Assembly: GCF_048403405.1 (NCBI RefSeq)
Contig: NZ_CP183129.1
Reading direction: 5' to 3' (one strand)
Source: Escherichia coli
GTDB taxonomy: Bacteria; Pseudomonadota; Gammaproteobacteria; Enterobacterales; Enterobacteriaceae
Length of the DNA: 64,000 nt
Part shown: positions 1 to 64,000 of the stretch, piece after piece
How the letters are laid out: each line of letters begins with the position of its first letter
Position numbering within the stretch: position 1 is the first letter of the stretch
Program-made: the position numbers and the translations under genes
The notes under the pieces: generated by a model
What the model was told of the DNA's origin: nothing
Databases searched by the model: none
The model's input: the letters and a program-made list of their open reading frames with translations, nothing else

Positions 1-1692
<1,692 letters not shown>

Positions 1693-1696
1693 TATT

Positions 1697-1720
1697 TAAC
1701 GCCGGTTTTAACCGGCGTTA
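1697..1720. terminator. perfect palindrome taacgccggtttt/aaccggcgtta between convergent lplT and tas; likely bidirectional terminator
   Basis: Inverted repeat read directly from the sequence, lying between two convergent stop codons. Confidence 0.5.
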
Positions 1721-1723
1721 ATC

Positions 1724-2764
1724 TTATGGTGCCGGATAAGTATAAACCTGATGTACCGCTTCAATTTCAGCTAATACGTCTTCGCTTAACTCCAGATGCA
1801 AACTTTCGACGTTAGTTTTCAGCTGCTCCATCGTGGTTGCGCCCAGCAGAGTGCTGGCAACAAACGGTTGACGGCGTACAAAAGCGAGCGCCATCTGAGC
1901 AGGATCCAGGCCATGACGTCTGGCGATATCAACATACGCCGCGACGGCTTTTTGCGTTTGCTCACCGCTATAGCGGGTGAAGCGACTAAAGAGCGTATTA
2001 CGTGCGCCAGCGGGTTTTGCACCATTGAGATATTTCCCGGTCAGTGTGCCGAAACCCAGGCACGAATAGGCCAGCAGTTCGACCCCTTCATACTGGCTGA
2101 CTTCTGCCAGACCTACTTCAAAACTGCGGTTTAACAGGCTGTAGGGGTTCTGAATGGTGACAATACGCGGCAGATCGTGTTTGTCCGCCAGATGCAGGTA
2201 GCGCATTACGCCAAATGCAGTTTCGTTCGACACGCCGATATAACGAATTTTTCCCGCGCGTTGGTACTCTGCCAGTGCGTCCAGCGTATCCAGCAGCGAA
2301 ACCGCAGGCGCAGAATCTGTCCAGCTATAACCGAGTTTGCCGAAGCAGTTGGTTGGGCGCTGCGGCCAGTGCACCTGATAGAGATCGAGGTAATCAGTCT
2401 GCAGACGCTTGAGGCTGTCATGCAGCGCTTCGCGGATATTCTTCCGATCCAGCGCCTGATCCGGGCGGATGCCCTTGTCATTATTGCGCGACGGTCCGCT
2501 CACTTTGGAGGCGATAATTAACTTTTCGCGGCTGCCATGTTTCGCCAGCCAGTTGCCGACGTAGGTTTCAGTCAACCCTTGCGTTTCGGGGCGTGGAGGT
2601 ACTGGGTACATTTCGGCAACGTCGATAAGGTTAATGCCCTGAGCGACGGCATAGTCGAGTTGTGCGTGGGCGTCGGCTTCGCTGTTCTGTTCACCAAACG
2701 TCATCGTGCCAAGCCCCAGCGTGCTGACTTCCAGCGAACTGTGGGGTATACGGTGATATTGCAT
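1724..2764 (-). CDS. tas: aldo-keto reductase (NADPH-dependent)
   Basis: 346-aa ORF with aldo/keto reductase family features; position between lplT and ygdR. Confidence 0.85.
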   Translation of the reverse strand: MQYHRIPHSSLEVSTLGLGTMTFGEQNSEADAHAQLDYAVAQGINLIDVAEMYPVPPRPETQGLTETYVGNWLAKHGSREKLIIASKVSGPSRNNDKGIRPDQALDRKNIREALHDSLKRLQTDYLDLYQVHWPQRPTNCFGKLGYSWTDSAPAVSLLDTLDALAEYQRAGKIRYIGVSNETAFGVMRYLHLADKHDLPRIVTIQNPYSLLNRSFEVGLAEVSQYEGVELLAYSCLGFGTLTGKYLNGAKPAGARNTLFSRFTRYSGEQTQKAVAAYVDIARRHGLDPAQMALAFVRRQPFVASTLLGATTMEQLKTNVESLHLELSEDVLAEIEAVHQVYTYPAP

Positions 2765-2871
2765 AGCCGTTTCCTTTTTATAATCACGACATAAGGAATA
2801 TAAAAATGGCAGAGGGAAGGGAAAAGGGAAAGAGAAAAATCTTAAGGCCAGCCGGATGCTGACCTTATTTG

Positions 2872-3090
2872 TTAACGTTCAATAATTTGCGAAACATCAT
2901 CACGGTTAATTTGCATCGCGTTACCTTGCTGATCGTGATAACTAACCAGCCCGGTATCATCATCAATTTCAGGTTTTCCATCGGTCAAAATCATACGGCC
3001 ATCTTTGGTCGCCATGACGTAATCACTGGAACACCCGGAAACAGCAAACGCCAGTCCGACTGCAGAAATTATTACTGCCCATTTTTTCAT
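2872..3090 (-). CDS. ygdR: small lipoprotein, DUF903 family
   Basis: 72-aa ORF with a lipobox (AVSGC); paralogous to the ygdI product at 36542..36772. Confidence 0.8.
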
Positions 3091-3227
3091 CCGGTTATCC
3101 TCATTTGACCCACCTATGATAATAGTCTGTTTATAAACCGACGTTATATATCTTGAAAGCAGGAAAATCTTAAACTGTGAGGGTAACAGGAGTGAGCACG
3201 CCCTCCCGCAGGAGAGCGTACGGAGTA

Positions 3228-3941
3228 TCAGAGCGGATTCTTTTTGTTGCGAATCAGGTTGAGGCTTTCAACCGCAATAGAGAAGAACATCGCAAAGTAG
3301 ATGTAACCTTTCGGTACGTGGATGTCGAAACTTTCCAGAATCAGGGTAAAGCCCACCAGAATCAGGAAAGAGAGCGCCAGCATTTTTACCGAAGGATGGC
3401 GTTCGACAAAATCACCAATCGAGCGCGCGGCAAACATCATCACGCCTACGGCAATCACCACGGCTGCCATCATAATAAACAGGTGATCTGACAGACCCAC
3501 AGCGGTAATCACCGAGTCGAGGCTGAAGATAATATCCAGCAGCATAATCTGCACGATAGCGCCGAGGAATGATGAAACGCGTGTTTTCAGCCCTTCTTCT
3601 TCACCTTCAATGGATTCGTGGATTTCCTTGCTGGCTTTCCAGATAAGGAACAAGCCACCCAGAAGCAGAATCAAATCACGGGCGGAAATTTCCTGGCTGA
3701 ATATTGTAAAAAGCGGATTTGTCAGGCGCGTAACCCAGGCGATTGATGCCAGCAGCGCCAGACGCATAACCATGGCTCCCGCCAATCCCAGACGGCGCGC
3801 ATGAGCACGTTGTGCTGTGGGGAGCTTTGCCACCACCAGAGAAAGAAAAATAATATTGTCGATCCCAAGAACGATCTCCAGCAGCGTCAGCGTACCGAGC
3901 GCAAGCCAGGCGTTAGGATCGGTTATCCATGCAAATAACAT
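3228..3941 (-). CDS. ygdQ: TerC-family integral membrane protein
   Basis: 237-aa hydrophobic ORF; synteny. Confidence 0.8.
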
Positions 3942-4009
3942 CTAAAAAGCCCTGCCAAAAAAATGAAGCGGTAATTATATGCCCGGAAAGCGGCAGGTCA
4001 AAGCGATGG

Positions 4010-4699
4010 CTACTGGATCAGAAAATGACGGGCCAGTAGTGCACTGGTGAAATTCTTCTTCAAATAAAAGCCGCGTGGCAGCGTCAGAATCCGTTCGCCC
4101 CGGGCACCAATGGCTTCGGTAAGCGCTTTCGCATTCGCTGCTTTCGGTCGTATCTGTAAATATTCCCCGTGACGAGCGGTAATCCGCTCAACCTGACCGA
4201 GAACAATCATATCCATTAATTCTTCCCAGTCTTCGCGTAGCTGTCGGTCTTCCTCTTCATTCGGGCTCCACAGCAACGGTGATCCTACGCGACGCTGCGC
4301 TAGCGGGATGCTGCGCTCGCCTTCAACCGGTATCCACAGCACGCGTTTGAGCTTGTGGCGCACGTGGCTGGTTTCCCAGGTCACTCCGCTATTGCCCGTT
4401 AACGGGGCAACACAAACGAATGTTGTTTCCAGCGGACGACCAAGACTATCCACAGGGATAGTTTTAAGTTCCACGCCCAGAGCAGCAAAATCTTGCTCAG
4501 GTTTACTCCCTGCGCTGGCACCTAGCCAGATCTCCAGTAACACGCCAATCCAGCCCTTATCGCGTTTTAAATTCTCTGGCGTAACCAGCCCGGCAAGTGC
4601 CGCCAGTTCTCCCAATGTATAACCAGAAAGTTGTTGTGCTTGCGCTAACAACTGTTCTTCAGTTTCGGGAGGAGAGAGCAGTGGGCGAGGTTGGGACAT
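4010..4699 (-). CDS. mutH: methyl-directed mismatch repair endonuclease MutH
   Basis: 229-aa ORF in the expected position; sequence consistent with MutH. Confidence 0.9.
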
Positions 4700-4859
4700 G
4701 TCACGATACCTTGGTTAAAAAACAAACAGCAATTATGTGCCGAATATTCGCAGTGTAACTTTTTCCACATGCGTTGTTCAATTCTCTGATTTATATTGCT
4801 TTTTAGGCTTCCTGTAATCGAGTTGCGCAACACTGCAACGGGTTTTCCAAATCTGGTCA

Positions 4860-5260
4860 CTGAAAATAAACAGGATCTTACACCATGTTATCCACAGAAA
4901 GCTGGGATAACTGTGAAAAACCTCCACTACTGTTTCCATTTACAGCCTTGACGTGCGACGAAACTCCAGTTTTTAGTGGTTCAGTGCTTAACTTAGTGGC
5001 ACATTCTGTGGATAAATACGGCATTGGTTGATCTTTAGCCAACCCGTAAATGAGAGGTGTGACCTGGGTCACGAATTACTCTTTTTTATTACTCAAATTA
5101 CATGTAATGCATTGACTGATAATGAATATTTTAAAATGTCTATATCGGGCTTATTCAGAATGCTCCGGGTTTTCCCGTAGTAATTCCGTAGTTCTTCACA
5201 ACTCTATCCACAGAAAAGGTGAATAAAAACGGCTATCCACCCCTTCCTCTGTTTATAACT
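4860..5260. promoter_or_regulatory. DARS2: DnaA-box cluster in the mutH-rppH intergenic region, consistent with DARS2 (DnaA-reactivating sequence 2)
   Basis: Seen: TTATCCACA at about 4888-4896 (+); an 8/9 box on the opposite strand at about 4910-4918; a perfect box on the opposite strand at about 5007-5015 (tgtggataa); cTATCCACA at about 5204-5212. From memory, DARS2 maps to the mutH-ygdP(rppH) intergenic region in K-12. Confidence 0.5.
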
Positions 5261-5383
5261 CTGCACATAACTGTGAGTTATTCAATTGTTATTAGTGTGT
5301 AATGCCCTGCAGAGAGTGGTTTACCGTCTTCCTGGAGTATGAAACAATCATTCGTATATAAAGCTTTATTTTGAGGTAGTCCG

Positions 5384-5914
5384 GTGATTGATGACGATGG
5401 CTACCGCCCAAACGTAGGTATCGTGATTTGTAATCGCCAGGGGCAGGTAATGTGGGCCCGGCGATTTGGTCAGCACTCCTGGCAATTTCCGCAAGGCGGA
5501 ATCAACCCCGGAGAATCCGCAGAGCAGGCGATGTACCGTGAATTGTTTGAAGAAGTGGGATTAAGCCGTAAAGACGTTCGAATCCTTGCTTCAACGCGTA
5601 ACTGGTTGCGCTACAAATTACCGAAACGTTTGGTGCGTTGGGACACGAAGCCGGTTTGTATCGGCCAAAAACAAAAATGGTTTCTCTTGCAGCTGGTGAG
5701 CGGCGATGCAGAAATCAATATGCAAACCAGCAGTACACCAGAGTTTGACGGCTGGCGATGGGTAAGTTACTGGTATCCGGTCAGACAGGTGGTGTCATTT
5801 AAACGTGATGTCTACCGTAGGGTAATGAAAGAGTTCGCGAGTGTGGTGATGTCACTGCAGGAAAATACACCAAAACCACAAAACGCATCTGCTTATCGAC
5901 GTAAAAGAGGTTAA
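5384..5914 (+). CDS. rppH: RNA pyrophosphohydrolase (Nudix)
   Basis: 176-aa ORF with a Nudix box ([22 protein letters not shown]); followed closely by ptsP. Confidence 0.9.
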
Positions 5915-5926
5915 GTCACGCCAATT

Positions 5927-8173
5927 ATGCTCACTCGCCTGCGCGAAATAGTCGAAAAGGTAGCCAGCGCACCACGCCTGAATGAGGCGTTAAATATTCT
6001 GGTTACCGACATCTGTCTTGCGATGGATACCGAGGTCTGTTCGGTTTACCTTGCCGATCATGATCGACGTTGTTACTACCTGATGGCGACCCGGGGGCTG
6101 AAAAAACCACGCGGTCGCACTGTAACGCTCGCGTTTGATGAAGGGATCGTCGGCCTGGTTGGCAGGCTGGCGGAACCGATAAACCTTGCAGATGCGCAAA
6201 AGCACCCCAGCTTCAAATACATCCCCTCCGTAAAAGAAGAACGTTTCCGCGCGTTTTTAGGCGTACCAATTATTCAACGTCGCCAGTTGCTTGGTGTACT
6301 GGTGGTACAGCAACGAGAGTTGCGCCAGTATGACGAAAGTGAAGAATCCTTCCTGGTGACGCTTGCCACCCAGATGGCTGCGATTCTTTCTCAGTCGCAG
6401 TTGACTGCCTTGTTTGGGCAATATCGCCAGACGCGAATCCGTGCATTACCGGCAGCGCCTGGTGTAGCGATTGCCGAAGGCTGGCAGGATGCCACGTTAC
6501 CTTTAATGGAACAGGTGTATCAGGCATCAACGCTGGATCCAGCTCTGGAACGCGAACGACTGACCGGGGCGCTGGAAGAAGCGGCAAACGAGTTTCGCCG
6601 CTACAGCAAACGCTTTGCCGCCGGTGCACAAAAAGAAACGGCGGCTATTTTCGATCTTTACTCACACCTGCTTTCGGATACCCGGCTGCGGCGCGAATTG
6701 TTTGCCGAGGTTGATAAAGGCTCGGTGGCAGAGTGGGCGGTAAAAACGGTCATTGAAAAATTTGCCGAACAGTTTGCCGCGCTAAGCGATAACTATCTCA
6801 AAGAGCGGGCTGGCGATTTACGTGCGCTGGGTCAGCGATTGCTGTTTCATCTTGATGACGCTAATCAAGGGCCGAACGCCTGGCCGGAACGTTTCATTCT
6901 GGTGGCAGATGAACTGTCAGCGACAACGCTTGCAGAGCTGCCCCAGGATCGCTTAGTCGGTGTTGTCGTGCGAGATGGCGCAGCCAACTCCCATGCTGCG
7001 ATCATGGTACGTGCGCTGGGGATCCCTACCGTAATGGGCGCGGATATTCAGCCTTCGGTGCTGCATCGTCGGACGTTGATCGTCGATGGTTATCGCGGTG
7101 AATTGCTGGTCGATCCGGAGCCGGTACTGCTGCAAGAATATCAGCGGCTAATTAGTGAAGAGATTGAGCTTAGCCGTCTGGCGGAAGATGACGTCAATTT
7201 ACCCGCCCAGTTAAAAAGCGGCGAGCGCATTAAAGTCATGCTCAATGCCGGTTTAAGCCCGGAACATGAAGAAAAACTGGGCAGCCGTATTGATGGCATC
7301 GGTCTTTATCGCACTGAAATCCCATTCATGCTGCAAAGTGGTTTTCCGTCGGAAGAAGAACAGGTGGCGCAGTATCAGGGGATGCTGCAAATGTTCAATG
7401 ATAAACCCGTCACCTTGCGTACGCTGGATGTCGGAGCAGATAAGCAGCTGCCTTACATGCCGATCAGCGAAGAGAATCCATGCCTGGGTTGGCGTGGGAT
7501 TCGCATTACGCTCGATCAGCCGGAGATCTTCTTGATCCAGGTGCGGGCGATGCTGCGTGCTAATGCCGCTACGGGCAACCTGAATATTCTGTTGCCGATG
7601 GTCACCAGCCTCGATGAAGTTGACGAAGCACGCCGCCTGATTGAACGTGCAGGACGTGAAGTCGAGGAGATGATCGGTTACGAAATTCCCAAACCACGTA
7701 TCGGCATCATGCTGGAAGTGCCGTCAATGGTATTTATGCTGCCGCATCTGGCAAAGCGGGTCGATTTTATCTCTGTTGGCACCAACGATCTGACTCAATA
7801 CATCCTGGCCGTTGATCGCAATAATACCCGGGTGGCGAACATTTATGACAGTCTTCATCCTGCAATGTTACGAGCTCTGGCGATGATCGCCCGGGAAGCG
7901 GAAATACATGGAATCGATCTCCGTTTGTGCGGTGAAATGGCGGGCGATCCCATGTGCGTGGCAATCCTCATTGGGCTTGGGTATCGCCATCTGTCTATGA
8001 ACGGACGTTCTGTAGCGCGCGTAAAATACCTGCTGCGGCGCATTGATTTTGCCGAAGCAGAAAATCTTGCGCAGCGTAGTCTGGAAGCGCAACTGGCGAC
8101 CGAAGTTCGCCATCAGGTTGCAGCCTTTATGGAGCGTCGCGGCATGGGCGGGCTGATTCGCGGAGGGTTATAG
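5927..8173 (+). CDS. ptsP: phosphoenolpyruvate-protein phosphotransferase EI-Ntr (GAF domain + PEP-utilising enzyme)
   Basis: 748-aa ORF; N-terminal GAF-like region followed by Enzyme I domains; synteny with rppH. Confidence 0.9.
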   Translation: MLTRLREIVEKVASAPRLNEALNILVTDICLAMDTEVCSVYLADHDRRCYYLMATRGLKKPRGRTVTLAFDEGIVGLVGRLAEPINLADAQKHPSFKYIPSVKEERFRAFLGVPIIQRRQLLGVLVVQQRELRQYDESEESFLVTLATQMAAILSQSQLTALFGQYRQTRIRALPAAPGVAIAEGWQDATLPLMEQVYQASTLDPALERERLTGALEEAANEFRRYSKRFAAGAQKETAAIFDLYSHLLSDTRLRRELFAEVDKGSVAEWAVKTVIEKFAEQFAALSDNYLKERAGDLRALGQRLLFHLDDANQGPNAWPERFILVADELSATTLAELPQDRLVGVVVRDGAANSHAAIMVRALGIPTVMGADIQPSVLHRRTLIVDGYRGELLVDPEPVLLQEYQRLISEEIELSRLAEDDVNLPAQLKSGERIKVMLNAGLSPEHEEKLGSRIDGIGLYRTEIPFMLQSGFPSEEEQVAQYQGMLQMFNDKPVTLRTLDVGADKQLPYMPISEENPCLGWRGIRITLDQPEIFLIQVRAMLRANAATGNLNILLPMVTSLDEVDEARRLIERAGREVEEMIGYEIPKPRIGIMLEVPSMVFMLPHLAKRVDFISVGTNDLTQYILAVDRNNTRVANIYDSLHPAMLRALAMIAREAEIHGIDLRLCGEMAGDPMCVAILIGLGYRHLSMNGRSVARVKYLLRRIDFAEAENLAQRSLEAQLATEVRHQVAAFMERRGMGGLIRGGL

Positions 8174-8323
8174 CGCGGATCATATACATATCTTTTAACG
8201 GTATCCGGCAACCAGCCTGGTCCCCTTGTGCTATTATTCGCACCTTTGGAGCGCCTGAAACCTGCGGCGCGCATTTCAATCGCTGTTCTCTTTCAGCGAA
8301 ATAACAAGAACTTGTGGTGACAG

Positions 8324-9199
8324 ATGACCAGTAGCTATCTGCATTTTCCGGAGTTTGATCCGGTCATTTTCTCAATAGGACCCGTAGCGCTTCACTGGTA
8401 CGGCCTGATGTATCTGGTGGGTTTCATTTTTGCAATGTGGCTGGCAACACGTCGGGCGAATCGTCCGGGCAGCGGCTGGACCAAAAATGAAGTTGAAAAC
8501 TTACTCTATGCGGGCTTCCTCGGCGTCTTCCTCGGGGGACGTATTGGTTATGTTCTGTTCTACAATTTCCCGCAGTTTATGGCCGATCCGCTGTATCTGT
8601 TCCGTGTCTGGGACGGCGGCATGTCTTTCCACGGCGGCCTGATTGGCGTTATCGTGGTGATGATTATCTTTGCCCGCCGTACTAAACGTTCCTTCTTCCA
8701 GGTCTCTGATTTTATCGCCCCACTCATTCCGTTTGGTCTTGGTGCCGGGCGTCTGGGCAACTTTATTAACGGTGAATTGTGGGGCCGCGTTGACCCGAAC
8801 TTCCCGTTTGCCATGCTGTTCCCTGGCTCCCGTACAGAAGATATTTTGCTGCTGCAAACCAACCCGCAGTGGCAATCCATTTTCGACACTTACGGTGTGC
8901 TGCCGCGCCACCCATCACAGCTTTACGAGCTGCTGCTGGAAGGTGTGGTGCTGTTTATTATCCTCAACCTGTATATTCGTAAACCGCGCCCAATGGGAGC
9001 AGTCTCAGGCTTGTTCCTGATTGGTTACGGCGCGTTTCGCATCATTGTTGAGTTTTTCCGCCAGCCCGACGCGCAGTTTACCGGTGCCTGGGTGCAGTAC
9101 ATCAGCATGGGGCAAATTCTTTCCATCCCGATGATTGTCGCGGGTGTGATCATGATGGTCTGGGCATATCGTCGCAGCCCACAGCAACACGTTTCCTGA
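8324..9199 (+). CDS. lgt: prolipoprotein diacylglyceryl transferase
   Basis: 291-aa membrane ORF; immediately upstream of thyA (6-bp gap). Confidence 0.9.
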
Positions 9200-9205
9200 G
9201 GAACC

Positions 9206-10000
9206 ATGAAACAGTATTTAGAACTGATGCAAAAAGTGCTCGACGAAGGCACACAGAAAAACGACCGTACCGGAACCGGAACGCTTTCCATTTTTGGTCA
9301 TCAGATGCGTTTTAACCTGCAGGATGGATTCCCGCTGGTGACAACTAAACGTTGCCACCTGCGTTCCATCATCCATGAACTGCTGTGGTTTCTGCAGGGC
9401 GACACTAACATTGCTTATCTACACGAAAACAATGTCACCATCTGGGACGAATGGGCCGATGAAAACGGCGACCTCGGGCCAGTGTATGGTAAACAGTGGC
9501 GCGCCTGGCCAACGCCAGATGGTCGTCATATTGACCAGATCACTACGGTACTGAACCAGCTGAAAAACGACCCGGATTCGCGCCGCATTATTGTTTCAGC
9601 GTGGAACGTAGGCGAACTGGATAAAATGGCGCTGGCACCGTGCCATGCATTCTTCCAGTTCTATGTGGCAGACGGCAAACTCTCTTGCCAGCTTTATCAG
9701 CGCTCCTGTGACGTCTTCCTCGGCCTGCCGTTCAACATTGCCAGCTACGCGTTACTGGTGCATATGATGGCGCAGCAGTGCGATCTGGAAGTGGGTGATT
9801 TTGTCTGGACCGGTGGCGATACGCACCTGTACAGCAACCATATGGATCAAACTCATCTGCAATTAAGCCGCGAACCGCGTCCGCTGCCGAAGTTGATTAT
9901 CAAACGTAAACCCGAATCCATCTTCGACTACCGTTTCGAAGACTTTGAGATTGAAGGCTACGATCCGCATCCGGGCATTAAAGCGCCGGTGGCTATCTAA
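9206..10000 (+). CDS. thyA: thymidylate synthase
   Basis: 264-aa ORF with the active-site region ([13 protein letters not shown]) and conserved C-terminus. Confidence 0.95.
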
Positions 10001-10021
10001 TTACGAAACATCCTGCCAGAG

Positions 10022-10049
10022 CCGACGCCAGTGTGCGTCGGTTTTTTTT
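10022..10049 (+). terminator. intrinsic terminator after thyA (ccgacgc-loop-gcgtcgg followed by a T run)
   Basis: Hairpin plus T8 read directly from the sequence, about 20 nt after the thyA stop. Confidence 0.6.
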
Positions 10050-10184
10050 ACCCTCCGTTAAATTCTTCGAGACACCTTCCCGAAATTTTGCAACGTCCTG
10101 CAACGGCGTAAATAGTCCGGAAGATGCGCCGAAGAAATAGAAACTGGCCCTCGTCTTTTTTTCTCCTCGCTCCATACTGCCGGC

Positions 10185-10655
10185 ATGAAAACACAACGTG
10201 GTTATACGCTGATTGAAACGCTGGTCGCGATGCTGATTCTGGTCATGCTAAGCGCAAGTGGACTCTATGGCTGGCAATACTGGCAGCAGTCGCAACGGCT
10301 TTGGCAAACCGCCAGCCAGGCGCGGGACTATTTGCTCTATTTACGTGAAGATGCCAACTGGCATAACCGCGACCACAGTATCAGTCTTATCAGGGAGGGG
10401 ACGTTATGGTGCCTTGTGAGTTCCGCTGCTGGGGCCAATACCTGTCATGGCAGTTCACCATTGGTCTTTGTGCCACGCTGGCCCGAAGTCGAAATGAGCG
10501 ATCTGACACCTTCGCTTGCTTTCTTTGGCCTGCGCAATACCGCATGGGCCGGGCATATTCGCTTCAAAAACTCAACGGGCGAGTGGTGGCTGGTGGTTTC
10601 GCCGTGGGGAAGACTCCGGCTTTGTCAGCAAGGAGAAACAGAAGGATGCCTATAA
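10185..10655 (+). CDS. ppdA: prepilin-type N-terminal cleavage/methylation-domain protein (pseudopilin-like)
   Basis: 156-aa ORF with N-terminal [11 protein letters not shown] pilin-type signal. Confidence 0.8.
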
Positions 10656-11209
10656 AAGAGCAAGGTTTTTCTCTGCTGGAAGTGTTGATTGCTATGGCGA
10701 TCAGTAGCGTATTGTTGCTGGGGGCTGCACGCTTTCTGCCTGCGTTACAGCGTGACAGTTTAACGAGCACCCGTAAGCTGGCGCTGGAAGATGAAATCTG
10801 GCTGCGGGTATTTACCGTTGCGAAGCATCTCCAGAGGGCGGGTTATTGTCATGGCAGCTGTACCGGCGAAGGGCTGGAAATTGTCGGACAGGGTGACTGT
10901 GTCATTGTGCAGTGGGATGCGAACAGTAACGGTATCTGGGATCGCGAACCGGTAAAAGAGTCCGACCAGATTGGATTTCGTCTGAAGGAGCATGTGCTGG
11001 AAACGCTACGCGGTGCGACATCCTGTGAAGGTAAGGGCTGGGATAAAGTCACTAATCCGGATGCCATCATTATCGACACTTTTCAGGTTACCCGACAGGA
11101 GGTCAGCGGTTTCTCGCCGGTGTTGACGGTTAATATGCACGCTGCCAGCAAGGCTGATCCGCAAACCGTGGTGGATGCCAGCTATAGCGTGACAGGATCC
11201 AACCTGTGA
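10646..11209 (+). CDS. ppdB: prepilin-type pseudopilin-like protein
   Basis: ATG at 10646 gives [17 protein letters not shown] (pilin-type N-terminus). The longer ORF-track call from 10406 is an upstream extension overlapping ppdA. Confidence 0.75.
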
Positions 11210-11613
11210 ACCGCGAAAAGGGTGTTTCGTCACTGGCTCTGGTCCTTATGCTGCTGGTTTTGGGTAGCTTGCTATTACAAGGAATGAGCCAACAGGATCG
11301 CAGTTTTGCCTCTCGCGTGAGCATGGAAAGTCAGTCATTGCGCCGCCAGGCCATCGTTCAGTCGGCGCTGGAGTGGGGAAAAATGCACTCCTGGCAGACG
11401 CAGCCCGCAGTTCAGTGCTTACTGTATGCTGCCACCGGTGCCCGGGGTTGTCTGCGTTTATTGGCAGATAATGAGGCCGTATTGATTGCCGGTTATGAAG
11501 GCGTTTCGTTGTGGCGAACAGGCGAAGTCATCGATGGAAACATTGTTTTTTCGCCACGCGGCTGGAGCGATTTTTGTCCGCTGAAAGAGAGGGCGTTATG
11601 TCAGCTTCCCTGA
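11206..11613 (+). CDS. ygdB: small protein of the ppd operon, hydrophobic N-terminus
   Basis: 135-aa ORF whose start overlaps the ppdB stop; synteny. Confidence 0.7.
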
Positions 11614-11921
11614 AGAATCAACAAGGCTTTAGCCTGCCGGAGGTAATGTTGGCGATGGTGTTGATGGTGATGATTGTCACTGCGTTATCGGGTTTCCAGC
11701 GAACATTAATGAACAGTCTTGCCAGCAGAAACCAGTACCAACAGCTCTGGCGGCATGGCTGGCAGCAAACGCAACTGCGCGCGATTTCGCCACCTGCCAA
11801 CTGGCAGGTCAACCGAATGCAGACATCGCAGGCGGGATGTGTCAGCATCAGCGTTACGCTAGTTTCACCCGGGGGCAGAGAAGGCGAGATGACCCGCCTG
11901 CATTGCCCGAATCGTCAGTAG
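11598..11921 (+). CDS. ppdC: prepilin-type pseudopilin-like protein
   Basis: ATG at 11598 gives [20 protein letters not shown] (pilin-type N-terminus); the ORF-track start at 11511 is an extension. Confidence 0.75.
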
Positions 11922-11933
11922 TCAGGAGCCGCT

Positions 11934-14900
11934 ATGTTAAGGGTCTACCATTCCAATCGTCTGGACGTGCTGGAAGCGTTGATGGAGTTTATCGTCGAAC
12001 GCGAACGGCTGGACGATCCTTTCGAACCAGAGATGATTCTGGTGCAAAGTACCGGTATGGCGCAGTGGCTGCAAATGACCCTGTCGCAAAAGTTTGGTAT
12101 TGCGGCAAACATTGATTTTCCGCTGCCAGCGAGCTTTATCTGGGATATGTTCGTCCGGGTGTTACCGGAAATCCCCAAAGAGAGCGCCTTTAACAAACAG
12201 AGCATGAGCTGGAAACTGATGACTCTGCTGCCGCAACTGTTGGAGCGCGAAGACTTTACCCTGTTGCGGCATTATCTGACTGACGATAGCGACAAGCGAA
12301 AACTGTTCCAGCTTTCTTCAAAAGCGGCGGACCTGTTTGACCAGTATCTGGTCTATCGTCCGGACTGGCTGGCACAGTGGGAAACAGGACATTTGGTTGA
12401 AGGGCTGGGAGAAGCACAGGCCTGGCAAGCGCCGTTGTGGAAGGCGTTGGTGGAATATACCGACGAACTCGGGCAACCGCGCTGGCACCGCGCCAATCTT
12501 TATCAGCGCTTTATCGAAACGCTGGAGTCCGCGACGACCTGCCCGCCGGGGTTACCTTCGCGCGTATTTATATGCGGTATTTCCGCGTTACCGCCTGTTT
12601 ATCTCCAGGCGCTACAGGCGCTGGGTAAACATATTGAAATCCATCTCCTGTTTACCAACCCCTGCCGTTATTACTGGGGCGACATTAAAGATCCTGCTTA
12701 TCTGGCGAAACTGCTGACTCGCCAGCGCCGACACAGTTTTGAAGATCGCGAATTACCGCTATTTCGCGACAGCGAAAATGCCGGACAGCTCTTTAACAGC
12801 GATGGTGAACAGGATGTCGGCAACCCGCTGCTGGCCTCATGGGGCAAGCTTGGGCGCGACTACATTTATCTCCTTTCTGATCTGGAGGGCAGCCAGGAGC
12901 TGGACGCCTTTGTCGATGTCACGCCAGATAACCTGCTGCATAACATTCAGTCTGACATTCTGGAACTTGAAAACTGCGCTGTTGCGGGTGTGAATATCGA
13001 AGAGTTTTCCCGTAGCGATAACAAACGCCTGCTTGATCCACTGGATAACAGTATCACCTTCCACGTTTGCCATAGCCCGCAGCGCGAAGTTGAAGTTTTA
13101 CACGATCGCCTGCTGGCTATGCTGGAGGAAGACCCGACATTGACTCCGCGCGACATCATCGTGATGGTGGCTGATATCGACAGCTACAGTCCGTTTATTC
13201 AGGCAGTGTTTGGTAGCGCACCTGCGGATCGTTACCTACCTTACGCCATTTCCGACCGTCGGGCGCGGCAGTCACATCCGGTACTGGAAGCGTTTATCAG
13301 CCTGTTATCACTGCCTGACAGTCGCTTTGTGTCAGAGGATGTGCTGGCGTTGCTGGATGTGCCGGTGCTGGCGGCGCGGTTTGACATCACCGAAGAAGGG
13401 CTGCGTTATTTACGCCAGTGGGTCAACGAATCCGGCATTCGTTGGGGGATAGATGACGACAACGTTCGCGAGCTGGAACTCCCCGCCACCGGACAACACA
13501 CCTGGCGATTTGGCCTGACGCGCATGTTGCTGGGCTACGCGATGGAGAGCGCGCAGGGCGAGTGGCAATCGGTTCTACCTTATGATGAATCGAGCGGCTT
13601 AATTGCAGAACTGGTGGGGCATCTGGCTTCACTGCTAATGCAGCTAAACATCTGGCGTCGCGGGCTGGCGCAGGAGCGTCCGCTGGAAGAGTGGTTGCCG
13701 GTTTGTCGCGATATGCTCAACGCCTTCTTCCTGCCGGATGCGGAAACCGAAGCGGCGATGACGCTGATCGAACAACAATGGCAGGCGATTATCGCCGAAG
13801 GTTTAGGTGCGCAGTATGGCGACGCGGTGCCGCTGTCACTATTGCGTGATGAACTGGCACAGCGCCTGGATCAGGAACGTATCAGCCAGCGTTTTCTCGC
13901 CGGACCGGTTAACATTTGTACTCTGATGCCAATGCGTTCCATCCCATTCAAAGTGGTTTGCCTGCTGGGAATGAACGACGGCGTTTATCCACGCCAGCTT
14001 GCGCCATTGGGCTTTGACCTGATGAGCCAGAAACCGAAGCGTGGCGACCGTAGCCGTCGCGATGACGACCGCTATCTGTTCCTGGAAGCGTTAATTTCCG
14101 CGCAGCAAAAACTCTATATCAGCTATATCGGGCGTTCTATTCAGGATAACAGTGAACGTTTCCCGTCGGTACTGGTGCAGGAACTGATCGACTACATCGG
14201 GCAAAGCCATTATCTACCGGGCGATGAAGCGCTCAACTGTGATGAAAGCGAGGCAAGGGTAAAAGCGCATCTTACTTGCCTCCATACCCGGATGCCGTTT
14301 GATCCGCAAAACTACCAGCCAGGCGAACGACAAAGCTATGCTCGTGAATGGCTACCTGCGGCCAGCCAGGCTGGTAAAGCACATTCTGAATTTGTTCAGC
14401 CGCTGCCGTTTACCTTACCGGAAACCGTGCCGCTGGAAACGCTACAACGATTCTGGGCGCATCCGGTGCGGGCGTTTTTCCAGATGCGCTTGCAGGTGAA
14501 CTTCCGTACCGAAGACAGCGAAATCCCCGACACCGAGCCATTTATTCTGGAAGGGCTTAGTCGTTATCAAATCAATCAGCAGTTATTGAATGCACTGGTT
14601 GAGCAGGATGATGCCGAACGCTTGTTCCGCCGCTTCCGGGCGGCAGGGGATTTACCGTATGGCGCTTTTGGTGAAATTTTCTGGGAAACACAGTGCCAGG
14701 AGATGCAGCAGCTTGCCGACAGAGTCATTGCCTGTCGCCAGCCGGGGCAAAGTATGGAAATTGATCTCGCCTGCAACGGTGTGCAGATAACTGGCTGGTT
14801 GCCGCAGGTGCAGCCGGATGGCCTGTTGCGCTGGCGTCCCTCTTTATTAAGTGTGGCGCAGGGAATGCAACTTTGGCTGGAACAACTTGTCTACTGTGCC

Positions 14901-15302
14901 AGCGGTGGTAATGGTGAAAGTCGCCTTTTTCTACGCAAAGACGGCGAGTGGCGTTTTCCGCCGCTTGCAGCCGAACAGGCTTTGCATTACCTCTCACAAC
15001 TGATTGAGGGGTATCGTGAAGGAATGTCCGCGCCATTGCTGGTGTTACCTGAAAGTGGCGGCGCGTGGCTAAAAACCTGTTATGACGCGCAAAACGATGC
15101 CATGCTGGATGACGATTCCACGTTACAAAAAGCCCGTACGAAATTCCTTCAGGCTTACGAAGGCAACATGATGGTGCGTGGCGAAGGTGATGATATCTGG
15201 TATCAACGGCTCTGGCGGCAATTAACACCAGAGACAATGGAGGCCATCGTTGAACAGTCGCAACGTTTCCTGTTACCGCTGTTTCGCTTTAATCAGTCAT
15301 GA
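11934..15302 (+). CDS. recC: exodeoxyribonuclease V gamma subunit
   Basis: 1122-aa ORF; expected length and position. Confidence 0.95.
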   Translation: MLRVYHSNRLDVLEALMEFIVERERLDDPFEPEMILVQSTGMAQWLQMTLSQKFGIAANIDFPLPASFIWDMFVRVLPEIPKESAFNKQSMSWKLMTLLPQLLEREDFTLLRHYLTDDSDKRKLFQLSSKAADLFDQYLVYRPDWLAQWETGHLVEGLGEAQAWQAPLWKALVEYTDELGQPRWHRANLYQRFIETLESATTCPPGLPSRVFICGISALPPVYLQALQALGKHIEIHLLFTNPCRYYWGDIKDPAYLAKLLTRQRRHSFEDRELPLFRDSENAGQLFNSDGEQDVGNPLLASWGKLGRDYIYLLSDLEGSQELDAFVDVTPDNLLHNIQSDILELENCAVAGVNIEEFSRSDNKRLLDPLDNSITFHVCHSPQREVEVLHDRLLAMLEEDPTLTPRDIIVMVADIDSYSPFIQAVFGSAPADRYLPYAISDRRARQSHPVLEAFISLLSLPDSRFVSEDVLALLDVPVLAARFDITEEGLRYLRQWVNESGIRWGIDDDNVRELELPATGQHTWRFGLTRMLLGYAMESAQGEWQSVLPYDESSGLIAELVGHLASLLMQLNIWRRGLAQERPLEEWLPVCRDMLNAFFLPDAETEAAMTLIEQQWQAIIAEGLGAQYGDAVPLSLLRDELAQRLDQERISQRFLAGPVNICTLMPMRSIPFKVVCLLGMNDGVYPRQLAPLGFDLMSQKPKRGDRSRRDDDRYLFLEALISAQQKLYISYIGRSIQDNSERFPSVLVQELIDYIGQSHYLPGDEALNCDESEARVKAHLTCLHTRMPFDPQNYQPGERQSYAREWLPAASQAGKAHSEFVQPLPFTLPETVPLETLQRFWAHPVRAFFQMRLQVNFRTEDSEIPDTEPFILEGLSRYQINQQLLNALVEQDDAERLFRRFRAAGDLPYGAFGEIFWETQCQEMQQLADRVIACRQPGQSMEIDLACNGVQITGWLPQVQPDGLLRWRPSLLSVAQGMQLWLEQLVYCASGGNGESRLFLRKDGEWRFPPLAAEQALHYLSQLIEGYREGMSAPLLVLPESGGAWLKTCYDAQNDAMLDDDSTLQKARTKFLQAYEGNMMVRGEGDDIWYQRLWRQLTPETMEAIVEQSQRFLLPLFRFNQS

Positions 15303-15477
15303 GTGCTGTATAAAAATTGCGCAATATATCTGCTTGCTTTATGATGCGCACCAGTCACGGACTGATGGATATATAGACATAGGCTGACTCGTGCAGCACA
15401 AGATTAAATTCTGGCAGATGATTTGCGTTAACCTGTTGAATCTGGCCAGAAAATAAAGTTGATTATGAGGTCCGTGA

Positions 15478-18366
15478 ATGCCCAGCAGCACCTGGTTCAA
15501 AGCATTATTGTTGTTTGTTGCCCTTTGGGCACCCTTAAGTCAGGCAGAAACGGGATGGCAGCCGATTCAGGAAACCATCCGTAAAAGTGATAAAGATAAC
15601 CGCCAGTATCAGGCTATACGTCTGGATAACGGTATGGTGGTCTTGCTGGTTTCTGATCCGCAGGCGGTTAAATCGCTCTCGGCGCTGGTAGTGCCCGTTG
15701 GGTCGCTGGAAGATCCCGAGGCGTACCAGGGGCTGGCACATTACCTTGAACATATGAGTCTGATGGGGTCGAAAAAGTACCCGCAGGCTGACAGTCTGGC
15801 CGAATATCTCAAAATGCACGGCGGCAGTCACAATGCCAGCACGGCACCGTATCGCACGGCTTTCTATCTGGAAGTTGAGAACGACGCCTTGCCCGGTGCG
15901 GTGGACCGCCTGGCGGACGCTATTGCAGAACCCTTGCTCGACAAGAAATACGCCGAACGTGAACGTAATGCAGTGAATGCCGAATTAACCATGGCGCGTA
16001 CGCGTGACGGGATGCGCATGGCACAGGTCAGCGCAGAAACCATTAACCCGGCACACCCCGGTTCAAAGTTTTCTGGTGGTAACCTCGAAACTTTAAGCGA
16101 CAAACCCGGAAATCCGGTACAGCAGGCGCTGAAAGATTTCCACGAGAAGTACTATTCCGCCAATCTGATGAAGGCGGTTATTTACAGCAATAAACCGCTG
16201 CCGGAGTTGGCAAAAATGGCGGCGGACACCTTTGGTCGCGTGCCGAACAAAGAGAGCAAAAAACCGGAAATCACCGTGCCGGTAGTCACCGACGCGCAAA
16301 AGGGCATTATCATTCATTACGTCCCGGCGCTGCCGCGTAAAGTTCTGCGCGTTGAGTTTCGCATCGATAACAATTCAGCGAAGTTCCGTAGTAAAACGGA
16401 TGAATTGATTACCTATCTGATCGGTAATCGCAGCCCAGGTACACTTTCTGACTGGCTGCAAAAGCAGGGATTAGTTGAGGGCATTAGCGCCAATTCCGAT
16501 CCTATCGTCAACGGCAACAGCGGCGTATTAGCGATCTCTGCGTCTTTAACCGATAAAGGTCTGGCGAATCGCGATCAGGTTGTGGCGGCCATTTTTAGCT
16601 ACCTCAATCTGTTACGCGAAAAAGGGATTGATAAACAATACTTCGATGAACTGGCGAATGTGCTGGATATCGACTTTCGTTATCCGTCAATCACCCGTGA
16701 TATGGATTACGTCGAATGGCTGGCAGATACCATGATTCGCGTTCCTGTTGAGCATACGCTGGATGCAGTCAATATTGCCGATCGGTACGACGCTAAAGCA
16801 GTAAAAGAACGCCTGGCGATGATGACGCCGCAGAATGCGCGTATCTGGTATATCAGCCCGAAAGAGCCGCACAACAAAACGGCTTACTTTGTCGATGCGC
16901 CGTATCAGGTCGATAAAATCAGCGCACAAACTTTCGCCGACTGGCAGAAAAAATCCGCCGACATTGCGCTCTCTTTGCCAGAGCTTAACCCTTATATTCC
17001 TGACGATTTCTCGCTGATTAAGTCAGAGAAGAAATATGACCATCCAGAGCTGATTGTTGATGAGTCGAATCTGCGTGTGGTGTATGCGCCAAGCCGTTAT
17101 TTTTCCAGCGAACCCAAAGCTGATGTCAGCCTGATTTTGCGTAATCCGAAAGCCATGGACAGCGCCCGCAATCAGGTGATGTTTGCGCTCAATGATTATC
17201 TCGCAGGGCTGGCGCTTGATCAGTTAAGCAACCAGGCGTCGGTTGGTGGCATAAGTTTTTCCACCAACGCTAACAACGGCCTTATGGTTAATGCCAATGG
17301 TTACACCCAGCGCCTGCCGCAGCTGTTCCAGGCATTGCTCGAGGGGTACTTTAGCTATACCGCTACGGAAGATCAGCTTGAGCAGGCGAAGTCCTGGTAT
17401 AACCAGATGATGGATTCCGCAGAAAAGGGCAAAGCGTTCGAGCAGGCGATTATGCCCGCGCAGATGCTCTCGCAAGTGCCGTACTTCTCGCGAGATGAAC
17501 GGCGCAAAATTTTGCCTTCAATCACTTTGAAAGAGGTGCTGGCCTATCGCGACGCCTTAAAATCAGGGGCTCGACCAGAGTTTATGGTTATTGGCAACAT
17601 GACCGAAGCCCAGGCAACAACGCTGGCACGCGATGTGCAAAAACAGTTGGGCGCTGATGGTTCGGAGTGGTGTCGTAACAAAGATGTCGTGGTCGATAAA
17701 AAACAATCTGTCATCTTTGAAAAAGCCGGTAACAGCACCGACTCCGCACTGGCAGCGGTATTTGTACCGACTGGCTACGATGAATACACCAGCTCAGCCT
17801 ATAGCTCTCTGTTGGGGCAGATCGTACAGCCGTGGTTCTACAATCAGTTGCGTACCGAAGAACAGTTGGGCTATGCCGTGTTTGCGTTTCCAATGAGCGT
17901 GGGGCGTCAGTGGGGCATGGGCTTCCTGTTGCAAAGCAATGATAAACAGCCTTCATTCTTGTGGGAGCGTTACAAGGCGTTTTTCCCAACCGCAGAGGCA
18001 AAATTGCGGACGATGAAGCCAGAAGAGTTTGCGCAAATCCAGCAGGCGGTAATAACCCAGATGCTGCAGGCACCGCAAACGCTCGGCGAAGAAGCATCGA
18101 AGTTAAGTAAAGATTTCGATCGCGGCAATATGCGCTTCGATTCGCGTGATAAAATCGTGGCCCAGATAAAACTGCTGACGCCGCAAAAACTTGCTGATTT
18201 CTTCCATCAGGCGGTGGTCGAGCCGCAAGGCATGGCTATTCTGTCGCAGATTTCCGGCAGCCAGAACGGGAAAGCCGAATATGTGCATCCTGAAGGCTGG
18301 AAAGTGTGGGAGAACGTCAGCGCGTTGCAGCAAACAATGCCCTTGATGAGTGAAAAGAATGAGTGA
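15478..18366 (+). CDS. ptrA: protease III (pitrilysin), M16 zinc metalloprotease, periplasmic
   Basis: 962-aa ORF with signal peptide and inverted zinc motif HYLEHM; lies between recC and recB. Confidence 0.95.
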   Translation: MPSSTWFKALLLFVALWAPLSQAETGWQPIQETIRKSDKDNRQYQAIRLDNGMVVLLVSDPQAVKSLSALVVPVGSLEDPEAYQGLAHYLEHMSLMGSKKYPQADSLAEYLKMHGGSHNASTAPYRTAFYLEVENDALPGAVDRLADAIAEPLLDKKYAERERNAVNAELTMARTRDGMRMAQVSAETINPAHPGSKFSGGNLETLSDKPGNPVQQALKDFHEKYYSANLMKAVIYSNKPLPELAKMAADTFGRVPNKESKKPEITVPVVTDAQKGIIIHYVPALPRKVLRVEFRIDNNSAKFRSKTDELITYLIGNRSPGTLSDWLQKQGLVEGISANSDPIVNGNSGVLAISASLTDKGLANRDQVVAAIFSYLNLLREKGIDKQYFDELANVLDIDFRYPSITRDMDYVEWLADTMIRVPVEHTLDAVNIADRYDAKAVKERLAMMTPQNARIWYISPKEPHNKTAYFVDAPYQVDKISAQTFADWQKKSADIALSLPELNPYIPDDFSLIKSEKKYDHPELIVDESNLRVVYAPSRYFSSEPKADVSLILRNPKAMDSARNQVMFALNDYLAGLALDQLSNQASVGGISFSTNANNGLMVNANGYTQRLPQLFQALLEGYFSYTATEDQLEQAKSWYNQMMDSAEKGKAFEQAIMPAQMLSQVPYFSRDERRKILPSITLKEVLAYRDALKSGARPEFMVIGNMTEAQATTLARDVQKQLGADGSEWCRNKDVVVDKKQSVIFEKAGNSTDSALAAVFVPTGYDEYTSSAYSSLLGQIVQPWFYNQLRTEEQLGYAVFAFPMSVGRQWGMGFLLQSNDKQPSFLWERYKAFFPTAEAKLRTMKPEEFAQIQQAVITQMLQAPQTLGEEASKLSKDFDRGNMRFDSRDKIVAQIKLLTPQKLADFFHQAVVEPQGMAILSQISGSQNGKAEYVHPEGWKVWENVSALQQTMPLMSEKNE

Positions 18367-21300
18367 TGTCGCTGAGACACTAGATCCTTTGCGCTTGCCC
18401 TTACAGGGCGAGCGCCTGATTGAAGCCTCTGCCGGCACAGGCAAAACCTTTACGATTGCGGCGCTCTATTTGCGCCTGTTACTTGGACTAGGCGGTTCCG
18501 CCGCCTTTCCCCGCCCGCTGACCGTTGAAGAACTGCTGGTGGTCACCTTTACCGAGGCTGCCACGGCAGAATTGCGCGGTCGTATCCGTAGCAATATCCA
18601 CGAGTTGCGCATCGCCTGTCTGCGTGAAACCACCGACAATCCACTGTACGAACGCCTGCTGGAAGAGATCGACGATAAAGCGCAAGCCGCGCAGTGGTTG
18701 TTGTTAGCCGAACGGCAGATGGATGAAGCGGCAGTCTTTACTATTCACGGTTTTTGCCAGCGCATGCTCAACCTGAATGCCTTTGAATCCGGCATGCTGT
18801 TTGAGCAGCAGCTGATTGAAGATGAGTCTCTGCTACGCTACCAGGCCTGCGCCGATTTCTGGCGTCGCCACTGCTACCCGCTGCCGCGTGAAATTGCCCA
18901 GGTGGTCTTTGAAACCTGGAAAGGGCCGCAGGCGTTGCTGCGCGATATTAATCGTTATCTGCAAGGCGAGGCACCGGTTATCAAAGCACCGCCGCCCGAT
19001 GATGAAACGCTGGCTTCCCGCCACGCGCAAATTGTGGCGCGTATCGACGCCGTAAAACAGCAGTGGCGCGACGCAGTGGGTGAACTGGATGCGCTGATCG
19101 AATCTTCTGGTATTGATCGACGCAAGTTTAACCGTAGCAATCAGGCTAAATGGATCGAGAAGATCAGCGCCTGGGCAGAAGAAGAGACCAACAGTTATCA
19201 GTTACCGGAGTCGCTGGAAAAATTCTCTCAGCGTTTCTTAGAAGATCGCACGAAAGCCGGGGGGAAACCCCGCGACATCCACTGTTTGAGGCGATCGATC
19301 AACTGCTTGCAGAACCATTGTCGATCCGTGATCTGGTGATAACCCGCGCATTGGCTGAGATCCGCGAAACAGTAGCGCGTGAAAAACGCCGCCGTGGCGA
19401 ATTGGGTTTTGATGACATGTTAAGTCGGCTCGATTCCGCGCTGCGTAGCGAAAGCGGCGAGGTGTTGGCAGCGGCGATCCGTACGCGATTCCCGGTGGCA
19501 ATGATCGATGAATTTCAGGATACCGACCCCCAGCAGTACCGAATTTTTCGCAGTATCTGGCACCATCAGCCGGAAACCGCATTGTTGCTGATTGGCGACC
19601 CGAAGCAGGCCATATATGCATTCCGGGGGGCGGATATCTTCACTTATATGAAGGCGCGTAGCGAAGTTCACGCCCACTACACCTTAGATACCAATTGGCG
19701 CTCCGCACCAGGAATGGTGAACAGTGTGAACAAGCTTTTCAGCCAGACTGATGACGCGTTCATGTTTCGCGAAATACCGTTTATTCCAGTGAAATCAGCC
19801 GGGAAAAATCAGGCGTTACGTTTTGTCTTTAAAGGTGAAACGCAGCCTGCGATGAAAATGTGGCTGATGGAAGGCGAAAGCTGCGGCGTTGGCGACTATC
19901 AAAGTACCATGGCGCAGGTATGTGCTGCGCAAATCCGCGACTGGCTACAAGCCGGACAGCGGGGCGAAGCGTTGCTGATGAACGGCGACGACGCGCGTCC
20001 GGTGCGTGCTTCGGACATCAGTGTGCTGGTGCGCAGCCGTCAGGAGGCCGCCCAGGTGCGCGACGCCTTAACGTTGCTGGAAATCCCTTCCGTTTACCTT
20101 TCGAACCGCGACAGTGTTTTTGAAACTCTGGAAGCGCAGGAAATGCTTTGGTTGTTGCAGGCGGTGATGACGCCCGAACGTGAGAACACCCTGCGTAGTG
20201 CGCTGGCAACGTCAATGATGGGGCTGAACGCGCTGGATATCGAAACGCTGAACAATGACGAACATGCGTGGGATGCGGTAGTCGAAGAGTTCGATGGTTA
20301 TCGGCAAATCTGGCGCAAACGTGGCGTTATGCCGATGCTGCGGGCGCTGATGTCGGCGCGTAAGATTGCAGAAAACTTGCTGGCAACGGCAGGCGGTGAG
20401 CGGCGTCTTACCGATATCTTGCATATCAGCGAACTGCTACAAGAAGCCGGAACGCAGCTGGAAAGTGAACATGCGCTGGTACGCTGGTTATCGCAACATA
20501 TCCTCGAGCCAGACAGTAATGCCTCCAGCCAACAAATGCGCCTCGAAAGTGATAAACATCTGGTGCAGATTGTCACGATCCATAAATCAAAAGGGCTGGA
20601 ATATCCGCTGGTTTGGTTGCCATTTATTACCAATTTCCGCGTCCAGGATCAGGCGTTCTATCACGATCGCCACTCGTTTGAGGCTGTTCTGGATCTTAAC
20701 GCTGCGCCAGAAAGTGTCGATCTCGCGGAGGCCGAACGTCTGGCGGAAGATCTGCGTTTGCTTTACGTGGCGCTGACGCGTTCGGTTTGGCATTGCAGTC
20801 TCGGCGTTGCACCGCTGGTGCGCCGTCGTGGCGATAAAAAAGGTGACACCGACGTCCACCAAAGTGCGCTCGGGCGTTTGCTGCAAAAAGGGGAACCGCA
20901 AGATGCGGCAGGGCTTCGCACCTGTATTGAAGCGTTATGCGATGATGATATTGCCTGGCAAACGGCACAAACGGGTGATAACCAGCCCTGGCAGGTTAAT
21001 GATGCTATAACTGCAGAACTGAATGCGAGGACACTACAACGATTGCCCGGCGATAACTGGCGTGTCACCAGCTACTCCGGTTTGCAGCAGCGTGGTCACG
21101 GTATCGCTCAGGATCTGATGCCACGGCTGGATGTTGATGCCGCAGGCGTGGTCAGCGTCGTTGAAGAACCGACGTTAACACCGCATCAGTTCCCGCGCGG
21201 TGCGTCACCGGGGACATTCTTGCACAGTTTGTTTGAAGACCTCGATTTTACCCAGCCGGTTGACCCGAACTGGGTACAGGAAAAACTGGAACTCGGCGGC

Positions 21301-21900
21301 TTTGAATCGCAGTGGGAACCGGTGTTGACCGAGTGGATCACGGCAGTCCTCCAGGCACCTCTCAATGAAACGGGTGTTAGCCTGAGTCAGCTTTCCGACC
21401 GCGATAAACAGGTGGAGATGGAGTTTTACCTGCCGATTAGTGAACCGCTCATCGCCAGCCAGCTTGATGCACTAATTCGCCAGTTTGATCCGCTATCCGC
21501 TGGCTGCCCGCCGCTGGAGTTCATGCAGGTACGCGGCATGTTAAAAGGCTTTATCGACCTGGTATTCCGCCACGAAGGGCGTTATTACCTGCTCGACTAT
21601 AAATCCAACTGGCTGGGTGAAGACAGTTCGGCTTACACCCAACAGGCTATGGCAGCGGCGATGCAGGCACACCGCTATGATCTGCAATATCAGCTTTATA
21701 CCCTGGCGCTGCACCGTTATCTGCGCCATCGCATTGCTGATTACGACTATGATCGTCACTTTGGCGGCGTTATCTATCTGTTCCTGCGTGGCGTTGATAA
21801 AGAACATCCGCAACAAGGGATTTATACAACCCGACCCAACGCCGGGTTGATTGACCTGATGGATGAGATGTTTGCCGGTATGACCCTGGAGGAGGCGTAA
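18350..21900 (+). pseudogene. recB: exodeoxyribonuclease V beta subunit, split over two reading frames by a -1 shift at a G6 homopolymer (about 19259-19264)
   Basis: ORF track: 18350..19339 (N-terminal 305 aa of RecB, then 21 aberrant codons) and 19150..21900 (remainder) in different frames. Read as ...TKAGG then ETPRHPLFE...; a seventh G would restore one frame. Confidence 0.7.
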
Positions 21901-23726
21901 TGAAATTGCAAAAGCAATTACTGGAAGCTGTGGAGCACAAACAGCTACGCCCGCTGGACGTGCAGTTTGCCCTGACCGTGGCGGGAGATGAACATCCTGC
22001 CGTCACCCTCGCGGCAGCCCTGTTAAGCCACGACGCCGGGGAAGGGCATGTCTGTTTACCGCTCTCACGACTGGAAAATAACGAGGCGTCGCATCCGCTG
22101 TTGGCGACCTGTGTCAGTGAAATCGGTGAGTTACAAAATTGGGAAGAATGCTTGCTGGCTTCACAAGCGGTAAGCCGGGGAGATGAACCAACGCCGATGA
22201 TCCTCTGTGGCGATCGTCTTTATTTGAATCGCATGTGGTGTAACGAGCGCACAGTGGCACGCTTTTTCAACGAAGTGAATCATGCCATTGAGGTTGATGA
22301 AGCTCTACTGGCGCAAACCCTGGACAAACTTTTTCCAGTAAGCGATGAAATTAACTGGCAAAAAGTTGCGGCGGCAGTGGCGCTGACGCGGCGGATTTCG
22401 GTGATTTCCGGCGGTCCTGGCACCGGTAAAACGACCACCGTAGCGAAGTTGCTGGCAGCCTTAATTCAAATGGCCGACGGAGAACGCTGCCGTATCCGTC
22501 TGGCTGCACCAACGGGTAAAGCTGCCGCGCGCTTAACCGAATCTCTCGGCAAGGCTTTGCGACAGTTACCGCTGACCGATGAACAAAAGAAACGCATTCC
22601 GGAAGATGCCAGTACTTTGCACCGATTGCTGGGTGCGCAGCCGGGTAGCCAGCGTTTACGTCATCATGCCGGTAACCCGCTGCATCTTGATGTGCTGGTG
22701 GTAGATGAAGCGTCAATGATCGATCTGCCTATGATGTCGAGACTGATCGACGCCTTGCCCGATCATGCGCGAGTGATCTTTCTCGGCGATCGTGATCAAC
22801 TGGCCTCGGTTGAGGCTGGGGCTGTGCTGGGCGATATCTGCGCTTATGCCAACGCGGGCTTTACCGCCGAGCGTGCCGGGCAGTTGAGCCGCCTGACGGG
22901 AACTCACGTTCCGGCAGGAACTGGCACAGAAGCGGCATCTTTGCGCGACAGTCTCTGCCTGCTGCAAAAAAGCTATCGTTTCGGCAGTGATTCTGGCATT
23001 GGTCAGTTAGCTGCGGCGATCAACCGTGGTGATAAAACGGCAGTGAAAACCGTTTTTCAGCAGGATTTTTCTGATATCGAAAAACGGCTTTTACAGAGCG
23101 GCGAAGATTATATTGCGATGCTTGAGGAAGCTCTTGCGGGTTACGGACGTTATCTGGATCTGCTGCAAGCGCGTGCCGAGCCGGATTTAATCATTCAGGC
23201 GTTCAATGAGTACCAGCTTTTGTGCGCCCTGCGGGAAGGGCCGTTTGGCGTGGCTGGACTGAATGAGCGAATTGAGCAGTTTATGCAACAGAAGCGCAAA
23301 ATTCATCGTAATCCGCACTCTCGTTGGTACGAAGGCCGACCGGTGATGATTGCCCGTAATGACAGCGCGCTTGGGTTGTTTAATGGCGATATCGGTATCG
23401 CTCTGGATCGCGGACAGGGGACGCGCGTTTGGTTTGCGATGCCGGACGGCAATATTAAGTCTGTGCAACCGAGTCGCCTGCCAGAGCACGAAACTACGTG
23501 GGCGATGACGGTACATAAATCGCAGGGATCGGAGTTCGACCATGCGGCGTTGATTTTACCGAGCCAACGCACGCCGGTAGTAACACGAGAGCTGGTTTAC
23601 ACCGCGGTGACCCGCGCGCGTCGCCGTCTGTCGCTGTATGCCGATGAGCGCATATTAAGTGCGGCAATCGCCACTCGTACTGAGCGGCGCAGTGGTCTGG
23701 CGGCGTTGTTTAGTTCACGGGAATAA
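21900..23726 (+). CDS. recD: exodeoxyribonuclease V alpha subunit
   Basis: 608-aa ORF with Walker A (GGPGTGKTT); start overlaps the recB stop by 1 nt. Confidence 0.95.
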
Positions 23727-23734
23727 ACGTAATT

Positions 23735-23776
23735 GCCGGATGCGACGCACGAGTGTTACGCATGTCGCATCCGACG
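23735..23776. repeat. REP-like palindromic unit between convergent recD and argA
   Basis: gccggatgcgacg...cgcatgtcgcatccgacg inverted repeat read directly. Confidence 0.5.
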
Positions 23777-23787
23777 ATTTTCATCGC

Positions 23788-25119
23788 TTACCCCAAATCC
23801 GCCATCAACACTTTGGATTTACGCTGGTAGTTGTACAACTGCTTTTTGCTCTCGGGCAGTAAATCAATATCCACTGGGGTAAATCCACGTTCCTGGAACC
23901 AGTGAATACTGCGCGTGGTCAGCACAAATAATTTGCTTAAGCCGCTCTGCTTCGCCTGAGCGGCAATGCGTTCCAGCAGAACCTCGCCCCGTGATGAACT
24001 GCGGTAATCCGGGTGAACTGCCACACAGGCCATTTCCCCAATCTTCTCTTCCGGGAACGGATAGAGCGCGGCGCAGGCAATAGTCGTGTTATCGCGCTGA
24101 ATAATGGTGAATTTATCGATTTCCATCTCCAGCTGCTCGCGAGAACGGCGTACCAGAATACCTTGCTGCTCCAGCGGGCGAATCAACTCCAGAATACCGC
24201 CAATATCGTTGATTGTTGCGCGACGAATCTGCTCGGCGCTTTCCATCACAATCTGCGTACCGATACCGTCGCGTGAGAACAACTCTTGCAACAGCGCGCC
24301 ATCTTCCTGATAACTGATTAAATGACAGCGACGCACGCCGCTGCGGCAGGCTTTCACTGCGCCACGCAAAAAGCGCACCGTACCGGAGTTGTAATCGCCT
24401 TTCTCTTCCTGGGCTTCTACCCGCGCTTGCGCTTCGTTAGGGAAAAGTTCGGAGACAATATCACCGTCGTCATTAGTAACGCCCTGGGAAGAGCAAAAAC
24501 CAATCATCTTTTCAGCTTTCAGTTTGATGGCTAGTTGAGTGGCAATCTCTTCCGAGGTCAGATTAAAGCTCTCGCCAGTGACTGAAACAGCGACCGGCCC
24601 CATTAGCACTATTGCACCGCTGTCCAGTTGACGATGGATCGCGTCTTCATCAATCCGCCGGATACGCCCGCTATGGCAGTAATCCACTCCGTCATCGACG
24701 CCCAGCGGCTGGGCGATAATAAAATTGCCACTGACGACGTTGATATGCGCGCCCTGTAGCGGCGTGTTATTGAGACTCATCGACAGGCGAGCAGTAATAT
24801 CCAGTTGCAATGTTCCCGCAGCCTGCTTCACCAGTTCCAGTGTTTTGGCGTCGGTCACACGTATATTCTTGTGATACAGCGGTTCGTGGTGATGCGCAGC
24901 CAGATTTGCGTCGATCTGCGGACGTGCGCCATAGATCACCACCAGACGGATGCCGAGGCTGTGCAGCAACCCGATATCATTAACGATACTGGAGAAATTC
25001 TCATGCTCAATGGCTTCACCGCCGAGCATGATGACAAACGTTTTTCCCCGGTGGGTATTGATATAGGGAACCGAATGGCGGAATCCCTCGACCAGCTCGG
25101 TTTTACGTTCCTTTACCAC
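23788..25119 (-). CDS. argA: N-acetylglutamate synthase (amino-acid kinase domain + GNAT domain)
   Basis: ORF-track frame 23788..25185; probable GTG start at 25119 giving [11 protein letters not shown]... and 443 aa. Confidence 0.9.
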
Positions 25120-25350
25120 GGCACACCTCTTTGCATGATTATTCGAAATTAGTGTATTTTTATTCTGTTTTTTCGCAGGGTGCAAGTGTAAATTTTATGC
25201 GAGAGCGACTTTTTTATCAGTAATGCCGTGAATATAAAAAGAATGTTTACCGTTTATTAGATGACAGATTATGCGTCTTTCGCTAAAGTTTCCGGTCAAA
25301 TTAGTCGTTTACTTGTTACACAGCTTAGATTTCTTTTGCTCGGGAGAGGC

Positions 25351-26604
25351 ATGTCAGGATCCAACACTGCAATCAGCCGTCGTCGTTTACTGCAAGGCGC
25401 GGGTGCCATGTGGCTATTGAGCGTAAGTCAGGTCAGTCTGGCTGCGGTCAGCCAGGTCGTGGCGGTGCGCGTCTGGCCTGCGTCCAGCTACACCCGCGTG
25501 ACGGTAGAATCAAATCGTCAGCTGAAATATAAGCAGTTCGCGTTGAGTAACCCGGAACGCGTGGTGGTGGATATCGAAGATGTAAACCTGAACTCGGTAC
25601 TCAAGGGGATGGCGGCACAAATTCGTGCAGACGACCCGTTCATCAAGTCGGCGCGCGTCGGGCAATTTGACCCGCAGACCGTACGCATGGTTTTTGAATT
25701 AAAGCAAAACGTAAAACCGCAGCTGTTTGCCCTTGCGCCGGTCGCTGGGTTTAAAGAGCGTCTGGTGATGGACCTCTATCCGGCCAATGCACAGGATATG
25801 CAGGACCCGCTGCTGGCGCTGCTGGAGGATTACAACAAAGGCGACCTCGAAAAGCAGGTGCCGCCAGCACAAAGTGGTCCACAACCGGGTAAAGCAGGGC
25901 GCGATCGTCCGATTGTCATTATGCTTGACCCTGGCCACGGTGGCGAAGACTCCGGTGCGGTGGGGAAATACAAAACGCGCGAAAAAGACGTGGTATTGCA
26001 AATAGCTCGCCGTCTGCGCTCTCTGATCGAGAAAGAGGGCAATATGAAGGTGTACATGACGCGCAATGAAGACATCTTCATTCCGTTGCAAGTGCGCGTA
26101 GCAAAAGCCCAGAAACAGCGTGCTGACCTGTTTGTCTCTATCCATGCCGACGCCTTTACCAGCCGTCAGCCGAGCGGTTCCTCTGTGTTTGCGCTCTCAA
26201 CCAAAGGTGCAACCAGTACTGCGGCAAAATATCTGGCACAAACCCAGAACGCCTCGGACTTGATTGGTGGCGTGAGCAAAAGCGGTGACCGCTATGTCGA
26301 CCACACCATGTTCGATATGGTGCAGTCGCTGACCATTGCCGACAGCCTGAAGTTTGGTAAAGCGGTGCTGAATAAGCTCGGTAAAATCAACAAGCTGCAT
26401 AAAAATCAGGTTGAACAGGCCGGGTTTGCCGTACTAAAGGCACCAGATATTCCCTCCATTCTGGTCGAAACGGCGTTTATCAGTAACGTTGAGGAAGAGC
26501 GTAAACTGAAAACGGCGACCTTCCAGCAGGAAGTTGCGGAGTCTATTCTTGCGGGGATTAAAGCGTATTTTGCCGATGGGGCGACGCTGGCGAGAAGGGG
26601 ATGA
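25351..26604 (+). CDS. amiC: N-acetylmuramoyl-L-alanine amidase with Tat signal
   Basis: ATG at 25351 gives [19 protein letters not shown] (twin-arginine signal); ORF-track start 25261 is an extension; amidase_3 domain at the C-terminus. Confidence 0.9.
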
Positions 26605-26777
26605 TGTTTTTATTTATTCAATGAATTTATATTTCGTTGAATAGATAACATTTTCATGAATATTAGATGCTGGTTTTGTGACTGATGTCGAATATTTGAA
26701 TGTCGGCTTGAAAAATAAGCCGACCATCTCTTTAATTAAACACAATTCCGTGTAATGTATACACATTAGTTAATCAT

Positions 26778-26850
26778 CTTGTAACTGTTAAATCAGGCAA
26801 GGCAATGTTTGAAGTAATTATTACTTCTGACGTGCCTTGCCTTTTTTTTT
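26778..26850 (+). promoter_or_regulatory. RAT (ribonucleic antiterminator) element overlapping an intrinsic terminator in the leader of the antiterminator gene
   Basis: ttgtaactgttaaatcaggcaagg resembles the sac/bgl/lic RAT consensus; its 3' half (aggcaaggca, 26795-26804) pairs perfectly with tgccttgcct (26833-26842), which is followed by T8. Confidence 0.7.
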
Positions 26851-26861
26851 GGAGTCATGGA

Positions 26862-27686
26862 ATGATCATCGAAAAAGTCATGAACAATAATTGTGTACAG
26901 GCATCGATGAATGGACAGGAGGTTATCATTTCTGGACCTGGCGTCGGTTACAACAAAAAATATGGAATGTCGGTCCCTGAGCATCCGGCTAACCGGATTT
27001 TTTATGTCAGAAATGAACAAAAAAACAAACTCTATAAATTGATTGAACATGTAGATATTGAGTATGTGTTTGTTGCCGAAAAAATAGTGCAATATGCGGA
27101 GAAAAATCTCGAAAAAAATCTCAATCCATCGCTACTATTGATTCTTGCGGATCACATTTCGAATGCAATATCCCGAGTCGCTTCAGGTATACAAATTAAT
27201 AATGTTTTCCTTGATGAAATCAAAGCGTTGTACAAAGCAGAATATGCAATAAGCCGGGATGCATTAACCATCATCAATGAGCAATTTAGCTTTCAACTTC
27301 CGGATGATGAGATTGGTTTTATTGCATTGCATATTTTAAATAACTATGAAAATTCATCTGATTATGAATCGGTACGGATTATTGAATTATCTCAAAAAAT
27401 CACGGAGATTATCGAGGGTATTTATAACCGAAAGGTGGACAGAAGTTCATTTAACTATTCAAGATTTATGATGCACCTTAAGTATTTTTCTAATCGAGTT
27501 TTATGTAATGAAAAGATAAAACAGAAAGATATTGGTGACATCTATGAGCAGTTTCTTGAGAAAGACATCCTGTTACAGCGCGCAATTCATGAAATTGAAA
27601 GGTATCTGTATGCCACTTTTAAATATGAATTAATTTTAGAAGAAAAACTATATCTCTCAATTCGTACCAAAGTATTAATGGACTAA
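26862..27686 (+). CDS. BglG/LicT/SacY-family transcription antiterminator (CAT RNA-binding domain + two PRDs)
   Basis: ATG at 26862 preceded by ggag; N-terminus MIIEKVMNNNCV... aligns to LicT/BglG (MKIAKILNNNVV); the ORF-track start 26805 lies inside the leader terminator. Confidence 0.85.
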   Translation: MIIEKVMNNNCVQASMNGQEVIISGPGVGYNKKYGMSVPEHPANRIFYVRNEQKNKLYKLIEHVDIEYVFVAEKIVQYAEKNLEKNLNPSLLLILADHISNAISRVASGIQINNVFLDEIKALYKAEYAISRDALTIINEQFSFQLPDDEIGFIALHILNNYENSSDYESVRIIELSQKITEIIEGIYNRKVDRSSFNYSRFMMHLKYFSNRVLCNEKIKQKDIGDIYEQFLEKDILLQRAIHEIERYLYATFKYELILEEKLYLSIRTKVLMD

Positions 27687-27717
27687 TTATATATAACATT
27701 TATATGAGATAACCCAC

Positions 27718-29298
27718 ATGAAACAAAAGAAAGCCTGGAGTTTTTTTCAGAGCCTGGGGAAGGCATTTATGTATCCCATTGCTCTGCTAAGTGTATGTGG
27801 CATGATGCTAGGGCTAGGAAGTGGTTTAGCCAGTGATGATATGGCAAAGTTAATTCCATTTCTGGCTATTCCAATAATTAAAACCATACTTGATTTCATT
27901 GTTAGCCTTGGTTTGTTTGCCTTTGTTAATTTACCTGTATTGTTTGCGATAGCAATTCCCTTAGGATTATTAAAAGAGAAAGAGGATAAAGCCTATGGCG
28001 CTTTTTCTGGCTTAATTGGTTTTATGGCGATGCATCTGGGAACGAACTTTTATCTTAAACAGCACGACTTATTGGTCGCTGCTGACCAAATGTCGACACA
28101 TGGGCAAACCATCATTCTGGGGATCCAGTCCTACAATACCAGCGTGTTAGGGGGAATTGTTGCTGGGTTATTAGTCGCCAGCATGTATAAAAAGATCGTT
28201 AATTTACGCATTCCAGAATCATTAGGTTTTTATAGCGGCCCACGTCTGGTGCCTATCATTACACTGATTGTGATGAGTGGATTTGGTCTGATCATTCCTT
28301 TTATCTGGCCGCCGTTTTTCAATCTCTTCATGCTCATTGGCCACTGGATATCAACTTCCGGTCCTGTTGGTTATTTCTTCTATGCAGTTGCCGAACGTGT
28401 GACGATTCCTTTTGGCTTAAACCATCTGGTGACGTCAGTGTTCCGCTTTACGCCAATCGGCGGTTCGGCTGTGATTGGCGGCGAAGAGTATTACGGCACC
28501 CTGAACATGTTTATGGCGTACGTCAAAGAGAATGCGGTCATTCCGCTGGATTTGGCGGGGAAAATGGAGCAGGGCAAACTGATGATTCAGTACGGTCTGG
28601 CTGGTGCTGCACTGGCCATGTATCGCACTGCTCATGCTCAAAACAGAAAGGCTATCAAAGCATTGCTTATTTCCGGTGTGCTTACGGTTATTATTGGTGG
28701 CGTCAGCGAACCGATTGAATTTCTGTTCTTATTTGTCAGTCCGCTGCTGTTTGTCTTCCATGCCTTTATGAATGGATTCGCCAACATGGTCTTGCCATAT
28801 ATGGGCGTGAAGATGGGATTTACTGGCGATCTGATTCAATTTATTAGCTTTGGCGTATTGCGTGGCACAAGAACAGGTTGGCCGATCGCGGTGTGTGTCG
28901 AAGTGGCCTATTTCTTCATTTATTACTTTGTGTTCCGTTGGACCATTCTCAAATTTAACCTGATGACCGTAGGACGTGAAGAGTCCAGTCCTGTCACGCT
29001 GAACGCTCACGAAGAAACTGCAATAGCTAATATCCCAGCTTATGATAAATCAGAGTTGCAGGCAGCGGAGCAAATGGTTAAGGCTCTGGGTGGAAAAGAA
29101 AATATTAAATCACTGGATAATTGTGTCACTCGTTTGCGTTTAACTATCGCAGATATGGGATTGATAGATGAGGCTGCAATTAAAAGTGCCGGAGGGATTG
29201 CGGTTGTGAAACTTGATCAAAATACCTTACAAGTCATTATCGGCACTAAAGTCATCGCCCTGCGTCGGGATATGGATAACTACATGGGGATACGCTGA
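27718..29298 (+). CDS. PTS permease EIICB, glucose/maltose (MalX/PtsG-like) family; no EIIA domain
   Basis: 526-aa polytopic ORF; C-terminal EIIB domain with phospho-cysteine motif NCVTRLRL. Confidence 0.85.
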   Translation: MKQKKAWSFFQSLGKAFMYPIALLSVCGMMLGLGSGLASDDMAKLIPFLAIPIIKTILDFIVSLGLFAFVNLPVLFAIAIPLGLLKEKEDKAYGAFSGLIGFMAMHLGTNFYLKQHDLLVAADQMSTHGQTIILGIQSYNTSVLGGIVAGLLVASMYKKIVNLRIPESLGFYSGPRLVPIITLIVMSGFGLIIPFIWPPFFNLFMLIGHWISTSGPVGYFFYAVAERVTIPFGLNHLVTSVFRFTPIGGSAVIGGEEYYGTLNMFMAYVKENAVIPLDLAGKMEQGKLMIQYGLAGAALAMYRTAHAQNRKAIKALLISGVLTVIIGGVSEPIEFLFLFVSPLLFVFHAFMNGFANMVLPYMGVKMGFTGDLIQFISFGVLRGTRTGWPIAVCVEVAYFFIYYFVFRWTILKFNLMTVGREESSPVTLNAHEETAIANIPAYDKSELQAAEQMVKALGGKENIKSLDNCVTRLRLTIADMGLIDEAAIKSAGGIAVVKLDQNTLQVIIGTKVIALRRDMDNYMGIR

Positions 29299-30482
29299 TG
29301 AATGTTTTTAATACCCCTATCTCCCGTAAAGGAACATATTGCACTCAATGGGACTTTTGTGAGGACAGATTTGGTGTAAAAGATGTATTACCATTTTCTA
29401 TTTCAGATATGGATCTTCCGATACCGGAAGCTATCATCAGGGCATTAAAAAAACGCCTGGAACACCCGATTTTAGGGTACAGCCGTTGGCAGCATGATGA
29501 TTATCTGAATGCGATAGTCAATTGGTATCATCAACAATATAAAACTGAAATAAAACCAGAATGGATCACCTATAGCCCAAGTGTGATGTATTCAATTGCT
29601 AAGGCAATAGAGTTATTAACATTGAATGGAGATAACATTCTCATTTTTACGCCTGTTTATAACGCATTTTTTGATGTAATTAAACAAAGTGGTCGAAATA
29701 TGCTAACAACCTCTTTGAATAAAGAAAATGAGAGAGGCTACGCTATCAACTGGCAAGATTTTGAGCTAAAAATTAAAAGCGCGAAGATGGTGTTATTGTG
29801 TAATCCTCATAACCCGACAGGAACCGTCTGGTCGGAAGAAGATCTCTTCAAAATCGCTGCAAGCTGCGCAAAACAAAAAATCTGGCTATGTTCAGATGAA
29901 ATTCACAGTGATTTTGTTTTTAACCATGGTTTCACGTCCGCGTTAAAAATAAAAAATGACAAAGTAGTGGTGTTAAATTCGATTTCGAAAACATTTAATG
30001 TTCCTGCACTAACAGGATCATATATGATATCCGCTGACCAGGATTTTAATGATAAGTTTAGAACGATATCAAGATATCGCGATTTTGTAAACTCACCATC
30101 TATATTGAATGTGATTGCTACCATTGTTGCTTATAACGAATGTGAAGAATGGTTAAAGTCGTTAAAGGATCATATTGCCTCTAACATTCAATTTACCCAG
30201 CAGTATTTGAATGAAAATATTCCAGAATTGATCGTGAGGTCCGCTGAGGGTTGCTATTTTTCGTGGATAGATTGCTCGGCCATTGGCTATCCCTTTGATA
30301 AATTTTACCGACGATTAATTGATGAAGGGAAAGTGGGTATTATGGCGGGGTATGTTTATGGTACGGAAGGTGAGGGCTATCTGCGTCTGAATCTGGCCTG
30401 CGGTCGAGAAAAATTATATATGGGGCTTGTGCGCCTTGCGAGTGTAATTAAAAATATTAATCAGGAAAAAGAAAATGAATAA
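29298..30482 (+). CDS. MalY/PatB-like PLP-dependent C-S lyase (aminotransferase class I/II fold)
   Basis: 394 aa; N-terminus GTYCTQWDF...DVLPFSISDMD closely parallels MalY; PLP-lysine motif SISKTFN; start overlaps the PTS stop. Confidence 0.8.
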   Translation: MNVFNTPISRKGTYCTQWDFCEDRFGVKDVLPFSISDMDLPIPEAIIRALKKRLEHPILGYSRWQHDDYLNAIVNWYHQQYKTEIKPEWITYSPSVMYSIAKAIELLTLNGDNILIFTPVYNAFFDVIKQSGRNMLTTSLNKENERGYAINWQDFELKIKSAKMVLLCNPHNPTGTVWSEEDLFKIAASCAKQKIWLCSDEIHSDFVFNHGFTSALKIKNDKVVVLNSISKTFNVPALTGSYMISADQDFNDKFRTISRYRDFVNSPSILNVIATIVAYNECEEWLKSLKDHIASNIQFTQQYLNENIPELIVRSAEGCYFSWIDCSAIGYPFDKFYRRLIDEGKVGIMAGYVYGTEGEGYLRLNLACGREKLYMGLVRLASVIKNINQEKENE

Positions 30483-31071
30483 CTCGGAACTTATACATCT
30501 TATTAAACATTTTATGCGTAACGAACATAAGGCCGTTGAAGAGGTTATTGATTCCCCACTTTCTGAAGTCGCTAATTTAATTAAAGTATTACAATCTTGT
30601 CAGGGTAAAGTTGTTTTTATTGGTGTTGGTAAGTCCGGTATTATTGCCAGAAAACTCGCAGCAACATTTGCCAGTACCGGAACTCCCTCGTTTTTTGTTC
30701 ACGGTACGGAAGCGGTACACGGCGACCTTGGAATGGTGGCGAAAGACGATGTTGTTATTCTTATTTCAAACAGTGGTGAGACGGCGGAAATCCTGGCGAC
30801 ACTGCCTAGTCTGAAAAGAATGGGTAATTATTTGATCTCTTTTACCCGCAGTCATCACTCATCGCTTGCGATAAGTTGTGATTTATCTGTTGAAATCCCC
30901 GTCAAAAGTGAGGCGGATAATTTAGGTTTAGCACCGTCATGCTCGTCTACTGTTGTTCTGGTTGTTGGTGATGCGGTGGCGCTTGCACTCTCCGAATTGA
31001 AAAAATTTACTCGTGCCGATTTCGGCTTATATCATCCAGGAGGTGCACTCGGCATTAAAGCAAATTCATAA
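30475..31071 (+). CDS. SIS-domain-only sugar-phosphate isomerase-like protein (resembles the N-terminal half of KdsD/GutQ arabinose-5-phosphate isomerases, no CBS domains)
   Basis: 198 aa; motifs GVGKSGIIARKLAATFASTGTPSFFVHGTEAVHGDLGM, SNSGET and HPGGALG; start overlaps the MalY-like stop by 8 nt. Confidence 0.8.
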   Translation: MNNSELIHLIKHFMRNEHKAVEEVIDSPLSEVANLIKVLQSCQGKVVFIGVGKSGIIARKLAATFASTGTPSFFVHGTEAVHGDLGMVAKDDVVILISNSGETAEILATLPSLKRMGNYLISFTRSHHSSLAISCDLSVEIPVKSEADNLGLAPSCSSTVVLVVGDAVALALSELKKFTRADFGLYHPGGALGIKANS

Positions 31072-31142
31072 TTTCAAAATATAAATACAGTAACCGGTCA
31101 CGCCATCTTTTGGGGTGGCGTTCATTGAAGTGAGTGTCAGCT

Positions 31143-32090
31143 ATGAAAAATGTTCTGGTCACCGTCCCCAGCTTTTCAGCACGCTGTGTTTCCGCCAGCA
31201 AGTTGCTAAGAGAGAATAATTTTAATCTTATTATTAAGAATAATGTGGAGCATCTGCTTAAATCAGAATCCACTGCATTACGAGAATCTATTTGCGCGGT
31301 CATCGCCGGAAAAGATTGTTATCAGGCGGATACGCTATCATTGCTGCCTGGTGTGAAAATAATATCGAGATTCGGGACGGGGATAGACAATATTGATCTT
31401 CGTGCGGCACAGCAATCCGGTATTGTAGTCAAAAATGCGGTTGGGATTAATTCAAATGCGGTTGCGGAATTTATCATTGGACTTATCTTTGCGAGCATGA
31501 GAAATATTCCTGGCAGCTATCATGCGATGCAAAATGGCTACTGGGTTGAGTCGCATGGCTGTGAATTACAAGGGAAACGGATTGGCCTGGTTGGCTACGG
31601 TAATATAGGTAAAACCCTGGCGAAAAGGTTGTCTGGTTTTGATGTTGAGCTTTTAGCTTTTGACAAACAACCCGATTTTCAGGCCGCTGGCAAAGATGGA
31701 GTTCAGTTTGTATCAATTGAAGATATCTTTATGCAGTCGCATGTCATCATTGTTCTTTTACCTTTTTCTCCTGAGCTGGAGAACTTCATTAGTCATAAAT
31801 ATTTGTCAATGATGCGCAATGGTGCTCTGATCATCAATGCCGCAAGGGGAAAGTTGCTGGATGAGGGCGCTTTACTTCAGGTGATTGAAGAACGAAATGT
31901 GTTTGCGGCGCTGGATGTGTTTAGCTCTGAACCGTTGGCGCAATTTAGCCCACTGCTACATGCCAAAAATATCATTACAACGCCGCATATTGCGGCCGCC
32001 ACCGTTGAGTCATACCAGCAAACCGGGATACACGTTGCCCAGTCAATAATTGATTACTTCGCAGGAAGGGAGATAAAAAACGTGTTGTGA
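31143..32090 (+). CDS. D-isomer-specific 2-hydroxyacid dehydrogenase, NAD-binding
   Basis: ATG at 31143 preceded by gaagtgag (ORF-track 31134 is a GTG upstream); Rossmann motif GLVGYGNIGKTLAKRL. Confidence 0.8.
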   Translation: MKNVLVTVPSFSARCVSASKLLRENNFNLIIKNNVEHLLKSESTALRESICAVIAGKDCYQADTLSLLPGVKIISRFGTGIDNIDLRAAQQSGIVVKNAVGINSNAVAEFIIGLIFASMRNIPGSYHAMQNGYWVESHGCELQGKRIGLVGYGNIGKTLAKRLSGFDVELLAFDKQPDFQAAGKDGVQFVSIEDIFMQSHVIIVLLPFSPELENFISHKYLSMMRNGALIINAARGKLLDEGALLQVIEERNVFAALDVFSSEPLAQFSPLLHAKNIITTPHIAAATVESYQQTGIHVAQSIIDYFAGREIKNVL

Positions 32091-32116
32091 GTTCAGCGAA
32101 CGAAGATTTTAAATAC

Positions 32117-32149
32117 AAAAAAACCGCAATTTGTGGAACACATTGCGGT
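32117..32149 (-). terminator. intrinsic terminator downstream of the tRNA-fMet operon (minus strand)
   Basis: On the minus strand, stem ccgcaat/attgcgg followed by T7; lies just 3' of the last tRNA copy. Confidence 0.55.
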
Positions 32150-32168
32150 TTATCAGCATTCTAAGTAT

Positions 32169-32245
<77 letters not shown>

Positions 32246-32279
32246 TCACCGTACTGCTTTTACTTCATCAAATTTTGAT

Positions 32280-32356
<77 letters not shown>

Positions 32357-32389
32357 TCACCGTACTGCTTTACTTCATCAAATTTTAAT

Positions 32390-32466
<77 letters not shown>

Positions 32467-32674
32467 TCCGTGGATGCGCACTATACTCCGCTCGCGTTTT
32501 CATGCAACCTTTTTTTTAACCCGATCACGGATTCGGCATGATTTTGAACAAAAACAAATCACTAAAGCCTATTTTTTGTGCAAAATTTGCGTCAGGGAGA
32601 GGCTGCTCATTTCATTAAACGCGGTGGTTTGTTATCTTCGTTGCGCCTTATTTTTTAACCTGAAGAAGAGAACA

Positions 32675-33772
32675 ATGAAAGGACGTTGGGTAAAGTACCT
32701 TCTTATGGGCACGGTTGTGGCAATGCTTGCCGCCTGCTCTTCCAAACCAACCGATCGCGGACAGCAATATAAAGACGGGAAATTTACCCAGCCTTTCTCT
32801 CTGGTGAACCAGCCAGATGCCGTTGGCGCGCCGATTAACGCCGGTGATTTTGCCGAGCAAATTAATCATATTCGTAATTCGTCACCGCGTCTGTATGGCA
32901 ACCAGAGTAATGTTTATAACGCGGTGCAAGAGTGGCTGCGCGCAGGCGGTGATACCCGCAATATGCGCCAGTTCGGCATTGATGCCTGGCAGATGGAAGG
33001 TGCCGACAACTATGGTAACGTGCAGTTTACAGGCTATTACACGCCGGTAATTCAGGCGCGCCATACCCGCCAGGGCGAGTTCCAGTATCCGATTTACCGT
33101 ATGCCGCCAAAACGTGGTCGTTTGCCGTCTCGTGCGGAGATCTACGCGGGGGCATTGAGCGATAAATACATCCTCGCTTACAGCAACTCCCTGATGGATA
33201 ACTTCATTATGGATGTGCAGGGTAGTGGGTATATCGACTTTGGTGATGGCAGTCCGCTTAACTTTTTCAGCTATGCAGGGAAAAACGGTCATGCCTATCG
33301 CAGCATTGGTAAGGTGCTGATCGACCGTGGCGAAGTGAAAAAAGAAGATATGTCGATGCAGGCGATTCGTCACTGGGGCGAAACACACAGTGAAGCCGAG
33401 GTTCGCGAGCTGCTGGAACAGAACCCGTCTTTCGTCTTCTTTAAACCGCAATCTTTTGCACCGGTGAAAGGGGCAAGTGCGGTGCCGCTGGTTGGCCGTG
33501 CTTCTGTTGCCTCCGATCGTTCAATTATTCCGCCAGGTACTACCTTGCTGGCAGAAGTGCCGCTGCTGGATAATAACGGCAAATTTAACGGTCAGTACGA
33601 ATTGCGTCTGATGGTGGCGCTGGATGTCGGTGGCGCAATCAAAGGCCAACACTTCGATATCTATCAAGGGATCGGGCCGGAAGCCGGGCACCGCGCAGGT
33701 TGGTACAACCACTATGGACGTGTCTGGGTGCTGAAAACGGCTCCGGGCGCAGGTAACGTCTTTAGCGGCTGA
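32675..33772 (+). CDS. mltA: membrane-bound lytic murein transglycosylase A (lipoprotein)
   Basis: ATG at 32675 gives MKGRWVKYLLMGTVVAMLAACSS (lipobox), 365 aa; the ORF-track start 32393 is an artefact reading through the tRNA genes. Confidence 0.9.
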   Translation: MKGRWVKYLLMGTVVAMLAACSSKPTDRGQQYKDGKFTQPFSLVNQPDAVGAPINAGDFAEQINHIRNSSPRLYGNQSNVYNAVQEWLRAGGDTRNMRQFGIDAWQMEGADNYGNVQFTGYYTPVIQARHTRQGEFQYPIYRMPPKRGRLPSRAEIYAGALSDKYILAYSNSLMDNFIMDVQGSGYIDFGDGSPLNFFSYAGKNGHAYRSIGKVLIDRGEVKKEDMSMQAIRHWGETHSEAEVRELLEQNPSFVFFKPQSFAPVKGASAVPLVGRASVASDRSIIPPGTTLLAEVPLLDNNGKFNGQYELRLMVALDVGGAIKGQHFDIYQGIGPEAGHRAGWYNHYGRVWVLKTAPGAGNVFSG

Positions 33773-33847
33773 TGTGATATTCTGTATGCCGTTTTTACGG
33801 ATACGACAGGGTGAGGGATAACCTCGCCCTTTTTATTCTGAGGTGCT

Positions 33848-34654
33848 ATGTCTGTGGTAATTAGTGATGCATGGCGTCAGCGTTTTGGTGGCACAGCGCG
33901 TCTGTATGGTGAAAAAGCGTTGCAACTGTTTGCTGACGCGCATATTTGTGTGGTCGGTATTGGCGGTGTCGGTTCCTGGGCGGCGGAAGCGCTGGCGCGC
34001 ACAGGGATTGGCGCAATCACGCTTATCGATATGGATGATGTGTGCGTCACCAATACCAATCGGCAAATTCATGCCCTGCGCGATAACGTTGGGCTGGCAA
34101 AAGCGGAAGTTATGGCGGAGCGTATTCGCCAGATTAACCCGGAGTGCCGTGTAACGGTGGTGGATGATTTCGTGACGCCGGATAACGTAGCGCAGTATAT
34201 GAGCGTGGGTTATTCGTACGTGATTGATGCCATTGATAGTGTACGGCCCAAAGCGGCGCTGATTGCTTATTGTCGGCGCAATAAAATCCCACTGGTCACA
34301 ACCGGTGGCGCGGGTGGGCAGATTGACCCGACGCAGATTCAGGTTACCGATCTGGCGAAAACGATTCAGGACCCGCTGGCGGCGAAGTTGCGTGAGCGCC
34401 TGAAAAGCGATTTTGGCATAGTGAAAAACAGTAAAGGTAAGCTCGGCGTGGATTGCGTGTTCTCTACCGAAGCATTGGTGTACCCGCAGTCAGACGGTAC
34501 GGTGTGTGCTATGAAAGCCACGGCGGAAGGGCCGAAGCGGATGGATTGTGCATCTGGATTTGGCGCGGCGACGATGGTGACCGCCACCTTTGGTTTTGTT
34601 GCGGTTTCTCATGCGCTGAAGAAGATGATGGCGAAAGCGGCCCGTCAGGGGTAA
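33848..34654 (+). CDS. tcdA: ThiF/MoeB-family E1-like enzyme (tRNA threonylcarbamoyladenosine dehydratase)
   Basis: 268-aa ORF with dinucleotide-binding motif GIGGVGS; adjacent to csdE/csdA. Confidence 0.85.
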   Translation: MSVVISDAWRQRFGGTARLYGEKALQLFADAHICVVGIGGVGSWAAEALARTGIGAITLIDMDDVCVTNTNRQIHALRDNVGLAKAEVMAERIRQINPECRVTVVDDFVTPDNVAQYMSVGYSYVIDAIDSVRPKAALIAYCRRNKIPLVTTGGAGGQIDPTQIQVTDLAKTIQDPLAAKLRERLKSDFGIVKNSKGKLGVDCVFSTEALVYPQSDGTVCAMKATAEGPKRMDCASGFGAATMVTATFGFVAVSHALKKMMAKAARQG

Positions 34655-34661
34655 ACAATCA

Positions 34662-34696
34662 GGTCGGATGCGACGCGAACGTCTTATCCGACCTGG
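34662..34696. repeat. REP-like palindromic unit between convergent tcdA and csdE
   Basis: ggtcggatgcgacgcgaacgtcttatccgacc read directly. Confidence 0.5.
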
Positions 34697-34704
34697 TGCA
34701 GTGC

Positions 34705-35148
34705 TTAAACCTGCTTCGCCACAGCGATAATCGCCTCGCTTAACGCATTCAACCCCTGGCTGCGTGAGGCGCTAAGCTGCGCACGCAATCCCAGCTCATC
34801 AAACAATGCCAGCGGCGACTGTGCCTGCAATTCGGCGGCGGTTTTCCCCTCAACGGCAGTCAACAACACCGCCAGCAGGCCGCGCACAATGCGCCCTTCG
34901 CTGTCGCCAAAGAAGTGCATTTTACCGTTTTCAGCCACGGTATATCCCAGCCAGACGCGGTTTTCGCATCCGGCAATCTCTTTAGCCTGCGCTTTTAACT
35001 CGTCTGGCAAAGCCGGAAGCTGTTTCCCCAGCATGATCAACTGGCGATATTTATCTTCCCATTGCGTCAACGGTGCGAAGGTATTGCGTAACGTTTCTGC
35101 GGTTACGGTTGTGCCGAACGGATGTCCGGCGAATTGCGGGTTTGTCAT
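34705..35148 (-). CDS. csdE: SufE-like sulfur acceptor protein
   Basis: 147-aa ORF directly downstream of csdA with overlapping stop/start. Confidence 0.85.
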
Positions 35149-36353
35149 TAATCCACCAATAATTCCAGCGCGCGGTCAACGGCATTCACCAGCGCATCCA
35201 CATCACTCTTTGTATTATATGGCGCAAAAGAGGCGCGCAGTGTGCCGGTTACGCCTAATTCTGCCAGTAGCGGCTGAGCGCAATGCTGCCCGGCGCGCAG
35301 GGCAATACCGTACTCCGCCAGCAGCGTCACCATATCGCTGTGATGAACGCCAGCAAAATCAAAGGCCAGCAGGCTGGAATCCTGGCAGCGAAATGAGCGG
35401 AAGCCAGGACGTTTTGCCAGCGCATCTTCCGCCAGCGTTGCTAAGCTACGGCTCCAGCTTTCTGCCTGGTTGATATCGTAATCTGCCAGCCATTCCAGCG
35501 CCGCGCTTAATCCTATGACACCAGCGACATTTGGCGTTCCGGCTTCCAGTTTCCACGGCGCAGATTGAGTCGTGAAGCCGTCAAAACTCACTTCGTGAAT
35601 CATTTTGCCGCCACCCAGCCAGGGTGACATCGCTTCCAGCAGTTCTGATTTGCCATACAGCACGCCGATACCCGTCGGGCCATACAGTTTGTGACCAGAG
35701 AAAGCATAGAAATCAATATCCAGTTGCTGAACATCTGCGGGGACATGCACCGCCCCCTGAGCACCATCAACCATCACCACCATCCCGGCTGAATGAGCAA
35801 AGGTAATCGCTCGCGCCAGATCCGGGCAACCGCCAGTGACGTTCGACATTTGTCCCAGAGCAAGAATTCGACTACGAGGTGTGATCAGTTCTGGCAACAA
35901 ATCGACATCCGGCAGTCGCTGCGCATTAAGCGGCAATTTCACCACTTTGGCTCCAGTTTGTTGGGCGACCATCAGCCAGGGGACGAGGTTGGCGTGGTGT
36001 TCTGCCACGCTGACAATAATCTCATCGCCCGGTTGCAGACGTGGACGCGCATAGCATTGTGCCACCATGTTGATGGATTCAGTGGTGCCGCGCGTCCAGA
36101 CGATAGTTTTGTCATCTGGTGCATTCAGTAATTGCGCCACTTTCTCTCGTGCAGCTTCATAACGCGCGGTCAGGCGTTGGGCTTCGGCAAACTGGCTGCG
36201 ATGGACGTTTCCGGCGCTCAGGCTGTAAAACTGTCGGGTGGCTTCAACCACGGCTTCAGGTTTAAGCGCGGTCGCGGCGCTGTCGAGATAGACGCCCGCA
36301 TCCTGAAGTGCGGGAAACTGGGCGCGAAACTGTGCGGGATTAAAAACGTTCAT
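35148..36353 (-). CDS. csdA: cysteine desulfurase/sulfinate desulfinase (class V aminotransferase)
   Basis: Start [16 protein letters not shown] at 36353 gives 401 aa; the ORF-track start 36389 is an extension. Confidence 0.9.
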
Positions 36354-36541
36354 GGTACTCCTCGGCTTGATGAACCGATCGTGACGCAAAATTCACTTTG
36401 ATACAAGGAGAGTGCTAACCATCAGAATTATCTGGATATCCTGGCGAAGCCGCGTAAGTAACATATGCTGAATAGTGTTAGGCGTTAATTTTAGCCTGTT
36501 AATCAATACTATTAAGATTTATTAATCGCTTTAAGGAGAAG

Positions 36542-36772
36542 ATGATGAAAAAGACTGCCGCAATTATTTCTGCCTGTATGCTGACTTTTGCCCTGAGCGC
36601 CTGTTCCGGTTCGAACTATGTGATGCACACCAATGACGGACGTACCATCGTCTCTGACGGCAAACCACAGACTGATAACGATACCGGTATGATTTCGTAT
36701 AAAGACGCTAATGGCAACAAACAGCAGATCAACCGTACTGACGTGAAAGAGATGGTCGAACTGGATCAGTAA
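36542..36772 (+). CDS. ygdI: small lipoprotein, DUF903 family (paralog of ygdR)
   Basis: 76-aa ORF with lipobox (LSAC); clearly similar to the product of 2872..3090. Confidence 0.8.
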
Positions 36773-36788
36773 TTCGCGATCGCAAGGT

Positions 36789-36994
36789 AAAAAAAAGCAC
36801 CGCAATTAGGCGGTGCTACATTAATCACTATGGACAGACAGGGTAAATGTACAGGAAGTGAAAAAAGGTAGCTTTGCTACCATGGTCTGAATCGCAGACC
36901 AATTGCAAACACAACAACACAACATCACAACCGTAAGCCAAAAGTTCACCAGAACACGCATTCCGATAAAACTTTTCGTTCCGGCTCAGGAAGT
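36789..36994 (-). ncRNA. gcvB: GcvB small regulatory RNA (GT-rich target-binding region, intrinsic terminator)
   Basis: Reverse complement reads ACTTCCTGAGCCGGAACG...GTTGTGATGTTGTGTTGTTGTGTTTGCAATTGG...GCACCGCCTAATTGCGGTGCTTTTTTTT, which matches gcvB as I remember it; divergent from gcvA. Confidence 0.85.
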
Positions 36995-37122
36995 GCCGCC
37001 ACTATAGGTATTTGCTGGTAGAAGCTCAACGGACAATTTATAATGGCTCAGATTAAAAAAACTAATAGGTTACACAGTGTGATCTAATTGTTAAATTCAT
37101 TTAACATCAAAGTTTAAAAGCC

Positions 37123-38040
37123 ATGTCTAAACGATTACCACCGCTAAATGCCTTACGAGTTTTTGATGCCGCAGCACGCCATTTAAGTTTCACTCGCGCA
37201 GCAGAAGAGCTTTTTGTGACCCAGGCCGCAGTAAGTCATCAAATCAAGTCTCTTGAGGATTTTCTGGGGCTAAAACTGTTCCGCCGCCGTAATCGTTCAC
37301 TCCTGCTGACCGAGGAAGGTCAAAGCTATTTCCTCGATATCAAAGAGATATTTTCGCAATTAACCGAAGCGACGCGTAAACTCCAGGCCCGTAGCGCCAA
37401 GGGGGCGTTGACGGTCAGTTTACTCCCCAGTTTCGCCATTCATTGGTTGGTTCCGCGACTTTCCAGCTTTAATTCAGCTTATCCGGGAATTGACGTTCGA
37501 ATCCAGGCGGTTGATCGTCAGGAAGATAAGCTGGCGGATGATGTTGATGTGGCGATATTTTATGGTCGGGGCAACTGGCCGGGGCTACGGGTGGAAAAAC
37601 TTTACGCCGAATATTTATTGCCGGTGTGTTCGCCGCTACTGCTGACTGGCGAAAAACCCTTGAAGACCCCGGAAGATCTGGCTAAACATACGTTATTACA
37701 TGATGCGTCACGCCGTGACTGGCAGACATATACTCGCCAATTGGGGTTAAATCATATCAACGTTCAGCAAGGGCCAATTTTTAGCCATAGCGCCATGGTG
37801 CTGCAAGCGGCTATTCACGGGCAGGGAGTGGCGCTGGCAAATAACGTGATGGCGCAATCTGAAATCGAGGCCGGACGTCTTGTTTGCCCGTTTAATGATG
37901 TTCTGGTCAGTAAAAATGCTTTTTATCTGGTTTGTCATGACAGTCAGGCAGAACTGGGTAAAATAGCCGCCTTTCGTCAATGGATCCTGGCGAAAGCCGC
38001 TGCTGAACAAGAAAAATTCCGCTTTCGTTATGAACAATAA
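37123..38040 (+). CDS. gcvA: LysR-family transcriptional regulator of the glycine cleavage system
   Basis: 305-aa ORF with N-terminal helix-turn-helix (LSFTRAAEELFVTQAAVSHQIKSLE). Confidence 0.9.
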   Translation: MSKRLPPLNALRVFDAAARHLSFTRAAEELFVTQAAVSHQIKSLEDFLGLKLFRRRNRSLLLTEEGQSYFLDIKEIFSQLTEATRKLQARSAKGALTVSLLPSFAIHWLVPRLSSFNSAYPGIDVRIQAVDRQEDKLADDVDVAIFYGRGNWPGLRVEKLYAEYLLPVCSPLLLTGEKPLKTPEDLAKHTLLHDASRRDWQTYTRQLGLNHINVQQGPIFSHSAMVLQAAIHGQGVALANNVMAQSEIEAGRLVCPFNDVLVSKNAFYLVCHDSQAELGKIAAFRQWILAKAAAEQEKFRFRYEQ

Positions 38041-38058
38041 TTTACGTAGGGTACGACC

Positions 38059-38454
38059 ATGACCAGCCGTTTTATGCTGATTTTTGCCGCCATTAGCGGC
38101 TTCATTTTTGTGGCTCTGGGCGCTTTTGGCGCGCATGTGTTAAGTAAAACCATGGGGGCCGTTGAGATGGGCTGGATCCAGACCGGTCTCGAATACCAGG
38201 CGTTCCACACGCTGGCGATCTTAGGTCTGGCGGTGGCAATGCAGCGTCGCATCAGTATCTGGTTTTACTGGAGTAGCGTTTTCCTCGCGTTAGGCACGGT
38301 GCTGTTCAGCGGCAGCCTTTATTGCCTGGCGCTGTCCCATCTGCGTTTGTGGGCATTTGTCACACCGGTTGGCGGCGTGAGCTTCCTCGCGGGCTGGGCG
38401 TTAATGTTAGTTGGTGCTATCCGTTTAAAGCGCAAGGGCGTAAGTCATGAATAA
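38059..38454 (+). CDS. ygdD: DUF423 inner-membrane protein
   Basis: 131-aa hydrophobic ORF; synteny. Confidence 0.8.
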
Positions 38455-39547
38455 GGTTGTATTGCTGTGCCGTCCGGGCTTTGAAAAAGAGTGCGCCGCA
38501 GAAATTACCGATAAAGCCGGCCAGCGGGAAATTTTCGGTTTTGCCCGCGTGAAAGAGAATGCGGGTTATGTCATTTATGAATGTTATCAACCTGATGATG
38601 GCGATAAGTTAATCCGTGAGCTGCCGTTCAGTTCATTAATTTTTGCCCGCCAGTGGTTTGTGGTGGGGGAACTCCTGCAGCATTTGCCGCCAGAAGATCG
38701 TATTACTCCCATTGTCGGCATGTTACAGGGCGTAGTAGAGAAGGGCGGTGAACTGCGTGTTGAAGTTGCCGATACCAACGAAAGCAAAGAGTTGCTGAAA
38801 TTCTGCCGTAAATTCACCGTGCCGCTACGCGCTGCCTTGCGCGATGCGGGTGTGCTGGCGAACTATGAAACGCCGAAGCGTCCGGTTGTACATGTATTCT
38901 TTATTGCACCAGGCTGCTGCTATACCGGTTACTCATACAGCAACAATAATTCGCTGTTCTATATGGGCATTCCGCGCCTGAAATTTCCGGCAGATGCGCC
39001 GAGTCGTTCCACGCTTAAACTGGAAGAGGCATTTCATGTGTTTATTCCTGCGGATGAGTGGGATGAACGCCTGGCGAACGGGATGTGGGCGGTGGATTTA
39101 GGCGCTTGCCCAGGCGGCTGGACCTACCAACTGGTGAAGCGCAACATGTGGGTTTATTCCGTCGACAACGGCCCGATGGCGCAAAGTCTGATGGATACCG
39201 GACAGGTGACGTGGCTGCGGGAAGACGGTTTCAAATTCCGTCCGACACGCAGCAATATCTCCTGGATGGTATGCGATATGGTTGAAAAACCGGCGAAAGT
39301 TGCGGCATTGATGGCGCAGTGGCTGGTTAATGGCTGGTGCCGTGAAACCATTTTCAACCTCAAACTGCCGATGAAAAAACGCTACGAAGAAGTGTCACAC
39401 AATCTGGCGTATATTCAGGCACAGCTTGATGAACATGGCATAAATGCTCAGATTCAGGCGCGGCAGTTGTATCACGATCGCGAAGAAGTGACGGTGCACG
39501 TCCGCCGTATCTGGGCTGCGGTGGGTGGTCGTCGCGACGAGCGATAA
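38447..39547 (+). CDS. rlmM: 23S rRNA 2'-O-ribose C2498 methyltransferase
   Basis: 366-aa ORF whose start overlaps the ygdD stop; synteny. Confidence 0.85.
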
Positions 39548-39553
39548 CAGGCA

Positions 39554-39577
39554 AGGCCGGGGCGTCGTCTCCGGCCT
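39554..39577. terminator. hairpin aggccgg-loop-ccggcct between convergent rlmM and fucR
   Basis: Inverted repeat read directly; no strong T run, so weak. Confidence 0.35.
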
Positions 39578-39590
39578 GCTACCCTTTCCG

Positions 39591-40322
39591 TCAGGCTGTT
39601 ACCAAAGAAGTTGCAACCTGGCGCTCATCAGAAATAATGTGCGTTACCTCATCCAGATGCCCGATGCGGGCTTCCCCTGAACGATTAAATTTACTTTTAT
39701 CAATCAATAACAACGATTGCGCGGCGCGTTTTAATAGCATTGATTTGTAATCAGCGTTGATGGCATTGGAGTCCCACAGTGCGCCGCTGCTATCGATCCC
39801 TTCACAAGAAAAAATAAACAGATCGATTTCCAGCGATTTAAGTTGGGAAATCAGCGAGGGATTGACGTAACAGCCATATTTGCGCTCAAGTGTGCCGCCG
39901 GAACTGATTAGTTGAATGCGTTCGCGTTTACCGAGTTCATGGCAAATCGGATGGCTATTGGTGAAGACCTGGATGTTGATGTCAGGCAACTGGCGTGCCA
40001 GATACCAGCAGGTTGAACTGGCGTCTAAGGCTATCACCATCCCTTCTTCAATCCACGCGAGCGCCTCGCGCGCGATATCTGCTTTATGCGCATAATGGCT
40101 TTTCAGCCGGATGTGAAAGGGATCGCCACTGTCTTGATTTTGACGGTGGATATATTTAGCGCGCCCATGATTGCGCAGAATTTTACCCTGCGTCTGTAAT
40201 TCATTGAGATCGCGACGAATGGTTTCTTTACTGACCTTTAGCTGTTCAGAAAGAGCTTCCGTGGTCAGGCTGGTATGGTTCAGCAGCAGGTCGACTATCG
40301 CTTGCTGGCGTGCCGCTTTCAT
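39591..40322 (-). CDS. fucR: DeoR-family transcriptional activator of the fucose regulon
   Basis: Helix-turn-helix and DeoR sugar-binding domain; likely start MKAARQQAIV at 40322 (ORF-track 40331). Confidence 0.9.
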   Translation of the reverse strand: MKAARQQAIVDLLLNHTSLTTEALSEQLKVSKETIRRDLNELQTQGKILRNHGRAKYIHRQNQDSGDPFHIRLKSHYAHKADIAREALAWIEEGMVIALDASSTCWYLARQLPDINIQVFTNSHPICHELGKRERIQLISSGGTLERKYGCYVNPSLISQLKSLEIDLFIFSCEGIDSSGALWDSNAINADYKSMLLKRAAQSLLLIDKSKFNRSGEARIGHLDEVTHIISDERQVATSLVTA

Positions 40323-40379
40323 ATTTTTCACCCCATCATTCGATAACCGCCCGCGTCATGCGGGCGTACCGGTATGAGA

Positions 40380-40802
40380 TTACGGTGTTACCCCTTTTTT
40401 TAAAAGAATATTCCCGTACTTCGCTCGTTCGCCTGTGATAACGATCGCAAAGGCTTTTTGCGCCCGTTCATAAAACGCAAAACGATTGATGCGGATGATG
40501 TCAGGACACGGGGCTTGTAGTGAAAGCGCATTACGGTAACGTCGTTCTACTTCAGGATCGAGAGTGTCACCTTCTACCGCCGCCATCATCACCAGCGGCG
40601 GTGCATAACTGTCCAGTTCAAATAACGGGATAATCGCCTGGAGCAAGTCGCTCACCAACAGGCCATCAGCGCGGATCACCTGCGGTCCCATCGAATGGGC
40701 GGGAAAGTGAGCATCGGAAAAAATAATTTCATCTCCATGTCCCATCTCTGCCAGCACTTTCAATAGTTCGGGAGAAATTAACGGCGAAATTGTTTTCAGC
40801 AT
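40380..40802 (-). CDS. fucU: L-fucose mutarotase
   Basis: 140-aa ORF immediately downstream of fucK. Confidence 0.9.
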
Positions 40803-40803
40803 T

Positions 40804-42222
40804 TCACACTTCCTCTATAAATTCAGGTTCAGTTTGCGGGTAGAAATAACGGTACTGATAATGAATCTGTGCACGGGCTTCTTCCGGGCTGTTAAATTCC
40901 CCTACGCCATACCAACCGAACAGCGCAGCTCCTGCGACGGTCGTTTCGGCATCGTCGAGAACTTTTACCGGAATATCAAGCATATTGGCTTTAATCTGAT
41001 TCCACAATGTGTTGCGACTTCCTCCGCCGACTAACAATAATTCAGAGGCTTTAAAGTGCCCGATTTTTTCCAGCATCTGTAGATTGCGCTGTAATTGCGC
41101 AGTTAACCCTTCCAGCGCCGCGCGATAGAAATGCCCCCGCGTGGTATTAAGCGTCACTCCTTGCCAGCCAGCGTTCTGACACGACAATAAATCACACTGC
41201 ATTTTCACACCATCCGCGCCAGGTGCGATCAGACGAGCCTCTTCAATCAACATTTGCCAGGGAGTTTCAGCCGTCCAGAACAGCTTTCTCACCCATTCCA
41301 GCACGCCGGATGCCAGCCATTGCATACCTGGGTTATACAACCCTGCCTGACTATCCAGTTCGCAGGTCGAACCGGCGTACTGACTTAACAGCGAAGTATC
41401 AACCTGGGCGCTACGGACCATTAAAATTTCCCATGTACCGGAAGAGAGCACGGGTTCATTTTGTTCGGCACCAGCGCCAAAAAGGGCGAACTGGGTATCG
41501 TGACCTGCGGAAATCACCGGTATGCCAACGGGTAAGCCGAGCATTGCTGCGGCGCTGTTCTGTAACGTACCAATCTGTTCACCCGCTTCCACCAGACGAG
41601 GGAAGAGTCGGCGTGGAATACCGGTGGCTTGTAAAATTTGCGGACTGAAATCGCGTTGCTGGATATCCAGCATCTGGCTGGTTCCGGCCATCGTGATATC
41701 AGTAGTGAATTCGCCGGTTAAACGGTGGTTAATCAGCGACGAAATAAAGAGCCAGGCGTGCGCGCGTTCCAGCAGTTGTGGATGATTTTCTTTCAACCAC
41801 ACCAACTTATATAACGTATTGAAACTAAAGGCTCCGACTCCAGAAATAGCCTGCAACTGCTGTGCGGAGATCAACCGTTCAATATTGTCCATTACCGCTG
41901 CTGTTCGCGGACATTTCCAGCTAATGATCGGATAGAGCAGATTGTTTTGCTTATCTACCAGAGCGCCATCCACACCAAAGGTGGTGACGGCGATACCGCG
42001 GATGTGGCAATCAGTCAGTTCACTATTGATTTGCCGACAGCAATCAGCAAAGCGTTGCAAAATGGCGGCTAAAGACCACTGGTGCCAGGTGTTGTTTTCC
42101 ATCGCGATATCGCTGGCATTAGGCGTTGAGGCGCGGGCAACAATTTTTCCCTGCCGATTAACCGCGATGGCCCTGACATTGGTCGCGCCACAGTCGAGTA
42201 CCAGGATAACTTCTTGTTTCAT
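40804..42222 (-). CDS. fucK: L-fuculokinase (FGGY carbohydrate kinase)
   Basis: FGGY kinase ORF; probable start [15 protein letters not shown] at 42222 (ORF-track 42252). Confidence 0.9.
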
Positions 42223-42330
42223 AATCGCTCCTGCAATATAGCCGGATAACATTGTTTATCCGGCTAACCACTCTTGCTTGTTCAGGCCCGGTAGCCGGAG
42301 CGACCGGGCATCACATCAGGGAGTAATGTA

Positions 42331-44106
42331 TTAACGCTTGTACAACGGGCCGTAGTTCTGGCAAGCGCGGTAATCCTGGCCTTCAATATCCATGCCGTGC
42401 GCGGCCCAGGCAGAAGGACGATATACTTTGGTCTCTTCAACGTTGTGCATACATACCGGGATACGCAGCATGGAGGCGAGAGTGATAAAGTCTGCGCCAA
42501 CGTGGCCGATGGTTAGAACCCCGTGGTTAGCGCCCCAGTTCGCCATTACCGAGTACACATCCGTAAACGGCCCTTTACCGGTGAGGCGCGGTGCAAACCA
42601 GGTGGTTGGCCAGGTTGAGTTGGTGCGTTTGTTGAGGATGTCATGCACATCATTCGGTAACTCAACGCTCCAGCCTTCCGCGATTTGCAGTACCGGGCCC
42701 AGGCCTTTGATGATGTTGACACGGGTCATGGTGAACGGGACGCCGCCTTCGGTAAGGAAGCGGGAAGAGTAACCGCCGCCACGGAAGTATTCGTGGATCG
42801 CCGGGCACCATTCGGTAGCGGCGAGGCAAGCGTCAGCCTCTTGCTGAGAGATTTCCCAGTGTGGCTTCATCGTCGGGTTACCTTCGCTGTCGCGTTGTTT
42901 ACAGGAACCGTCCAGCGCAGCAGAACCGGAGTTGATCAAATGGATGATGCCGTGTTCTGCCAGTCCATCCAGTTTATGCCCCGTTACACGTTCAATTGCT
43001 TCTGGTGACCAGTAGGTACGCACATCGGCAAATACCTGAGCGGTGCCGGTGAGCTGGTGACCCATTAGCATTGCCACGCCGTTAAGACTGTCGTTTTCAG
43101 TCGCCACGACAAAGGGTTCGCGCACGCCATTCCAGTCAAATGAACTGTTGAGGATCGCTTCGGCGGTGTCACCATTGGGATATTGATCGGTCCAGTGACG
43201 TTGCCCCTGGAAGCCCGCAGCGATGGCGTTGTAGCCAAGTGATTCTTCCACGCGACCGATATCGGCCAGTTTGCTGTTGCCTTGCATCATGTCGCGGATA
43301 CACATCGCCATCAGTAAACTTTCGCGCAGAACTGCGCGGCTTTGCTCGGCATTTCGTTGATACTGTTTGTTATTTTCATCTTCGCCATAGCGGAAGTTTT
43401 TATCAGCCCAGGCCAGCGCCATTTCCAGTTCGGCTTCGTCGTAAATCTTCTGATCGATACGGCGACGCAGTTCGGTCATATCCACCGCCTGGACTTTCAT
43501 TCCCAGCCAGGATTCAAAGAAGTTGTGATCAACGATGGAACCAGCGATACCCATCGAAACGCCGCCCAGCGACAGATAGCTTTTACCTTTCATGCTGGCG
43601 ACGGCCAAACCGGCGCGGGCAAAGCGCAGCAGTTTTTCTTCAACATCGGCAGGAATCGATGTGTCATCGGCATCCTGAACGTCATGACCGTAAATGGAGA
43701 ATGCCGGGATGCCTTTCTGGCTGTGAGCTGCCAGAGCCGCTGCCAGGTAAACAGCGCCGGGACGTTCAGTGCCGTTAAAGCCCCAAATGGCTTTCGGGCG
43801 GGTTGGATCCATGTCGATGGTTTCACTGCCATAGCACCAGCAAGGCGTTACCGTAATGGTGAGGCCTACATTCTGGCTGCTGAATTTTTCTTCGCAAGCA
43901 GCGGCTTCAGCCATACCCGCGATACAGGTATCGGAAATGACACACTCGACGGCAGCTCCGCAGGCATGGCGCAGTTTCTCGGTCAGCAATGCAGCCGTGG
44001 CTTTCGCCATATTCATTGTTTGTTCTTCAAGCGACTCACGAACACCCATGCGACGACCGTCAATAACCGGGCGGATACCAATTTTCGGTAAGCTGATTTT
44101 TTTCAT
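42331..44106 (-). CDS. fucI: L-fucose isomerase
   Basis: 591-aa ORF; synteny. Confidence 0.95.
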
Positions 44107-44138
44107 TACTGATTCCTCACTTTATTCGGAAAATATGT

Positions 44139-45455
44139 TCAGTTAGTTGCCGTTTGAGAACGGAAACGGGCAAAGATAAAGATGACTGCGAAGCAGAGTG
44201 CCGGGATCAGTTCGGCAGTGGGGATGTTGCCCGCTGCGTCACTGACAAAACCCATGACCGGAGTGACAATACCGCCGCCAATAATGGTCATAACGATGAA
44301 GGACGAACCGTATTTGGTGTCCTGGCCGAGATTCTTAATGCCCAGCGAGAAGATTGTTGGGTACTGAATCGACATAAAGGCACTGCATAATGTCAGGGCT
44401 ATTAAGCCCACATGACCGCCAGCGAAGGCTGAGATCAGGCACAGTGCCATAGCGATTAATGCGTAGGCTGCCAGGACTTTGTGTGGTGCGAAGCGACTGA
44501 TGAGCCAGGTACCGGTGAAACGACCAATAAAGAAGCACACCATGGTTCCGGTTAAATAGTTAGCGGCAAAGCCTGCGGTCATACCTGGAATTTCTTCTAC
44601 AGCGTAGCGAATCAAATAGCTCCAGCAGGCCGTTTGCGCGCCGACATAGCAGAATTGCGCTAATACCGCCCAGCGCCAGTGACGAATACGCGCCAGACGA
44701 GAAAGCGATGCGGAGAACGATCCTTGTTTGGCGTCACTGTGATTATCACTCTGCAATGCCGGGAATTTCGTCAGCATGATCAGCAGGGCGACCAGTAACA
44801 CGATAGCCACGATGATCATATAAGGTGTCTGTACCGATAATACCAGGCTGTGTTTATACGCACTCAATTGCTCTGGAGACATTTTATCGAGAACGTCTTG
44901 CGATTGATGTGGCACGTTAGACAAAATAAGACTTTGTCCAAAGACAACCGCGATAATTGCGCCAAACGAGTTAAATGTTTGCGCAAGATTTAAGCGGAAG
45001 TGACCACTGCTTTCCGGCCCTAATACCGTAACAAAAGGGTTTGCGGCAGTTTCCAGACAACCTAATCCGGCTGCAATAATAAATAGGCCAACTAAAAATA
45101 AGGTGTAGTTCATTATTTCTGCAGCGGGCCAGAATAATGCAGCGCCCAAGGCATATAAAAATAATCCGGTAATAATCCCTGCTTTATAACTGAGTTTTTT
45201 CATCAATATCCCAGCAGGGATTGGGATAATGAAATAACCAAAGTAAAAGGCCGATTGGATCAGGCCAGCCTGGAAATTTGTCAGCGTAAAAGCCTGCTGG
45301 AATTGAGGTAATAAAATGTCGTTAAGGTTATTGGCTACCGCCCAAAGAAAAAACAGTGAGCACAGCAGCGCGAATGGAATAATGTAACTTCTGCTTTGCC
45401 CTGCATCTTTATCTACCGCACGGTAACTCTGCGTTTGTATTGATGTGTTTCCCAT
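44139..45455 (-). CDS. fucP: L-fucose:H+ symporter (MFS)
   Basis: 438-aa polytopic ORF, first gene of the fucPIKUR transcript. Confidence 0.95.
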   Translation of the reverse strand: MGNTSIQTQSYRAVDKDAGQSRSYIIPFALLCSLFFLWAVANNLNDILLPQFQQAFTLTNFQAGLIQSAFYFGYFIIPIPAGILMKKLSYKAGIITGLFLYALGAALFWPAAEIMNYTLFLVGLFIIAAGLGCLETAANPFVTVLGPESSGHFRLNLAQTFNSFGAIIAVVFGQSLILSNVPHQSQDVLDKMSPEQLSAYKHSLVLSVQTPYMIIVAIVLLVALLIMLTKFPALQSDNHSDAKQGSFSASLSRLARIRHWRWAVLAQFCYVGAQTACWSYLIRYAVEEIPGMTAGFAANYLTGTMVCFFIGRFTGTWLISRFAPHKVLAAYALIAMALCLISAFAGGHVGLIALTLCSAFMSIQYPTIFSLGIKNLGQDTKYGSSFIVMTIIGGGIVTPVMGFVSDAAGNIPTAELIPALCFAVIFIFARFRSQTATN

Positions 45456-45643
45456 AGCATCCTCTTAGGTTCAGAAGCTTAAGCACGTAATCGGTTATGT
45501 TTTCAAAAGTGCAAAACCAGCGAGTTCGGGCTTCATATCAGTGAATATTTGCCTGTCAGAAATGAACTCATGGATTCATTTTCAAATAAAAAACGCTCTG
45601 TAATATGACGGCGGTCACACTTATTAGCTGGGAGGTGACTTTA

Positions 45644-45659
45644 TGTGACTACCATCACT
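45644..45659. promoter_or_regulatory. candidate CRP site (tgtga-N6-tcact) in the divergent fucP/fucA control region
   Basis: Read directly; 9/10 match to the TGTGA-N6-TCACA consensus; position in the fuc regulatory region. Confidence 0.35.
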
Positions 45660-46001
45660 TTAATAATCGAAATTTCATGCCCGTTTCAGAAAATAAATCA
45701 TAAAAAACACAAACCCGATGACCGTATTAATTGTTTGTGCCGAAAACGGGCATTTCTGGCGAGGGGGAATGGAAAAATGACCGTTTTGATAAATATTTTT
45801 AAGAGCGGTCATTTTTAATAGGGTTATAAAAAGAGAACTTGCGGTTATTTACTATGATTAGTTGAACCAGGTCACAAAATATAAGCTTGTGAATTTCTTT
45901 CTGGTTAATCAGGAAGAAGATGGTGGGTAATTAAACGGCTAATTCAATAGTGTGAAAGGAACAACATTATTGCCCTGTTTTGAATCAGAGAGAGGTAGCT
46001 A

Positions 46002-46649
46002 ATGGAACGAAATAAACTTGCTCGTCAGATTATTGACACTTGCCTGGAAATGACCCGCCTGGGACTGAACCAGGGGACAGCGGGTAACGTCAGTGTACGT
46101 TATCAGGATGGGATGCTGATTACGCCTACAGGTATTCCATATGAAAAACTGACGGAGTCGCATATTGTCTTTATTGATGGCAACGGTAAACATGAGGAAG
46201 GAAAGCTCCCCTCAAGCGAATGGCGTTTCCATATGGCGGCCTATCAAAGCAGACCGGATGCCAACGCGGTTGTTCACAATCATGCCGTTCATTGCACGGC
46301 AGTTTCCATTCTTAACCGACCAATCCCCGCTATTCACTACATGATTGCGGCGGCTGGCGGTAATTCTATTCCTTGCGCGCCTTATGCGACCTTTGGAACA
46401 CGTGAACTTTCTGAACATGTTGCGCTGGCTCTCAAAAATCGTAAGGCAACTTTGTTACAACATCATGGGCTTATCGCTTGTGAGGTGAATCTGGAAAAAG
46501 CGTTATGGCTGGCGCATGAAGTTGAAGTGCTGGCGCAACTTTACCTGACGACCCTAGCGATTACGGACCCGGTGCCAGTGCTGAGCGATGAAGAGATTGC
46601 CGTAGTGCTGGAGAAATTCAAAACCTACGGGTTACGGATTGAAGAGTAA
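46002..46649 (+). CDS. fucA: L-fuculose-1-phosphate aldolase (class II)
   Basis: 215-aa ORF divergent from fucP. Confidence 0.95.
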   Translation: MERNKLARQIIDTCLEMTRLGLNQGTAGNVSVRYQDGMLITPTGIPYEKLTESHIVFIDGNGKHEEGKLPSSEWRFHMAAYQSRPDANAVVHNHAVHCTAVSILNRPIPAIHYMIAAAGGNSIPCAPYATFGTRELSEHVALALKNRKATLLQHHGLIACEVNLEKALWLAHEVEVLAQLYLTTLAITDPVPVLSDEEIAVVLEKFKTYGLRIEE

Positions 46650-46676
46650 TTTCGTAAAGCAACAAGGAGAAGGATG

Positions 46677-47825
46677 ATGGCTAACAGAATGATTCTGAAC
46701 GAAACGGCATGGTTTGGTCGGGGTGCTGTTGGGGCTTTAACCGATGAGGTGAAACGCCGTGGTTATCAGAAGGCGCTGATCGTCACCGATAAAACGCTGG
46801 TGCAATGCGGCGTGGTGGCGAAAGTGACCGATAAGATGGATGCTGCAGGGCTGGCATGGGCGATTTACGACGGCGTAGTGCCCAACCCAACAATTACTGT
46901 CGTCAAAGAAGGGCTCGGTGTATTCCAGAATAGCGGCGCGGATTACCTGATCGCTATTGGTGGTGGTTCTCCACAGGATACTTGTAAAGCGATTGGCATT
47001 ATCAGCAACAACCCGGAGTTTGCCGATGTGCGTAGCCTGGAAGGACTTTCCCCGACCAATAAACCCAGTGTACCGATTCTGGCAATCCCCACCACAGCAG
47101 GCACTGCGGCAGAAGTGACCATTAACTACGTGATCACTGACGAAGAAAAACGGCGCAAGTTTGTTTGCGTTGATCCGCATGATATCCCGCAGGTGGCGTT
47201 TATTGACGCTGACATGATGGATGGTATGCCTCCAGCGCTGAAAGCTGCGATGGGTGTCGATGCGCTCACTCATGCTATTGAGGGGTATATTACCCGTGGC
47301 GCGTGGGCGCTAACCGATGCACTGCACATTAAAGCGATTGAAATCATTGCTGGGGCGCTGCGAGGATCGGTTGCTGGTGATAAGGATGCCGGAGAAGAAA
47401 TGGCGCTCGGGCAGTATGTTGCGGGTATGGGCTTCTCGAATGTTGGGTTAGGGTTGGTGCATGGTATGGCGCATCCACTGGGCGCGTTTTATAACACTCC
47501 ACACGGTGTTGCGAACGCCATCCTGTTACCGCATGTCATGCGCTATAACGCTGACTTTACCGGTGAGAAGTACCGCGATATCGCGCGCGTTATGGGCGTG
47601 AAAGTGGAAGGTATGAGCCTGGAAGAGGCGCGTAATGCCGCTGTTGAAGCGGTGTTTGCTCTCAACCGTGATGTCGGTATTCCGCCACATTTGCGTGACG
47701 TTGGTGTACGCAAGGAAGACATTCCGGCACTGGCGCAGGCGGCGCTTGATGACGTTTGTACCGGTGGCAACCCGCGCGAAGCAACGCTTGAGGATATTGT
47801 AGAGCTTTACCATACCGCCTGGTAA
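46677..47825 (+). CDS. fucO: L-1,2-propanediol oxidoreductase (iron-containing alcohol dehydrogenase)
   Basis: Fe-ADH family ORF; start MANRMILNETAWFGRG (ORF-track 46674). Confidence 0.95.
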   Translation: MANRMILNETAWFGRGAVGALTDEVKRRGYQKALIVTDKTLVQCGVVAKVTDKMDAAGLAWAIYDGVVPNPTITVVKEGLGVFQNSGADYLIAIGGGSPQDTCKAIGIISNNPEFADVRSLEGLSPTNKPSVPILAIPTTAGTAAEVTINYVITDEEKRRKFVCVDPHDIPQVAFIDADMMDGMPPALKAAMGVDALTHAIEGYITRGAWALTDALHIKAIEIIAGALRGSVAGDKDAGEEMALGQYVAGMGFSNVGLGLVHGMAHPLGAFYNTPHGVANAILLPHVMRYNADFTGEKYRDIARVMGVKVEGMSLEEARNAAVEAVFALNRDVGIPPHLRDVGVRKEDIPALAQAALDDVCTGGNPREATLEDIVELYHTAW

Positions 47826-47842
47826 ATGCGCTGATGTGATAA

Positions 47843-47879
47843 TGCCGGATGCGACGCTAGCTGCGTCTTATCCGGCGTA
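47843..47879. repeat. REP-like palindromic unit downstream of fucO
   Basis: tgccggatgcgacgctagctgcgtcttatccggcgta read directly. Confidence 0.55.
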
Positions 47880-47929
47880 TAAGTTCATTAAATTCAATGT
47901 GTTGATAATCGTTTGCATCCGGCACGCCG

Positions 47930-50163
<2,234 letters not shown>

Positions 50164-50220
50164 AGGAAATACATCGCGTTAAAACGGAGGAAGCGCCGCC
50201 CGAAAGCGGCGCGAAAGGAC

Positions 50221-51510
50221 TTAGCTGAACAGAGAGTAGAAGATTGCGGAGATTGCAATCAGACCCATCACGACAACGAATACGTTGCTGATGTGACCGC
50301 TGTACTTACGCATTGCCGGTACTTTCTGAATTGCGTACATCGGCATCAGGAACAGGATCATCGCGATGATTGGGCCGCCCAGGGTTTCAATCATACCCAG
50401 GATGCTCGGGTTCAGGGTGGCAACAATCCAGGTCGTTACCAGCATGAACAGCGCAGTGATACGGTTCAGCTTGTTGATTTCGATAGACTTACCTTTACCA
50501 CGCAGAGATTTAATCACCATACCGTTGAAGCCTTCACGTGCGCCCAGGTAGTGGCCGAGGAAGGATTTGGTGATAGCGATAATCGCGATAATCGGAGCCA
50601 TCCACGCGATAACCGGTGCGTTAAAGTGGTTAGCCAGGTAAGACAGAATCGAGATGTTCTGCTCTTTAGCCGCAGCCAGGTCTGCCGGAGTCAGGCTCAG
50701 TACGCAGCTGAATACGAAGAACATTACGGTCAGCACCATCATGATGTGTGCGAATGCCAGGATCTTCGAGCATTTCTGTTCTGCCATATCGCCGTACTCT
50801 TCACGCTTCGCAACAGCGAAAGAAGAGATGATCGGAGAGTGGTTGAACGAGAACACCATTACTGGAATTGCCAGCCACAGGGTCATCCACAGACCGTTTC
50901 CGGTTGCCGATGCAGTGTCCAGAGACAGCGTTTCCAGTGCTGCGCCGTTCCACTGCGGGATCAGGTACAGAGCCAGCAGCATCAGTACGCCAACAAACGG
51001 GAATACCAGAATACTCATCGCTTTAACGATCATCTGCTCACCGAAGCGAACGATGGTCATCATACCCACGATCAGGATCAGCGACAGAATCGCACGCGGC
51101 GGTGGTGTCATACCCAGCTGATGAGACATGAAGCTTTCAACTGTATTGGTGATTGCCACGCTATAAACCAGCAGGATCGGGTAGATAGCGAAGAAGTAGA
51201 GCAGGGTAATCAGTTTACCTGCGCCAATACCAAAGTGTTCTTCTACAACCTCGGTGATGTCTTCGCCTGGGTTTTTACCAGACAGTACGAAGCGAGTCAG
51301 GCCGCGGTGAGCAAAAAATGTCATCGGGAACGCAAGGATAGCCATGATGATCAGCGGGATCATACCGCCAACACCGGCGTTGATTGGCAGGAACAGCACG
51401 CCCGCGCCGATTGCCGTGCCGTAAAGGCCCAGCATCCACATGGTGTCTGTCTTGCGCCAGGCACTACGAGAGTCTTTCGACGCAATCGTGCTGGTTTGAG
51501 TCGTTTCCAT
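50221..51510 (-). CDS. sdaC: serine:H+ symporter
   Basis: 429-aa polytopic ORF. Confidence 0.95.
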
Positions 51511-52065
51511 CTATTTCTCCTGGAGGAATGCAAATAATTCAGCTTTTAGCCAGTTCAGCCCGGGAAGGTGCCTGACCGTAAAAATGAAATCTGTCTATCG
51601 GCGATGGCTTAATCATTTACCGCCGTAATAATTTGAGGGCGGAAAGATACACACAAGTTATGTATCTATCAGTGATCTTGATCCCAAATACAATAATCTA
51701 CTTGGAAGATAGATTATCCCAACGCTTTACTCTGTAAATCAAAAGTAAAAGAGAATTTAAGGGCAATATTTGCCCATTAAACGACATCTGACTTCTTCCG
51801 GGGCGCGCAATATATGTAGGTTGAACTGAAAAAATCAATACTTTTAGTTAATCATGGCGATAATTTCTTTTTCATAGCGATAAAATGTGGTTTATGAAAA
51901 TAGGGAAACGTTTGCGTTGCAATATAAATTGTATGACATATTAACTGTGATGATATTTATCGCGTGAGGGTGGTAAGAAACATTCATATAACAAATGAAA
52001 TAAATTGATGGGTATGTGACCAAAAACGAGAAAACCCGGCAACAAACGTCACCGGGGGAGGGAGA

Positions 52066-53430
52066 TTACGTGCAGATTTCGTAGCAAGGGATGTAGGCTG
52101 AGCCTGGCAACTTCATACGATGCTGGGCAACAAAACCCTGTAGCAGGTCGTCCATACGACGCATAATCTCTTTATCGCCGTTGATTTTGTAAGGACCAAA
52201 CTCTTCAATGGCGCGAATACCGACTTCTTTTACGTTACCCGCCACAATACCGGAGAACGCACGGCGCAGGTCGGCAGCCAGCACTTCAACGGGTTGATCC
52301 GGGTAAAGCTTCAGATTAGCCATATTCTCGTGAGAGGGCTCAAACGGCATTTGCAAATCTGGCGCAATGCGCATTGACCAGTTAAAGCTGTAGGCATCGC
52401 CTGTGTCGCGGCGATTTTCTTTCACCAGCGGCATCGATTTTTTCATCTGACGAGCGACTTCAGCGGCGTCATCAATGATGATGCGGTAATGGCGGCGCGC
52501 GTTTTCACCCAACGTATGCACGACAAACTCGTCCAGTACGCGGAAGTAGTCGGCGCTCTCTTTCGGGCCGGTGAGGATCAATGGTAAAACCTGATCTTTG
52601 TTGGCCGGGTTCATTAAAATTCCCAGCAAATACAGCAACTCTTCTGCCGTACCCACACCGCCAGGGAAGATAATGATACCGTGAGCGATACGGACAAACG
52701 CTTCCAGACGTTTTTCGATATCTGGCATGATGATCAATTCGTTGACCAGCGGGTTAGGCGGTTCAGCGGCGATAATCGACGGTTCTGTCATACCAATAAA
52801 ACGACTGTCTTTGTAACGCTGCTGTGCGTGTCCGACCGCAGCGCCTTTCATCGGCGCTTCCATCGCTCCCGGACCACAGCCGGTGCAGATATTCAGCTCA
52901 CGCAGGCCCAGCTGATTCCCGACGCGACGGGCATACAAATACTCGTTTTCGTTAATTGAGTGCCCGCCCCAGCAGACCACCATATTTGGCGCTTCACCGA
53001 CATGCAGCGCGCGAGCGTTACGCAAGATGGAAAAGACCAGGTTAGTGATGTGGACGGAGTTGTCGAGATTCAGGTTGGGAAAACGAACGGTGTTATGGAT
53101 TTGCCCGTAAACGAAGAGAATGTCACGCAGAACCGCGAACAAGTTGGCCTGCAAAGCGCGAATAATTCGCCCATCGACAAAAGCCTCTTCCGGGGGATTA
53201 ATCAGTTCCAGCTTTACGCCGCGTTCACGGCGCAAGACGTTAATATCGAAATTTTCAAAACGAGACAGCAATTCTTTGCTGTTATCGGTCAAACTACCGG
53301 AGTTCAGTACGGCAAGTGAACAGTTGCGAAACAGTTGATAGAGGTCGCTGCTGGCGGTGCGTTTAAGCATATCCACTTCCAGCTGCGACAACATATCCAT
53401 GGAGCCAAGCGGGCTAATATGTGTAATCAA
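52066..53430 (-). CDS. ppnN: nucleotide 5'-monophosphate nucleosidase (LOG family)
   Basis: 454-aa ORF with LOG-family motif (PGGVGTAEE). Confidence 0.85.
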
Positions 53431-53541
53431 GAAAAACTCCTTATGGGACGAATATCGTCATTCCCTTTGATTACAATAGCCCTGCCTGATGACCTTTCAC
53501 AACCTTCTGCGTGAATCCAGCACGCAAAATTGAGAAAAAAT

Positions 53542-54390
53542 TTATTGCCGAACCAGTCTTGTGGTCGATGGGACAAAATCGCTATTACTGCGCCACGGGT
53601 TAATGTCCAGACCGCCACGACGGGTATAACGTGCGTAAACGCTCAATTTCTCTGGCTGGCAGAAGCGTAACAGGTCATTAAAGATGCGTTCCACGCACTG
53701 TTCGTGGAACTCGTTGTGATGGCGGAAAGAAACCAGGTAACGCAGCAGTTTTTCTCTGTCAATTTGGCGTCCACGATACTGAATTTGGATCGATCCCCAA
53801 TCTGGTTGATGGGTGATCAGGCAGTTTGATTTCAGCAGGTGGCTGACGAGCGTCTCTTCTACTACTTTTTCGCCACTGGTGGCATTCTCCAGATAGTCAG
53901 TAGTGAATTCATAGTTATCGATAGTGATATCCTGGTCATCAATGCAAGTGCCATTGAAATGACCTATCGGTTGGCCTTCCAGTTCATCAAGACGATATAA
54001 CGCCACGCTAACCTTACCCTGAGCGCAAGTGCTTAAGTCGCGCTCCAGCGTCTGGCGCACCTCATCCCAGTTATTAAAACGCGTCTGGTTAAAACTGTTG
54101 AGATAGAGCTTAAAACTCTTCGATTCAATCAGATTTGCGCTGGTGTAATCAAGTTCAACATGACCGACGGCGACCTGCGGCAAACCTTTCGCATTCAGCC
54201 AGGAAAGTTCATATAGCGTCCAGATATCCGTACCGTGAAAAGGCAGGTTATCCGCTTTCAGACCCAGCGGATCGCGATTCAGACTACGCGGAACGCCTTG
54301 CAGTAGGCTGGCGTCATAGGTATCCCGGTAATCGGTTGATTTTCCAAGAGTCAGGCCCGCAAGTGCCTGATGGTTTGCATAAGAAGACAT
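53542..54390 (-). CDS. queF: NADPH-dependent 7-cyano-7-deazaguanine reductase
   Basis: 282-aa two-domain QueF-type ORF; synteny. Confidence 0.9.
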
Positions 54391-54457
54391 GTTTCACCGT
54401 CATAAACCAGATAAACTAAACGACAAGTGTATCTGGTTTAAGTGAAGAGAGAAATTA

Positions 54458-55003
54458 GTGGACGATTTGACCGCACAAGCCCTGAAAGATTTTACTGCAC
54501 GCTACTGCGATGCGTGGCATGAAGAGCATAAAAGCTGGCCGTTGAGTGAGGAACTGTACGGCGTTCCTTCACCGTGCATTATTTCAACCACCGAAGATGC
54601 CGTATACTGGCAACCCCAGCCGTTTACCGGGGAACAAAATGTAAACGCGGTTGAACGCGCTTTTGATCTTGTGATACAACCCACAATTCATACCTTTTAT
54701 ACGACTCAGTTTGCCGGGGATATGCACGCGCAGTTTGGCGATATCAAACTGACATTGCTGCAAACCTGGAGTGAAGACGACTTCCGTCGGGTGCAGGAAA
54801 ATCTGATTGGTCATCTGGTGACTCAGAAAAGGCTAAAATTGCCGCCCACGCTATTTATCGCGACGCTGGAAGAAGAGTTAGAGGTCATCTCGGTGTGTAA
54901 TCTCTCCGGTGAAGTGTGTAAAGAGACGCTGGGAACACGTAAACGGACGCATTTAGCCTCAAATCTTGCGGAATTCCTTAATCAACTTAAGCCTCTTCTG
55001 TAA
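54458..55003 (+). CDS. syd: SecY-interacting protein Syd
   Basis: 181-aa ORF upstream of csrB. Confidence 0.85.
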
Positions 55004-55022
55004 TCCAAATACCCCATCTGGT

Positions 55023-55040
55023 TGTGAGAGATCTCTTACA
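55023..55040. promoter_or_regulatory. 18-bp imperfect palindrome TGTGAGAGATCTCTTACA, UvrY(SirA)-type response-regulator binding site upstream of csrB
   Basis: Read directly; matches the UvrY/SirA site described for csrB as I remember it; about 175-190 bp upstream of the csrB 5' end. Confidence 0.6.
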
Positions 55041-55213
55041 GACTCTGTAGGAGATCGCCAGGAAATAAGCGAATACTTAAAAAGATAAGAATCGTTATTT
55101 TCATTTAAAATCAATATATTGCTTGTCAATTCTTAACTTTCATATGAAGTTTTCCTTAAGGCATTGTCTGTAAGCGCCTTGTAAGACTTCGCGAAAAAGA
55201 CGATTCTATCTTC

Positions 55214-55580
55214 GTCGACAGGGAGTCAGACAACGAAGTGAACATCAGGATGATGACACTTCTGAAGGACACACCAGGATGGTGTTTCAGGGAAAGGCTT
55301 CTGGATGAAGCGAAGAGGATGACGCAGGACGCGTTAAAGGACACCTCCAGGATGGAGAATGAGAACCGGTCAGGATGATTCGGTGGGTCAGGAAGGCCAG
55401 GGACACTTCAGGATGAAGTATCACATCGGGGTGGTGTGAGCAGGAAGCAATAGTTCAGGATGAACGATTGGCCGCAAGGCCAGAGGAAAAGTTGTCAAGG
55501 ATGAGCAGGGAGCAACAAAAGTAGCTGGAATGCTGCGAAACGAACCGGGAGCACTGTGAATACAGTGCTCCCTTTTTTTA
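55214..55580 (+). ncRNA. csrB: CsrB regulatory RNA (CsrA-sequestering; many GGA motifs; strong intrinsic terminator)
   Basis: Starts GTCGACAGGGAGTCAGACAACG...; roughly 18 CAGGA(U/A)G-type GGA motifs counted by eye; ends with hairpin gggagcactgtgaatacagtgctccc plus T8. Confidence 0.9.
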
Positions 55581-55624
55581 TTCCTGCTATCCTTCGCGGC
55601 AGTTTTTCTTATTGAGGTTGCTTT

Positions 55625-55954
55625 ATGACCACTCATGACCGCGTTCGTCTCCAGCTGCAGGCGCTTGAAGCATTACTGCGTGAACATCAGCACTGGCAAA
55701 ACGATGAACCCCAGCCGCATCAATTTAACAGTACCCAACCGTTCTTTATGGACACCATGGAACCACTGGAGTGGTTGCAGTGGGTGCTGATCCCGCGAAT
55801 GCACGATTTGTTAGATAACAACCAGCCGTTACCGGGCGCTTTTGCCGTTGCACCCTATTATGAAATGGTGCTGGCGACGGACCACCCGCAACGCGCGCTT
55901 ATTCTGGCTGAGCTGGAAAAACTGGATGCTCTTTTTGCGGATGATGCGAGCTAA
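55625..55954 (+). CDS. yqcC: DUF446 family protein
   Basis: 109-aa ORF; stop overlaps the truC start. Confidence 0.8.
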   Translation: MTTHDRVRLQLQALEALLREHQHWQNDEPQPHQFNSTQPFFMDTMEPLEWLQWVLIPRMHDLLDNNQPLPGAFAVAPYYEMVLATDHPQRALILAELEKLDALFADDAS

Positions 55955-56736
55955 TGCTGGAAATACTCTATCAGGATGAATGGCTGGTTGCGGTAAATAA
56001 ACCCTCCGGCTGGCTGGTTCACCGCAGCTGGCTGGATCGCGACGAGAAAGTAGTGGTCATGCAAACCGTGCGTGACCAGATAGGCCAGCATGTGTTTACT
56101 GCTCATCGTCTGGACCGACCAACTTCTGGTGTGTTGTTGATGGGATTATCCAGCGAGGCCGGACGGCTGCTGGCACAACAGTTTGAACAGCACCAAATCC
56201 AGAAACGTTACCATGCGATTGTGCGCGGCTGGTTGATGGAAGAAGCAGTTCTGGATTATCCACTGGTGGAAGAACTGGACAAAATCGCTGATAAATTTGC
56301 CCGCGAAGATAAAGGCCCACAGCCAGCAGTGACGCATTATCGCGGTCTGGCGACCGTAGAAATGCCGGTAGCGACCGGACGTTACCCGACCACGCGCTAC
56401 GGCCTGGTGGAACTGGAGCCGAAAACCGGACGCAAGCACCAGCTCCGTCGCCATCTTGCCCATTTGCGCCACCCGATTATTGGCGACAGCAAACATGGTG
56501 ATTTACGCCAGAATCGCAGCGGTGCTGAACATTTTGGCCTTCAGCGGTTAATGCTGCATGCCAGTCAGTTGTCATTGACGCATCCTTTTACTGGCGAGCC
56601 GCTGACTATTCACGCGGGCCTGGACGACACCTGGATGCAGGCGTTATCACAATTTGGCTGGCGGGGGCTGCTTCCTGAAAATGAAAGGGTTGAGTTCAGT
56701 GCGCCATCGGGTCAGGATGGAGAGATAAGTTCCTAA
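55954..56736 (+). CDS. truC: tRNA pseudouridine(65) synthase
   Basis: 260-aa RluA-family pseudouridine synthase ORF (catalytic Asp region [12 protein letters not shown]). Confidence 0.9.
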
Positions 56737-56753
56737 TCCAGGGAGAAAACGGT

Positions 56754-57203
56754 ATGGCGGAAATTGGTATTTTTGTGGGCACTATGTACGGAAATTCGCT
56801 GTTAGTGGCGGAAGAAGCGGAAGCAATTCTGACCGCGCAGGGCCACAAAGCAACGGTATTTGAAGATCCTGAATTAAGCGACTGGCTGCCCTATCAGGAT
56901 AAGTATGTTCTGGTGGTTACGTCCACGACCGGGCAGGGCGACCTTCCTGATAGCATTGTGCCGCTCTTTCAGGGAATCAAAGATACCCTGGGCTTCCAGC
57001 CGAATCTGCGTTATGGCGTGATTGCGCTCGGCGACAGTAGTTATGTGAATTTCTGCAATGGCGGCAAACAGTTCGATACCTTGTTGCAGGAACAGAGCGC
57101 TCAGCGGGTTGGCGAAATGCTGTTGATTGACGCCAGTGAGAACCCGGAACCGGAAACGGAATCAAATCCGTGGGTCGAACATTGGGGCACGCTGTTGTCC
57201 TGA
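56754..57203 (+). CDS. yqcA: flavodoxin-like protein
   Basis: 149-aa ORF with flavodoxin N-terminal FMN-binding pattern. Confidence 0.85.
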
Positions 57204-57637
57204 TATGTTCAGCGAGCGGTAAATGCCGTTTTAGCGGTGCTGAATCGAATCTTTTCAGGCAAATGCCAGTAAAAACTGCTTCATAGCGCGGATTTTTACT
57301 GGCGTTTGCCTGGAGTCAAGCGATCCATTTCATACTCTTCTTTATTTCTTCGTTTTAACCCTTCCTTTCTTGTTCTTGTTTTCATTTCCGTGAAGTGGAT
57401 TCCACCGTCCAGGGCTAATGCCAAAATCGGGCCTCATTGAACGCATTAATGTTGTGTTGTTGCACGGTGAGCCGCTATGGCGCGCTTTTTATACTGCTAT
57501 TGCCAGATATAAACACGCGCCGTATTCGGCGAACGACCTATAAAAACGGCAAAAAACACCCTACGTCACCTCTGATTTCCTGGCGATGTCGCAGTCCAGA
57601 GTGAGCGTGGCTAACGCGAATTTTCAGGAGTGCAACA

Positions 57638-58990
57638 ATGAGTTCTTTAAGTCAGGCTGCGAGCAGTGTGGAAAAACGCACAAATGCTCGTTACTGGATA
57701 GTGGTGATGTTGTTTATCGTCACATCCTTCAACTACGGCGACCGCGCTACGCTCTCTATCGCCGGTTCGGAAATGGCCAAAGATATCGGCCTTGATCCTG
57801 TGGGAATGGGCTATGTGTTCTCTGCCTTCTCATGGGCTTATGTTATCGGGCAGATCCCTGGTGGTTGGTTGCTGGATCGTTTTGGTTCAAAACGCGTCTA
57901 CTTCTGGTCGATCTTTATCTGGTCGATGTTTACCTTGCTGCAAGGCTTCGTCGATATCTTTAGTGGATTCGGCATTATCGTTGCCCTGTTTACTCTGCGC
58001 TTCCTGGTCGGGCTTGCTGAAGCGCCATCTTTCCCCGGCAACAGTCGCATTGTTGCGGCCTGGTTTCCGGCGCAGGAAAGGGGAACGGCGGTGTCGATTT
58101 TTAACTCCGCTCAATACTTCGCAACGGTGATCTTCGCGCCGATTATGGGCTGGCTGACGCATGAAGTGGGCTGGTCACACGTCTTCTTCTTTATGGGCGG
58201 TCTGGGGATTGTCATCAGCTTTATCTGGTTGAAAGTCATCCACGAGCCAAATCAACATCCGGGGGTAAATCAGAAAGAGCTGGAGTACATCGCCGCGGGT
58301 GGCGCGCTGATCAATATGGATCAGCAAAACACCAAAGTTAAAGTGCCGTTCAGCGTGAAGTGGGGGCAGATCAAACAGCTGCTCGGGTCACGGATGATGA
58401 TCGGCGTTTATATCGGTCAGTACTGTATCAACGCCCTGACTTACTTTTTCATTACCTGGTTTCCGGTTTATCTGGTGCAGGCGCGTGGGATGTCGATTCT
58501 GAAAGCGGGCTTTGTGGCTTCCGTTCCGGCGGTTTGCGGTTTTATCGGCGGTGTGCTGGGTGGGATTATTTCCGACTGGCTGATGCGCCGCACGGGATCG
58601 CTGAACATTGCGCGTAAAACACCGATCGTAATGGGCATGTTGCTGTCGATGGTGATGGTGTTCTGCAACTACGTCAACGTTGAGTGGATGATCATCGGCT
58701 TTATGGCGCTGGCCTTCTTCGGTAAGGGCATCGGGGCGCTGGGTTGGGCAGTAATGGCAGATACCGCGCCAAAAGAGATCAGCGGTCTTTCCGGTGGCCT
58801 GTTCAACATGTTCGGTAACATTTCTGGCATCGTCACGCCAATCGCAATTGGTTATATCGTTGGCACGATTGGCTCGTTTAATGGGGCGCTGATTTATGTT
58901 GGTGTTCATGCCTTAATCGCGGTACTGAGCTACCTGGTGCTGGTGGGCGATATCAAGCGTATCGAGCTGAAACCTGTCGCGGGGCAATAA
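57638..58990 (+). CDS. gudP: glucarate/galactarate transporter (MFS)
   Basis: 450-aa polytopic ORF, first gene of the gudPXD cluster. Confidence 0.9.
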
Positions 58991-58991
58991 G

Positions 58992-60332
58992 ATGACGACA
59001 CAATCCAGTCCTGTTATTACTGATATGAAAGTCATTCCGGTCGCCGGGCACGATAGCATGTTGCTTAATATTGGTGGGGCGCATAACGCATATTTCACTC
59101 GCAATATTGTGGTACTCACCGATAACGCCGGGCATACCGGCATTGGTGAAGCGCCAGGCGGAGAGGTGATTTATCAGACACTGGTCGATGCTATTCCGAT
59201 GGTGTTGGGCCAGGAAGTTGCGCGCCTGAATAAAGTGGTTCAGCAGGTGCATAAAGGTAATCAGGCAGCCGATTTTGATACCTTCGGCAAAGGTGCCTGG
59301 ACTTTTGAATTGCGCGTTAATGCCGTGGCGGCGCTGGAAGCCGCCTTGCTTGACCTGCTAGGTAAGGCGCTGAATGTTCCGGTCTGCGAACTGTTGGGGC
59401 CAGGCAAGCAACGCGAGGCTATTACCGTCCTCGGTTATCTGTTTTATTTCGGTGATCGGACCAAAACCGATCTTCCTTATCTGGAAAATACGCCGGGCAA
59501 CCATGAGTGGTATCAGTTGCGCCATCAGAAAGCGATGAACAGCGAAGCCGTTGTGCGTCTGGCGGAAGCCTCACAGGATCGCTACGGCTTTAAAGATTTC
59601 AAACTTAAGGGCGGCGTGTTACCTGGCGAGCAAGAAATCGACACTGTTCGTGCATTGAAGAAACGCTTCCCGGATGCGCGGATTACCGTTGATCCCAACG
59701 GTGCATGGCTGCTTGATGAAGCCATTTCTCTGTGCAAAGGGCTGAATGATGTTCTTACCTATGCCGAAGATCCATGCGGAGCAGAACAGGGGGTCTCCGG
59801 ACGTGAAGTGATGGCGGAGTTTCGGCGGGCGACCGGCTTGCCCGTCGCGACTAATATGATCGCCACCAACTGGCGCGAAATGGGCCATGCGGTGATGCTC
59901 AATGCGGTAGATATTCCACTTGCCGATCCGCACTTCTGGACGCTTTCCGGTGCAGTCCGCGTGGCGCAGCTTTGCGACGACTGGGGGCTGACCTGGGGCT
60001 GCCATTCCAACAACCATTTCGATATCTCTCTGGCGATGTTTACCCATGTGGGCGCGGCGGCACCGGGTAATCCTACCGCTATCGATACCCACTGGATTTG
60101 GCAGGAGGGCGATTGTCGCCTGACCCAAAATCCGCTGGAGATTAAAAACGGAAAAATTGCCGTTCCTGATGCGCCCGGTCTGGGCGTGGAACTGGACTGG
60201 GAACAGGTACAAAAGGCACATGAGGCCTATAAACGTCTGCCTGGCGGTGCGCGTAACGACGCGGGCCCGATGCAGTACCTGATCCCCGGCTGGACCTTTG
60301 ACCGTAAACGTCCCGTTTTCGGCCGTCATTGA
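58992..60332 (+). CDS. gudX: glucarate dehydratase-related protein (enolase superfamily), function uncertain
   Basis: 446-aa ORF, clear paralog of the downstream gudD. Confidence 0.9.
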
Positions 60333-60352
60333 TTTTGAAAAAGGACATAAAT

Positions 60353-61693
60353 ATGAGTTCTCAATTTACGACGCCTGTTGTTACTGAAATGCAGGTCATC
60401 CCGGTGGCGGGCCATGACAGTATGCTGATGAATCTGAGTGGTGCACACGCACCGTTCTTCACGCGTAATATTGTGATTATCAAAGATAATTCTGGTCACA
60501 CCGGGGTAGGGGAAATTCCCGGCGGCGAGAAAATCCGTAAAACGCTGGAAGATGCGATTCCGCTGGTGGTGGGTAAAACGCTGGGTGAATACAAAAACGT
60601 TCTGACGCTGGTGCGTAATACATTTGCCGATCGTGATGCCGGCGGGCGCGGTTTGCAGACATTTGACCTGCGGACCACTATTCATGTGGTTACCGGGATA
60701 GAAGCGGCAATGCTGGATCTGCTGGGGCAGCATCTGGGGGTTAACGTGGCATCGCTGCTGGGCGATGGTCAACAGCGTAGCGAAGTCGAAATGCTCGGTT
60801 ATCTGTTCTTCGTCGGTAATCGCAAAGCCACACCGCTGCCGTATCAAAGCCAGCCGGATGATAAATGTGACTGGTATCGCCTGCGTCACGAAGAAGCGAT
60901 GACGCCGGATGCGGTGGTGCGCCTGGCGGAAGCGGCATATGAAAAATATGGCTTCAACGATTTCAAACTGAAGGGCGGTGTACTGGCCGGGGAAGAAGAA
61001 GCAGAATCTATTGTGGCACTGGCGCAACGCTTCCCACAGGCGCGTATTACCCTCGATCCTAACGGTGCCTGGTCGCTGAACGAAGCGATTAAAATTGGTA
61101 AATACCTGAAAGGTTCGCTGGCTTATGCAGAAGATCCGTGTGGTGCGGAGCAAGGTTTCTCCGGGCGTGAAGTGATGGCAGAGTTCCGTCGCGCGACTGG
61201 CCTGCCGACCGCAACCAATATGATCGCCACCGACTGGCGGCAGATGGGCCATACGCTCTCGTTACAATCCGTTGATATCCCGCTGGCGGATCCGCATTTC
61301 TGGACGATGCAAGGTTCGGTACGTGTGGCGCAAATGTGTCATGAATTTGGCCTGACCTGGGGTTCACACTCTAACAACCACTTCGATATTTCCCTGGCGA
61401 TGTTTACCCATGTAGCCGCTGCTGCACCGGGTAAAATTACTGCTATTGATACGCACTGGATCTGGCAGGAAGGCAATCAGCGTCTGACCAAAGAACCGTT
61501 TGAGATCAAAGGCGGGCTGGTACAGGTGCCGCAAAAACCAGGATTGGGCGTAGAAATCGATATGGATCAGGTGATGAAAGCCCACGAGCTGTATCAGAAA
61601 CATGGGCTTGGTGCGCGAGACGATGCGATGGGAATGCAGTATCTGATTCCTGGCTGGACGTTTGATAACAAGCGCCCGTGCATGGTGCGTTAA
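60353..61693 (+). CDS. gudD: D-glucarate dehydratase (enolase superfamily)
   Basis: Start [23 protein letters not shown] gives 446 aa (ORF-track 60329). Confidence 0.9.
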
Positions 61694-61767
61694 GACAGAA
61701 AACCAAAACCGGCTTCATAAGAAGTCGGTTTGAGATTACTGACGAAGTGGTTTACGGGGCCGGTTTT

Positions 61768-61799
61768 CCCCCTCACCCTCTCCCCGGAGGGGCGAGGGG
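61768..61799. repeat. GC-rich imperfect inverted repeat (ccccctcaccctctcccc / ggaggggcgagggg) between convergent gudD and barA
   Basis: Read directly; could act as a bidirectional terminator or be a copy of a dispersed GC-rich intergenic repeat. Confidence 0.4.
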
Positions 61800-61863
61800 A
61801 CTGTCTGTGCTGCTCCCAGCATTGGCATTGGACGGAACCTATTTTGACTCGACAAGACGTCCA

Positions 61864-64000
61864 TTACCCGAGAATTTTGCTGGCTTCGCGCGCGACATTA
61901 TCCATCTCGTCCAACAGTTCCAGCAGCTCCGGCTCCAAATCTTCTTCTTTAGTACCGCTACGTAGCTGTTGTTCGATCAGCTGGCAGAGATTCTTCATAC
62001 GCGGCACACCGCTATAGCCGCAACTGCCATGCAGTTTATGAATCAAATCAACCAGGCCTTCCGGGTTTTCTCCAACCAGCTGTTCCTCAACTTTGTTGCG
62101 AACTTCAGGCAGGAAATCGAGTAACATTTGCAGCATATCGCGCGCTAAATCGGTTTTTCCTGCTGCCTGGCGTAGTGCCAGTTGCCAGTCGAGGGTCGCA
62201 TTCGGGTTCACCACAATTTCGTTGACTTCGGGCGTCACGACGCGAGACGAAATACCGCTGCCAGGCTTGTAGCGCAACAACAAATTATGCAATCGCTCTT
62301 CTTCAATCGGTTTCGCCAGATAATCGCTCATCCCTGCGCCAAGCAGCTTCTCTTTTTGCCCGGCCATTGCATGCGCCGTTACCGCGATAACTGGCGTTTG
62401 TTGCTGATGGGGGAGCTGGTGGATGAGTTCGCAGGCCCGAATGCCGTCCATGTCCGGCATTTGAATATCCATTAAGATCAAATCGAACGGCATCTGTTTC
62501 GCCCGTTCAACCGCCTGATGCCCGCTATCGCAAAGTTCCACATGTTGCACCATATCTTCCAGCAATGCGCCGATAAGTTTCAGGTTAGCGGGGTTGTCAT
62601 CAACCGCCATGACTGTCATTGCCAGCTTACTTTCATCGGTTACAGGCAAAAGCGTGTTTTGTTTGTGATGACAAAATTCCGTCAGGGCAGGTAACAGGCG
62701 CGTAGGTGTTAATGGTTTCAGCAGACACGCGCCGATACCATCTTGCTTAAGTTTTTCAGCATTGACTTGTGCATGGCAAGGAAGTGCCAGCATCAGAAAA
62801 TCGGTCATCGATACCGCTTTCGCTAATCGCTCATGTTGCATTGTTAGCGGCTCGCGGAAGGTCACCGCGATGCCTAACAACATCATGTCGTAATGCGCGG
62901 GAGGCAGCGCGGAGAACGTTGGGCTATAAACCACTTCCAGCGGCGTTTCACTTAAAATATCCAGCGTGCATTGCGCTGCTGCGGAGTTTGGTTCGACATA
63001 GGCCAGGCGCTTGCCGGCTAGGCACTGGGTGGATGGCCCTTCGATAATAATGTTCGGGTTCAGATCGAGATTAATGTGGAACCAGAAAGTTGAACCGCGA
63101 TTCGGCTGGCTATGGAACGAAATATCGCCGCCCATTTCATTAACCAGTTTTTGTGTAATCACCAGCCCCAGCCCGGTGCCACCATGACGGCGGGAAATAC
63201 TGGCATCAGCCTGTCGGAAGGCCTGGAATAAGCGCGATTGATCGCGTTCAGGAATACCAATGCCGGTATCCCGAATCTGCACTTCAATCTGCACTTTAGT
63301 ATTACTCAGAGCACGTTTTTCTACCAGAATATCAATGTTGCCATTCTCGGTGAATTTAATTGCATTCCCCACCAGGTTAGTGATGATTTGCTGTAATCGC
63401 AGTGGGTCGCCGATCACGTTATCGGGCACGTCGCTCTTAATATTGAGCGTCAGTTCCAACCCTTTATCGTGAGAAGAATGTGCCAGCAGGGTAACGACTT
63501 CATCCAGCGTGCTGCGTAGTGGGAATGGAATACTTTCCAGAATCAGCTTACCTGCTTCCAGTTTCGAGAAGTCGAGAACATCATTAATAATTGCCAGCAA
63601 ATTATTTGCCGAACGTTCAATCGTATTCAGGTGATCGCGCTGCGTTGGTGTTAATTCTGTTTTCAGCGTCAGGCGGGTAAAGCCAATAACACCATTCAGT
63701 GGTGTACGCAGCTCGTGTGACATATTTGCAAGAAACTCGGATTTAATACGCGCCGCTTCCTGGGCGCGCTTTTTCGCCAGATCCAACTCAACGTTCTGAA
63801 TTTCCATCTGCTCCAGCGTTTCACGCAGATCGGACGTCGCCTGGTCGATATTGTGCTGCATCTCTTCGTGATAAGCAGCCAGCGACATTGCCATCGAGTT
63901 GATACCGTTTTTCAGCATATCCAGCTCGCCGAGCATAAATCCTTCCACACGGCTGTCGAGTTGCCCGCGACGGATGCGGTCGACGGTATTCACCATATTG
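61864..64000 (-). CDS. barA: hybrid sensor histidine kinase BarA, C-terminal part (HisKA/HATPase, receiver, HPt); N-terminus lies beyond the window
   Basis: ORF open to the window edge; H-box [10 protein letters not shown], receiver domain and C-terminal HPt. Confidence 0.9.

What the first reader, a model, noticed from the sequence alone, without database searches (positions are those of the whole stretch)
29298..32090. Enzyme set without any phospho-glycoside hydrolase: not a conventional beta- or alpha-glucoside PTS operon
Antiterminator-controlled PTS operons usually carry a 6-phospho-glycosidase (BglB, GlvA or similar). This one instead encodes a PLP C-S lyase/aminotransferase-fold enzyme, a sugar-phosphate isomerase-like SIS protein and a D-2-hydroxyacid dehydrogenase. 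That combination suggests the imported phospho-sugar is a monosaccharide derivative (possibly an amino-, thio- or acid-sugar) that is isomerised, oxidised and then transaminated or beta-eliminated. This is a hypothesis only.
Basis: inference. Interest (0 to 1): 0.55.

Follow-up and report, generated by a model that had tools for sequence, protein, structure and literature searches.

The report
Known E. coli sugar-uptake operon, substrate unknown
This is the previously described c3405-c3410 sugar-import operon of a horizontally acquired E. coli island; it really has no sugar-splitting hydrolase, one enzyme is already characterised, and the imported compound is still unknown.

Summary
Window 26862-32090 carries five co-oriented genes: a BglG/LicT-type antiterminator, a MalX-like PTS EIICB, a MalY/PatB PLP beta-lyase, a CBS-less KpsF/GutQ-type SIS isomerase and an NAD-dependent D-2-hydroxyacid dehydrogenase. 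There is no glycosidase. A RAT-plus-terminator leader lies upstream.

It is not new. It is the c3405-c3410 operon of PAI-CFT073-metV, a low-GC island between amiC and the metZWV tRNA genes, present in 1683 of 5426 complete E. coli genomes. The SIS protein is 97% identical to PDB 5UQI and, from memory of Mosberg 2011, was shown to be an arabinose-5-phosphate isomerase. A 2026 paper still assigns no function to the cluster.

The proposed isomerise-oxidise-transaminate pathway is only partly supported. The conserved core is antiterminator-EIICB-MalY-SIS (Enterobacter, Clostridioides difficile, another Firmicute). The dehydrogenase is absent there and broken in Atlantibacter.

New here:
- The MalY clade is almost always part of a PTS operon (26 of 27 close homologues against 6 of 53 distant ones).
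- These operons showed no glycosidase.
- They often include aminopeptidases or a sugar-phosphate isomerase.

This suggests, as inference only, that the lyase replaces the glycosidase by cleaving a sugar-amino-acid conjugate.

The parts
26776..26805 (+). RAT-like antiterminator binding site in the operon leader
   Evidence: TTGTAACTGTTAAATCAGGCAA at 26779-26800 matches the RAT core. It is conserved upstream of all orthologous clusters and occurs four times in C. difficile. It overlaps the 5' arm of the terminator.
26795..26852 (+). Intrinsic terminator (long hairpin plus a run of nine T) controlled by antitermination
   Evidence: MFE -29.6 kcal/mol, z -5.61, 0 of 200 shuffles fold as well. 19 consensus pairs, 5 with both-side compensatory changes across five Enterobacterales leaders.
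26862..27686 (+). BglG/LicT/GlcT-family PRD transcription antiterminator (c3409-like)
   Evidence: NCBIfam LicT 229.9 bits and GlcT 182.6 bits, both below the equivalog cut-offs. Orthologues carry Pfam CAT_RBD and PRD. PRD histidines H98, H157 and H205 are invariant; the fourth is Arg here.
27718..29298 (+). PTS EIICB permease of the glucose family, MalX-like (c3408-like), with no EIIA domain
   Evidence: TIGR02004 PTS-IIBC-malX 540 bits against a cut-off of 632. 41% identical to K-12 MalX (PMC12928451). 69% identical to the C. difficile orthologue. The EIIB motif NCVTRLR and the EIIC motif GVSEPIE are visible in the translation.
29298..30482 (+). MalY/PatB-clade PLP-dependent beta C-S lyase (c3407-like)
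   Evidence: TIGR04350 363.7 bits, above the cut-off of 340. Best PDB hit is E. coli MalY 1D2F at 293 bits. The PLP lysine K231 and other catalytic positions are invariant in 14 homologues. It carries all 16 signature residues of the PTS-linked clade. Its start overlaps the EIICB stop by 1 nt.
30475..31071 (+). CBS-less SIS-domain arabinose-5-phosphate isomerase (c3406-like)
   Evidence: 192 of 198 residues identical to PDB 5UQI/5VHU. KdsD catalytic residues are conserved in the alignment to 2XHZ. It matches only the SIS half of the KdsD and GutQ models. It overlaps the MalY gene by 8 nt. In-frame MalY-SIS fusions exist in some strains.
31143..32090 (+). NAD-dependent D-2-hydroxyacid dehydrogenase, PGDH-like but not SerA (c3405-like); a lineage-specific accessory gene
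   Evidence: Catalytic R235, E263 and H282, the GxGxxG motif and Asp174 are invariant in the family. The PGDH 'VRS' substrate-phosphate motif is replaced by 'IAG'. It has a narrow family. It is absent or broken in several orthologous clusters. The alternative GTG start is at 31134.
32122..32150 (.). Hairpin AACCGCAAT...ATTGCGGTT between the dehydrogenase stop and the tRNA genes. It is the terminator of the minus-strand metZWV tRNA operon and the probable end of the island transcript.
   Evidence: Read directly from the sequence. It has an A-run on the plus strand, which is a T-run on the minus strand.
32169..32466 (-). Three tRNA-Met (CAT) genes, metZWV, marking the island boundary
   Evidence: ARAGORN, Rfam tRNA at 61.4 bits each, RefSeq annotation.

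Best explanation
This is the c3405-c3410 'PAI-metV' carbohydrate operon of extraintestinal-type E. coli. It is a self-contained, horizontally acquired five-gene unit.

Shown by sequence:
- A BglG/LicT-type antiterminator gene is preceded by a RAT that overlaps a strong intrinsic terminator. Read-through of the whole operon therefore depends on the antiterminator binding the RAT.
- By analogy with BglG, LicT and GlcT, the antiterminator should be active only while the cognate EIICB is transporting substrate and drains phosphate from PRD1.

Inferred from family membership:
- The MalX-type EIICB has no EIIA of its own and so borrows Crr. It imports and phosphorylates a glucose-family sugar derivative.

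Shown experimentally for the 97%-identical c3406 (literature, from memory):
- The SIS protein interconverts arabinose-5-P and ribulose-5-P.

Inferred from gene context in Firmicutes:
- This isomerase is catabolic. It feeds an aldose-phosphate into the pentose-phosphate pathway rather than making Kdo.

Inferred from comparative genomics:
- The MalY-clade PLP beta-lyase is the enzyme that takes the place of the phospho-glycosidase. It most likely removes a beta-substituted alanine moiety (Ser- or Cys-type) from the phosphorylated substrate. The products would be pyruvate, ammonium and a sugar phosphate.
- The dehydrogenase is a lineage-specific add-on, possibly acting on the 2-oxo acid or on a sugar acid. 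It is not a core step.

The substrate itself remains unidentified.
For: Identity of the locus:
- 100% DNA matches to E. coli chromosomes between amiC and the tRNA-Met genes.
- GC 0.39-0.42 against about 0.52 in the flanks.
- The literature describes c3405-c3410 in PAI-CFT073-metV as a maltose/glucose-like PTS set (PMC2831201).
- The same five genes are region 19 of strain BEN2908 (PMC12928451).
- The Mosberg 2011 title is cited.

Regulation.

Enzyme families and active sites.

All five genes are under purifying selection between E. coli and Citrobacter: dN 0.10-0.22 with saturated dS.

The four-gene core is conserved in Enterobacter, C. difficile and a Bacilli-type contig. C. difficile adds its own EIIA-Glc gene.

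MalY-PTS linkage:
- 26 of 27 homologues with at least 38% identity lie in a PTS operon, against 6 of 53 below that. All six are at 36-38% identity. Fisher p = 3e-14.
- Three PTS families are involved (PMC5845896).
- The clade has 16 signature residues.
- No glycosidase was found in any putative operon examined.
- Aminopeptidases lie between the PTS genes and MalY in L019, L028, L041 and L043. In L026 an M24 aminopeptidase lies directly upstream of MalY, with no PTS gene seen before the contig end.
- A sugar-phosphate isomerase follows MalY in three independent arrangements: SIS, Vibrionaceae PMI and Terrisporobacter PMI-like.
- MalY-SIS fusion proteins exist.

Catabolic contexts for short arabinose-5-P isomerase homologues in Kdo-free Firmicutes.
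Against: - No substrate is known, and no tool here can identify one.
- K-12 MalX is reported to carry glucose and maltose, and K-12 MalY works as a MalT anti-activator independently of catalysis (literature, from memory). The lyase could therefore be regulatory or moonlighting.
- C. difficile MalY is simply a cysteine desulfhydrase in vitro (PMC6143707 and PMC5767170).
- A glucose-family EIICB yielding a pentose-5-phosphate is unusual, so the fit between the permease and the arabinose-5-P isomerase is unexplained.
- The E. coli island has no peptidase.
- Glycosidase absence was judged from operon-adjacent ORFs scanned with NCBIfam, not from a full CAZy search.
- From memory of Mosberg 2011, deletion of c3406 alone had no virulence phenotype.
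Confidence: 0.55

Rival explanations
1. This is a plain glucose- or maltose-type PTS (a MalX paralogue). The MalY-like protein acts mainly as a regulator or as a general cysteine/cystathionine lyase. The isomerase supplies or senses arabinose-5-P, as GutQ does at the end of the glucitol PTS operon. No unusual substrate chemistry is involved.
For: - EIICB is 41% identical to MalX and the lyase 36% identical to MalY (PMC12928451).
- The antiterminator scores on both the LicT and GlcT models.
- GlcT-ptsG is a known antiterminated PTS unit without a glycosidase (established knowledge).
- C. difficile MalY has cysteine desulfhydrase activity.
- GutQ is a precedent for an arabinose-5-P isomerase in a PTS operon (from memory, Meredith and Woodard 2005).
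Against: - The catalytic residues of the lyase are invariant across phyla.
- The lyase gene is translationally coupled to the permease gene.
- The clade is tied to PTS permeases of three different families and to aminopeptidases. A MalT-type regulatory role cannot explain this, because the L. sakei genome that carries a PTS-linked MalY has no MalT homologue (PMC5845896).
- E. coli already has PtsG and MalX, so a redundant glucose permease would not obviously give the urinary-tract fitness effect reported for c3405-c3410 (from memory, Lloyd 2009).
Confidence: 0.2
2. A monosaccharide derivative (amino, thio or acid sugar) is imported, isomerised by the SIS protein, oxidised by the dehydrogenase, and then transaminated or beta-eliminated by the PLP enzyme in one linear pathway.
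For: - All three enzymes look catalytically intact and are conserved between E. coli and Citrobacter.
- A 43% homologue of the dehydrogenase sits in a sugar/sugar-acid cluster in Oceanobacillus.
- Salmonella dga (D-glucosaminate PTS plus a PLP ammonia-lyase) is a precedent for PTS-plus-PLP chemistry (from memory).
Against: - The dehydrogenase is missing from the Enterobacter, C. difficile and L093 clusters and is a pseudogene in Atlantibacter, while the other four genes stay together.
- The PLP enzyme is a PatB/MalY lyase by curated threshold.
- The SIS protein is a specific arabinose-5-P/ribulose-5-P isomerase (literature, from memory). Its product is already a central metabolite and needs no oxidation or transamination.
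Confidence: 0.1
3. This is a D-arabinose or D-arabinofuranoside utilisation unit. The permease delivers arabinose-5-P directly, and the isomerase converts it to ribulose-5-P. The lyase and dehydrogenase are peripheral.
For: - A short isomerase homologue in Mammaliicoccus lentus lies in a LacI / isomerase / ribokinase-family kinase / FucP-like permease cluster with an RbsD-like mutarotase. This reads as a D-arabinose route.
- Arabinose-5-P isomerase activity of c3406 (literature, from memory).
Against: - Glucose-family EIICB proteins are known for hexopyranosides (established knowledge).
- The scheme leaves the universally linked lyase unexplained.
- Most MalX-MalY modules have no such isomerase at all.
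Confidence: 0.08
4. The isomerase serves Kdo, LPS or capsule biosynthesis, as KdsD and KpsF do. The island is a surface-polysaccharide accessory rather than a catabolic operon.
For: - Sequence similarity to KdsD, KpsF and GutQ.
- A review cites c3406 in the LPS context (PMC4470864).
Against: - The same four-gene module occurs in C. difficile and other Firmicutes that make no Kdo.
- Close short homologues are abundant in lactobacilli, staphylococci and bacilli, in sugar-catabolic clusters.
- The operon is under sugar-PTS antitermination control.
Confidence: 0.04

Closest known systems
E. coli CFT073 c3405-c3410 operon of PAI-CFT073-metV (Lloyd 2007/2009; Mosberg 2011; Bryant 2009, PMC2831201)
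   Same: It has the same five genes in the same order at the same amiC / tRNA-Met site. The SIS protein is 97% identical to the deposited 198-aa structure 5UQI. This window is an allele of that operon.
   Different: The window holds only the 5.5-kb metabolic module directly between amiC and the tRNA genes. The rest of the 32-kb CFT073 island was not seen next to it.
E. coli K-12 malI-malX-malY
   Same: A MalX-type EIICB is immediately followed by a MalY-clade lyase with no glycosidase. The lyase shares all 16 clade signature residues.
   Different: K-12 uses a divergent LacI-type repressor (MalI) instead of an antiterminator with a RAT. It has no SIS isomerase and no dehydrogenase. Identity is only 36-41%.
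Clostridioides difficile CD3027-CD3031
   Same: It has the antiterminator, EIICB (69% identical), MalY (50%) and a short SIS protein (52%) in the same order. It also lies in a strain-variable region (PMC10880999).
   Different: It has its own EIIA-Glc gene and no dehydrogenase. The RAT-terminator lies between the antiterminator and the permease genes and is present in four tandem copies.
bgl/asc/glv-type glucoside PTS operons (bgl is antiterminator-controlled)
   Same: A PRD antiterminator, a RAT overlapping a terminator, and a glucose-superfamily permease.
   Different: There is no GH1 or GH4 phospho-glycosidase. A PLP lyase occupies the position after the permease.
GutQ in the glucitol (srl/gut) PTS operon
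   Same: An arabinose-5-P isomerase is encoded at the distal end of a PTS operon whose sugar does not obviously need it (from memory).
   Different: GutQ keeps the tandem CBS domains and belongs to a different PTS family. This protein is SIS-only.
Salmonella dga (D-glucosaminate) and MurP/MurQ systems (from memory)
   Same: In both, the PTS product is processed by an eliminating enzyme rather than a glycosidase. DgaE is a PLP ammonia-lyase and MurQ is a SIS etherase.
   Different: They use different enzyme families and known substrates. No homology beyond the SIS fold and PLP dependence was tested here.

Membership tests
BglG/SacY-type antiterminator-controlled PTS operon | CAT RNA-binding domain plus two PRD domains in the regulator | tested here: met
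   LicT model aligned over 269 of 273 positions, 229.9 bits. Pfam CAT_RBD and PRD are on record for the orthologues.
BglG/SacY-type antiterminator-controlled PTS operon | RAT sequence partly overlapping an intrinsic terminator in the leader | tested here: met
   RAT core at 26779-26800, terminator at 26795-26852, z -5.6, compensatory changes in orthologues.
BglG/SacY-type antiterminator-controlled PTS operon | Four conserved regulatory histidines, two per PRD | tested here: inconclusive
   H98, H157 and H205 are invariant. The fourth is His in Enterobacter and C. difficile but Arg in E. coli, Citrobacter and Atlantibacter.
Beta- or alpha-glucoside PTS operon (bgl, asc, glv) | A 6-phospho-glycosidase (GH1 or GH4) in the operon | tested here: not met
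   None of the five proteins matches a glycosidase family. The operon is bounded by amiC and the tRNA genes.
MalX/MalY module | MalX-subfamily EIICB | tested here: inconclusive
   The best model is TIGR02004 at 540 bits, below its cut-off of 632. 41% identical to MalX.
MalX/MalY module | MalY/PatB-family PLP lyase with the catalytic lysine, encoded directly after the permease | tested here: met
   TIGR04350 above cut-off. K231 invariant. Clade signature present. 1-nt overlap with the EIICB gene.
MalX/MalY module | MalI (LacI-type) repressor and interaction of MalY with MalT | tested here: not met
   There is no LacI-type gene in the island; an antiterminator is present instead. MalT binding cannot be tested with these tools.
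KdsD/GutQ/KpsF arabinose-5-phosphate isomerases | SIS domain with the catalytic Lys, His, Glu, Glu and His | tested here: met
   GVGKSG, HGDLG, SGETAE, SEADNLGLAP and HPGG are all present in the alignment to KdsD 2XHZ and to 5UQI.
KdsD/GutQ/KpsF arabinose-5-phosphate isomerases | Tandem C-terminal CBS domains | tested here: not met
   The protein is 198 aa and matches only positions 37-201 of the 328-position KdsD model.
KdsD/GutQ/KpsF arabinose-5-phosphate isomerases | Measured arabinose-5-P/ribulose-5-P isomerase activity | not testable with these tools
   Reported for c3406 by Mosberg et al. 2011. The paper is not held; its title was seen and its content is recalled from memory.
D-3-phosphoglycerate dehydrogenase (SerA) | Family score above threshold, and the Arg-Ser substrate-phosphate motif | tested here: not met
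   TIGR01327 214 bits against a cut-off of 454. 'VRS' is replaced by an invariant 'A..G'. There is no ACT domain.
D-isomer-specific 2-hydroxyacid dehydrogenase superfamily | Rossmann GxGxxG motif, NAD-selecting Asp, and the catalytic Arg-Glu-His | tested here: met
   G148/G151/G153, D174, R235, E263 and H282 are invariant in 10 family members.

The most novel reading that the evidence does not exclude
MalY-clade PLP lyases that are fixed next to PTS permeases may be the functional replacement for phospho-glycosidases. This would cover the glucose-type permeases here and in K-12 malXY, the fructose-type Frv/Fry-like operons with M42 and M24 aminopeptidases, and a lactose-type operon in L. sakei.

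Under this reading, these operons import sugar-amino-acid or sugar-peptide conjugates, for example O- or S-glycosyl Ser/Cys derived from host or microbial glycopeptides. The steps would be:
1. Peptidases trim the peptide where they are present.
2. The lyase releases the phosphorylated sugar by beta-elimination, giving pyruvate and ammonium.
3. An arabinose-5-P isomerase or a mannose-6-P isomerase passes the sugar phosphate to central metabolism.

The E. coli island would then be a catabolic route for such a conjugate available in the urinary tract or gut. It would also give a physiological function to MalX/MalY, which has been unexplained since 1991.
Probability: 0.2. Interest if true: 0.8.

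Novelty: already known. Interest (0 to 1): 0.4.

Why it matters
From memory of Lloyd 2009 and Mosberg 2011, the operon contributes to urinary-tract fitness of uropathogenic E. coli. About a third of complete E. coli genomes carry it, yet its substrate is unknown.

It shares an unexplained design with K-12 malXY and with a strain-variable C. difficile operon: a PTS permease followed by a PLP beta-lyase, with no glycosidase.

Identifying the substrate would name a host- or diet-derived nutrient used by extraintestinal E. coli. It could also settle what MalX and MalY are for.

As a genome-scan finding, however, the locus is already described and partly characterised.

Tried and rejected
- Mosberg 2011 and Lloyd 2009 could not be read; they are not held. 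Their content is cited from memory only.
- Literature searches for a known MalX/MalY substrate, for thioglycoside or beta-elimination links, and for frvX/ypdE/ypdF function found nothing relevant.
- Rfam found only the three tRNAs and no known leader RNA family.
- dN/dS between E. coli and Citrobacter could not be computed because dS is saturated. Only the low dN is usable.
- The mannose-6-P isomerase hits 3-6 kb from malXY in Enterobacteriaceae were rejected as operon members. They are the ordinary manA neighbourhood, and the ORF after malY is adenosine deaminase. Only the Vibrionaceae and Terrisporobacter isomerases directly abut MalY.
- C69 dipeptidase near MalY recurs in only two related Lactobacillales, so it is weak evidence.
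- A Kdo/LPS role for the isomerase was considered and rejected, because the module occurs in Firmicutes.
- A SerA-like role for the dehydrogenase was rejected on score and motif.
The counts are a sample, not a census.

Full report
**Observation.**
- 29298-30482 encodes a 394-aa PatB/MalY-family PLP C-S lyase. It scores 363.7 bits on TIGR04350, above the curated cut-off of 340.
- 30475-31071 encodes a 198-aa single-SIS-domain protein. It matches only the isomerase half of KdsD, GutQ and KpsF.
- 31143-32090 (alternative GTG start at 31134) encodes a D-isomer 2-hydroxyacid dehydrogenase. Its best family, phosphoglycerate dehydrogenase, scores 214 bits against a cut-off of 454.

A PRD antiterminator (26862-27686) and a glucose-family EIICB (27718-29298) lie directly upstream on the same strand. 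The genes overlap or nearly abut: 1 nt between EIICB and the lyase, 8 nt between the lyase and SIS, and about 70 nt before the dehydrogenase. None of the five products matches a glycoside hydrolase.

**Where it is.**
The window is E. coli chromosome. The stretch 26600-32400 is 100% identical to many complete genomes, where RefSeq annotates recD, argA, amiC, the five genes, three tRNA-Met genes, mltA and tcdA.
- The five genes form a low-GC insert, 0.39-0.42 against about 0.52 in the flanks.
- The insert is present, at 80% or more of its length, in 1683 of 5426 complete E. coli genomes.
- The literature identifies it. Bryant et al. list c3405-c3410, inside PAI-CFT073-metV, as a 'PTS system, maltose/glucose specific' set kept in uropathogenic strains (PMC2831201).
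- A 2026 paper on strain BEN2908 lists the same five genes (region 19: 32% to SerA, 52% to KdsD, 36% to MalY, 41% to MalX, 30% to BglG) and assigns no function (PMC12928451).
- The SIS protein is identical at 192 of 198 positions to the crystallised 198-aa 'phosphosugar isomerase' 5UQI/5VHU.
- Mosberg et al. 2011 is cited but is not held. From memory, it showed that c3406 is a CBS-less arabinose-5-phosphate isomerase. It called the cluster an operon for an unknown carbohydrate. It reported that deleting c3405-c3410, but not c3406 alone, reduces urinary-tract fitness.

**Regulation.**
The leader contains TTGTAACTGTTAAATCAGGCAA (26779-26800), a good match to the RAT core. Its 3' half is the 5' arm of a long hairpin followed by nine T residues (26795-26852).
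- The hairpin folds at -29.6 kcal/mol, z = -5.6, and none of 200 shuffles folds as well.
- The same RAT-plus-terminator arrangement precedes the orthologous clusters of Citrobacter, Atlantibacter and two Enterobacter species. Five of the 19 consensus pairs are kept through changes on both sides.
- In C. difficile the element lies between the antiterminator and the permease genes and is repeated four times in tandem.
- Three of the four regulatory PRD histidines are invariant. The fourth is Arg in the E. coli, Citrobacter and Atlantibacter lineage.
- The island has no EIIA gene, whereas the C. difficile operon ends with an EIIA-Glc gene. The E. coli permease therefore presumably uses Crr.
- A hairpin at 32122-32150 is the terminator of the oppositely oriented tRNA operon and closes the unit.

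**The enzymes look active.**
- The lyase keeps the PLP lysine (K231) and the other positions that are invariant across 14 homologues from four phyla. Its best solved relative is E. coli MalY.
- The isomerase keeps the KdsD catalytic residues.
- The dehydrogenase keeps the GxGxxG motif, the NAD-selecting Asp174 and the Arg235/Glu263/His282 triad. The Arg-Ser 'VRS' motif that binds the phosphate of 3-phosphoglycerate in PGDHs is replaced by an invariant 'A..G', so it is not SerA.
- Between E. coli and Citrobacter all five genes have dN of 0.10-0.22 with saturated synonymous sites, which indicates purifying selection.

**Core and accessory genes.**
The following clusters were found.

| Organism or locus | Content | Site or note |
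|---|---|---|
| Citrobacter (L013) | All five genes | Next to tRNA-Asp |
| Metagenomic contig L012 | EIICB-lyase-SIS-dehydrogenase (contig starts inside the EIICB gene) | Dehydrogenase 48% identical |
| Atlantibacter hermannii | Five genes, dehydrogenase split into two ORFs | Same amiC/mltA site |
| Two Enterobacter species | Antiterminator-EIICB-lyase-SIS only | Next to fruBKA |
| C. difficile (CD3027-CD3031) | The same four genes plus EIIA | Strain-variable region |
| Bacilli-type contig (L093) | The same four genes | Contig ends after SIS |

The conserved module is therefore antiterminator-EIICB-MalY-SIS, and the dehydrogenase is a lineage-specific addition.

The dehydrogenase family is narrow. 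A 43% homologue in Oceanobacillus lies in a cluster with a TRAP transporter, a DHDPS-like protein, a ribokinase-like kinase, a LarA-like protein, FucI and an FGGY kinase.

Some E. coli and Shigella strains encode in-frame MalY-SIS fusion proteins of about 590 aa.

**The lyase is a PTS-linked clade.**
A scan of one genome per species with a MalY alignment returned 80 loci. The loci were classified by tblastn and NCBIfam.
- 26 of 27 homologues with at least 38% identity to the island lyase sit inside a PTS operon. Below 38% the figure is 6 of 53, and all six are at 36-38%. Below 36% it is 0 of 47. Fisher p = 3e-14.
- Nineteen follow a MalX-type EIICB. The regulators differ: MalI in gamma-proteobacteria, RpiR in Firmicutes, PRD or Mga-type in Brachyspira and Fusobacterium.
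- Seven follow fructose-family Frv/Fry-like components.
- Four of these carry M42 and/or M24 aminopeptidases between the permease and the lyase. Examples are FrvA-FrvB-M42-MalY-FrvR in Listeria newyorkensis and IIA-IIB-IIC-M24-M42-MalY in clostridia. A fifth locus, L026, has an M24 aminopeptidase directly upstream of MalY, with no PTS gene seen before the contig end.
- The published L. sakei MalY lies in a lactose-family PTS cluster with two aminopeptidases (PMC5845896).
- No glycosidase was seen in any putative operon examined.
- A sugar-phosphate aldose-ketose isomerase directly follows the lyase in three independent arrangements: the SIS isomerase here, type-I mannose-6-P isomerase in Vibrio and Aliivibrio, and a mannose-6-P-isomerase-like gene in Terrisporobacter.
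- The clade, which includes K-12 MalY, has 16 signature residues that are invariant or nearly so within it (36-39 of 39) and different in other PatB-like proteins. Examples are Q17 instead of Lys, R63, W64 and K372.

**The isomerase in Kdo-free bacteria.**
Short homologues at 52-60% identity are abundant in Firmicutes, in catabolic settings.
- In Mammaliicoccus lentus the order is LacI, isomerase, ribokinase-family kinase and FucP-like permease, with an RbsD-like gene nearby. This is consistent with D-arabinose going to arabinose-5-P and then to ribulose-5-P.
- In Lactiplantibacillus pentosus and Companilactobacillus the gene is next to an ascorbate-family PTS, a DHDPS/NanA-like aldolase and a KDPG-type aldolase.

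This favours a catabolic role over Kdo synthesis.

**Mechanism.**
- Shown: the gene content, the antitermination architecture, intact active sites, the identity with c3405-c3410, and the core-versus-accessory pattern.
- From the literature: arabinose-5-P isomerase activity of c3406, and cysteine desulfhydrase activity of C. difficile MalY (PMC6143707 and PMC5767170).
- Inferred: the permease phosphorylates a glucose-family sugar derivative. The lyase, not a hydrolase, processes it, probably by beta-elimination of a Ser- or Cys-type moiety. An aldose phosphate is then isomerised into central metabolism.
- Main rival: a redundant glucose/maltose permease with a moonlighting lyase and a GutQ-like isomerase.
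- The fit between a glucose-family permease and a pentose-phosphate isomerase remains unexplained.

**Verdict.**
It is an already described operon with one enzyme characterised and crystallised, and the absence of a known substrate has been noted in print.

The added value here is comparative. It defines the four-gene core, demotes the dehydrogenase, and shows that the MalY clade is tied to PTS permeases and often to aminopeptidases or isomerases. Together these turn the old MalX/MalY puzzle into a concrete, testable hypothesis.

Noticed in passing
L008:5996-6400 (Clostridioides difficile, between the antiterminator and EIICB genes): Four tandem copies of a unit of about 104 nt lie in series ahead of the permease gene. 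Each unit holds a RAT (GGATTGTAACTGGTTAAGCAGGCAAAACC) followed by a terminator-like hairpin and a T-run.
   Followed up: partly
L019, L028, L043 (about 4400-10160); L041:5971-11904; L026:945-4084: In clostridia and Listeria newyorkensis, Frv/Fry-like fructose-family PTS operons carry M24 (YpdF-like) and/or M42 (FrvX/YpdE-like) aminopeptidases immediately followed by a MalY-clade lyase. In Terrisporobacter (L026) an M24 peptidase, MalY and a mannose-6-P-isomerase-like gene are contiguous. This may bear on the unexplained frv, fry-ypd and sgc operons of E. coli K-12.
   Followed up: partly
proteins P0122, P0124-P0126, P0128, P0129 (E. coli and Shigella): These are in-frame fusions of the MalY-like lyase and the SIS isomerase, 550-592 aa. 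P0125 has the full lyase followed by residues 395-592, which are 96% identical to the complete SIS protein.
   Followed up: partly
window 27660-27686 (C-terminus of the antiterminator); alignment A4: The second PRD2 histidine (LSIHI in Enterobacter and C. difficile) is Arg (LSIRT or LSIRI) in the E. coli, Citrobacter and Atlantibacter antiterminators. This may alter HPr-dependent control.
   Followed up: no
L006:9673-10620 (Atlantibacter hermannii): At the same amiC/mltA site, the dehydrogenase gene is split into two ORFs (9673-10071 and 10261-10620). It is a pseudogene, while the other four genes are intact.
   Followed up: yes
L013:11848-11924 (Citrobacter sp. FP75): The same five-gene unit ends next to a tRNA-Asp gene rather than tRNA-Met. 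In Enterobacter the four-gene unit lies beside fruBKA. The module has therefore inserted at several sites, two of them adjacent to tRNA genes.
   Followed up: partly
L003:6354-10854 (Mammaliicoccus lentus); L002 and L004:4074-8606: Short CBS-less arabinose-5-P isomerase homologues occur in Kdo-free Firmicutes. One is in a LacI / isomerase / ribokinase-like kinase / FucP-like permease cluster with an RbsD-like gene, a likely D-arabinose route. Another is beside an ascorbate-family PTS with a DHDPS/NanA-like aldolase and a KDPG-type aldolase.
   Followed up: partly
window 26702-26724: A 9-bp GC-rich hairpin (GTCGGCTT...AAGCCGAC) lies about 100 nt after the amiC stop, inside the low-GC leader. 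It has no T-run. It could be the amiC terminator or an insertion scar.
   Followed up: no
L022:5010-6470 and 13499-14989; L057:10511-11911; L014:3723-5543: Dipeptidase or oligopeptidase genes (PepD-like, C69 family, PepF) lie close to RpiR-EIICB-MalY modules in Facklamia, Enterococcus and Brachyspira. Recurrence is low: C69 appears in only two related genera.
   Followed up: partly

Follow-up and report, generated by a model that had tools for sequence, protein, structure and literature searches.

The islet beside metV

The window analysed here, a 64-kb stretch of Escherichia coli DNA, carries in this order aas-lplT, ptsP, recCBD-argA-amiC, the islet described below, metVWZ-mltA-tcdA-csdEA, fuc and gud-barA. 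By BLAST, its whole length of 64 kb matches E. coli strain 4621, a human blood isolate (NZ_CP103479.1), at 99.989% identity, and the PGAP annotation of that strain could therefore be read onto the window. Between the stop codon of amiC and the 3' end of the tRNA-Met gene metV lies an islet of 5.56 kb (positions 26606-32166). In the alignment with K-12, homology stops at 26605 and restarts at 32167, about 70 bp of K-12 spacer being replaced by the islet, and metV itself (32169-32245, minus strand; ARAGORN and K-12 annotation) serves as the landmark at the right edge. The GC content of the islet is 40.0%, compared with 52-54% in the flanks. At a coverage of at least 80%, the islet was found in 1683 of 5426 complete E. 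coli genomes.

Five coding sequences on the plus strand fill the islet, in the order PRD antiterminator, EIICB permease, MalY/PatB-type lyase, SIS-only isomerase and PGDH-like dehydrogenase. The antiterminator (26862-27686) is a BglG/LicT-family protein of 274 amino acids with a CAT RNA-binding domain and two PRDs (Pfam CAT_RBD and PRD), and it is followed by the gene for a glucose-family PTS permease of 526 amino acids, consisting of EIIC and EIIB without EIIA (27718-29298). The stop of the permease gene is overlapped by the start of a gene encoding a MalY/PatB-family PLP-dependent C-S lyase of 394 amino acids (29298-30482), which scores 364 bits against TIGR04350, above the cutoff of 340. 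Next comes a SIS-only, KpsF/GutQ-like sugar-phosphate isomerase of 198 amino acids without CBS domains (30475-31071; Pfam SIS), corresponding to c3406 of strain CFT073 and covering only positions 37-201 of the 328-position KdsD model. The last gene encodes a D-2-hydroxyacid or phosphoglycerate-dehydrogenase-like enzyme (31143-32090; Pfam 2-Hacid_dh_C).

Mosberg et al. 2011 (J Bacteriol 193:2981) reportedly found arabinose-5-phosphate isomerase activity in the SIS protein c3406, and are said to have described the operon as one for an unknown carbohydrate. The substrate ideas that we considered, none of which is claimed here, were conjugates of a sugar with an amino acid, S- or O-linked, which the PLP lyase would cleave; a scheme like that of MurP/MurQ for the SIS protein; and a connection with arabinose 5-phosphate. 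[quoted passage not shown]

The locus has already been described, as c3405-c3410 of PAI-CFT073-metV (PMC2831201), and part of it is familiar from epidemiology. The primers of the 'RPAi / malX' marker of Johnson and Stell (2000; sequences as in Table 2 of PMC12058657) each match the window once, with one mismatch and with no match expected by chance, at 27563-27584 on the plus strand and at 28463-28484 on the minus strand. The resulting amplicon of 922 bp (27563-28484), for a marker of about 0.93 kb, lies beside metV and spans the junction of the antiterminator and permease genes. The permease gene is thus the 'malX' pathogenicity-island marker that is scored in surveys of extraintestinal pathogenic E. 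coli (ExPEC). It is present in 1688 of the 5426 complete genomes, and the window carries a minority allele, with an identity of at least 99% in only 122 of the 1688.

A permease that ends with its EIIB domain

The open reading frame at 27718-29298 coincides exactly with the PGAP coding sequence 'PTS transporter subunit EIIC' of strain 4621 (WP_000810566.1). Pfam places PTS_EIIC (PF02378) at residues 14-353 over the full length of the model (E = 1.3e-73) and PTS_EIIB (PF00367) at residues 452-484 (E = 1.2e-14), and found no EIIA domain in the permease nor anything else beyond these two. The EIIB active-site motif IKSLDNCVTRLRL is present as DNCVTRLRL, with the cysteine at residue 469 (codon 29122-29124). 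Among solved structures, the best match of the EIIB domain is chain B of 1O2F, which is the IIB half of the complex between IIA(Glc) and IIB(Glc): the C-terminal 102 amino acids of the permease match residues 9-88 of the 90 residues of PtsG IIB(Glc) (E = 1.4e-15), Cys469 aligns with C421 of PtsG (CITRLR), and the Cys-x-Thr-Arg-Leu-Arg loop is kept. Since the alignment runs to the end of IIB(Glc), nothing follows EIIB in the permease. The initial annotation had stated that the permease ends with EIIB (NCVTRLRL), and the Pfam domains, the motif around Cys469 and this end-alignment all bear it out. With both domains in place, the permease is assigned by its sequence to the Glc/Mal branch of the glucose family, as an EIICB with a Cys-type EIIB.

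The nearest E. coli paralogue is MalX of K-12, with 42% identity over the full length. True orthology to MalX was considered and rejected: the MalX families are the best NCBIfam models for the permease, but it scores below the curated cutoffs of both (540.1 bits against a cutoff of 632.2 for TIGR02004, and 526.2 against 665 for NF007509); it represents a paralogous subfamily. By these scores, the name 'malX' for the islet permease is a label and not a statement of orthology.

The initial annotation had also held that no EIIA-like domain is encoded in the islet, which proved correct, as the five coding sequences fill the 5.56 kb with gaps of at most 257 bp. The largest non-coding gap is the 257-bp leader, and there is therefore no room for an EIIA in the islet. 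Over the whole 64-kb window, a tblastn search with E. coli Crr gave a best E value of 0.5 over 17 amino acids, and the PGAP annotation lists no PTS EIIA, ptsP being the sole other PTS gene.

Leader and antiterminator

An intrinsic terminator (26795-26850, plus strand) occupies the leader, consisting of a hairpin at 26795-26842 followed by nine T and ending 11 nt before the ATG of the antiterminator gene, with a Shine-Dalgarno sequence in between. The hairpin folds with -29.6 kcal/mol (z = -5.8), and none of 200 shuffled sequences was as stable. Its 5' arm is overlapped by a RAT-like antiterminator site read from the sequence at 26779-26806 on the plus strand (cTTGTAACTGttaaatCAGGCAAGgca), the element reading TTGTAACTG...CAGGCAAG. 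In Atlantibacter the stem is kept through paired changes (GGCA/TGCC to GACA/TGTC), and a motif scan also found a RAT element at the orthologous loci of Atlantibacter, C. difficile, L012 and L013. A RAT that overlaps a terminator ahead of the antiterminator gene points to an operon of the autoregulated bglG-type design.

Against the NCBIfam LicT model the antiterminator scores 230 bits, below the cutoff of 300, with positions 1-269 of 273 matched. The two firmicute models score higher (LicT 230 and GlcT 183 bits) than BglG (103 bits), and the LicT structures 1TLV and 6TWR are matched. The protein has the CAT domain and two PRDs of a BglG/LicT-type regulator, and its presumed target has the RAT over a terminator, but the set of four phosphorylatable histidines is incomplete. 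Of the canonical PRD histidines, those equivalent to LicT His100, His159 and His207 are conserved. At the position of LicT H269, the second histidine of PRD2, E. coli and Atlantibacter alone have an arginine, and Enterobacter and all firmicute orthologues have a histidine. Because one of the four canonical histidines is absent, control by this antiterminator may deviate from the LicT model.

Firmicute relatives keep an EIIA gene beside the operon

A database search at an identity of at least 60% gave a distinct clade of permease orthologues from E. coli (98% identical to the EIICB of the islet), Atlantibacter hermannii (86%), Enterobacter (76-78%), Clostridioides difficile (68%) and Clostridium spp., including Clostridium sp. 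KNHs214 (64%), with clostridial metagenome sequences taking the clade down to about 60%. Beyond it, the next matches fall to 46% and are generic MalX-like proteins. All members of the clade are about 520 amino acids long and consist of EIIC and EIIB only, with no fused EIIA. A fused PF00358 EIIA was seen in a more distant MalX-like protein of Lactococcus (P0077).

Gene neighbourhoods were read for nine orthologues. The core of antiterminator, EIICB and lyase genes is conserved among the orthologous loci, usually with the SIS gene behind it. In all six informative firmicute loci (L007, L008/L009, L013, L014, L015 and L017) the operon has a stand-alone PF00358 EIIA gene as a neighbour; at L012 and L016, contig ends cut off the relevant side, which makes these two uninformative on EIIA. 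In C. difficile (L007) the EIIA gene lies directly after the SIS gene (5004-5474 of that locus), in Clostridium sp. KNHs214 (L008/L009), L013, L014 and L015 it lies divergently upstream of the operon, and in L017 it is upstream on the same strand. Both catalytic histidines are kept in the four neighbouring EIIAs that were aligned with Crr (L007, L008, L013 and L014). By contrast, none of the three enterobacterial versions, in the E. coli window, Atlantibacter (L010) and Enterobacter (L011), has an EIIA beside the operon. The Atlantibacter operon occupies the same amiC-metV site as that of E. coli, and the Enterobacter operon a different one, next to fruBKA.

Among the orthologous loci, the dehydrogenase gene was found only in the Escherichia and Atlantibacter versions (tblastn; 67% identity in L010), and the Atlantibacter copy is interrupted in that assembly. 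In E. coli it follows the SIS gene, a place taken in C. difficile by the EIIA gene. What the present analysis adds, modestly, is this comparison: a private EIIA gene accompanies the operon in clostridia and is missing from the enterobacterial versions, a contrast that strengthens the reading that the islet permease borrows its EIIA.

Which EIIA serves the permease

The initial annotation had proposed that phosphotransfer to the permease comes from an EIIA encoded elsewhere, and both the type of its EIIB and the PF00358 proteins beside the clostridial operons argue for a glucose-class EIIA acting in trans. The permease would need such a donor because the clostridial operons have a PF00358 EIIA, the enterobacterial ones have none, and crr is nearly universal, being present in 5425 of the 5426 complete E. 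coli genomes. We therefore favour one composite reading, to which we assign as a whole a probability of roughly three in four: the islet would be a PTS operon for the catabolism of a sugar derivative, acquired horizontally and controlled by an antiterminator, its permease would be served in trans by a glucose-class EIIA, chiefly Crr, and the enterobacterial versions of the operon would have dispensed with the EIIA that their firmicute relatives keep. As the specific donor, Crr is most probably the default. In the searchable literature we found no experiment linking Crr to the islet permease, and nothing specific on the C. difficile operon.

We take the core genome of E. coli to hold three EIIA(Glc)-type domains, namely Crr and the C-termini of NagE and BglF. 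Crr is soluble, abundant and constitutive, whereas expression of nagE requires amino sugars and most E. coli carry bglF in cryptic form, and this speaks against the alternative that the donor is the EIIA domain of NagE (EIICBA) or BglF (EIIBCA), acting by itself or in redundancy with Crr. Similarity to the dedicated clostridial EIIAs is about the same for Crr (33-44% identity), NagE-IIA (35-42%) and BglF-IIA (34-41%), which is in favour of that alternative, and sequence therefore cannot choose among the three. The EIIB of the islet, on the other hand, is closest to those of MalX (48%) and PtsG (43%), which are clients of Crr (for MalX 'probably'; PMC6148471), and has only 35% identity to that of BglF. 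More broadly, AscF, PtsG and TreB are on record as receiving their phosphate from Crr, and MalX and GlvB probably do so too (PMC6148471; PMC9191683). Cross-talk within the family is on record as well: BglF is able to replace Crr for PtsG and ScrA, and glucose uptake is lost only in a crr man nagE triple mutant (PMC6148471). Weighing these points, we consider NagE or BglF an unlikely donor. In view of the same records of substitution, a mutant lacking only crr may be leaky, and the proposal of the initial annotation that transport unaffected in a crr mutant would refute borrowing from Crr is the weaker for it.

A different kind of alternative is that the permease is not a catabolic transporter at all but a sensor for the antiterminator, or a decaying remnant, in which case the supply of EIIA would matter little. 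It is in keeping with this that SacX of B. subtilis is described as mainly a sensor (PMC6148471), and that the dehydrogenase copy of Atlantibacter is interrupted. Yet the five genes of the islet are intact, tightly packed and translationally coupled, and the permease gene is found at a coverage of at least 80% and with 90-100% identity in 1687 genomes. Furthermore, Lloyd et al. 2009 (J Bacteriol 191:3469) are said to have localised to c3405-c3410 the attenuation of a PAI-metV deletion in mouse urinary-tract infection, the deletion of c3405-c3410 reportedly lowering fitness there. A sensor, too, would require an EIIA for its phosphorylation. We regard this possibility as quite improbable.

It could also be that islet-positive strains carry the true partner as an unlinked accessory gene of the EIIA(Glc) type. 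Firmicute relatives do have a dedicated EIIA, and several accessory PTS clusters occur in ExPEC strains (PMC2831201). However, among the best 120 homologues of the C. difficile EIIA (at least 45% identity) all the named proteins are clostridial and none is from E. coli, at an EIICB identity of 68% between E. coli and C. difficile; the E. coli cluster of the permease alone, by contrast, comprises thousands of sequences. In addition, Enterobacter and E. coli carry the islet at chromosomal sites that differ, in both cases by itself and unaccompanied by an EIIA gene. On the evidence of these 120 homologues and of the islet sites, an unlinked partner is very unlikely. [quoted passage not shown]

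Predicted phosphoryl flow and control

If the permease indeed draws on an EIIA in trans, phosphate would pass from PEP through EI, HPr and Crr to Cys469 of EIIB and from there to the substrate; Crr, soluble and constitutive, stands here as the most probable donor among the glucose-class EIIAs encoded outside the islet. In the BglG/LicT paradigm, EIIB~P of the permease acts on PRD1, and PRD2 receives its phosphate from HPr. By analogy, EIIB~P would phosphorylate PRD1 as long as the substrate is absent, leaving the antiterminator inactive, and transcription would stop at the leader terminator. When the substrate is present, phosphate would drain to the sugar, and the antiterminator would bind the RAT and allow the whole operon, including its own gene, to be read through. 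Without a supply of EIIA, antitermination would be expected to become constitutive and uptake to cease. In this picture, the identity of the donor, the direction of PRD control and any effect on cAMP or inducer exclusion are inferred. The initial annotation had suggested that drawing on Crr would couple the islet to glucose catabolite control and to PRD phosphorylation of its antiterminator; the latter idea stands in spirit, but not as a direct link, since the coupling would go through EIIB~P, and for PRD2 through HPr.

For E. coli, a glucose-family permease that lacks an EIIA and relies on Crr is nothing unusual, and by itself it matters little. In a further scenario, which we consider speculative and unlikely, the operon lost its private EIIA on moving from a firmicute into the Enterobacteriaceae and was thereby connected to Crr. 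Uptake of a host-derived substrate would then dephosphorylate Crr and change cAMP levels and inducer exclusion, and the His-to-Arg change in PRD2, which was seen only in Escherichia and Atlantibacter, would belong to this adaptation to the PTS of the new host. If this were true, the effect on fitness reported for the islet in urinary-tract infection would stem in part from regulation and not from nutrition alone.

Some practical value comes from the use of the gene as a 'virulence marker' in very many ExPEC surveys. A crr background, or a crr nagE bglF background, would be expected to disable the permease, and together with the matched clostridial EIIA it would provide genetic handles for finding the substrate, for which we suggest the C. 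difficile EIIA as a complementation reagent. They would also help in understanding why, as reported, a strain deleted for c3405-c3410 colonises less well.

Comparison with known systems

The closest described counterpart is c3405-c3410 of CFT073, which is the same locus, in the same place beside metV and with the same gene set (PMC2831201). The CFT073 island is 32 kb long and includes type VI secretion genes, whereas the islet of the window stands alone without them. The malX-malY pair of K-12 matches the EIICB and lyase genes of the islet, arranged in that order, with identities of 42% for the EIICB and 36% for the lyase, and both permeases lack an EIIA and share the sequence SLDNC(I/V)TRLRL. 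The two systems differ in their regulation, the islet having a PRD antiterminator with RAT and terminator and K-12 malXY the LacI-type repressor MalI, and the islet has the additional genes for the SIS isomerase and the dehydrogenase. The clostridial operons (for example L007 and L008) share with the islet the core of antiterminator, EIICB, lyase and SIS genes, RAT elements, and an EIICB identity of 63-68%. They have their own stand-alone protein of the EIIA(Glc) type and no dehydrogenase, while in the islet it is the reverse.

With regard to the supply of phosphate, the absence of an EIIA is an ordinary architecture in the glucose family. The EIIA-deficient permeases PtsG, TreB and AscF of E. 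coli are supplied in trans by Crr, with cross-talk within the family, as is proposed for the islet (PMC6148471). MalP, TreP, SacP and NagP of B. subtilis have the same arrangement and use the EIIA domains of PtsG, GamP and PtsA (PMC6148471). For these permeases the donor has been tested genetically or biochemically, whereas for that of the islet it is proposed from sequence. With regard to control, the islet resembles bglGFB of E. coli, in which a RAT over a terminator is likewise followed by the antiterminator gene and then by the permease gene. The antiterminator of the islet is 29% identical to BglG, and the permeases differ in that BglF carries its own EIIA (EIIBCA) and the islet permease does not.

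Genomic setting and alleles of the islet

The islet (window 26606-32166) extends exactly from the stop codon of amiC to the 3' end of the metV tRNA gene, and it carries no mobility genes, neither an integrase nor a transposase nor any other. The ptsP gene (5926-8172, + strand), encoding EI-Ntr of the nitrogen PTS, belongs to the core genome 19 kb upstream of the islet, and it appears to be a chance neighbour rather than an islet gene. In the orthologous Enterobacter locus (L011, 11374-15143), a four-gene core that lacks both the dehydrogenase and an EIIA occupies a chromosomal site other than that in E. coli, directly adjoining a fruBKA-like cluster whose genes carry PF00359 plus PTS-HPr, PfkB, and PTS_IIB plus PTS_EIIC domains. 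This difference in chromosomal site indicates that the operon was inserted independently in different Enterobacteriaceae.

Comparison of the permease (EIICB) gene (27718-29298) with 5426 E. coli genomes revealed three bands of identity relative to the window: at least 99% (122 genomes), 95-99% (1176 genomes) and 90-95% (390 genomes). Since the highest band holds only 122 genomes, the window's permease gene is a minority allele. The divergence, up to about 7%, looks greater than would be expected for E. coli core genes. Each of the RPAi primers, which amplify the malX PAI marker of ExPEC, has one mismatch to the window allele.

Antiterminator control

Residue 268 of the antiterminator (in LYLSIRT; codon at 27663-27665), which occupies the position of the fourth canonical PRD histidine (equivalent to H269 in PRD2 of LicT), is Arg. 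In the alignment, Arg is shared by the E. coli and Atlantibacter antiterminators, and His is present in Enterobacter and in all seven of the aligned firmicute orthologues. It is possible, judging from these sequences, that the His-to-Arg replacement in PRD2 alters HPr-dependent control in E. coli and Atlantibacter.

Between the antiterminator and EIICB genes of C. difficile (L007, 1152-1570), a 104-bp unit is repeated four times in tandem with 92% matching, and each unit contains a complete RAT (GGATTGTAACTG...GCAGGCAAAACC), after which come a hairpin resembling a terminator and a T-run. Because all four units carry this arrangement, the C. difficile permease gene is predicted to be preceded by four antitermination checkpoints in series.

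Comparison with related loci

Downstream of metV, CFT073 and strain W carry a type VI secretion cluster, whereas the islet of the window strain is without it. The PGDH-like dehydrogenase gene (31143-32090), downstream of the SIS gene, is an add-on to the operon that, among the orthologous loci compared, occurs only in the Escherichia and Atlantibacter versions; in the Atlantibacter assembly, two ORFs share the sequence of the copy (L010, 11436-12380; 67% identity). In the C. difficile operon, by contrast, the SIS gene is followed by an EIIA, in the place taken by the dehydrogenase in E. coli.

Follow-up and report, generated by a model that had tools for sequence, protein, structure and literature searches.

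A known single-domain sugar-phosphate isomerase in a horizontally acquired PTS operon of Escherichia coli

The gene considered here lies within a stretch of 64,000 nucleotides of Escherichia coli DNA (contig NZ_CP183129.1 of RefSeq assembly GCF_048403405.1), which is called the window in what follows. Near the middle of the window, homology to E. coli K-12 ends just past amiC, at position 26605, and restarts at 32167, beside the first of three tRNA-Met genes. Here, 70 bp of the spacer that K-12 has between amiC and metV have given way to an island. Its GC content is 40%, against 52% in the remainder of the window. The features of the island and its right border are as follows.

26606-32166, no strand: inserted island, 5561 bp (comparison with K-12)
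26778-26850, plus strand: operon leader, comprising an RAT-like sequence, a terminator hairpin, and nine U (read by eye; free energy of the fold)
26862-27686, plus strand: transcription antiterminator of the BglG/LicT family, 274 aa (LicT 230 bits, GlcT 183, BglG 102, all under the equivalog cut-offs)
27718-29298, plus strand: glucose-family PTS EIICB, MalX-like, 526 aa (TIGR02004 malX, 540 bits, cut-off 632)
29298-30482, plus strand: PLP-dependent C-S lyase of the MalY/PatB family, 394 aa (TIGR04350, 364 bits, over the cut-off of 340)
30475-31071, plus strand: stand-alone SIS-domain sugar-phosphate isomerase, 198 aa (ORF translation, Pfam, alignments, comparison with strain CFT073)
31143-32090, plus strand: D-isomer-specific 2-hydroxyacid dehydrogenase, PGDH-like, 315 aa (214 bits; start as in the CFT073 annotation)
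32169-32466, minus strand: three tRNA-Met (CAT) genes, the metV, metW, and metZ of K-12, forming the right border of the island (comparison with K-12, Rfam)

The three tRNAs, annotated in K-12 as initiator tRNAs, were all that an Rfam search of the island returned. The start of the antiterminator gene was adopted from the CFT073 annotation, and the MalX-like EIICB carries no EIIA domain. The SIS gene is thus the fourth of a five-gene operon that was acquired horizontally and sits between amiC and metZWV.

The SIS gene itself is intact. It begins with the ATG at 30475, preceded by an AGGA about 10 nt upstream, and runs on the plus strand for 198 codons to a TAA stop at 31069-31071. The start of the gene and the stop of the MalY/PatB-family gene overlap by 8 nt (ATGAATAA), an arrangement that suggests translational coupling of the two. 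Downstream, a spacer of 71 nt separates its stop from the ATG of the dehydrogenase gene. A terminator in this spacer was considered and rejected, as the best hairpin there is no better than that of shuffled sequence (z -1.1).

RefSeq annotates the ORF as a CDS, “KpsF/GutQ family sugar-phosphate isomerase.” By megablast, the gene is found, in one copy each, in 1688 of the 5426 complete E. coli genomes (about 31%), is intact in 1686, and is absent from 69% of the set. Its recurrence in so many genomes, together with the RefSeq call, means that this is no chance ORF.

The pair of genes upstream of the SIS gene recalls malX-malY of K-12 (PTS EIICB plus C-S lyase), in that it encodes a MalX-like and a MalY-like protein in the same order. 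Whereas malXY of K-12 is repressed by MalI, the pair in the island stands under an antiterminator and is extended by an isomerase and a dehydrogenase. A comparative-genomics paper on strain BEN2908 (2026) gives the identities of the pair to MalX and MalY as 41% and 36%, and lists the same five genes, under the label “GR 19,” as uncharacterised.

Control of the operon is suggested by its leader. At 26778-26803 lies a sequence, CUUGUAACUGUUAAAUCAGGCAAGGC, that was spotted by reading the leader and judged to be RAT-like against consensus sequences of RAT sites; a scan with the strict RAT consensus, allowing up to three mismatches, gave no match. The 3' half of this sequence is the 5' arm of a long hairpin at 26795-26842 with nine U after it. 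The leader folds with a free energy of -29.6 kcal/mol (z -5.9), and none of 200 shuffled sequences folded as well. A generic scan for terminators, which demands a loop of 3-8 nt, did not call this one; a hairpin outside that loop rule is the probable reason.

Read in this way, the leader has the classical layout of PTS-controlled antitermination of the BglG/LicT type. Because the 5' arm of the terminator overlaps the RAT-like site, expression of the operon should depend on a PTS substrate. An earlier note on this DNA had placed the SIS gene within a catabolic operon; both the families of its neighbours and the leader hairpin agree, and the catabolic setting is well supported.

What kind of isomerase, then, does the gene encode? 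The translation holds GVGKSG, ATFASTGTPSFFVHG, SNSGET, and HPGGALG, so that all of the KdsD/GutQ-type motifs quoted in the earlier note are indeed there. In the 198 residues, Pfam places one SIS domain (PF01380, residues 41-170, E 2e-26); no CBS domain is found. The protein was aligned with KdsD and GutQ of E. coli K-12 and with KpsF of CFT073, whose sequences were taken from the annotated genomes. Its C-terminus lies 11 residues past the HPGG motif; in the other three, a CBS pair of about 130 residues follows. The product does end, as had been proposed, where the tandem CBS domains would begin.

The family profiles point the same way. The top NCBIfam matches are KdsD (199 bits), kpsF/GutQ TIGR00393 (193 bits), and GutQ (163 bits). 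Each score lies under its curated cut-off (505 for the KdsD equivalog, 203.7 for TIGR00393, 481 for GutQ), since the match covers just the SIS half of a profile; the protein spans positions 1-152 in TIGR00393 and 37-201 in the model for KdsD. Other SIS families fall far short of theirs. HxlB, the next best, gives 51 bits against 160, MurQ 28-30 against 168-302, and GmhA 19 against 265, which rules out an identity as HxlB, MurQ, or GmhA.

The earlier note had called for an alignment that would confirm the catalytic residues, and five invariant columns do so. K53, H82, E105, E146, and H187 align with K59, H88, E111, E152, and H193 of KdsD, which we take from the KdsD structure literature to be catalytic. 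All five are invariant between the SIS protein and KdsD, GutQ, and KpsF, and likewise in an alignment of 17 SIS-only relatives drawn from the Enterobacteriaceae and the Firmicutes. From these comparisons, the protein is very probably a SIS-fold aldose-ketose isomerase that lacks the regulatory CBS pair.

It shares, then, the SIS fold signature and the five catalytic residues with KdsD, GutQ, and KpsF, the TIGR00393 proteins. It differs from them in lacking the tandem CBS domains, in falling into a separate group in a tree, and in its surroundings: KdsD, GutQ, and KpsF adjoin Kdo/LPS, sorbitol, and capsule genes, respectively, while the SIS gene is part of a PTS operon. The identity of its SIS part to those of KdsD, GutQ, and KpsF is 48.5%, 36.5%, and 41.4% in the alignment used for the tree and 50%, 37%, and 43% in the alignment with those three proteins. 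The neighbour-joining tree, in which 19 sequences give a clear signal from a small sample and a simple method, sets all of the SIS-only proteins apart from the corresponding parts of KdsD, GutQ, and KpsF, a split recovered in 100 of 100 bootstraps.

The best 120 full-length matches in a large protein collection are all SIS-only, with lengths of about 196-208 aa. Those from Enterobacteriaceae come from Atlantibacter (86% identity), Citrobacter (82%), and Enterobacter (61-68%). Many others, at 50-60%, come from Firmicutes: Companilactobacillus, Lactiplantibacillus, Mammaliicoccus, Virgibacillus, Oceanobacillus, Enterococcus, and Fusibacter. Among solved structures, 3ETN (from Bacteroides fragilis) and 3FXA (“SIS domain protein”) are likewise SIS proteins without further domains; they measure about 200 aa, and their alignment with the SIS protein extends to the HPGG motif. 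They are far more distant from the SIS protein (E about 1e-30) than is the SIS domain of KdsD, 2XHZ (E 4e-41).

Might the gene simply be a decayed kdsD, gutQ, or kpsF from which the CBS half has been lost? The identity to KdsD and the stop at a domain border would suit such a history, but a truncated pseudogene is refuted by the length of about 196-203 aa conserved across genera, by the split in the tree, by the 71-nt spacer (it holds no CBS remnant and, being so short before the next ATG, leaves no decayed CBS half downstream), by the intact copies in 1686 genomes, and by the crystals of the protein from the uropathogenic strain CFT073.

That CFT073 protein, WP_001066223.1 (C_RS16165, a gene of 597 bp at NC_004431.1 3250609-3251205), is identical to the SIS protein at 192 of 198 positions (97%). 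The six differences, S4T, E5D, R15H, H18L, V32F, and R115K, are conservative or of surface type, and none is catalytic; five fall within residues 4-32, the region of the N-terminal helix, and the sixth is at residue 115. The CFT073 sequence is that of the chains in PDB entries 5UQI and 5VHU, deposited as “Phosphosugar isomerase.” The SIS-only isomerase is thus already known, and is not a new candidate enzyme.

The surroundings of the gene in CFT073 are the same as well. The five genes occur there in the same order, with amiC and the three tRNA-Met genes as borders, and positions 25001-32182 of the window are colinear with CFT073 at 95% nucleotide identity. There are two differences. The island of CFT073 adjoins a type VI secretion cluster, which the island in the window does not, and the MalY-like gene just 5' of the SIS gene is clearly a different allele from that of CFT073.

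The earlier note mentioned that an isomerase of this kind, c3406, had been characterised biochemically in CFT073. As far as this can be checked, the link holds, given the 97% identity, the syntenic position, and the match to 5UQI and 5VHU. We infer that C_RS16165 is c3406 because its position fits and because it is the only member without CBS domains in the CFT073 regions examined. The position follows from a count. The metV island of CFT073 presumably starts at c3385; 20 type VI secretion ORFs (c3385-c3404) then make the dehydrogenase c3405 and the SIS gene c3406. These 20 ORFs are 19 annotated CDSs, with a frameshifted tssF counted twice. Names assigned in this way agree with the gene order in the CFT073 record, and c3405 to c3410 are reported to form an operon for a carbohydrate. 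A search of full-text literature for c3406, c3405, and related tags matched only unrelated catalogue numbers and contig names.

Taking WP_001066223.1, as we do, to be the c3406 product, the counterpart of the SIS protein in CFT073 is almost certainly the “unique arabinose 5-phosphate isomerase” of Mosberg et al. (2011). The earlier note had further suggested that the gene would supply a third such enzyme beside KdsD and GutQ. This depends on the strain; it would be the third where only those two occur, but in CFT073, which also has KpsF, it is the fourth. In the work of Mosberg and colleagues, purified c3406 protein from CFT073 is said to have arabinose-5-phosphate isomerase activity, interconverting arabinose-5-phosphate (A5P) and ribulose-5-phosphate (Ru5P). 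Deletion of c3406 alone reportedly caused no loss of colonisation in mice, from which its role may be dispensable or redundant. With high confidence, then, the ORF can be predicted to be the local allele of the single-domain D-arabinose-5-phosphate/D-ribulose-5-phosphate isomerase of CFT073.

An activity is, of course, not yet a role, and it is here that the neighbourhoods of the relatives are informative. These were examined at 11 loci. In Atlantibacter, a block of antiterminator, PTS, aminotransferase, and SIS genes occupies the same site, argA-amiC ... mltA; the dehydrogenase is not among the genes called at that locus. An Enterobacter contig has the same four genes at another site, and here the dehydrogenase is absent.

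The Firmicutes loci are organised in other ways. Clusters of the form RbsD-(LacI)-SIS-PfkB kinase-MFS hold the SIS gene in Mammaliicoccus, Oceanobacillus, and Neobacillus. Its neighbours in Lactiplantibacillus, Companilactobacillus, and Enterococcus are a PTS of the galactitol family, an enzyme of the DHDPS family, an aldolase of the KDPG type, and a PRD/EIIA regulator. The Fusibacter gene is flanked on one side by a TRAP transporter together with a DHDPS-family enzyme and on the other by a PfkB kinase.

A theme is common to the SIS-only neighbourhoods: uptake, followed by phosphorylation or cleavage, followed by isomerisation. The clusters with RbsD, LacI, PfkB, and MFS genes would fit a path from D-arabinose through A5P to Ru5P. 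Those with the galactitol-family PTS or the TRAP transporter would fit the cleavage of a 3-deoxy-ulosonic acid (Kdo, for example) to pyruvate and arabinose (or its phosphate). The Firmicutes that have SIS-only isomerases are not known to make Kdo. This, together with the shared theme, suggests that the SIS-only group would be catabolic, working in the direction from A5P to Ru5P.

Applied to the operon in the window, the proposal runs as follows. The PTS substrate would bring about antitermination at the leader, and the operon, SIS isomerase included, would be expressed. The isomerase would convert a pentose phosphate derived from that substrate, most simply A5P, into Ru5P, which would then enter the pentose-phosphate pathway. 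Supplying A5P for Kdo would not be its main job. In more general terms, the SIS-only isomerases would be catabolic enzymes that feed A5P to the pentose-phosphate pathway, and the enterobacterial operon would process a sugar conjugate by a route like that of malXY, with the sugar part of the conjugate emerging as A5P.

We offer this tentatively, as a possibility on the doubtful side. The catabolic direction is something that we purely infer. We know of no PTS product that would obviously give A5P after a C-S lyase step, and the dehydrogenase that is missing from the Enterobacter cluster, and was not called at the Atlantibacter locus, counts against the proposal.

It is also conceivable, if unlikely, that in the cell the isomerase acts on some other sugar phosphate, produced by the PTS and the MalY-like enzyme, and that its activity on A5P is a by-product of a KdsD-like active site. 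A MalX-like PTS, a C-S lyase, and a 2-hydroxyacid dehydrogenase do not, as a set, suggest a pentose pathway, and the protein scores under the curated cut-offs of every named isomerase family. Yet all of the residues important for A5P isomerisation in KdsD are kept across the SIS-only group, and several relatives adjoin RbsD, a PfkB kinase, and an MFS transporter, neighbours that would fit the conversion of a pentose to its 5-phosphate and on to Ru5P.

A distinctly unlikely role is that of a back-up for biosynthesis, in which the isomerase would make A5P from Ru5P for the Kdo of LPS or capsule, redundantly with KdsD, GutQ, and KpsF. With those three it shares its catalytic residues, and a review that cites Mosberg et al. 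(2011) places the arabinose-5-phosphate isomerase of the uropathogenic strain in the context of LPS precursor supply. Against this, the gene is part of an operon with PTS and antiterminator genes, and is not found with kds, lpt, or kps genes; its closest relatives outside the Enterobacteriaceae are from Firmicutes, in sugar-uptake clusters; and more than two thirds of the complete E. coli genomes do without it. The BEN2908 paper assigns the isomerase, via its similarity to KdsD, to the L-Ara4N modification of lipid A; nothing in the present data supports such a role.

Still other isomerases have been viewed as regulators, and the enzyme here might tune the amount of A5P, or of some related phosphosugar, to which its own operon would respond as a signal. 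A similar role has been proposed for GutQ and for Gram-positive isomerases; a paper that summarises Cech et al. (2017) gives the function of the Gram-positive isomerase as unknown and the enzyme as a hypothesised modulator of carbohydrate transport and metabolism. The gene for GutQ, moreover, ends the sorbitol PTS operon and adjoins the regulators of that operon. The operon in the window, however, already has a complete device for PTS-coupled antitermination, and a regulatory role for its isomerase is improbable.

As a gene, then, the SIS gene adds little; the structure of its product is solved, and roughly one complete E. coli genome in three carries it. For the substrate of the operon and the pathway that it serves, the link to the sugar-catabolic clusters of Firmicutes offers ideas that can be tested. 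Should the catabolic reading of A5P prove true, it would provide a handle on the natural substrate of gene pairs of the MalX/MalY type.

Over most of its length outside window 28900-30500, the island is 94-99.5% identical to the CFT073 locus that carries the same five genes. Within 28900-30500, which runs from the 3' portion of the PTS gene through all of the MalY/PatB gene, DNA identity to CFT073 is 85.5-91.5%. The MalY/PatB gene itself stands at about 86% over most of its length; the two proteins share 340 of 394 residues and differ at their C-termini. This looks like a patch that was recombined or is a divergent allele, and it stops exactly at the start codon of the SIS gene.

The two loci also differ downstream. 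The dehydrogenase gene of CFT073 is separated from the tRNA-Met genes by approximately 27 kb that hold a type VI secretion cluster, with the 40-bp sequence TTGCGGTTTGTCAGCATTCTAATAAATTGGTTGCGGGGGCC as a direct repeat on either side of it; the final 14 nt of the tRNA gene form part of this repeat. Only one copy of the repeat is present in the window, at 32143-32182, and this is the empty site.

The same region includes listed ORFs that carry a repeated peptide:

Window 32133-32411, together with the initial part of 32393-33772, + strand: ORFs with the repeated peptide RGPDLNRRPSGYEPDELP

These were rejected as protein-coding genes, being read-throughs of the antisense strand of the three tRNA-Met genes.

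The following hairpins lie within the island:

Window 26778-26850, 5' of the antiterminator gene: RAT-like sequence overlapping a strong terminator hairpin with U9
Window 31100-31121, in the 71 nt that separate the SIS gene from the dehydrogenase gene: small GC-rich stem-loop, ACGCCAUCU-UUUG-GGGUGGCGU

The first was not picked up by a generic terminator scan. The second is conserved in CFT073. The 71-nt spacer folds no better than shuffled sequence (z -1.1), and therefore no function is claimed for its hairpin.

The operon, as region "GR 19" of BEN2908, is given as uncharacterised in PMC12928451 (2026), where the SIS gene is assigned a role in the L-Ara4N modification of lipid A. Mosberg's name is absent from the text of that paper.

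Among the 1688 copies of the SIS gene in the E. coli genome collection, one is plasmid-borne; one record in the collection has just 60-80% identity to the gene. Atlantibacter hermannii (L010) carries the same island at the same site (argA-amiC ... mltA). There, no gene is called in the 1.8 kb from the SIS gene to mltA (8607-10382), so the dehydrogenase may have been lost or have decayed at this locus; this stretch is also where the tRNA genes would be expected.

The SIS-only relatives in Firmicutes (L006-L008, L011-L014) recur in three types of cluster:

Type 1: RbsD-LacI-SIS-PfkB-MFS
Type 2: galactitol-type PTS, DHDPS-family enzyme, aldolase and PRD regulator
Type 3: TRAP transporter, DHDPS-family enzyme, SIS and PfkB

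These clusters may encode pathways for D-arabinose or 3-deoxy-ulosonic acids.

Follow-up and report, generated by a model that had tools for sequence, protein, structure and literature searches.

YgdI and YgdR of Escherichia coli: two diverged DUF903 lipoproteins that may offer one outer-membrane activity to different stress regulons

The 64,000 nucleotides of Escherichia coli DNA analysed in this study (contig NZ_CP183129.1, hereafter the window) are ordinary E. coli chromosome, and ygdI and ygdR, the two small genes that concern me here, are annotated core genes that lie 33.4 kb apart (Table 1). An earlier note on this DNA had described two such open reading frames about 33 kb from each other, and both are found, ygdI on the plus strand and ygdR on the minus strand. 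The DNA around both loci is 100% identical to several complete E. coli genomes, for instance that of strain 4621 (NZ_CP103479.1), and in these identical genomes RefSeq names ygdI 'YgdI/YgdR family lipoprotein' and ygdR 'lipoprotein YgdR'. The ygdI locus is present in 5425 and the ygdR locus in 5424 of 5426 complete E. coli genomes.

The start of ygdI needs a comment. The list of open reading frames holds a frame of 76 codons (36542..36772, plus strand), RefSeq a gene of 75 amino acids from 36545 onwards. The frame opens with ATGATG (36542-36547), whereas Salmonella reads AAGATG, so that the second ATG alone is conserved. I take 36545 as the start, because Salmonella has AAG in place of the upstream ATG and because the Shine-Dalgarno sequence AAGGAG is spaced 6 nt from the second one. 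The start given for ygdI in the earlier note, 36542, thus needs a small correction of 3 bases. The 76-residue form is used by some older annotations, for example in the O157:H7 numbering of the lipobox as LSAC21. Both proteins begin with MKK and a hydrophobic stretch, followed at residues 17-20 by the lipobox that had been claimed for each of them, LSAC in YgdI and VSGC in YgdR, both of which fit the pattern [LVI][ASTVI][GAS]C.

Table 1. Positions in the window of the two genes, their signals and their neighbours.
Feature	Position	Strand	Remarks	Source
ygdI CDS	36545..36772	+	75 aa + stop	ORF list, RefSeq annotation, Salmonella comparison
ygdR CDS	2872..3090	-	72 aa + stop	ORF list, RefSeq 'lipoprotein YgdR'
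ygdI Shine-Dalgarno AAGGAG	36533..36538	+	6 nt 5' of the ATG at 36545; invariant between E. coli and Salmonella	
ygdR Shine-Dalgarno GAGGA	3098..3102	-	7 nt 5' of the ATG; kept in Salmonella	
ygdI lipobox L-S-A-C	36593..36604	+	Cys20 codon 36602-36604, Ser at +2	translation
ygdR lipobox V-S-G-C	3031..3042	-	Cys20 codon 3033-3031, Ser at +2	translation
YgdI DUF903 domain (small Sm-like beta-barrel)	36614..36760	+		
YgdR DUF903 domain	2878..3024	-	residues 23-71	Pfam PF06004, E=1.7e-24
Candidate ygdI -10 element TATGCT (sigma-S type)	36464..36469	+	in block conserved with Salmonella	
Candidate Rcs site TAAGATTTTCCTG upstream of ygdR	3160..3172	-	in block conserved with Salmonella; one base shorter than the RcsAB box	
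gcvB small RNA	36789..36994	-	convergent with ygdI	Rfam RF00022, 199 bits, E=1e-46
gcvB terminator hairpin	36796..36817	-	stem conserved in Salmonella	terminator scan
Terminator-like hairpin with T-run	2843..2867	-	just past the ygdR stop, ahead of tas	terminator scan
ygdQ (TerC family)	3228..3941		flanks ygdR	
tas	1724..2764		flanks ygdR	

The neighbours had also been named correctly, as ygdI adjoins the small RNA gene gcvB, which is recognised by Rfam, and ygdR adjoins ygdQ. Both gene orders are found in Salmonella too, as csdA-ygdI-gcvB-gcvA and ygdQ-ygdR-tas. The 3' end of gcvB lies 16 nt past the ygdI stop codon, and the gcvB hairpin is the only strong hairpin after ygdI (36770-36820). 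Read on the plus strand, this hairpin has an A-run ahead of its stem and ACATTAAT after it, and no T-run follows. A terminator of ygdI's own with a T-run was not found between 36770 and 36820, and since the gene has none there, its transcription may run antisense into gcvB. The small RNA gene gcvB shares its regulation with the glycine-cleavage (one-carbon) system. Transposon insertions in ygdI were reported to confer a fitness gain in trimethoprim and sulfamethoxazole (PMC8767339). As ygdI abuts gcvB, and gcvB is tied to the one-carbon system, I suspect that this phenotype is a neighbour effect on gcvB, and such effects are a concern for the published phenotypes of ygdI insertions. Across ten genomic contexts of DUF903 genes no neighbouring gene recurs; the gene is a solitary one, separated from both neighbours by intergenic gaps, and because no neighbour is common to the ten contexts, guilt by association is uninformative for this family. 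Elsewhere the window carries the CsrB RNA (55223-55582; Rfam, 383 bits) and, on the minus strand, a tandem of three identical tRNA genes (32172-32466), which from their place on the E. coli map are probably the metZWV cluster.

YgdI and YgdR align over their whole length, as the earlier note had it, with 43 of 72 residues identical (60%), 75% positives, one gap of a single residue and an E-value of 1e-31 (BLASTP). The shared motif that had been written out for the two proteins is correct too, except that its 'CSxxxY' part requires the one-residue gap in YgdR. The 19-residue signal peptides are 63% identical. From the lipobox cysteine onwards the alignment has 31 identities in 53 residues (58%) and scores 157 with BLOSUM62 in global mode, while 2000 shuffled controls gave a mean score of -15 (sd 10, z=17) and a mean identity of 22%, with a maximum of 49%. 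A similarity due to the signal peptides alone is therefore rejected, as the mature domains by themselves reach z=17. The paralogy of ygdI and ygdR is already known, and is stated in the family's own name.

The two genes have diverged far. In the codon alignment 60% of the nucleotides are identical, third positions only 37.5%, and the same codon is used at 46% of the residues that are identical between the proteins. Synonymous sites thus approach saturation, and the duplication is old, because so few third positions agree. A recent duplication or gene conversion was considered and rejected, as the third positions are 37.5% identical and both the flanks and the upstream regions of the two genes are unrelated. 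Exactly two DUF903 copies are present; a tblastn search detected no third one within the window. Salmonella has a third chromosomal paralog, STM0080 (3923-4186 of locus L016), beside fixX and a gene for an MFS transporter, and a gene of this type, 75-76% identical, occurs in only three of the 5426 complete E. coli genomes. In a neighbour-joining tree of 55 columns, which is indicative only, YgdR-type and YgdI-type proteins from different families of the Enterobacterales form separate clades; the YgdR clade takes in a Rouxiella sequence, and on the YgdI side both plasmid types group with those of Enterobacter and Erwinia. Halopseudomonas and Niveibacterium, the latter in my view a betaproteobacterium, supply more remote members of the family, as does a metagenome contig with faint cytochrome c matches in the neighbouring genes. 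A Halopseudomonas sabulinigri MAG (L003) carries a chromosomal tandem pair of DUF903 genes (5543-5761 and 6001-6219), 30 of 72 residues being identical (42%). To judge from these sequences, diverged pairs of paralogs recur in the family through independent duplications.

The assignment of both products to DUF903, and the names ygdI and ygdR, had been proposed from the letters of the sequence and agree with the RefSeq names. Pfam PF06004 scores 83.9 bits for YgdI and 85.9 bits for YgdR against a curated cut-off of 27, and NCBIfam NF033216, 'YgdI/YgdR family lipoprotein', scores 113.2 and 105.9 bits against a cut-off of 42. The window carries the reference genes of the family, its name-giving members, so that there is no difference to describe, and the common plan of a signal peptide, a lipobox and a barrel of about 50 residues is that of both genes. 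A search of 1.84 billion cluster representatives (E<=0.001) returned 150 proteins; most full-length relatives have 67-80 residues, a signal peptide, a lipobox and one domain. Three candidates for multi-domain relatives from phmmer, P0260 (791 aa), P0149 (627 aa) and P0166 (591 aa), look like unrelated repeat proteins and were set aside; they have five or six matched stretches each and share a hairpin-like DANG/DxxG motif, and their matches to YgdI are probably compositional. P0260 repeats a unit 'LVDANG...Y.D..GN.HY', which resembles the hairpin of strands 3 and 4 in DUF903, and P0149 and P0166 look like unrelated Ig- or FN3-type repeats.

The fold is well documented. YgdR itself is represented by an NMR structure of a single chain (2jn0) and by 3fif, both named 'lipoprotein ygdR', and close relatives by 2ra2 (E=2.5e-29), 5cai and 3bdu, as well as 2rd1, 2rb6 and 2k57. 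Entry 2ra2 is labelled as a Salmonella protein (PMC5437024). Crystal or NMR structures, available for YgdI orthologues and for YgdR itself, have been public since 2007. They are placed in SCOP family b.38.1.6 (10.1101/140376). The AF2 model (pLDDT 90.9) is a single Sm-like small beta-barrel of about 50 residues directly after the cysteine, and it lacks the N-terminal helix of Sm proteins. DUF903 thus has its small beta-barrel in common with Hfq and the Sm/LSm proteins (SCOP superfamily b.38.1, Sm-like). However, identity to these is 6-12%, the N-terminal helix is missing, and whereas Hfq and Sm/LSm proteins bind RNA in the cytoplasm or nucleus, DUF903 proteins are exported and lipid-anchored. 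I would not file DUF903 as a Sm/Hfq protein, as the likeness appears to be one of fold and not of function. The conserved positions of the family are mostly turn-formers (Asp-Gly, Gly-Lys-Pro, Asp-x-x-Thr-Gly and Asp-x-x-Gly). Since the conserved residues are these fold-defining glycine, proline and aspartate turns, and no catalytic-looking constellation is seen among them, YgdI and YgdR are probably not enzymes.

Among 58 diverse members of the family the lipobox cysteine is invariant, the tether from this cysteine to the aromatic residue of strand 1 has two to four residues in all 58, and the residue at +2 is S, A, G, T or R, and in none of them D. In E. coli a serine at +2, rather than an aspartate, directs a lipoprotein to the outer membrane via the Lol system. 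From sequence and the established pathway, YgdI and YgdR would be exported by their Sec signal peptide, lipidated at the lipobox cysteine by Lgt, LspA and Lnt, and delivered to the outer membrane by LolCDE, LolA and LolB, because the residue at +2 is serine and not aspartate. For YgdR this location is a prediction on the +2 rule; His-tagged YgdI has been located to the outer membrane and, after H2O2, was enriched in vesicles (PMC8284480), and the label 'verified lipoprotein' has been used (PMC8767339). The mature proteins have 53-56 residues and are acidic, with pI 4.7 and net charge -3 for YgdI and pI 4.2 and net charge -6 for YgdR. A single barrel on so short a tether would be held flush against the outer membrane and would not reach across the periplasm, so that any partner is expected there and not in the peptidoglycan layer.

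YgdI and YgdR have been recorded repeatedly, in omics tables or as tools, and in line with the earlier note, which gave no function for either gene, I found no experiment on their function or binding partner in the searchable literature. Both proteins are seen in the O157:H7 proteome (PMC3210124). The Salmonella YgdI is a small protein controlled by sigma-S (PMC5437024). The gene depends strongly on RpoS, also in E. coli, and in Citrobacter rodentium a cpxRA mutation lowers it about 4.6-fold (log2 -2.19; PMC6153362), whereas for ygdR an induction through Rcs on damage to the cell wall is noted (PMC5105897). A LolCDE inhibitor raises ygdI 25-53 fold and ygdR 8-12 fold (PMC5105897), both genes increase after acid shift and cathelicidin treatment, and deletion of ygdI leaves acid resistance unchanged (PMC2676305). 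In these respects the pair resembles other lipoproteins of the RpoS and Rcs regulons, namely OsmB, OsmE, Slp, YbaY and MliC, which are likewise small, monocistronic, induced by envelope or stationary-phase stress, located in the outer membrane or vesicles, and found in the same induction tables (PMC5105897). However, their folds and families are unrelated to DUF903, and the target of MliC is c-type lysozyme.

The upstream regions of ygdI and ygdR are unrelated to each other, but either one is conserved in front of the orthologous gene of Salmonella. In the alignment with Salmonella the block CTCACAGTTTAAGATTTTCCTGCTT ahead of ygdR hardly varies, and it contains the candidate Rcs site. This site comes close to the RcsAB box, the consensus of which I take to be TAAGAATATTCCTA. 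In Salmonella the region upstream of ygdR (L015, about 410-470, corresponding to 3112-3135 of the window) is longer by an insertion of 26 bp, through which the conserved block AGACTATTATCAGA with the likely -10 element is present twice; for the first of the two copies the distance to the conserved TTAAGATTTT box is 49 nt, as in E. coli. Upstream of ygdI a consensus scan of the plus strand gave no sigma-70 site, and the best candidate for a -10 element is TATGCT. Another candidate for a sigma-S -10 element, TACTATTAA at 36507-36515, was dropped, as it is not conserved in Salmonella.

From these observations I would read ygdI and ygdR as genes for a stress-induced, membrane-proximal binding module that contacts a component of the outer membrane, either a protein or the membrane surface, so that the cell would raise the level of such a barrel under envelope stress. 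Two copies would have been retained as they are wired to different stress regulons, ygdI to RpoS and Cpx and ygdR to Rcs, and because of this wiring the pair looks most like a case of regulatory subfunctionalisation, with one biochemical activity under two controls. This split is drawn from omics tables of different organisms and conditions, and the responses to Lol inhibition overlap. The descriptive core of my reading I consider close to certain. The package as a whole, lipid-anchored outer-membrane barrels in two regulons that act as a binding module, I hold to be somewhat on the probable side. The binding-module mechanism by itself is more tentative and falls a little short of probable, as it is an argument by elimination from the fold, the length of the tether and the lack of catalytic-looking residues.

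Alternatively, the two genes may simply back each other up, performing the same task under the same conditions and being kept for dosage or robustness. The mature domains, with their 58% identity and their common motif and architecture, are consistent with this, as is the induction of both genes by the LolCDE inhibitor, acid shift and cathelicidin. However, the lineages have been apart to near synonymous saturation while nearly every E. coli genome (about 5425 of 5426) and Salmonella as well kept both genes, their upstream regions are unrelated and separately conserved, the literature places them in different regulons, and their net charges differ (-3 vs -6). I consider full redundancy unlikely, and prefer regulatory subfunctionalisation.

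A second alternative takes its cue from the fold. The Sm-like fold often forms rings, and by analogy YgdI and YgdR may function as oligomers; the paralogs, alone or together, would then assemble edge to edge into hexamers or heptamers like those of Hfq and Sm on the periplasmic side of the outer membrane. Such a ring, and not the single barrel, would do the work, as a plug, a scaffold or a ligand-binding pore, and two paralogs would allow mixed rings. The crystal entries 2ra2, 5cai, 3bdu and 3fif hold 6, 6, 7 and 8 chains, respectively, but the number of chains in a PDB entry is no assembly, the NMR structure of YgdR (2jn0) has one chain, and the Sm-fold helix at the N-terminus is absent. A linker-joined homodimer, modelled with AF2 from a paired alignment, reached a pTM of 0.50, with lower pLDDT of the domains and no confident interface, a value that speaks neither for nor against oligomers. 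The recurrence of diverged pairs, in the Halopseudomonas tandem and in tandems on small plasmids (pSL269small; the PTU-E3 plasmid, 10.1101/2023.01.12.523727), would suit mixed rings. However, these pairs stem from independent duplications, with the plasmid types on the YgdI side and the Halopseudomonas pair elsewhere in the tree, and many plasmids and genomes have a single copy. A ring as the functional unit is in my view distinctly unlikely, and the single barrel of the preferred reading is retained.

The relatives of ygdI and ygdR on plasmids lead to a third alternative. By tblastn, DUF903 genes occur on 381 PLSDB plasmid records, 278 of which are typed as mobilizable, with 185 records from Enterobacter, 67 from Pantoea, 47 from Klebsiella, 23 from Salmonella and 16 from Serratia. 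Of 25 evenly sampled records 15 are plasmids of at most 5.2 kb, and on ColE1-type plasmids of 2.5-5 kb DUF903 genes are the main recognisable cargo, as single or as diverged tandem copies. Plasmid pEho7-6 (NZ_CP066114.1, 2,495 bp) encodes only Rop, a hypothetical protein of 72 aa and a DUF903 lipoprotein of 75 aa (163-390 of locus L011). Plasmid pSL269small (AP024920.1, 4,096 bp, MOBP) has tandem DUF903 genes (1866-2099 and 2121-2348 of locus L012), its other genes being unannotated in the record, and a relative of 5.2 kb (L013) carries a DUF903 gene (4207-4434) together with qnrB19. A Col440I plasmid of 4,448 bp (PTU-E3) was published as carrying 'two YgdI/YgdR family lipoproteins', without comment (10.1101/2023.01.12.523727). 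Because such tiny multicopy plasmids carry these relatives as nearly their sole recognisable cargo, the domain may well confer a selectable and measurable benefit. This hint at a selectable envelope function is the sole lead of its kind in the analysis. Short lipoproteins are also found among the colicin lysis and MbeD/Exc proteins of mobilizable ColE1-type plasmids of 2-7 kb, sometimes beside mob genes. The MbeD proteins act in entry exclusion, the lysis proteins in colicin systems. However, the plasmid DUF903 proteins match only PF06004-type sequences, and no colicin gene stands alongside.

In this third alternative DUF903 proteins would neutralise enzymes or toxins of external origin that do their damage in the periplasm (lysozyme-like muramidases, colicins, or T6SS effectors against cell wall or membrane, for example), after the model of MliC, PliC and orphan immunity proteins, and extra copies would spread on small plasmids by shielding their host. 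Apart from the plasmid cargo, this agrees with the finding that a block of Lol induces ygdI and ygdR along with mliC and ivy, the genes of lysozyme inhibitors (PMC5105897), with a survey of Serratia in which a DUF903 cluster is among the families correlated with T6SS presence (PMC12165300), and with the several types of paralogs within the Enterobacterales in the neighbour-joining tree. However, no effector or toxin gene adjoins DUF903 in the ten contexts examined, YgdI is conserved at 80-93% across the Enterobacteriaceae while immunity proteins matched to effectors are usually more variable, and a tether of two to four residues holds the barrel against the outer membrane and out of reach of the peptidoglycan that a muramidase attacks. 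Membership in a defence or phage family was rejected as well: no PADLOC defence model matched at E<=1, and PHROGs gave only weak matches from residue 1 onwards, at the level of the signal peptide and to families of unknown function, with the mature domain not covered. Six records labelled as phage that contain DUF903 (matches H14-H19 and H45-H49) are misfiled Salmonella contigs or unannotated fragments of 1.7-2.8 kb, and are most likely host DNA and not phage genes; in one of them, OR845532.1, the encoded YgdR is 90% identical to that of E. coli. I regard a protective inhibitor as quite improbable. The same holds for its wider form, in which DUF903 is a mobile, selectable module for envelope protection at the inner face of the outer membrane (as inhibitor, immunity-like protein or exclusion factor) and ygdI and ygdR are its domesticated versions; this too I would call improbable.

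Lastly, that the resemblance is due to chance or to spurious open reading frames, with only signal-peptide-like N-termini in common, has the small size of the frames for it and nothing else, and is already refuted by the alignment of the mature domains (z=17), HMM scores about three times the cut-offs, the solved structures and the detection of both proteins by mass spectrometry, leaving it a negligible chance.

With lipid-anchored barrels in two stress regulons as the preferred reading, ygdI and ygdR are expressed core genes of E. coli and Salmonella that are induced by stress and encode outer-membrane lipoproteins; their structures are solved, and a functional study is the main gap. If the protection module were nevertheless true, it would explain why tiny ColE1-type plasmids of Enterobacter, Klebsiella, Salmonella and Serratia carry DUF903 genes as cargo, and the chromosomal ygdI and ygdR would be the stress-regulated form of the activity encoded on these plasmids. 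Functional work on the family could be guided by the tether, which would confine a partner to the outer membrane, by the ten contexts without a common neighbour, and by the presence of the domain as plasmid cargo.

Follow-up and report, generated by a model that had tools for sequence, protein, structure and literature searches.

The first description of the sRNA gene gcvB of Escherichia coli is reportedly that of Urbanowski, Stauffer and Stauffer (Mol Microbiol 2000), and the GcvB RNA of Salmonella is said to have been studied by Sharma et al. in 2007 and 2011. Expression of gcvB responds to glycine through activation by GcvA and repression by GcvA together with GcvR (PMC1557403, PMC9299463). 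Two terminators, t1 and t2, have been described for both E. coli and Yersinia pestis (PMC1557403); ~90% of the E. coli transcripts end at t1, and the 206 nt form is needed for the repression of oppA and dppA (PMC1557403, citing Urbanowski 2000). According to data on the K-12 RNA, GcvB pairs with its targets in an Hfq-dependent manner via a region called R1 and, for some targets, via R2 or R3 (PMC9299463, PMC3536696). The pairing with phoP involves GcvB nt 148–174 (PMC3536696). GcvB is also the target of the sponge RNA SroC, which derives from gltI, pairs at two GcvB sites, SL1 and R3, and triggers the degradation of GcvB by RNase E (PMC9299463); a further study on Salmonella GcvB is that of Miyakoshi et al. 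2015 (PMC4474525).

Here, we describe the gcvB locus in a 64 kb stretch of E. coli DNA (hereafter the window). It shares with the locus of E. coli K-12 MG1655 all 206 nt of the RNA, the neighboring genes and the lengths of the two spacers (128 nt and 16 nt), and differs from it by two substitutions in the gcvA leader (37075 and 37118) and by ~2% divergence in the flanking genes. With GcvB of Salmonella enterica it has in common the five-stem architecture, the regions R1, R2 and R3 and the divergently transcribed gcvA; there are 10 nt differences between the Salmonella and E. coli GcvB RNAs (PMC9299463), and a Salmonella record is 95.1% identical to the window gcvB over 206 nt. The gene phoP is regulated by GcvB in E. 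coli but apparently not in Salmonella (PMC3536696; PMC9299463). GcvB of Y. pestis is likewise divergent from gcvA, controlled by GcvA and GcvR and equipped with two terminators, yielding RNAs of ~130 and 206 nt (McArthur et al. 2006, PMC1557403); however, it is ~77% identical, and its t1 has 2 additional bp ahead of the U run, with a lower termination efficiency of ~44% versus ~90% in E. coli (PMC1557403). In the alignment presented below, the Yersinia rows are identical to the window in R2 and R3, whereas their R1 lacks 8 nt that are present in Enterobacteriaceae. The GcvB RNAs of Pasteurellaceae (e.g., Pasteurella multocida, PMC5900567) are also encoded divergently to a GcvA homolog, which is 46–65% identical to the window GcvA, and have the R1 core, R2, SL2, SL3 and the terminator in common with the window, but they are 172–201 nt long, their SL1 is unalignable and their R3 identity is 0.25.

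Results

Identity, neighbors and annotation of the locus

When the whole 64 kb window was scanned against Rfam 15, five matches passed the gathering thresholds. One of them is the match to RF00022 (GcvB) at 36994→36789 on the minus strand, with 199.0 bits (E 1.1e-46, cmscan; gathering score 42), which covers model positions 1–204 of 204 and is untruncated. The first-pass annotation, made from the letters alone, had placed gcvB at exactly this interval and on this strand and had proposed a covariance-model search and a comparison with K-12 as checks. The search gave a strong full-length match instead of the contrary outcome that it had named, the lack of a significant match, and the comparison gave identity at 206/206 nt with the curated MG1655 ncRNA gcvB (b4443; NC_000913.3 2942696–2942901, between gcvA, b2808, and ygdI, b2809), so that the element was rightly called a known one. 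The isolated 206 nt RNA folds at −62.1 kcal/mol, corresponding to z = −3.6 against dinucleotide shuffles.

The 5,001 nt around gcvB align with K-12 without gaps at 98.04% identity, and none of the 98 differences falls into ygdI, the 16 nt spacer or gcvB; at the local divergence rate, the probability of 206 difference-free nt is ~0.017. The gcvB sequence is present in 5,425 of 5,426 complete E. coli genomes, with an identity of ≥99% in 5,389/5,425 over gcvB compared with 211/5,425 over the 5 kb segment, and six clinical or fecal E. coli strains are 100% identical to the window over 5 kb.

Some records deviated from this picture. No gcvB match was found in 1 of the 5,426 complete E. coli genomes, and a few genomes had matches in two places. 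One place was labeled as being on a plasmid, and PLSDB returned 9 hits. As these records are 0.57–5.4 Mb in size, they are chromosomes or chromosome fragments mislabeled as plasmids, and the existence of a plasmid-borne gcvB was rejected.

The location of gcvB between ygdI and gcvA, divergent from the latter, was borne out by family matches for both neighbors, which are encoded on the opposite strand (Table 1). The gcvA gene is intact and full-length, and csdA and ygdD flank the ygdI-gcvB-gcvA segment. On the other side, ygdI is convergent with gcvB, and its TAA stop codon (36770–36772) is separated from the gcvB 3′ end by 16 nt (36773–36788). The earlier statement that the gcvB terminator abuts the ygdI stop is a fair wording, although the two elements are 16 nt apart and do not touch. 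The gcvA ATG is 128 nt from the gcvB +1, and both spacings are the same as in K-12. We regard ygdI as a neighbor that stands outside the gcvB system.

That ORF-based annotation misses this gene, as had been anticipated, is illustrated by NZ_CP128875.1, a RefSeq record that is 100% identical to the window over 5 kb and in which PGAP gives no feature between ygdI and gcvA. Among the best 15 E. coli matches to the 206 nt query, the annotated feature under the match was "none" in all cases.

The window contains other non-coding RNA genes as well. A full-length CsrB sRNA is located at 55223–55582 (+; RF00018, 382.9 bits, model 1–356 of 356) and is another known ncRNA that would escape ORF-based annotation. 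At 32169–32466 (−), there are three tandem tRNA-Met (CAU) genes ~110 nt apart (Rfam 61.4 bits each), an arrangement that fits the metZWV initiator-tRNA cluster of K-12.

Table 1 Features of the gcvB locus, in window coordinates and, where applicable, RNA positions.
Feature	Window position	Strand	RNA nt	Basis or remark
gcvB gene, 206 nt RNA	36789–36994 (+1 at 36994, 3′ end at 36789)	−		RF00022 match; K-12 identity
SL1, 5′ stem-loop	36936–36986	−	9–59	Rfam consensus structure; covariation
R1, G/U-rich linker and main seed	36902–36935	−	60–93	Unpaired in Rfam consensus; role per PMC9299463
SL2	36883–36901	−	94–112	Rfam structure; RNAalifold; covariation
SL3 of t1, internal Rho-independent terminator	36881–36867	−	114–128	Terminator scan
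U6 of t1	36866–36861	−	129–134	Terminator scan
R2, single-stranded, CACUUCCUGUACAUUU	36845–36860	−	135–150	Conservation; role per PMC9299463
R3, seed in SL4	36821–36847	−	148–174	PMC9299463, PMC3536696
SL5 hairpin of t2, final Rho-independent terminator	36817–36796	−	178–199	
U tail of t2	36795–36789	−	200–206	
gcvB promoter	37001–37029 (−35 TTGAGC 37029–37024, 17 nt spacer, −10 TATAGT 37006–37001)	−		Promoter scan; conserved
Probable GcvA operator, dyad ATTAAAAAAACTAAT	37052–37066	.		T-N11-A (T37053...A37065) with CTAAT at 37062–37066
Perfect TATAAT	37039–37044	+		Retained in each of the 22 genera; 10 bp separate it from the gcvB −35
46-codon ORF, MRVLVNFWLTVV... / MRVLVNFWLTVVMLCCCVCNW...	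36961→36821	−		Mechanical ORF list
ygdI	36545–36772	+		NF033216 YgdI/YgdR lipoprotein at 113 bits; DUF903 (PF06004); same position as K-12 b2809
gcvA	37123–38040	+		NF008352 GcvA, 512.8 bits vs cut-off 288; Pfam HTH_1 and LysR_substrate; LysR-type regulator

Anatomy of the RNA and its terminators

The elements of the RNA were assigned from the Rfam consensus aligned to the window RNA, with RNA position p corresponding to window position 36995 − p (Table 1). The string ACACAACAACACAACATCACAAC, which had been quoted as the complement of the GU-rich R1 seed, is unique in the window (36909–36931 on the + strand; 0 matches in 100 shuffles), and its complement is RNA nt 64–86, GUUGUGAUGUUGUGUUGUUGUGU, which is the R1 core, in line with that reading. 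The residues G156, G160 and C162 of the window RNA are those mutated in the R3 studies of PMC9299463.

A simple terminator scan of the minus strand yielded two sites, SL3 followed by TTTTTT and SL5, a hairpin of 8 pairs, 6 of them G-C, followed by the U run that ends at 36789. The positions of these two terminator-like hairpins coincide with those published for t1 and t2. A 3′ terminator with a long U tail, as seen here, is the usual Hfq-binding module of this class of sRNAs.

The position of t2 raises the question of a role for the neighboring gene. The ygdI stop is followed, at a distance of 16 nt, by this hairpin, and the scan found no terminator-like site on the + strand after this stop (36773–36830), the sole hairpin there being gcvB t2, which might also stop ygdI transcription. 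One could consequently regard the whole element as a cis-acting part of a neighbor, either as the ygdI 3′ UTR and terminator or as an antisense or leader element of gcvA. We consider this extremely improbable, since ygdI and gcvA are on one strand and the promoter, both U tracts and the Rfam match all on the other, and since the element stays beside gcvA in the listed loci from Morganellaceae and Pasteurellaceae, in which no ygdI homolog was detected at this position. Read on the + strand, moreover, the t2 hairpin has A8 before it and ACATTAATCAC, not a U run, after it, and an incidental function as a bidirectional terminator would add to the function as an sRNA and not replace it. In the absence of a + strand terminator after ygdI, transcription of this gene may run antisense into gcvB or use the t2 hairpin inefficiently.

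Promoter and control region

The GcvA consensus has been described as T-N11-A containing CTAAT (PMC3658693). By its fit to this consensus, the dyad ATTAAAAAAACTAAT is probably the GcvA operator; it is located at approximately −58 to −72 relative to the gcvB +1, which is a normal place for a LysR-type activator, and AAAAACTAAT is invariant in 22 genera. The +1 itself (36994) lies 7 nt downstream of the −10 element and agrees with the 5′ end in Rfam and K-12. The TATAAT on the + strand probably constitutes the −10 element of gcvA, which would result in back-to-back divergent promoters.

In an alignment of the intergenic region from 22 genera, ranging from Enterobacteriaceae to Morganellaceae, positions 36985–37071 are nearly invariant, and this block holds both gcvB hexamers, the + strand TATAAT and the dyad; the adjacent gcvA leader (37072–37122) is variable. 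Transcription of gcvA reportedly starts ~72 nt upstream of the ATG, at about 37051, with a GcvA footprint from roughly −28 to +20 of gcvA; a footprint of this extent would agree with the end of the conserved block at 37071. A second CTAAT occurs at 37084–37088 (+) in the gcvA leader; it is outside the conserved block, is unconserved across genera and is probably fortuitous.

Compared with K-12, the 128 nt region between gcvB and gcvA has two differences only, and both of them (37075 and 37118) fall within the gcvA leader, where conservation is poor. These substitutions are outside the promoter and the dyad, which bears on the idea that the window might carry a decayed or silent copy of gcvB, with a promoter or regulation that does not work in this strain. 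As the RNA is also identical to the functional K-12 gene and gcvA is intact, we give this idea almost no credence.

Distribution and synteny

Species-representative genomes (298 Gb) were scanned with a pattern composed of the 3′ end of R1 and the 5′ end of R2, TTGTGTTTGCA N30–60 CACTTCCTGT, which returned at least 120 loci. Among the matches listed, 115 loci belong to Enterobacterales and Pasteurellaceae. The remaining 5 of the 120 listed matches, in Borreliella, Paenibacillus, Flavobacteriales, Porphyromonas and Alteromonas, have no gcvA nearby and were excluded as chance matches; by our own estimate, five is about the number expected for 21 fixed bases in 298 Gb. A GcvA homolog was found in divergent orientation in 100/100 listed loci with at least 300 nt of upstream sequence, compared with 0/5 of the chance loci, and among the matches listed the median distance from the inferred +1 to the GcvA homolog is 129 nt. 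Among the matches listed, those from Enterobacteriaceae, Yersiniaceae and Hafnia have a convergent ygdI downstream; a ygdI homolog was not detected at this position in the listed matches from Morganellaceae or Pasteurellaceae. Since gcvB stays beside gcvA even without ygdI, its conserved partner is gcvA and not ygdI.

The RNA also varied in length. Apical insertions of ~10–30 nt in SL1 were observed in Xenorhabdus indica (L115:5577–5805) and in the Enterobacteriaceae MAG Fux382 (L038:4621–4831), giving RNAs of 229 nt and 211 nt, respectively. In addition, R1 is 8 nt longer in the Enterobacteriaceae rows than in Yersiniaceae, Hafniaceae, Morganellaceae, Edwardsiella and Pasteurellaceae. The extra 8 nt correspond to 36927–36934 (RNA nt 61–68; alignment A1 columns 93–100) and represent a GUUGUG-type repeat unit; the same length difference appears as the 8 nt insert "uuguguug" relative to the Rfam consensus.

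Structural conservation and coding potential

For the analysis of covariation, we used a MAFFT alignment of 45 homologs with <95% mutual identity, which are 55–95% identical to the window. RNA nt 81–91 and 135–144 are invariant in this set because they were fixed by the search pattern, and conservation there is not independent evidence. When the Rfam structure was laid over the 45 homologs, 82.1% of the cells were paired, compared with 36–47% when the 3′ partners were slid by 1–3 columns. Compensatory changes were present in 31/47 pairs, and none of 500 shuffles reached the observed values. By stem, such pairs amounted to 8/8 in SL2, 4/6 in SL3, 5/8 in SL5 and 11/14 in the upper part of SL1, whose basal helix is 97.7% paired over the 45 homologs. 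The SL4 helix is weak (60–66% paired), in agreement with the report that R3 is mostly single-stranded (PMC3536696).

RNAalifold, run without input from Rfam, recovered SL2, SL3 and SL5. SL1 was missed on the MAFFT alignment because its apical part is variable in length and badly aligned; when the Rfam-derived structure was counted on the same alignment, the covariation in SL1 was still seen.

Over all its columns, the pattern-fixed ones included, R2 reaches an identity with the window of 1.00 for Enterobacterales and of 0.93 for Pasteurellaceae; R2 nt 145–150, which are outside the search pattern, have values of 0.99 and 0.80, respectively. For R3 nt 151–172, the identity is 0.99 in Enterobacterales versus 0.25 in Pasteurellaceae.

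RNAalifold also predicted a pairing between R1 and R2, joining nt 74–85 with nt 135–147 (36921–36910 with 36860–36848; A1 columns 106–117 with 185–197). As several columns of this pairing belong to the search pattern, the evidence for it is weak. At the pair G75-C146, 34 Enterobacterales rows have G-C and 10 Pasteurellaceae rows have A-U, which counts as one lineage-level compensatory change, and the single-sequence MFE structure also pairs nt 63–70 with 134–141. Should this pairing form in vivo, it could keep the main seed partly hidden until R1 is opened by Hfq or by a target, in the manner of a self-inhibitory switch. We think such a switch very improbable; if true, it might explain the conservation of R2 although few targets use R2.

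The transcript contains one sizeable ORF of 46 codons, which lies wholly within it and whose ATG is at RNA nt 34, and the RNA could on this ground be taken for an mRNA or a dual-function RNA encoding a small protein. The homologs speak against this reading: a start codon is found at the homologous position in only 14/45 of them, and where it is present, the ORFs span 9–58 codons and differ in their frames and C-termini, as results from frameshifting indels that are tolerated in non-coding sequence. The 46 aa product has no Pfam match, the ATG is situated in the apical loop of SL1 with no evident Shine-Dalgarno sequence on direct reading, and GcvB has been reported to be untranslated (PMC1557403). 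With start, frame and length all unconserved in the only sizeable internal ORF, we rejected a coding role for gcvB, the chance of which we regard as minute.

Predicted pairing with target mRNAs

To compare the regions of GcvB as partners of established targets, every 20 nt window of the RNA was paired with the initiation regions of K-12 dppA and oppA. These short windows replaced full-length RNAduplex runs of GcvB against dppA and oppA, which produced hybrids of more than 100 nt with meaningless energies because this calculation has neither a length bound nor an unfolding cost. For dppA, the best window was nt 62–81, pairing with AACAACAAACAUCACAAUUGG at −30 to −10 of the mRNA at −22.9 kcal/mol; for oppA, it was nt 66–85, pairing with positions −4 to +15 at −21.7 kcal/mol. 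Both windows are located in R1, which beats every other region of GcvB. Shuffled mRNAs averaged about −16 kcal/mol, corresponding to z-scores of −2.8 (dppA) and −2.5 (oppA), and 2/200 and 4/200 of them, respectively, were as good as the genuine sequences. The translation initiation regions (−80 to +30) of 42 long ORFs in the window had a mean of −15.4 and a minimum of −21.6 kcal/mol, the latter for one unrelated region. These predicted energies agree with R1 targeting dppA and oppA and are supportive, if modest and not strong alone.

Discussion

We are practically certain that the locus is the chromosomal E. coli gcvB gene, with its own sigma-70 promoter, GcvA control, ends at t1 and t2 and R1-based target pairing. 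The gene identity, the anatomy of the RNA, the conserved synteny, the structural covariation, the lack of coding potential and the ranking of R1 first among the predicted partners of dppA and oppA were all observed here. Transcription, 3′ ends and regulation in this strain we infer from the sequence identity with K-12, and the control by glycine, GcvA and GcvR, the dependence on Hfq, the repression of targets and the SroC-driven decay would follow from published work on K-12, whose GcvB sequence is identical.

As the RNA is identical to that of the K-12 gene, the published mechanism should apply. Transcription would proceed leftward from the sigma-70 promoter, starting at 36994 and divergent from gcvA. 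When glycine is abundant, GcvA bound to the T-N11-A/CTAAT box would activate the gcvB promoter, and when glycine is low, GcvA together with GcvR would repress it. Stops at t1 (SL3 and U6) would give a short form of ~130 nt and stops at t2 (SL5 and the U tail) the 206 nt RNA, which would remain untranslated. Assisted by Hfq, the unstructured, G/U-rich R1 would then base-pair with many mRNAs at C/A-rich sequences located within or close to their ribosome-binding sites, with R2 or R3 taking the place of R1 for some targets. The expected targets are mRNAs of amino acid and peptide transporters and of biosynthetic enzymes, such as dppA, oppA, cycA and gdhA, and pairing would block their translation and promote mRNA decay. 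Finally, SroC would pair with SL1 and R3, leading to cleavage by RNase E and the removal of GcvB.

The gene described here has been known since 2000 and is an ordinary one, identical to the copy of the laboratory strain, and, being no different from this reference, it adds nothing to the established biology of GcvB. The value of the case lies in annotation. PGAP/RefSeq records of E. coli leave the 350 bp gap between ygdI and gcvA empty, so that scans relying on annotation would call a functional, highly conserved gene intergenic, and a pass with covariance models settles such gaps in seconds. What would be overlooked in this gap is the gene for GcvB, a central post-transcriptional regulator of amino acid and peptide uptake and of metabolism in enteric bacteria, all of which is established.

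Follow-up and report, generated by a model that had tools for sequence, protein, structure and literature searches.

Several regulators of the DeoR family act through arrays of sites: DeoR uses three palindromic operators together with looping, GlpR binds tandem operators, and AgaR has multiple sites. The fuc regulon is a classic model of divergent operon control and of IS5-mediated adaptive activation, which gives growth on propanediol, and the use of fucose matters for gut colonisation by Escherichia coli and Salmonella.

The fucAO regulatory region of E. coli K-12 has been dissected by Zhang et al. (2024; Int J Mol Sci 25:3946; PMC11011485). Two FucR operators, OFucR2 (CCGAAAACGGTCATT) and OFucR3 (TTAAGAGCGGTCATT), were named there from the FucR motif G C C A A A A CGG T CA T T, which that paper cites, as it does OFucR2, from the DAP-seq of Baumgart et al. 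(2021), and both were mutated: fucose-induced activity of PfucAO fell by about 30% with OFucR2 and more than 50-fold with OFucR3. A truncation, V6, kept about 70% of the induced fucAO activity in a reporter placed at the lac locus and assayed at saturating fucose. In the model proposed, FucR at OFucR3 aids the occupancy of OCrp2 by CRP, which then recruits RNA polymerase.

The dependence of fucPIK on another CRP site, OCrp1, is credited in later papers to Podolny, Lin and Hochschild (1999). The most recent account (Zhang et al. 2025, NAR 53:gkaf172; PMC11894529) quotes the sequence of a fucP-proximal CRP site, OCrp0, and places the IS5 target between OCrp0 and OCrp1, at -374 to -371 from fucA, where IS5 was found at CTAG in all propanediol-positive K-12 mutants. 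It also draws four FucR operators, OR0 to OR3, for the region and assigns two to each operon; its text gives no coordinates for the OFucR or OR sites. PMC10046853 contains nothing on binding sites, and the portions of the literature returned by our searches describe no FucR footprint or gel shift on fuc control DNA.

The fuc control region and its CRP sites

The window, by which we mean the whole 64-kb stretch of DNA analysed, contains the E. coli fuc locus in an orientation reversed relative to that of K-12, with fucR, fucU, fucK, fucI, and fucP on the minus strand and fucA and fucO on the plus strand. The fucP (44139-45455, minus) and fucA (46002-46649, plus) genes border a gap of 546 bp (45456-46001). 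The fucR gene (39591-40331, minus), annotated in RefSeq as "L-fucose operon activator," encodes a 243-amino-acid product (39591-40322) with an N-terminal HTH_DeoR domain (PF08220, 6.6e-23) and a C-terminal DeoRC sensor domain (PF00455, 1.6e-45). Several E. coli chromosomes are 100% identical to the window across the 546-bp gap, and, of the 5,024 genomes containing this gap, the majority are 95-99% identical to it; K-12 MG1655 differs at 16 positions.

CRP sites are given here without strand. With at most one mismatch allowed, TGTGAN6TCACA matches the window five times (1.95 expected), and two of these matches, at 45604 and 45644, fall in the fuc region. The second is the string TGTGACTACCATCACT at 45644-45659, which the original prediction had described as CRP-like; it keeps nine of the ten core bases (one mismatch; conservation 0.79). 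It falls between the IS5 target and the start of the published V4 construct at -339 and, as the sole CRP-like sequence in that interval, it is by position OCrp1 (TGTGActaccaTCACT), the published upstream CRP site of the fucPIK promoter. OCrp0 (TAATATGACGGCGGTCACACTT; 45601-45622), which has one difference from the consensus and a conservation of 0.79, matches the quoted sequence exactly. The two sites of fucPIK are thus the same in the window as in the published work, whereas the IS5 tetranucleotide between them differs: at 45628-45631 the window strain and the O157:H7 strain Z1767 read CTGG, and K-12 reads CTAG, so that this insertion hotspot is polymorphic within E. coli. The 70-bp allele of the window at the IS5 target is found exactly in 404 of 5,014 genomes.

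On the fucA side, OCrp2 (TTAGTTGAACCAGGTCACAAAA; 45858-45879), which is essential for PfucAO and whose mutation caused a 350-fold loss (PMC11011485), is identical in the window, and OCrp3, validated in the same study, lies at 45948-45969. Mapped onto the window, the PfucAO -10 element AATTAA occupies 45929-45934 on the plus strand and the start C determined by 5'RACE, at -63 from the fucA ATG, is at 45939 (PMC11011485). The text of that paper gives the -35 element as "TTGtgA" at -96 to -91. In both K-12 and the window, TTGTGA stands at -115 to -110 (45887-45892 in the window), 36 bp from the -10 element, and the bases at -96 to -91 (45906-45911) read TAATCA; the published -35 assignment and its coordinates are mutually inconsistent.

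The inverted repeat and the FucR motif

An inverted repeat with arms 22 bp apart had been described in the fucP–fucA gap and proposed as a site for FucR. Its coordinates proved exact, as did both arms: the left, AAAAATGACCG, is at 45773-45783, and the right, CGGTCATTTTT, at 45806-45816, with a 22-bp gap between them. The two 11-nt arms are perfectly complementary and, in a repeat search, extend with mismatches to a 25-nt, 84% complementary palindrome over 45773-45816 (44 bp), located 123-166 bp upstream of the PfucAO start. The proposal that FucR binds here also agrees with the published motif, since the right arm is the core of OFucR3 and the left arm is the same motif on the opposite strand. 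OFucR3 of K-12 is base-for-base identical to the right arm with its leader, and both arms match the motif gccaaaaCGGtCAtt, with CGG and CA kept. Read as its reverse complement, ATCAAAACGGTCATT, the left arm is nearer to the published FucR motif than either of the named sites; the text of PMC11011485 does not list it among the sites.

When the 546 bp were shuffled 1,000 times with dinucleotide composition preserved, 14 of the shuffles contained a perfect inverted repeat of 11 bp or more whose arms were no more than 60 bp apart; taken alone, this frequency of 1.4% is suggestive but not conclusive against chance. It is the point in favour of reading the repeat as an accident of an A/T-rich intergenic region, and a related reading takes it for the -35 element of an old computer-predicted fucAO promoter, PfucAO.hc, which OFucR3 does overlap. 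PfucAO.hc, however, had no activity (PMC11011485), and no match to the sigma-70 consensus was found in the region; we rejected the promoter element on these two grounds. Conservation of both arms, and of the distance between them, in more than 12 genera excludes chance. We regard this pair of explanations as very improbable.

The core of the motif gives a stronger signal than the repeat. This core, CGG[GT]CAT, occurs five times in the 546 bp, all inside 140 bp, where the rate in the whole window predicts 0.26. The paired pattern TGNCCG-N22/23-CGGNCA is present twice in 64 kb, at 45719 and 45778, both in the fucP–fucA region; among 46 orthologous intergenic regions (25 kb in all) it occurs 82 times, and in 215 kb of flanking DNA once, so that its density in fuc intergenic regions is about 700 times that of the flanks.

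A position weight matrix (PWM) for FucR was built from boxes of genera other than Escherichia and scanned over both strands of the 64 kb. Because the regular expression that gathered the boxes dictated the core of the matrix, only the flanking positions constitute independent evidence. The four highest-ranking matches are all in the fuc control region, and five boxes can be placed there. Box 1, which reads TCTGAAACGGGCATGA on the minus strand (45675-45690; 15.9 bits; conservation 0.88), recurs at an equivalent position in most of the 47 control regions compared below. Box 2 (45716-45731, minus; 13.9 bits, ranked seventh; conservation 0.80) reads ATTAATACGGTCATCG and is the left half of a first inverted pair, whose other half, box 3, is the published OFucR2 (CCGAAAACGGGCATT in the window; 45740-45754, plus; 18.4 bits, ranked second). 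Box 3 reads CGGGCATT in the window and CGGTCATT in K-12; the single T-to-G change, at 45750, falls on a degenerate position of the core at which the motif permits G. Box 4 is the left arm of the repeat, reading ATCAAAACGGTCATTT on the minus strand (45775-45790). At 23.0 bits it ranks first in the 64 kb, it is the best conserved of the five boxes (0.91), and it is invariant across three diverged E. coli alleles. Box 5 is the right arm with its leader, that is, OFucR3 (45799-45813, plus; 17.1 bits, ranked third). The spacer of the repeat (45784-45805), 22 bp long and A/T-rich, contains the A-rich leaders of boxes 4 and 5.

The best PWM matches outside the fuc control region, at 6737-6757 and 33276-33296 (15.5 and 14.9 bits), each consist of one box that lacks an inverted partner 29 bp away, and are probably due to chance.

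Conservation and spacing of the boxes across genera

A scan for FucA in one genome per species returned 80 loci, 46 of which have fucP divergently upstream across gaps of 419-665 bp. Together with the window these give a set of 47 fucP–fucA regions, ranging from Escherichia to Yersinia and Photorhabdus. The order and orientation of the boxes is "--+-+" in 32 of the 47, found in Escherichia, Salmonella, Citrobacter, Klebsiella, Raoultella, Enterobacter, Kluyvera, Yokenella, Hafnia, Buttiauxella, Rahnella, and Yersinia. Conservation in other fuc regulons had been put forward with the original prediction as a test of the repeat, and both the repeat and its spacing are indeed kept in them.

In the 32 regions, boxes 2 and 3 are 29 bp apart in all but one, boxes 4 and 5 are 29 bp apart in 24 and 30 bp apart in eight (giving a spacer of 22 or 23 bp), and boxes 1 and 2 are separated by 41 or 42 bp in 31. 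The linker between boxes 3 and 4, by comparison, runs from 24 to 52 bp and so varies by up to 28 bp. The array also keeps its distance from the CRP sites on either side: OCrp1 is 34 or 35 bp from box 1 in 40 regions, and box 5 is 56 or 57 bp from OCrp2 in 34, a constancy that agrees with the published model of FucR at OFucR3 assisting CRP at OCrp2. The distance from OCrp2 to the start codon of fucA varies, from 96 to 194 bp.

Sequence conservation follows the boxes. When 20 genera are aligned, each arm has an identity of 0.81 to the window base, and the spacer and the region as a whole both stand at 0.56; the core of box 4 reaches 0.91, and the box 3–box 4 linker, at 0.22, is the least conserved stretch. 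The arms are thus islands of conservation, and the spacer and linker are not. The three diverged E. coli alleles show the same pattern, with differences that concentrate in the linker at 45755-45772 and avoid the 44-bp repeat. Box 5 often has CGGACAT as its core in genera other than Escherichia.

Comparison of the arms also bears on whether the repeat might work through nucleic-acid structure, by extruding a cruciform when the DNA is supercoiled or by forming a hairpin once transcribed. As a single strand it has a folding energy of -10 kcal/mol, with z = -4.8 relative to shuffled sequences, and the region has been described as prone to stress-induced duplex destabilisation (SIDD; PMC5493358). 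A folding energy of this kind, however, comes automatically with any inverted repeat. Both transcription starts that have been mapped lie downstream of the repeat, and DAP-seq gave, independently, a protein-binding motif that each arm matches. At the variable core position the bases of the arms can pair in 14 of the 32 regions, where about 11 are expected by chance, and there are no compensatory changes; arms that share a degenerate motif without co-varying argue for binding by a protein and against a hairpin in DNA or RNA. No Rfam match and no terminator-like site were found for the repeat. On the absence of compensatory changes, of an Rfam match, and of a terminator, we rejected the hairpin or cruciform, which we consider scarcely credible.

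The spacing data bear most directly on a third alternative, that the two arms are independent, neighbouring FucR sites and the repeat is not a unit, with the plus-strand boxes 3 and 5 serving fucAO and the minus-strand boxes 1, 2, and 4 serving fucPIKUR. The boxes do point towards the two promoters, PMC11894529 assigns two operators to each operon, and V6 retains most of the PfucAO induction with box 4 removed. Sites acting independently would have no need to stay a set distance apart, however, and the distance of 29 or 30 bp within a pair is invariant over deep divergence while the spacer sequence drifts and the linker shifts. Some Photorhabdus regions, moreover, retain a single minus/plus pair alone between both operons; other species of the genus have two pairs and a lone box. 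We therefore think independent sites unlikely. That each pair is bound as a unit is the preferred reading, and it is what the fixed internal spacing suggests when set against the drifting spacer and the variable linker.

One further element may belong to the array. At 45702-45713 the window reads AAAAAACACAAA (AAAAcCCACAG in most genera), a conserved sequence exactly 29 bp from box 1, which is the position expected for an inverted partner of that box. At the corresponding place Photorhabdus has a canonical FucR box, TTCGGTCAT. The element may be a degenerate sixth box, left over from an array of three dyads; the portions of the fuc literature examined assign no published site to it.

Two of the database records deserve comment. 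NZ_SZPQ01000009.1 (L031, labelled as the alphaproteobacterium Martelella alba) and JADMXW010000002.1 (L015, labelled Serratia marcescens) encode FucA proteins 89-92% identical to that of E. coli and carry a complete five-box control region of the Enterobacteriaceae type; these fuc loci probably come from contaminated or mislabelled assemblies. In many genomes of Citrobacter, Atlantibacter, Buttiauxella, Enterobacter, and others, there is no divergent fucP within 1.5 kb of a FucA-like gene whose identity is 82-88% (L033-L040, L044-L046, L048, L050, L052-L054, L056-L065, L067-L069, and L072), which places this gene in a second genomic context. In Edwardsiella (L043, L049, and L055) and Serratia sp. 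DD3 (L060), the FucR dyad pattern is still present upstream of the FucA-like gene.

A proposed paired-box operator for FucR

We think it likely that the repeat is the fucA-proximal FucR operator, one of two inverted pairs in an array of five boxes. Such an operator would consist of two boxes of about 15 bp on opposite strands, each with an A-rich leader, the core CGGKCAT, and a T-rich tail; the leaders of boxes 4 and 5 face each other, and their cores begin 29 bp apart. Pairs 2/3 and 4/5, with box 1, form an array that occupies the centre of the divergent fucPIKUR/fucAO control region and is bracketed at fixed distances by OCrp1 on the fucP side and OCrp2 on the fucA side. FucR, a DeoR-type regulator with HTH_DeoR and DeoRC domains that is activated by fuculose-1-phosphate, would bind each pair as an oligomer, either a dimer or a tetramer. 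According to the published work, which establishes what boxes 3 and 5 and the CRP sites do, FucR acting through box 5 is required for the CRP-dependent activation of PfucAO via OCrp2. We infer that FucR also binds box 4, which could stabilise the protein on the pair, link the two pairs, or serve the fucPIK promoter that the box faces.

Two observations complicate this picture. The start of V6, judged from its primer, is at about 45791, so that boxes 3 and 4 are both absent from the construct, and the loss of about 30% that it shows equals the loss caused by the point mutation of box 3 by itself. The V6 result implies that box 4 is dispensable for most fucAO activation in the lac-locus reporter, and that PfucAO does not need the repeat to be intact. 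Box 4 is conserved yet dispensable for most fucAO activation, and its conservation must therefore reflect something else; activation of fucPIKUR, cooperative loading at low inducer concentration, and coupling of the two pairs may each be considered. The second observation concerns geometry: the cores are 28-29 bp apart, or roughly 2.7 turns of the helix, an unusual separation for a simple dimer bound to one face of the DNA.

We are evenly divided on a fuller proposal. It holds that the functional FucR operator is a two-box dyad with its boxes 29-30 bp apart, ancestrally present as three dyads, with the conserved AAAnCCACAG element at the place of box 1's partner, and that box 4 is a real FucR contact, needed either for the activation of fucPIKUR or for a cooperative, inducer-sensitive assembly of oligomers that couples both promoters.

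The CRP site at 45644-45659 is already in the literature, as is the FucR site of the right arm. Judged from sequence comparison, what is added here is modest: the left arm as a strong and deeply conserved candidate FucR box, and a geometry in which FucR boxes form inverted pairs of fixed spacing within an array whose distances to the flanking CRP sites are likewise fixed on either side. This refines a known system and introduces no new kind of element. It does draw attention to one strong candidate site, box 4, and FucR pairs of fixed geometry at fixed distances from CRP offer a testable architecture for the action of a DeoR-type activator with CRP at two promoters.

Compared with the K-12 description, the window has OFucR3 unchanged and OFucR2, our box 3, with the one base change allowed by the motif. 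PMC11011485 treats the two operators as separate 15-mers on one strand and leaves their opposite-strand copies unnamed, whereas here they appear as members of inverted pairs with fixed spacing. Like DeoR, GlpR, and AgaR, FucR combines HTH_DeoR and DeoRC domains, has a sugar-phosphate effector, and has repeated sites spread over more than 100 bp that are likely to be bound by oligomers. Unlike them, it is an activator that binds with its effector present and works together with CRP at both of two divergent promoters, and its half-sites, 29 bp apart, differ from the compact palindrome of 16-20 bp found in the other arrays of the family.
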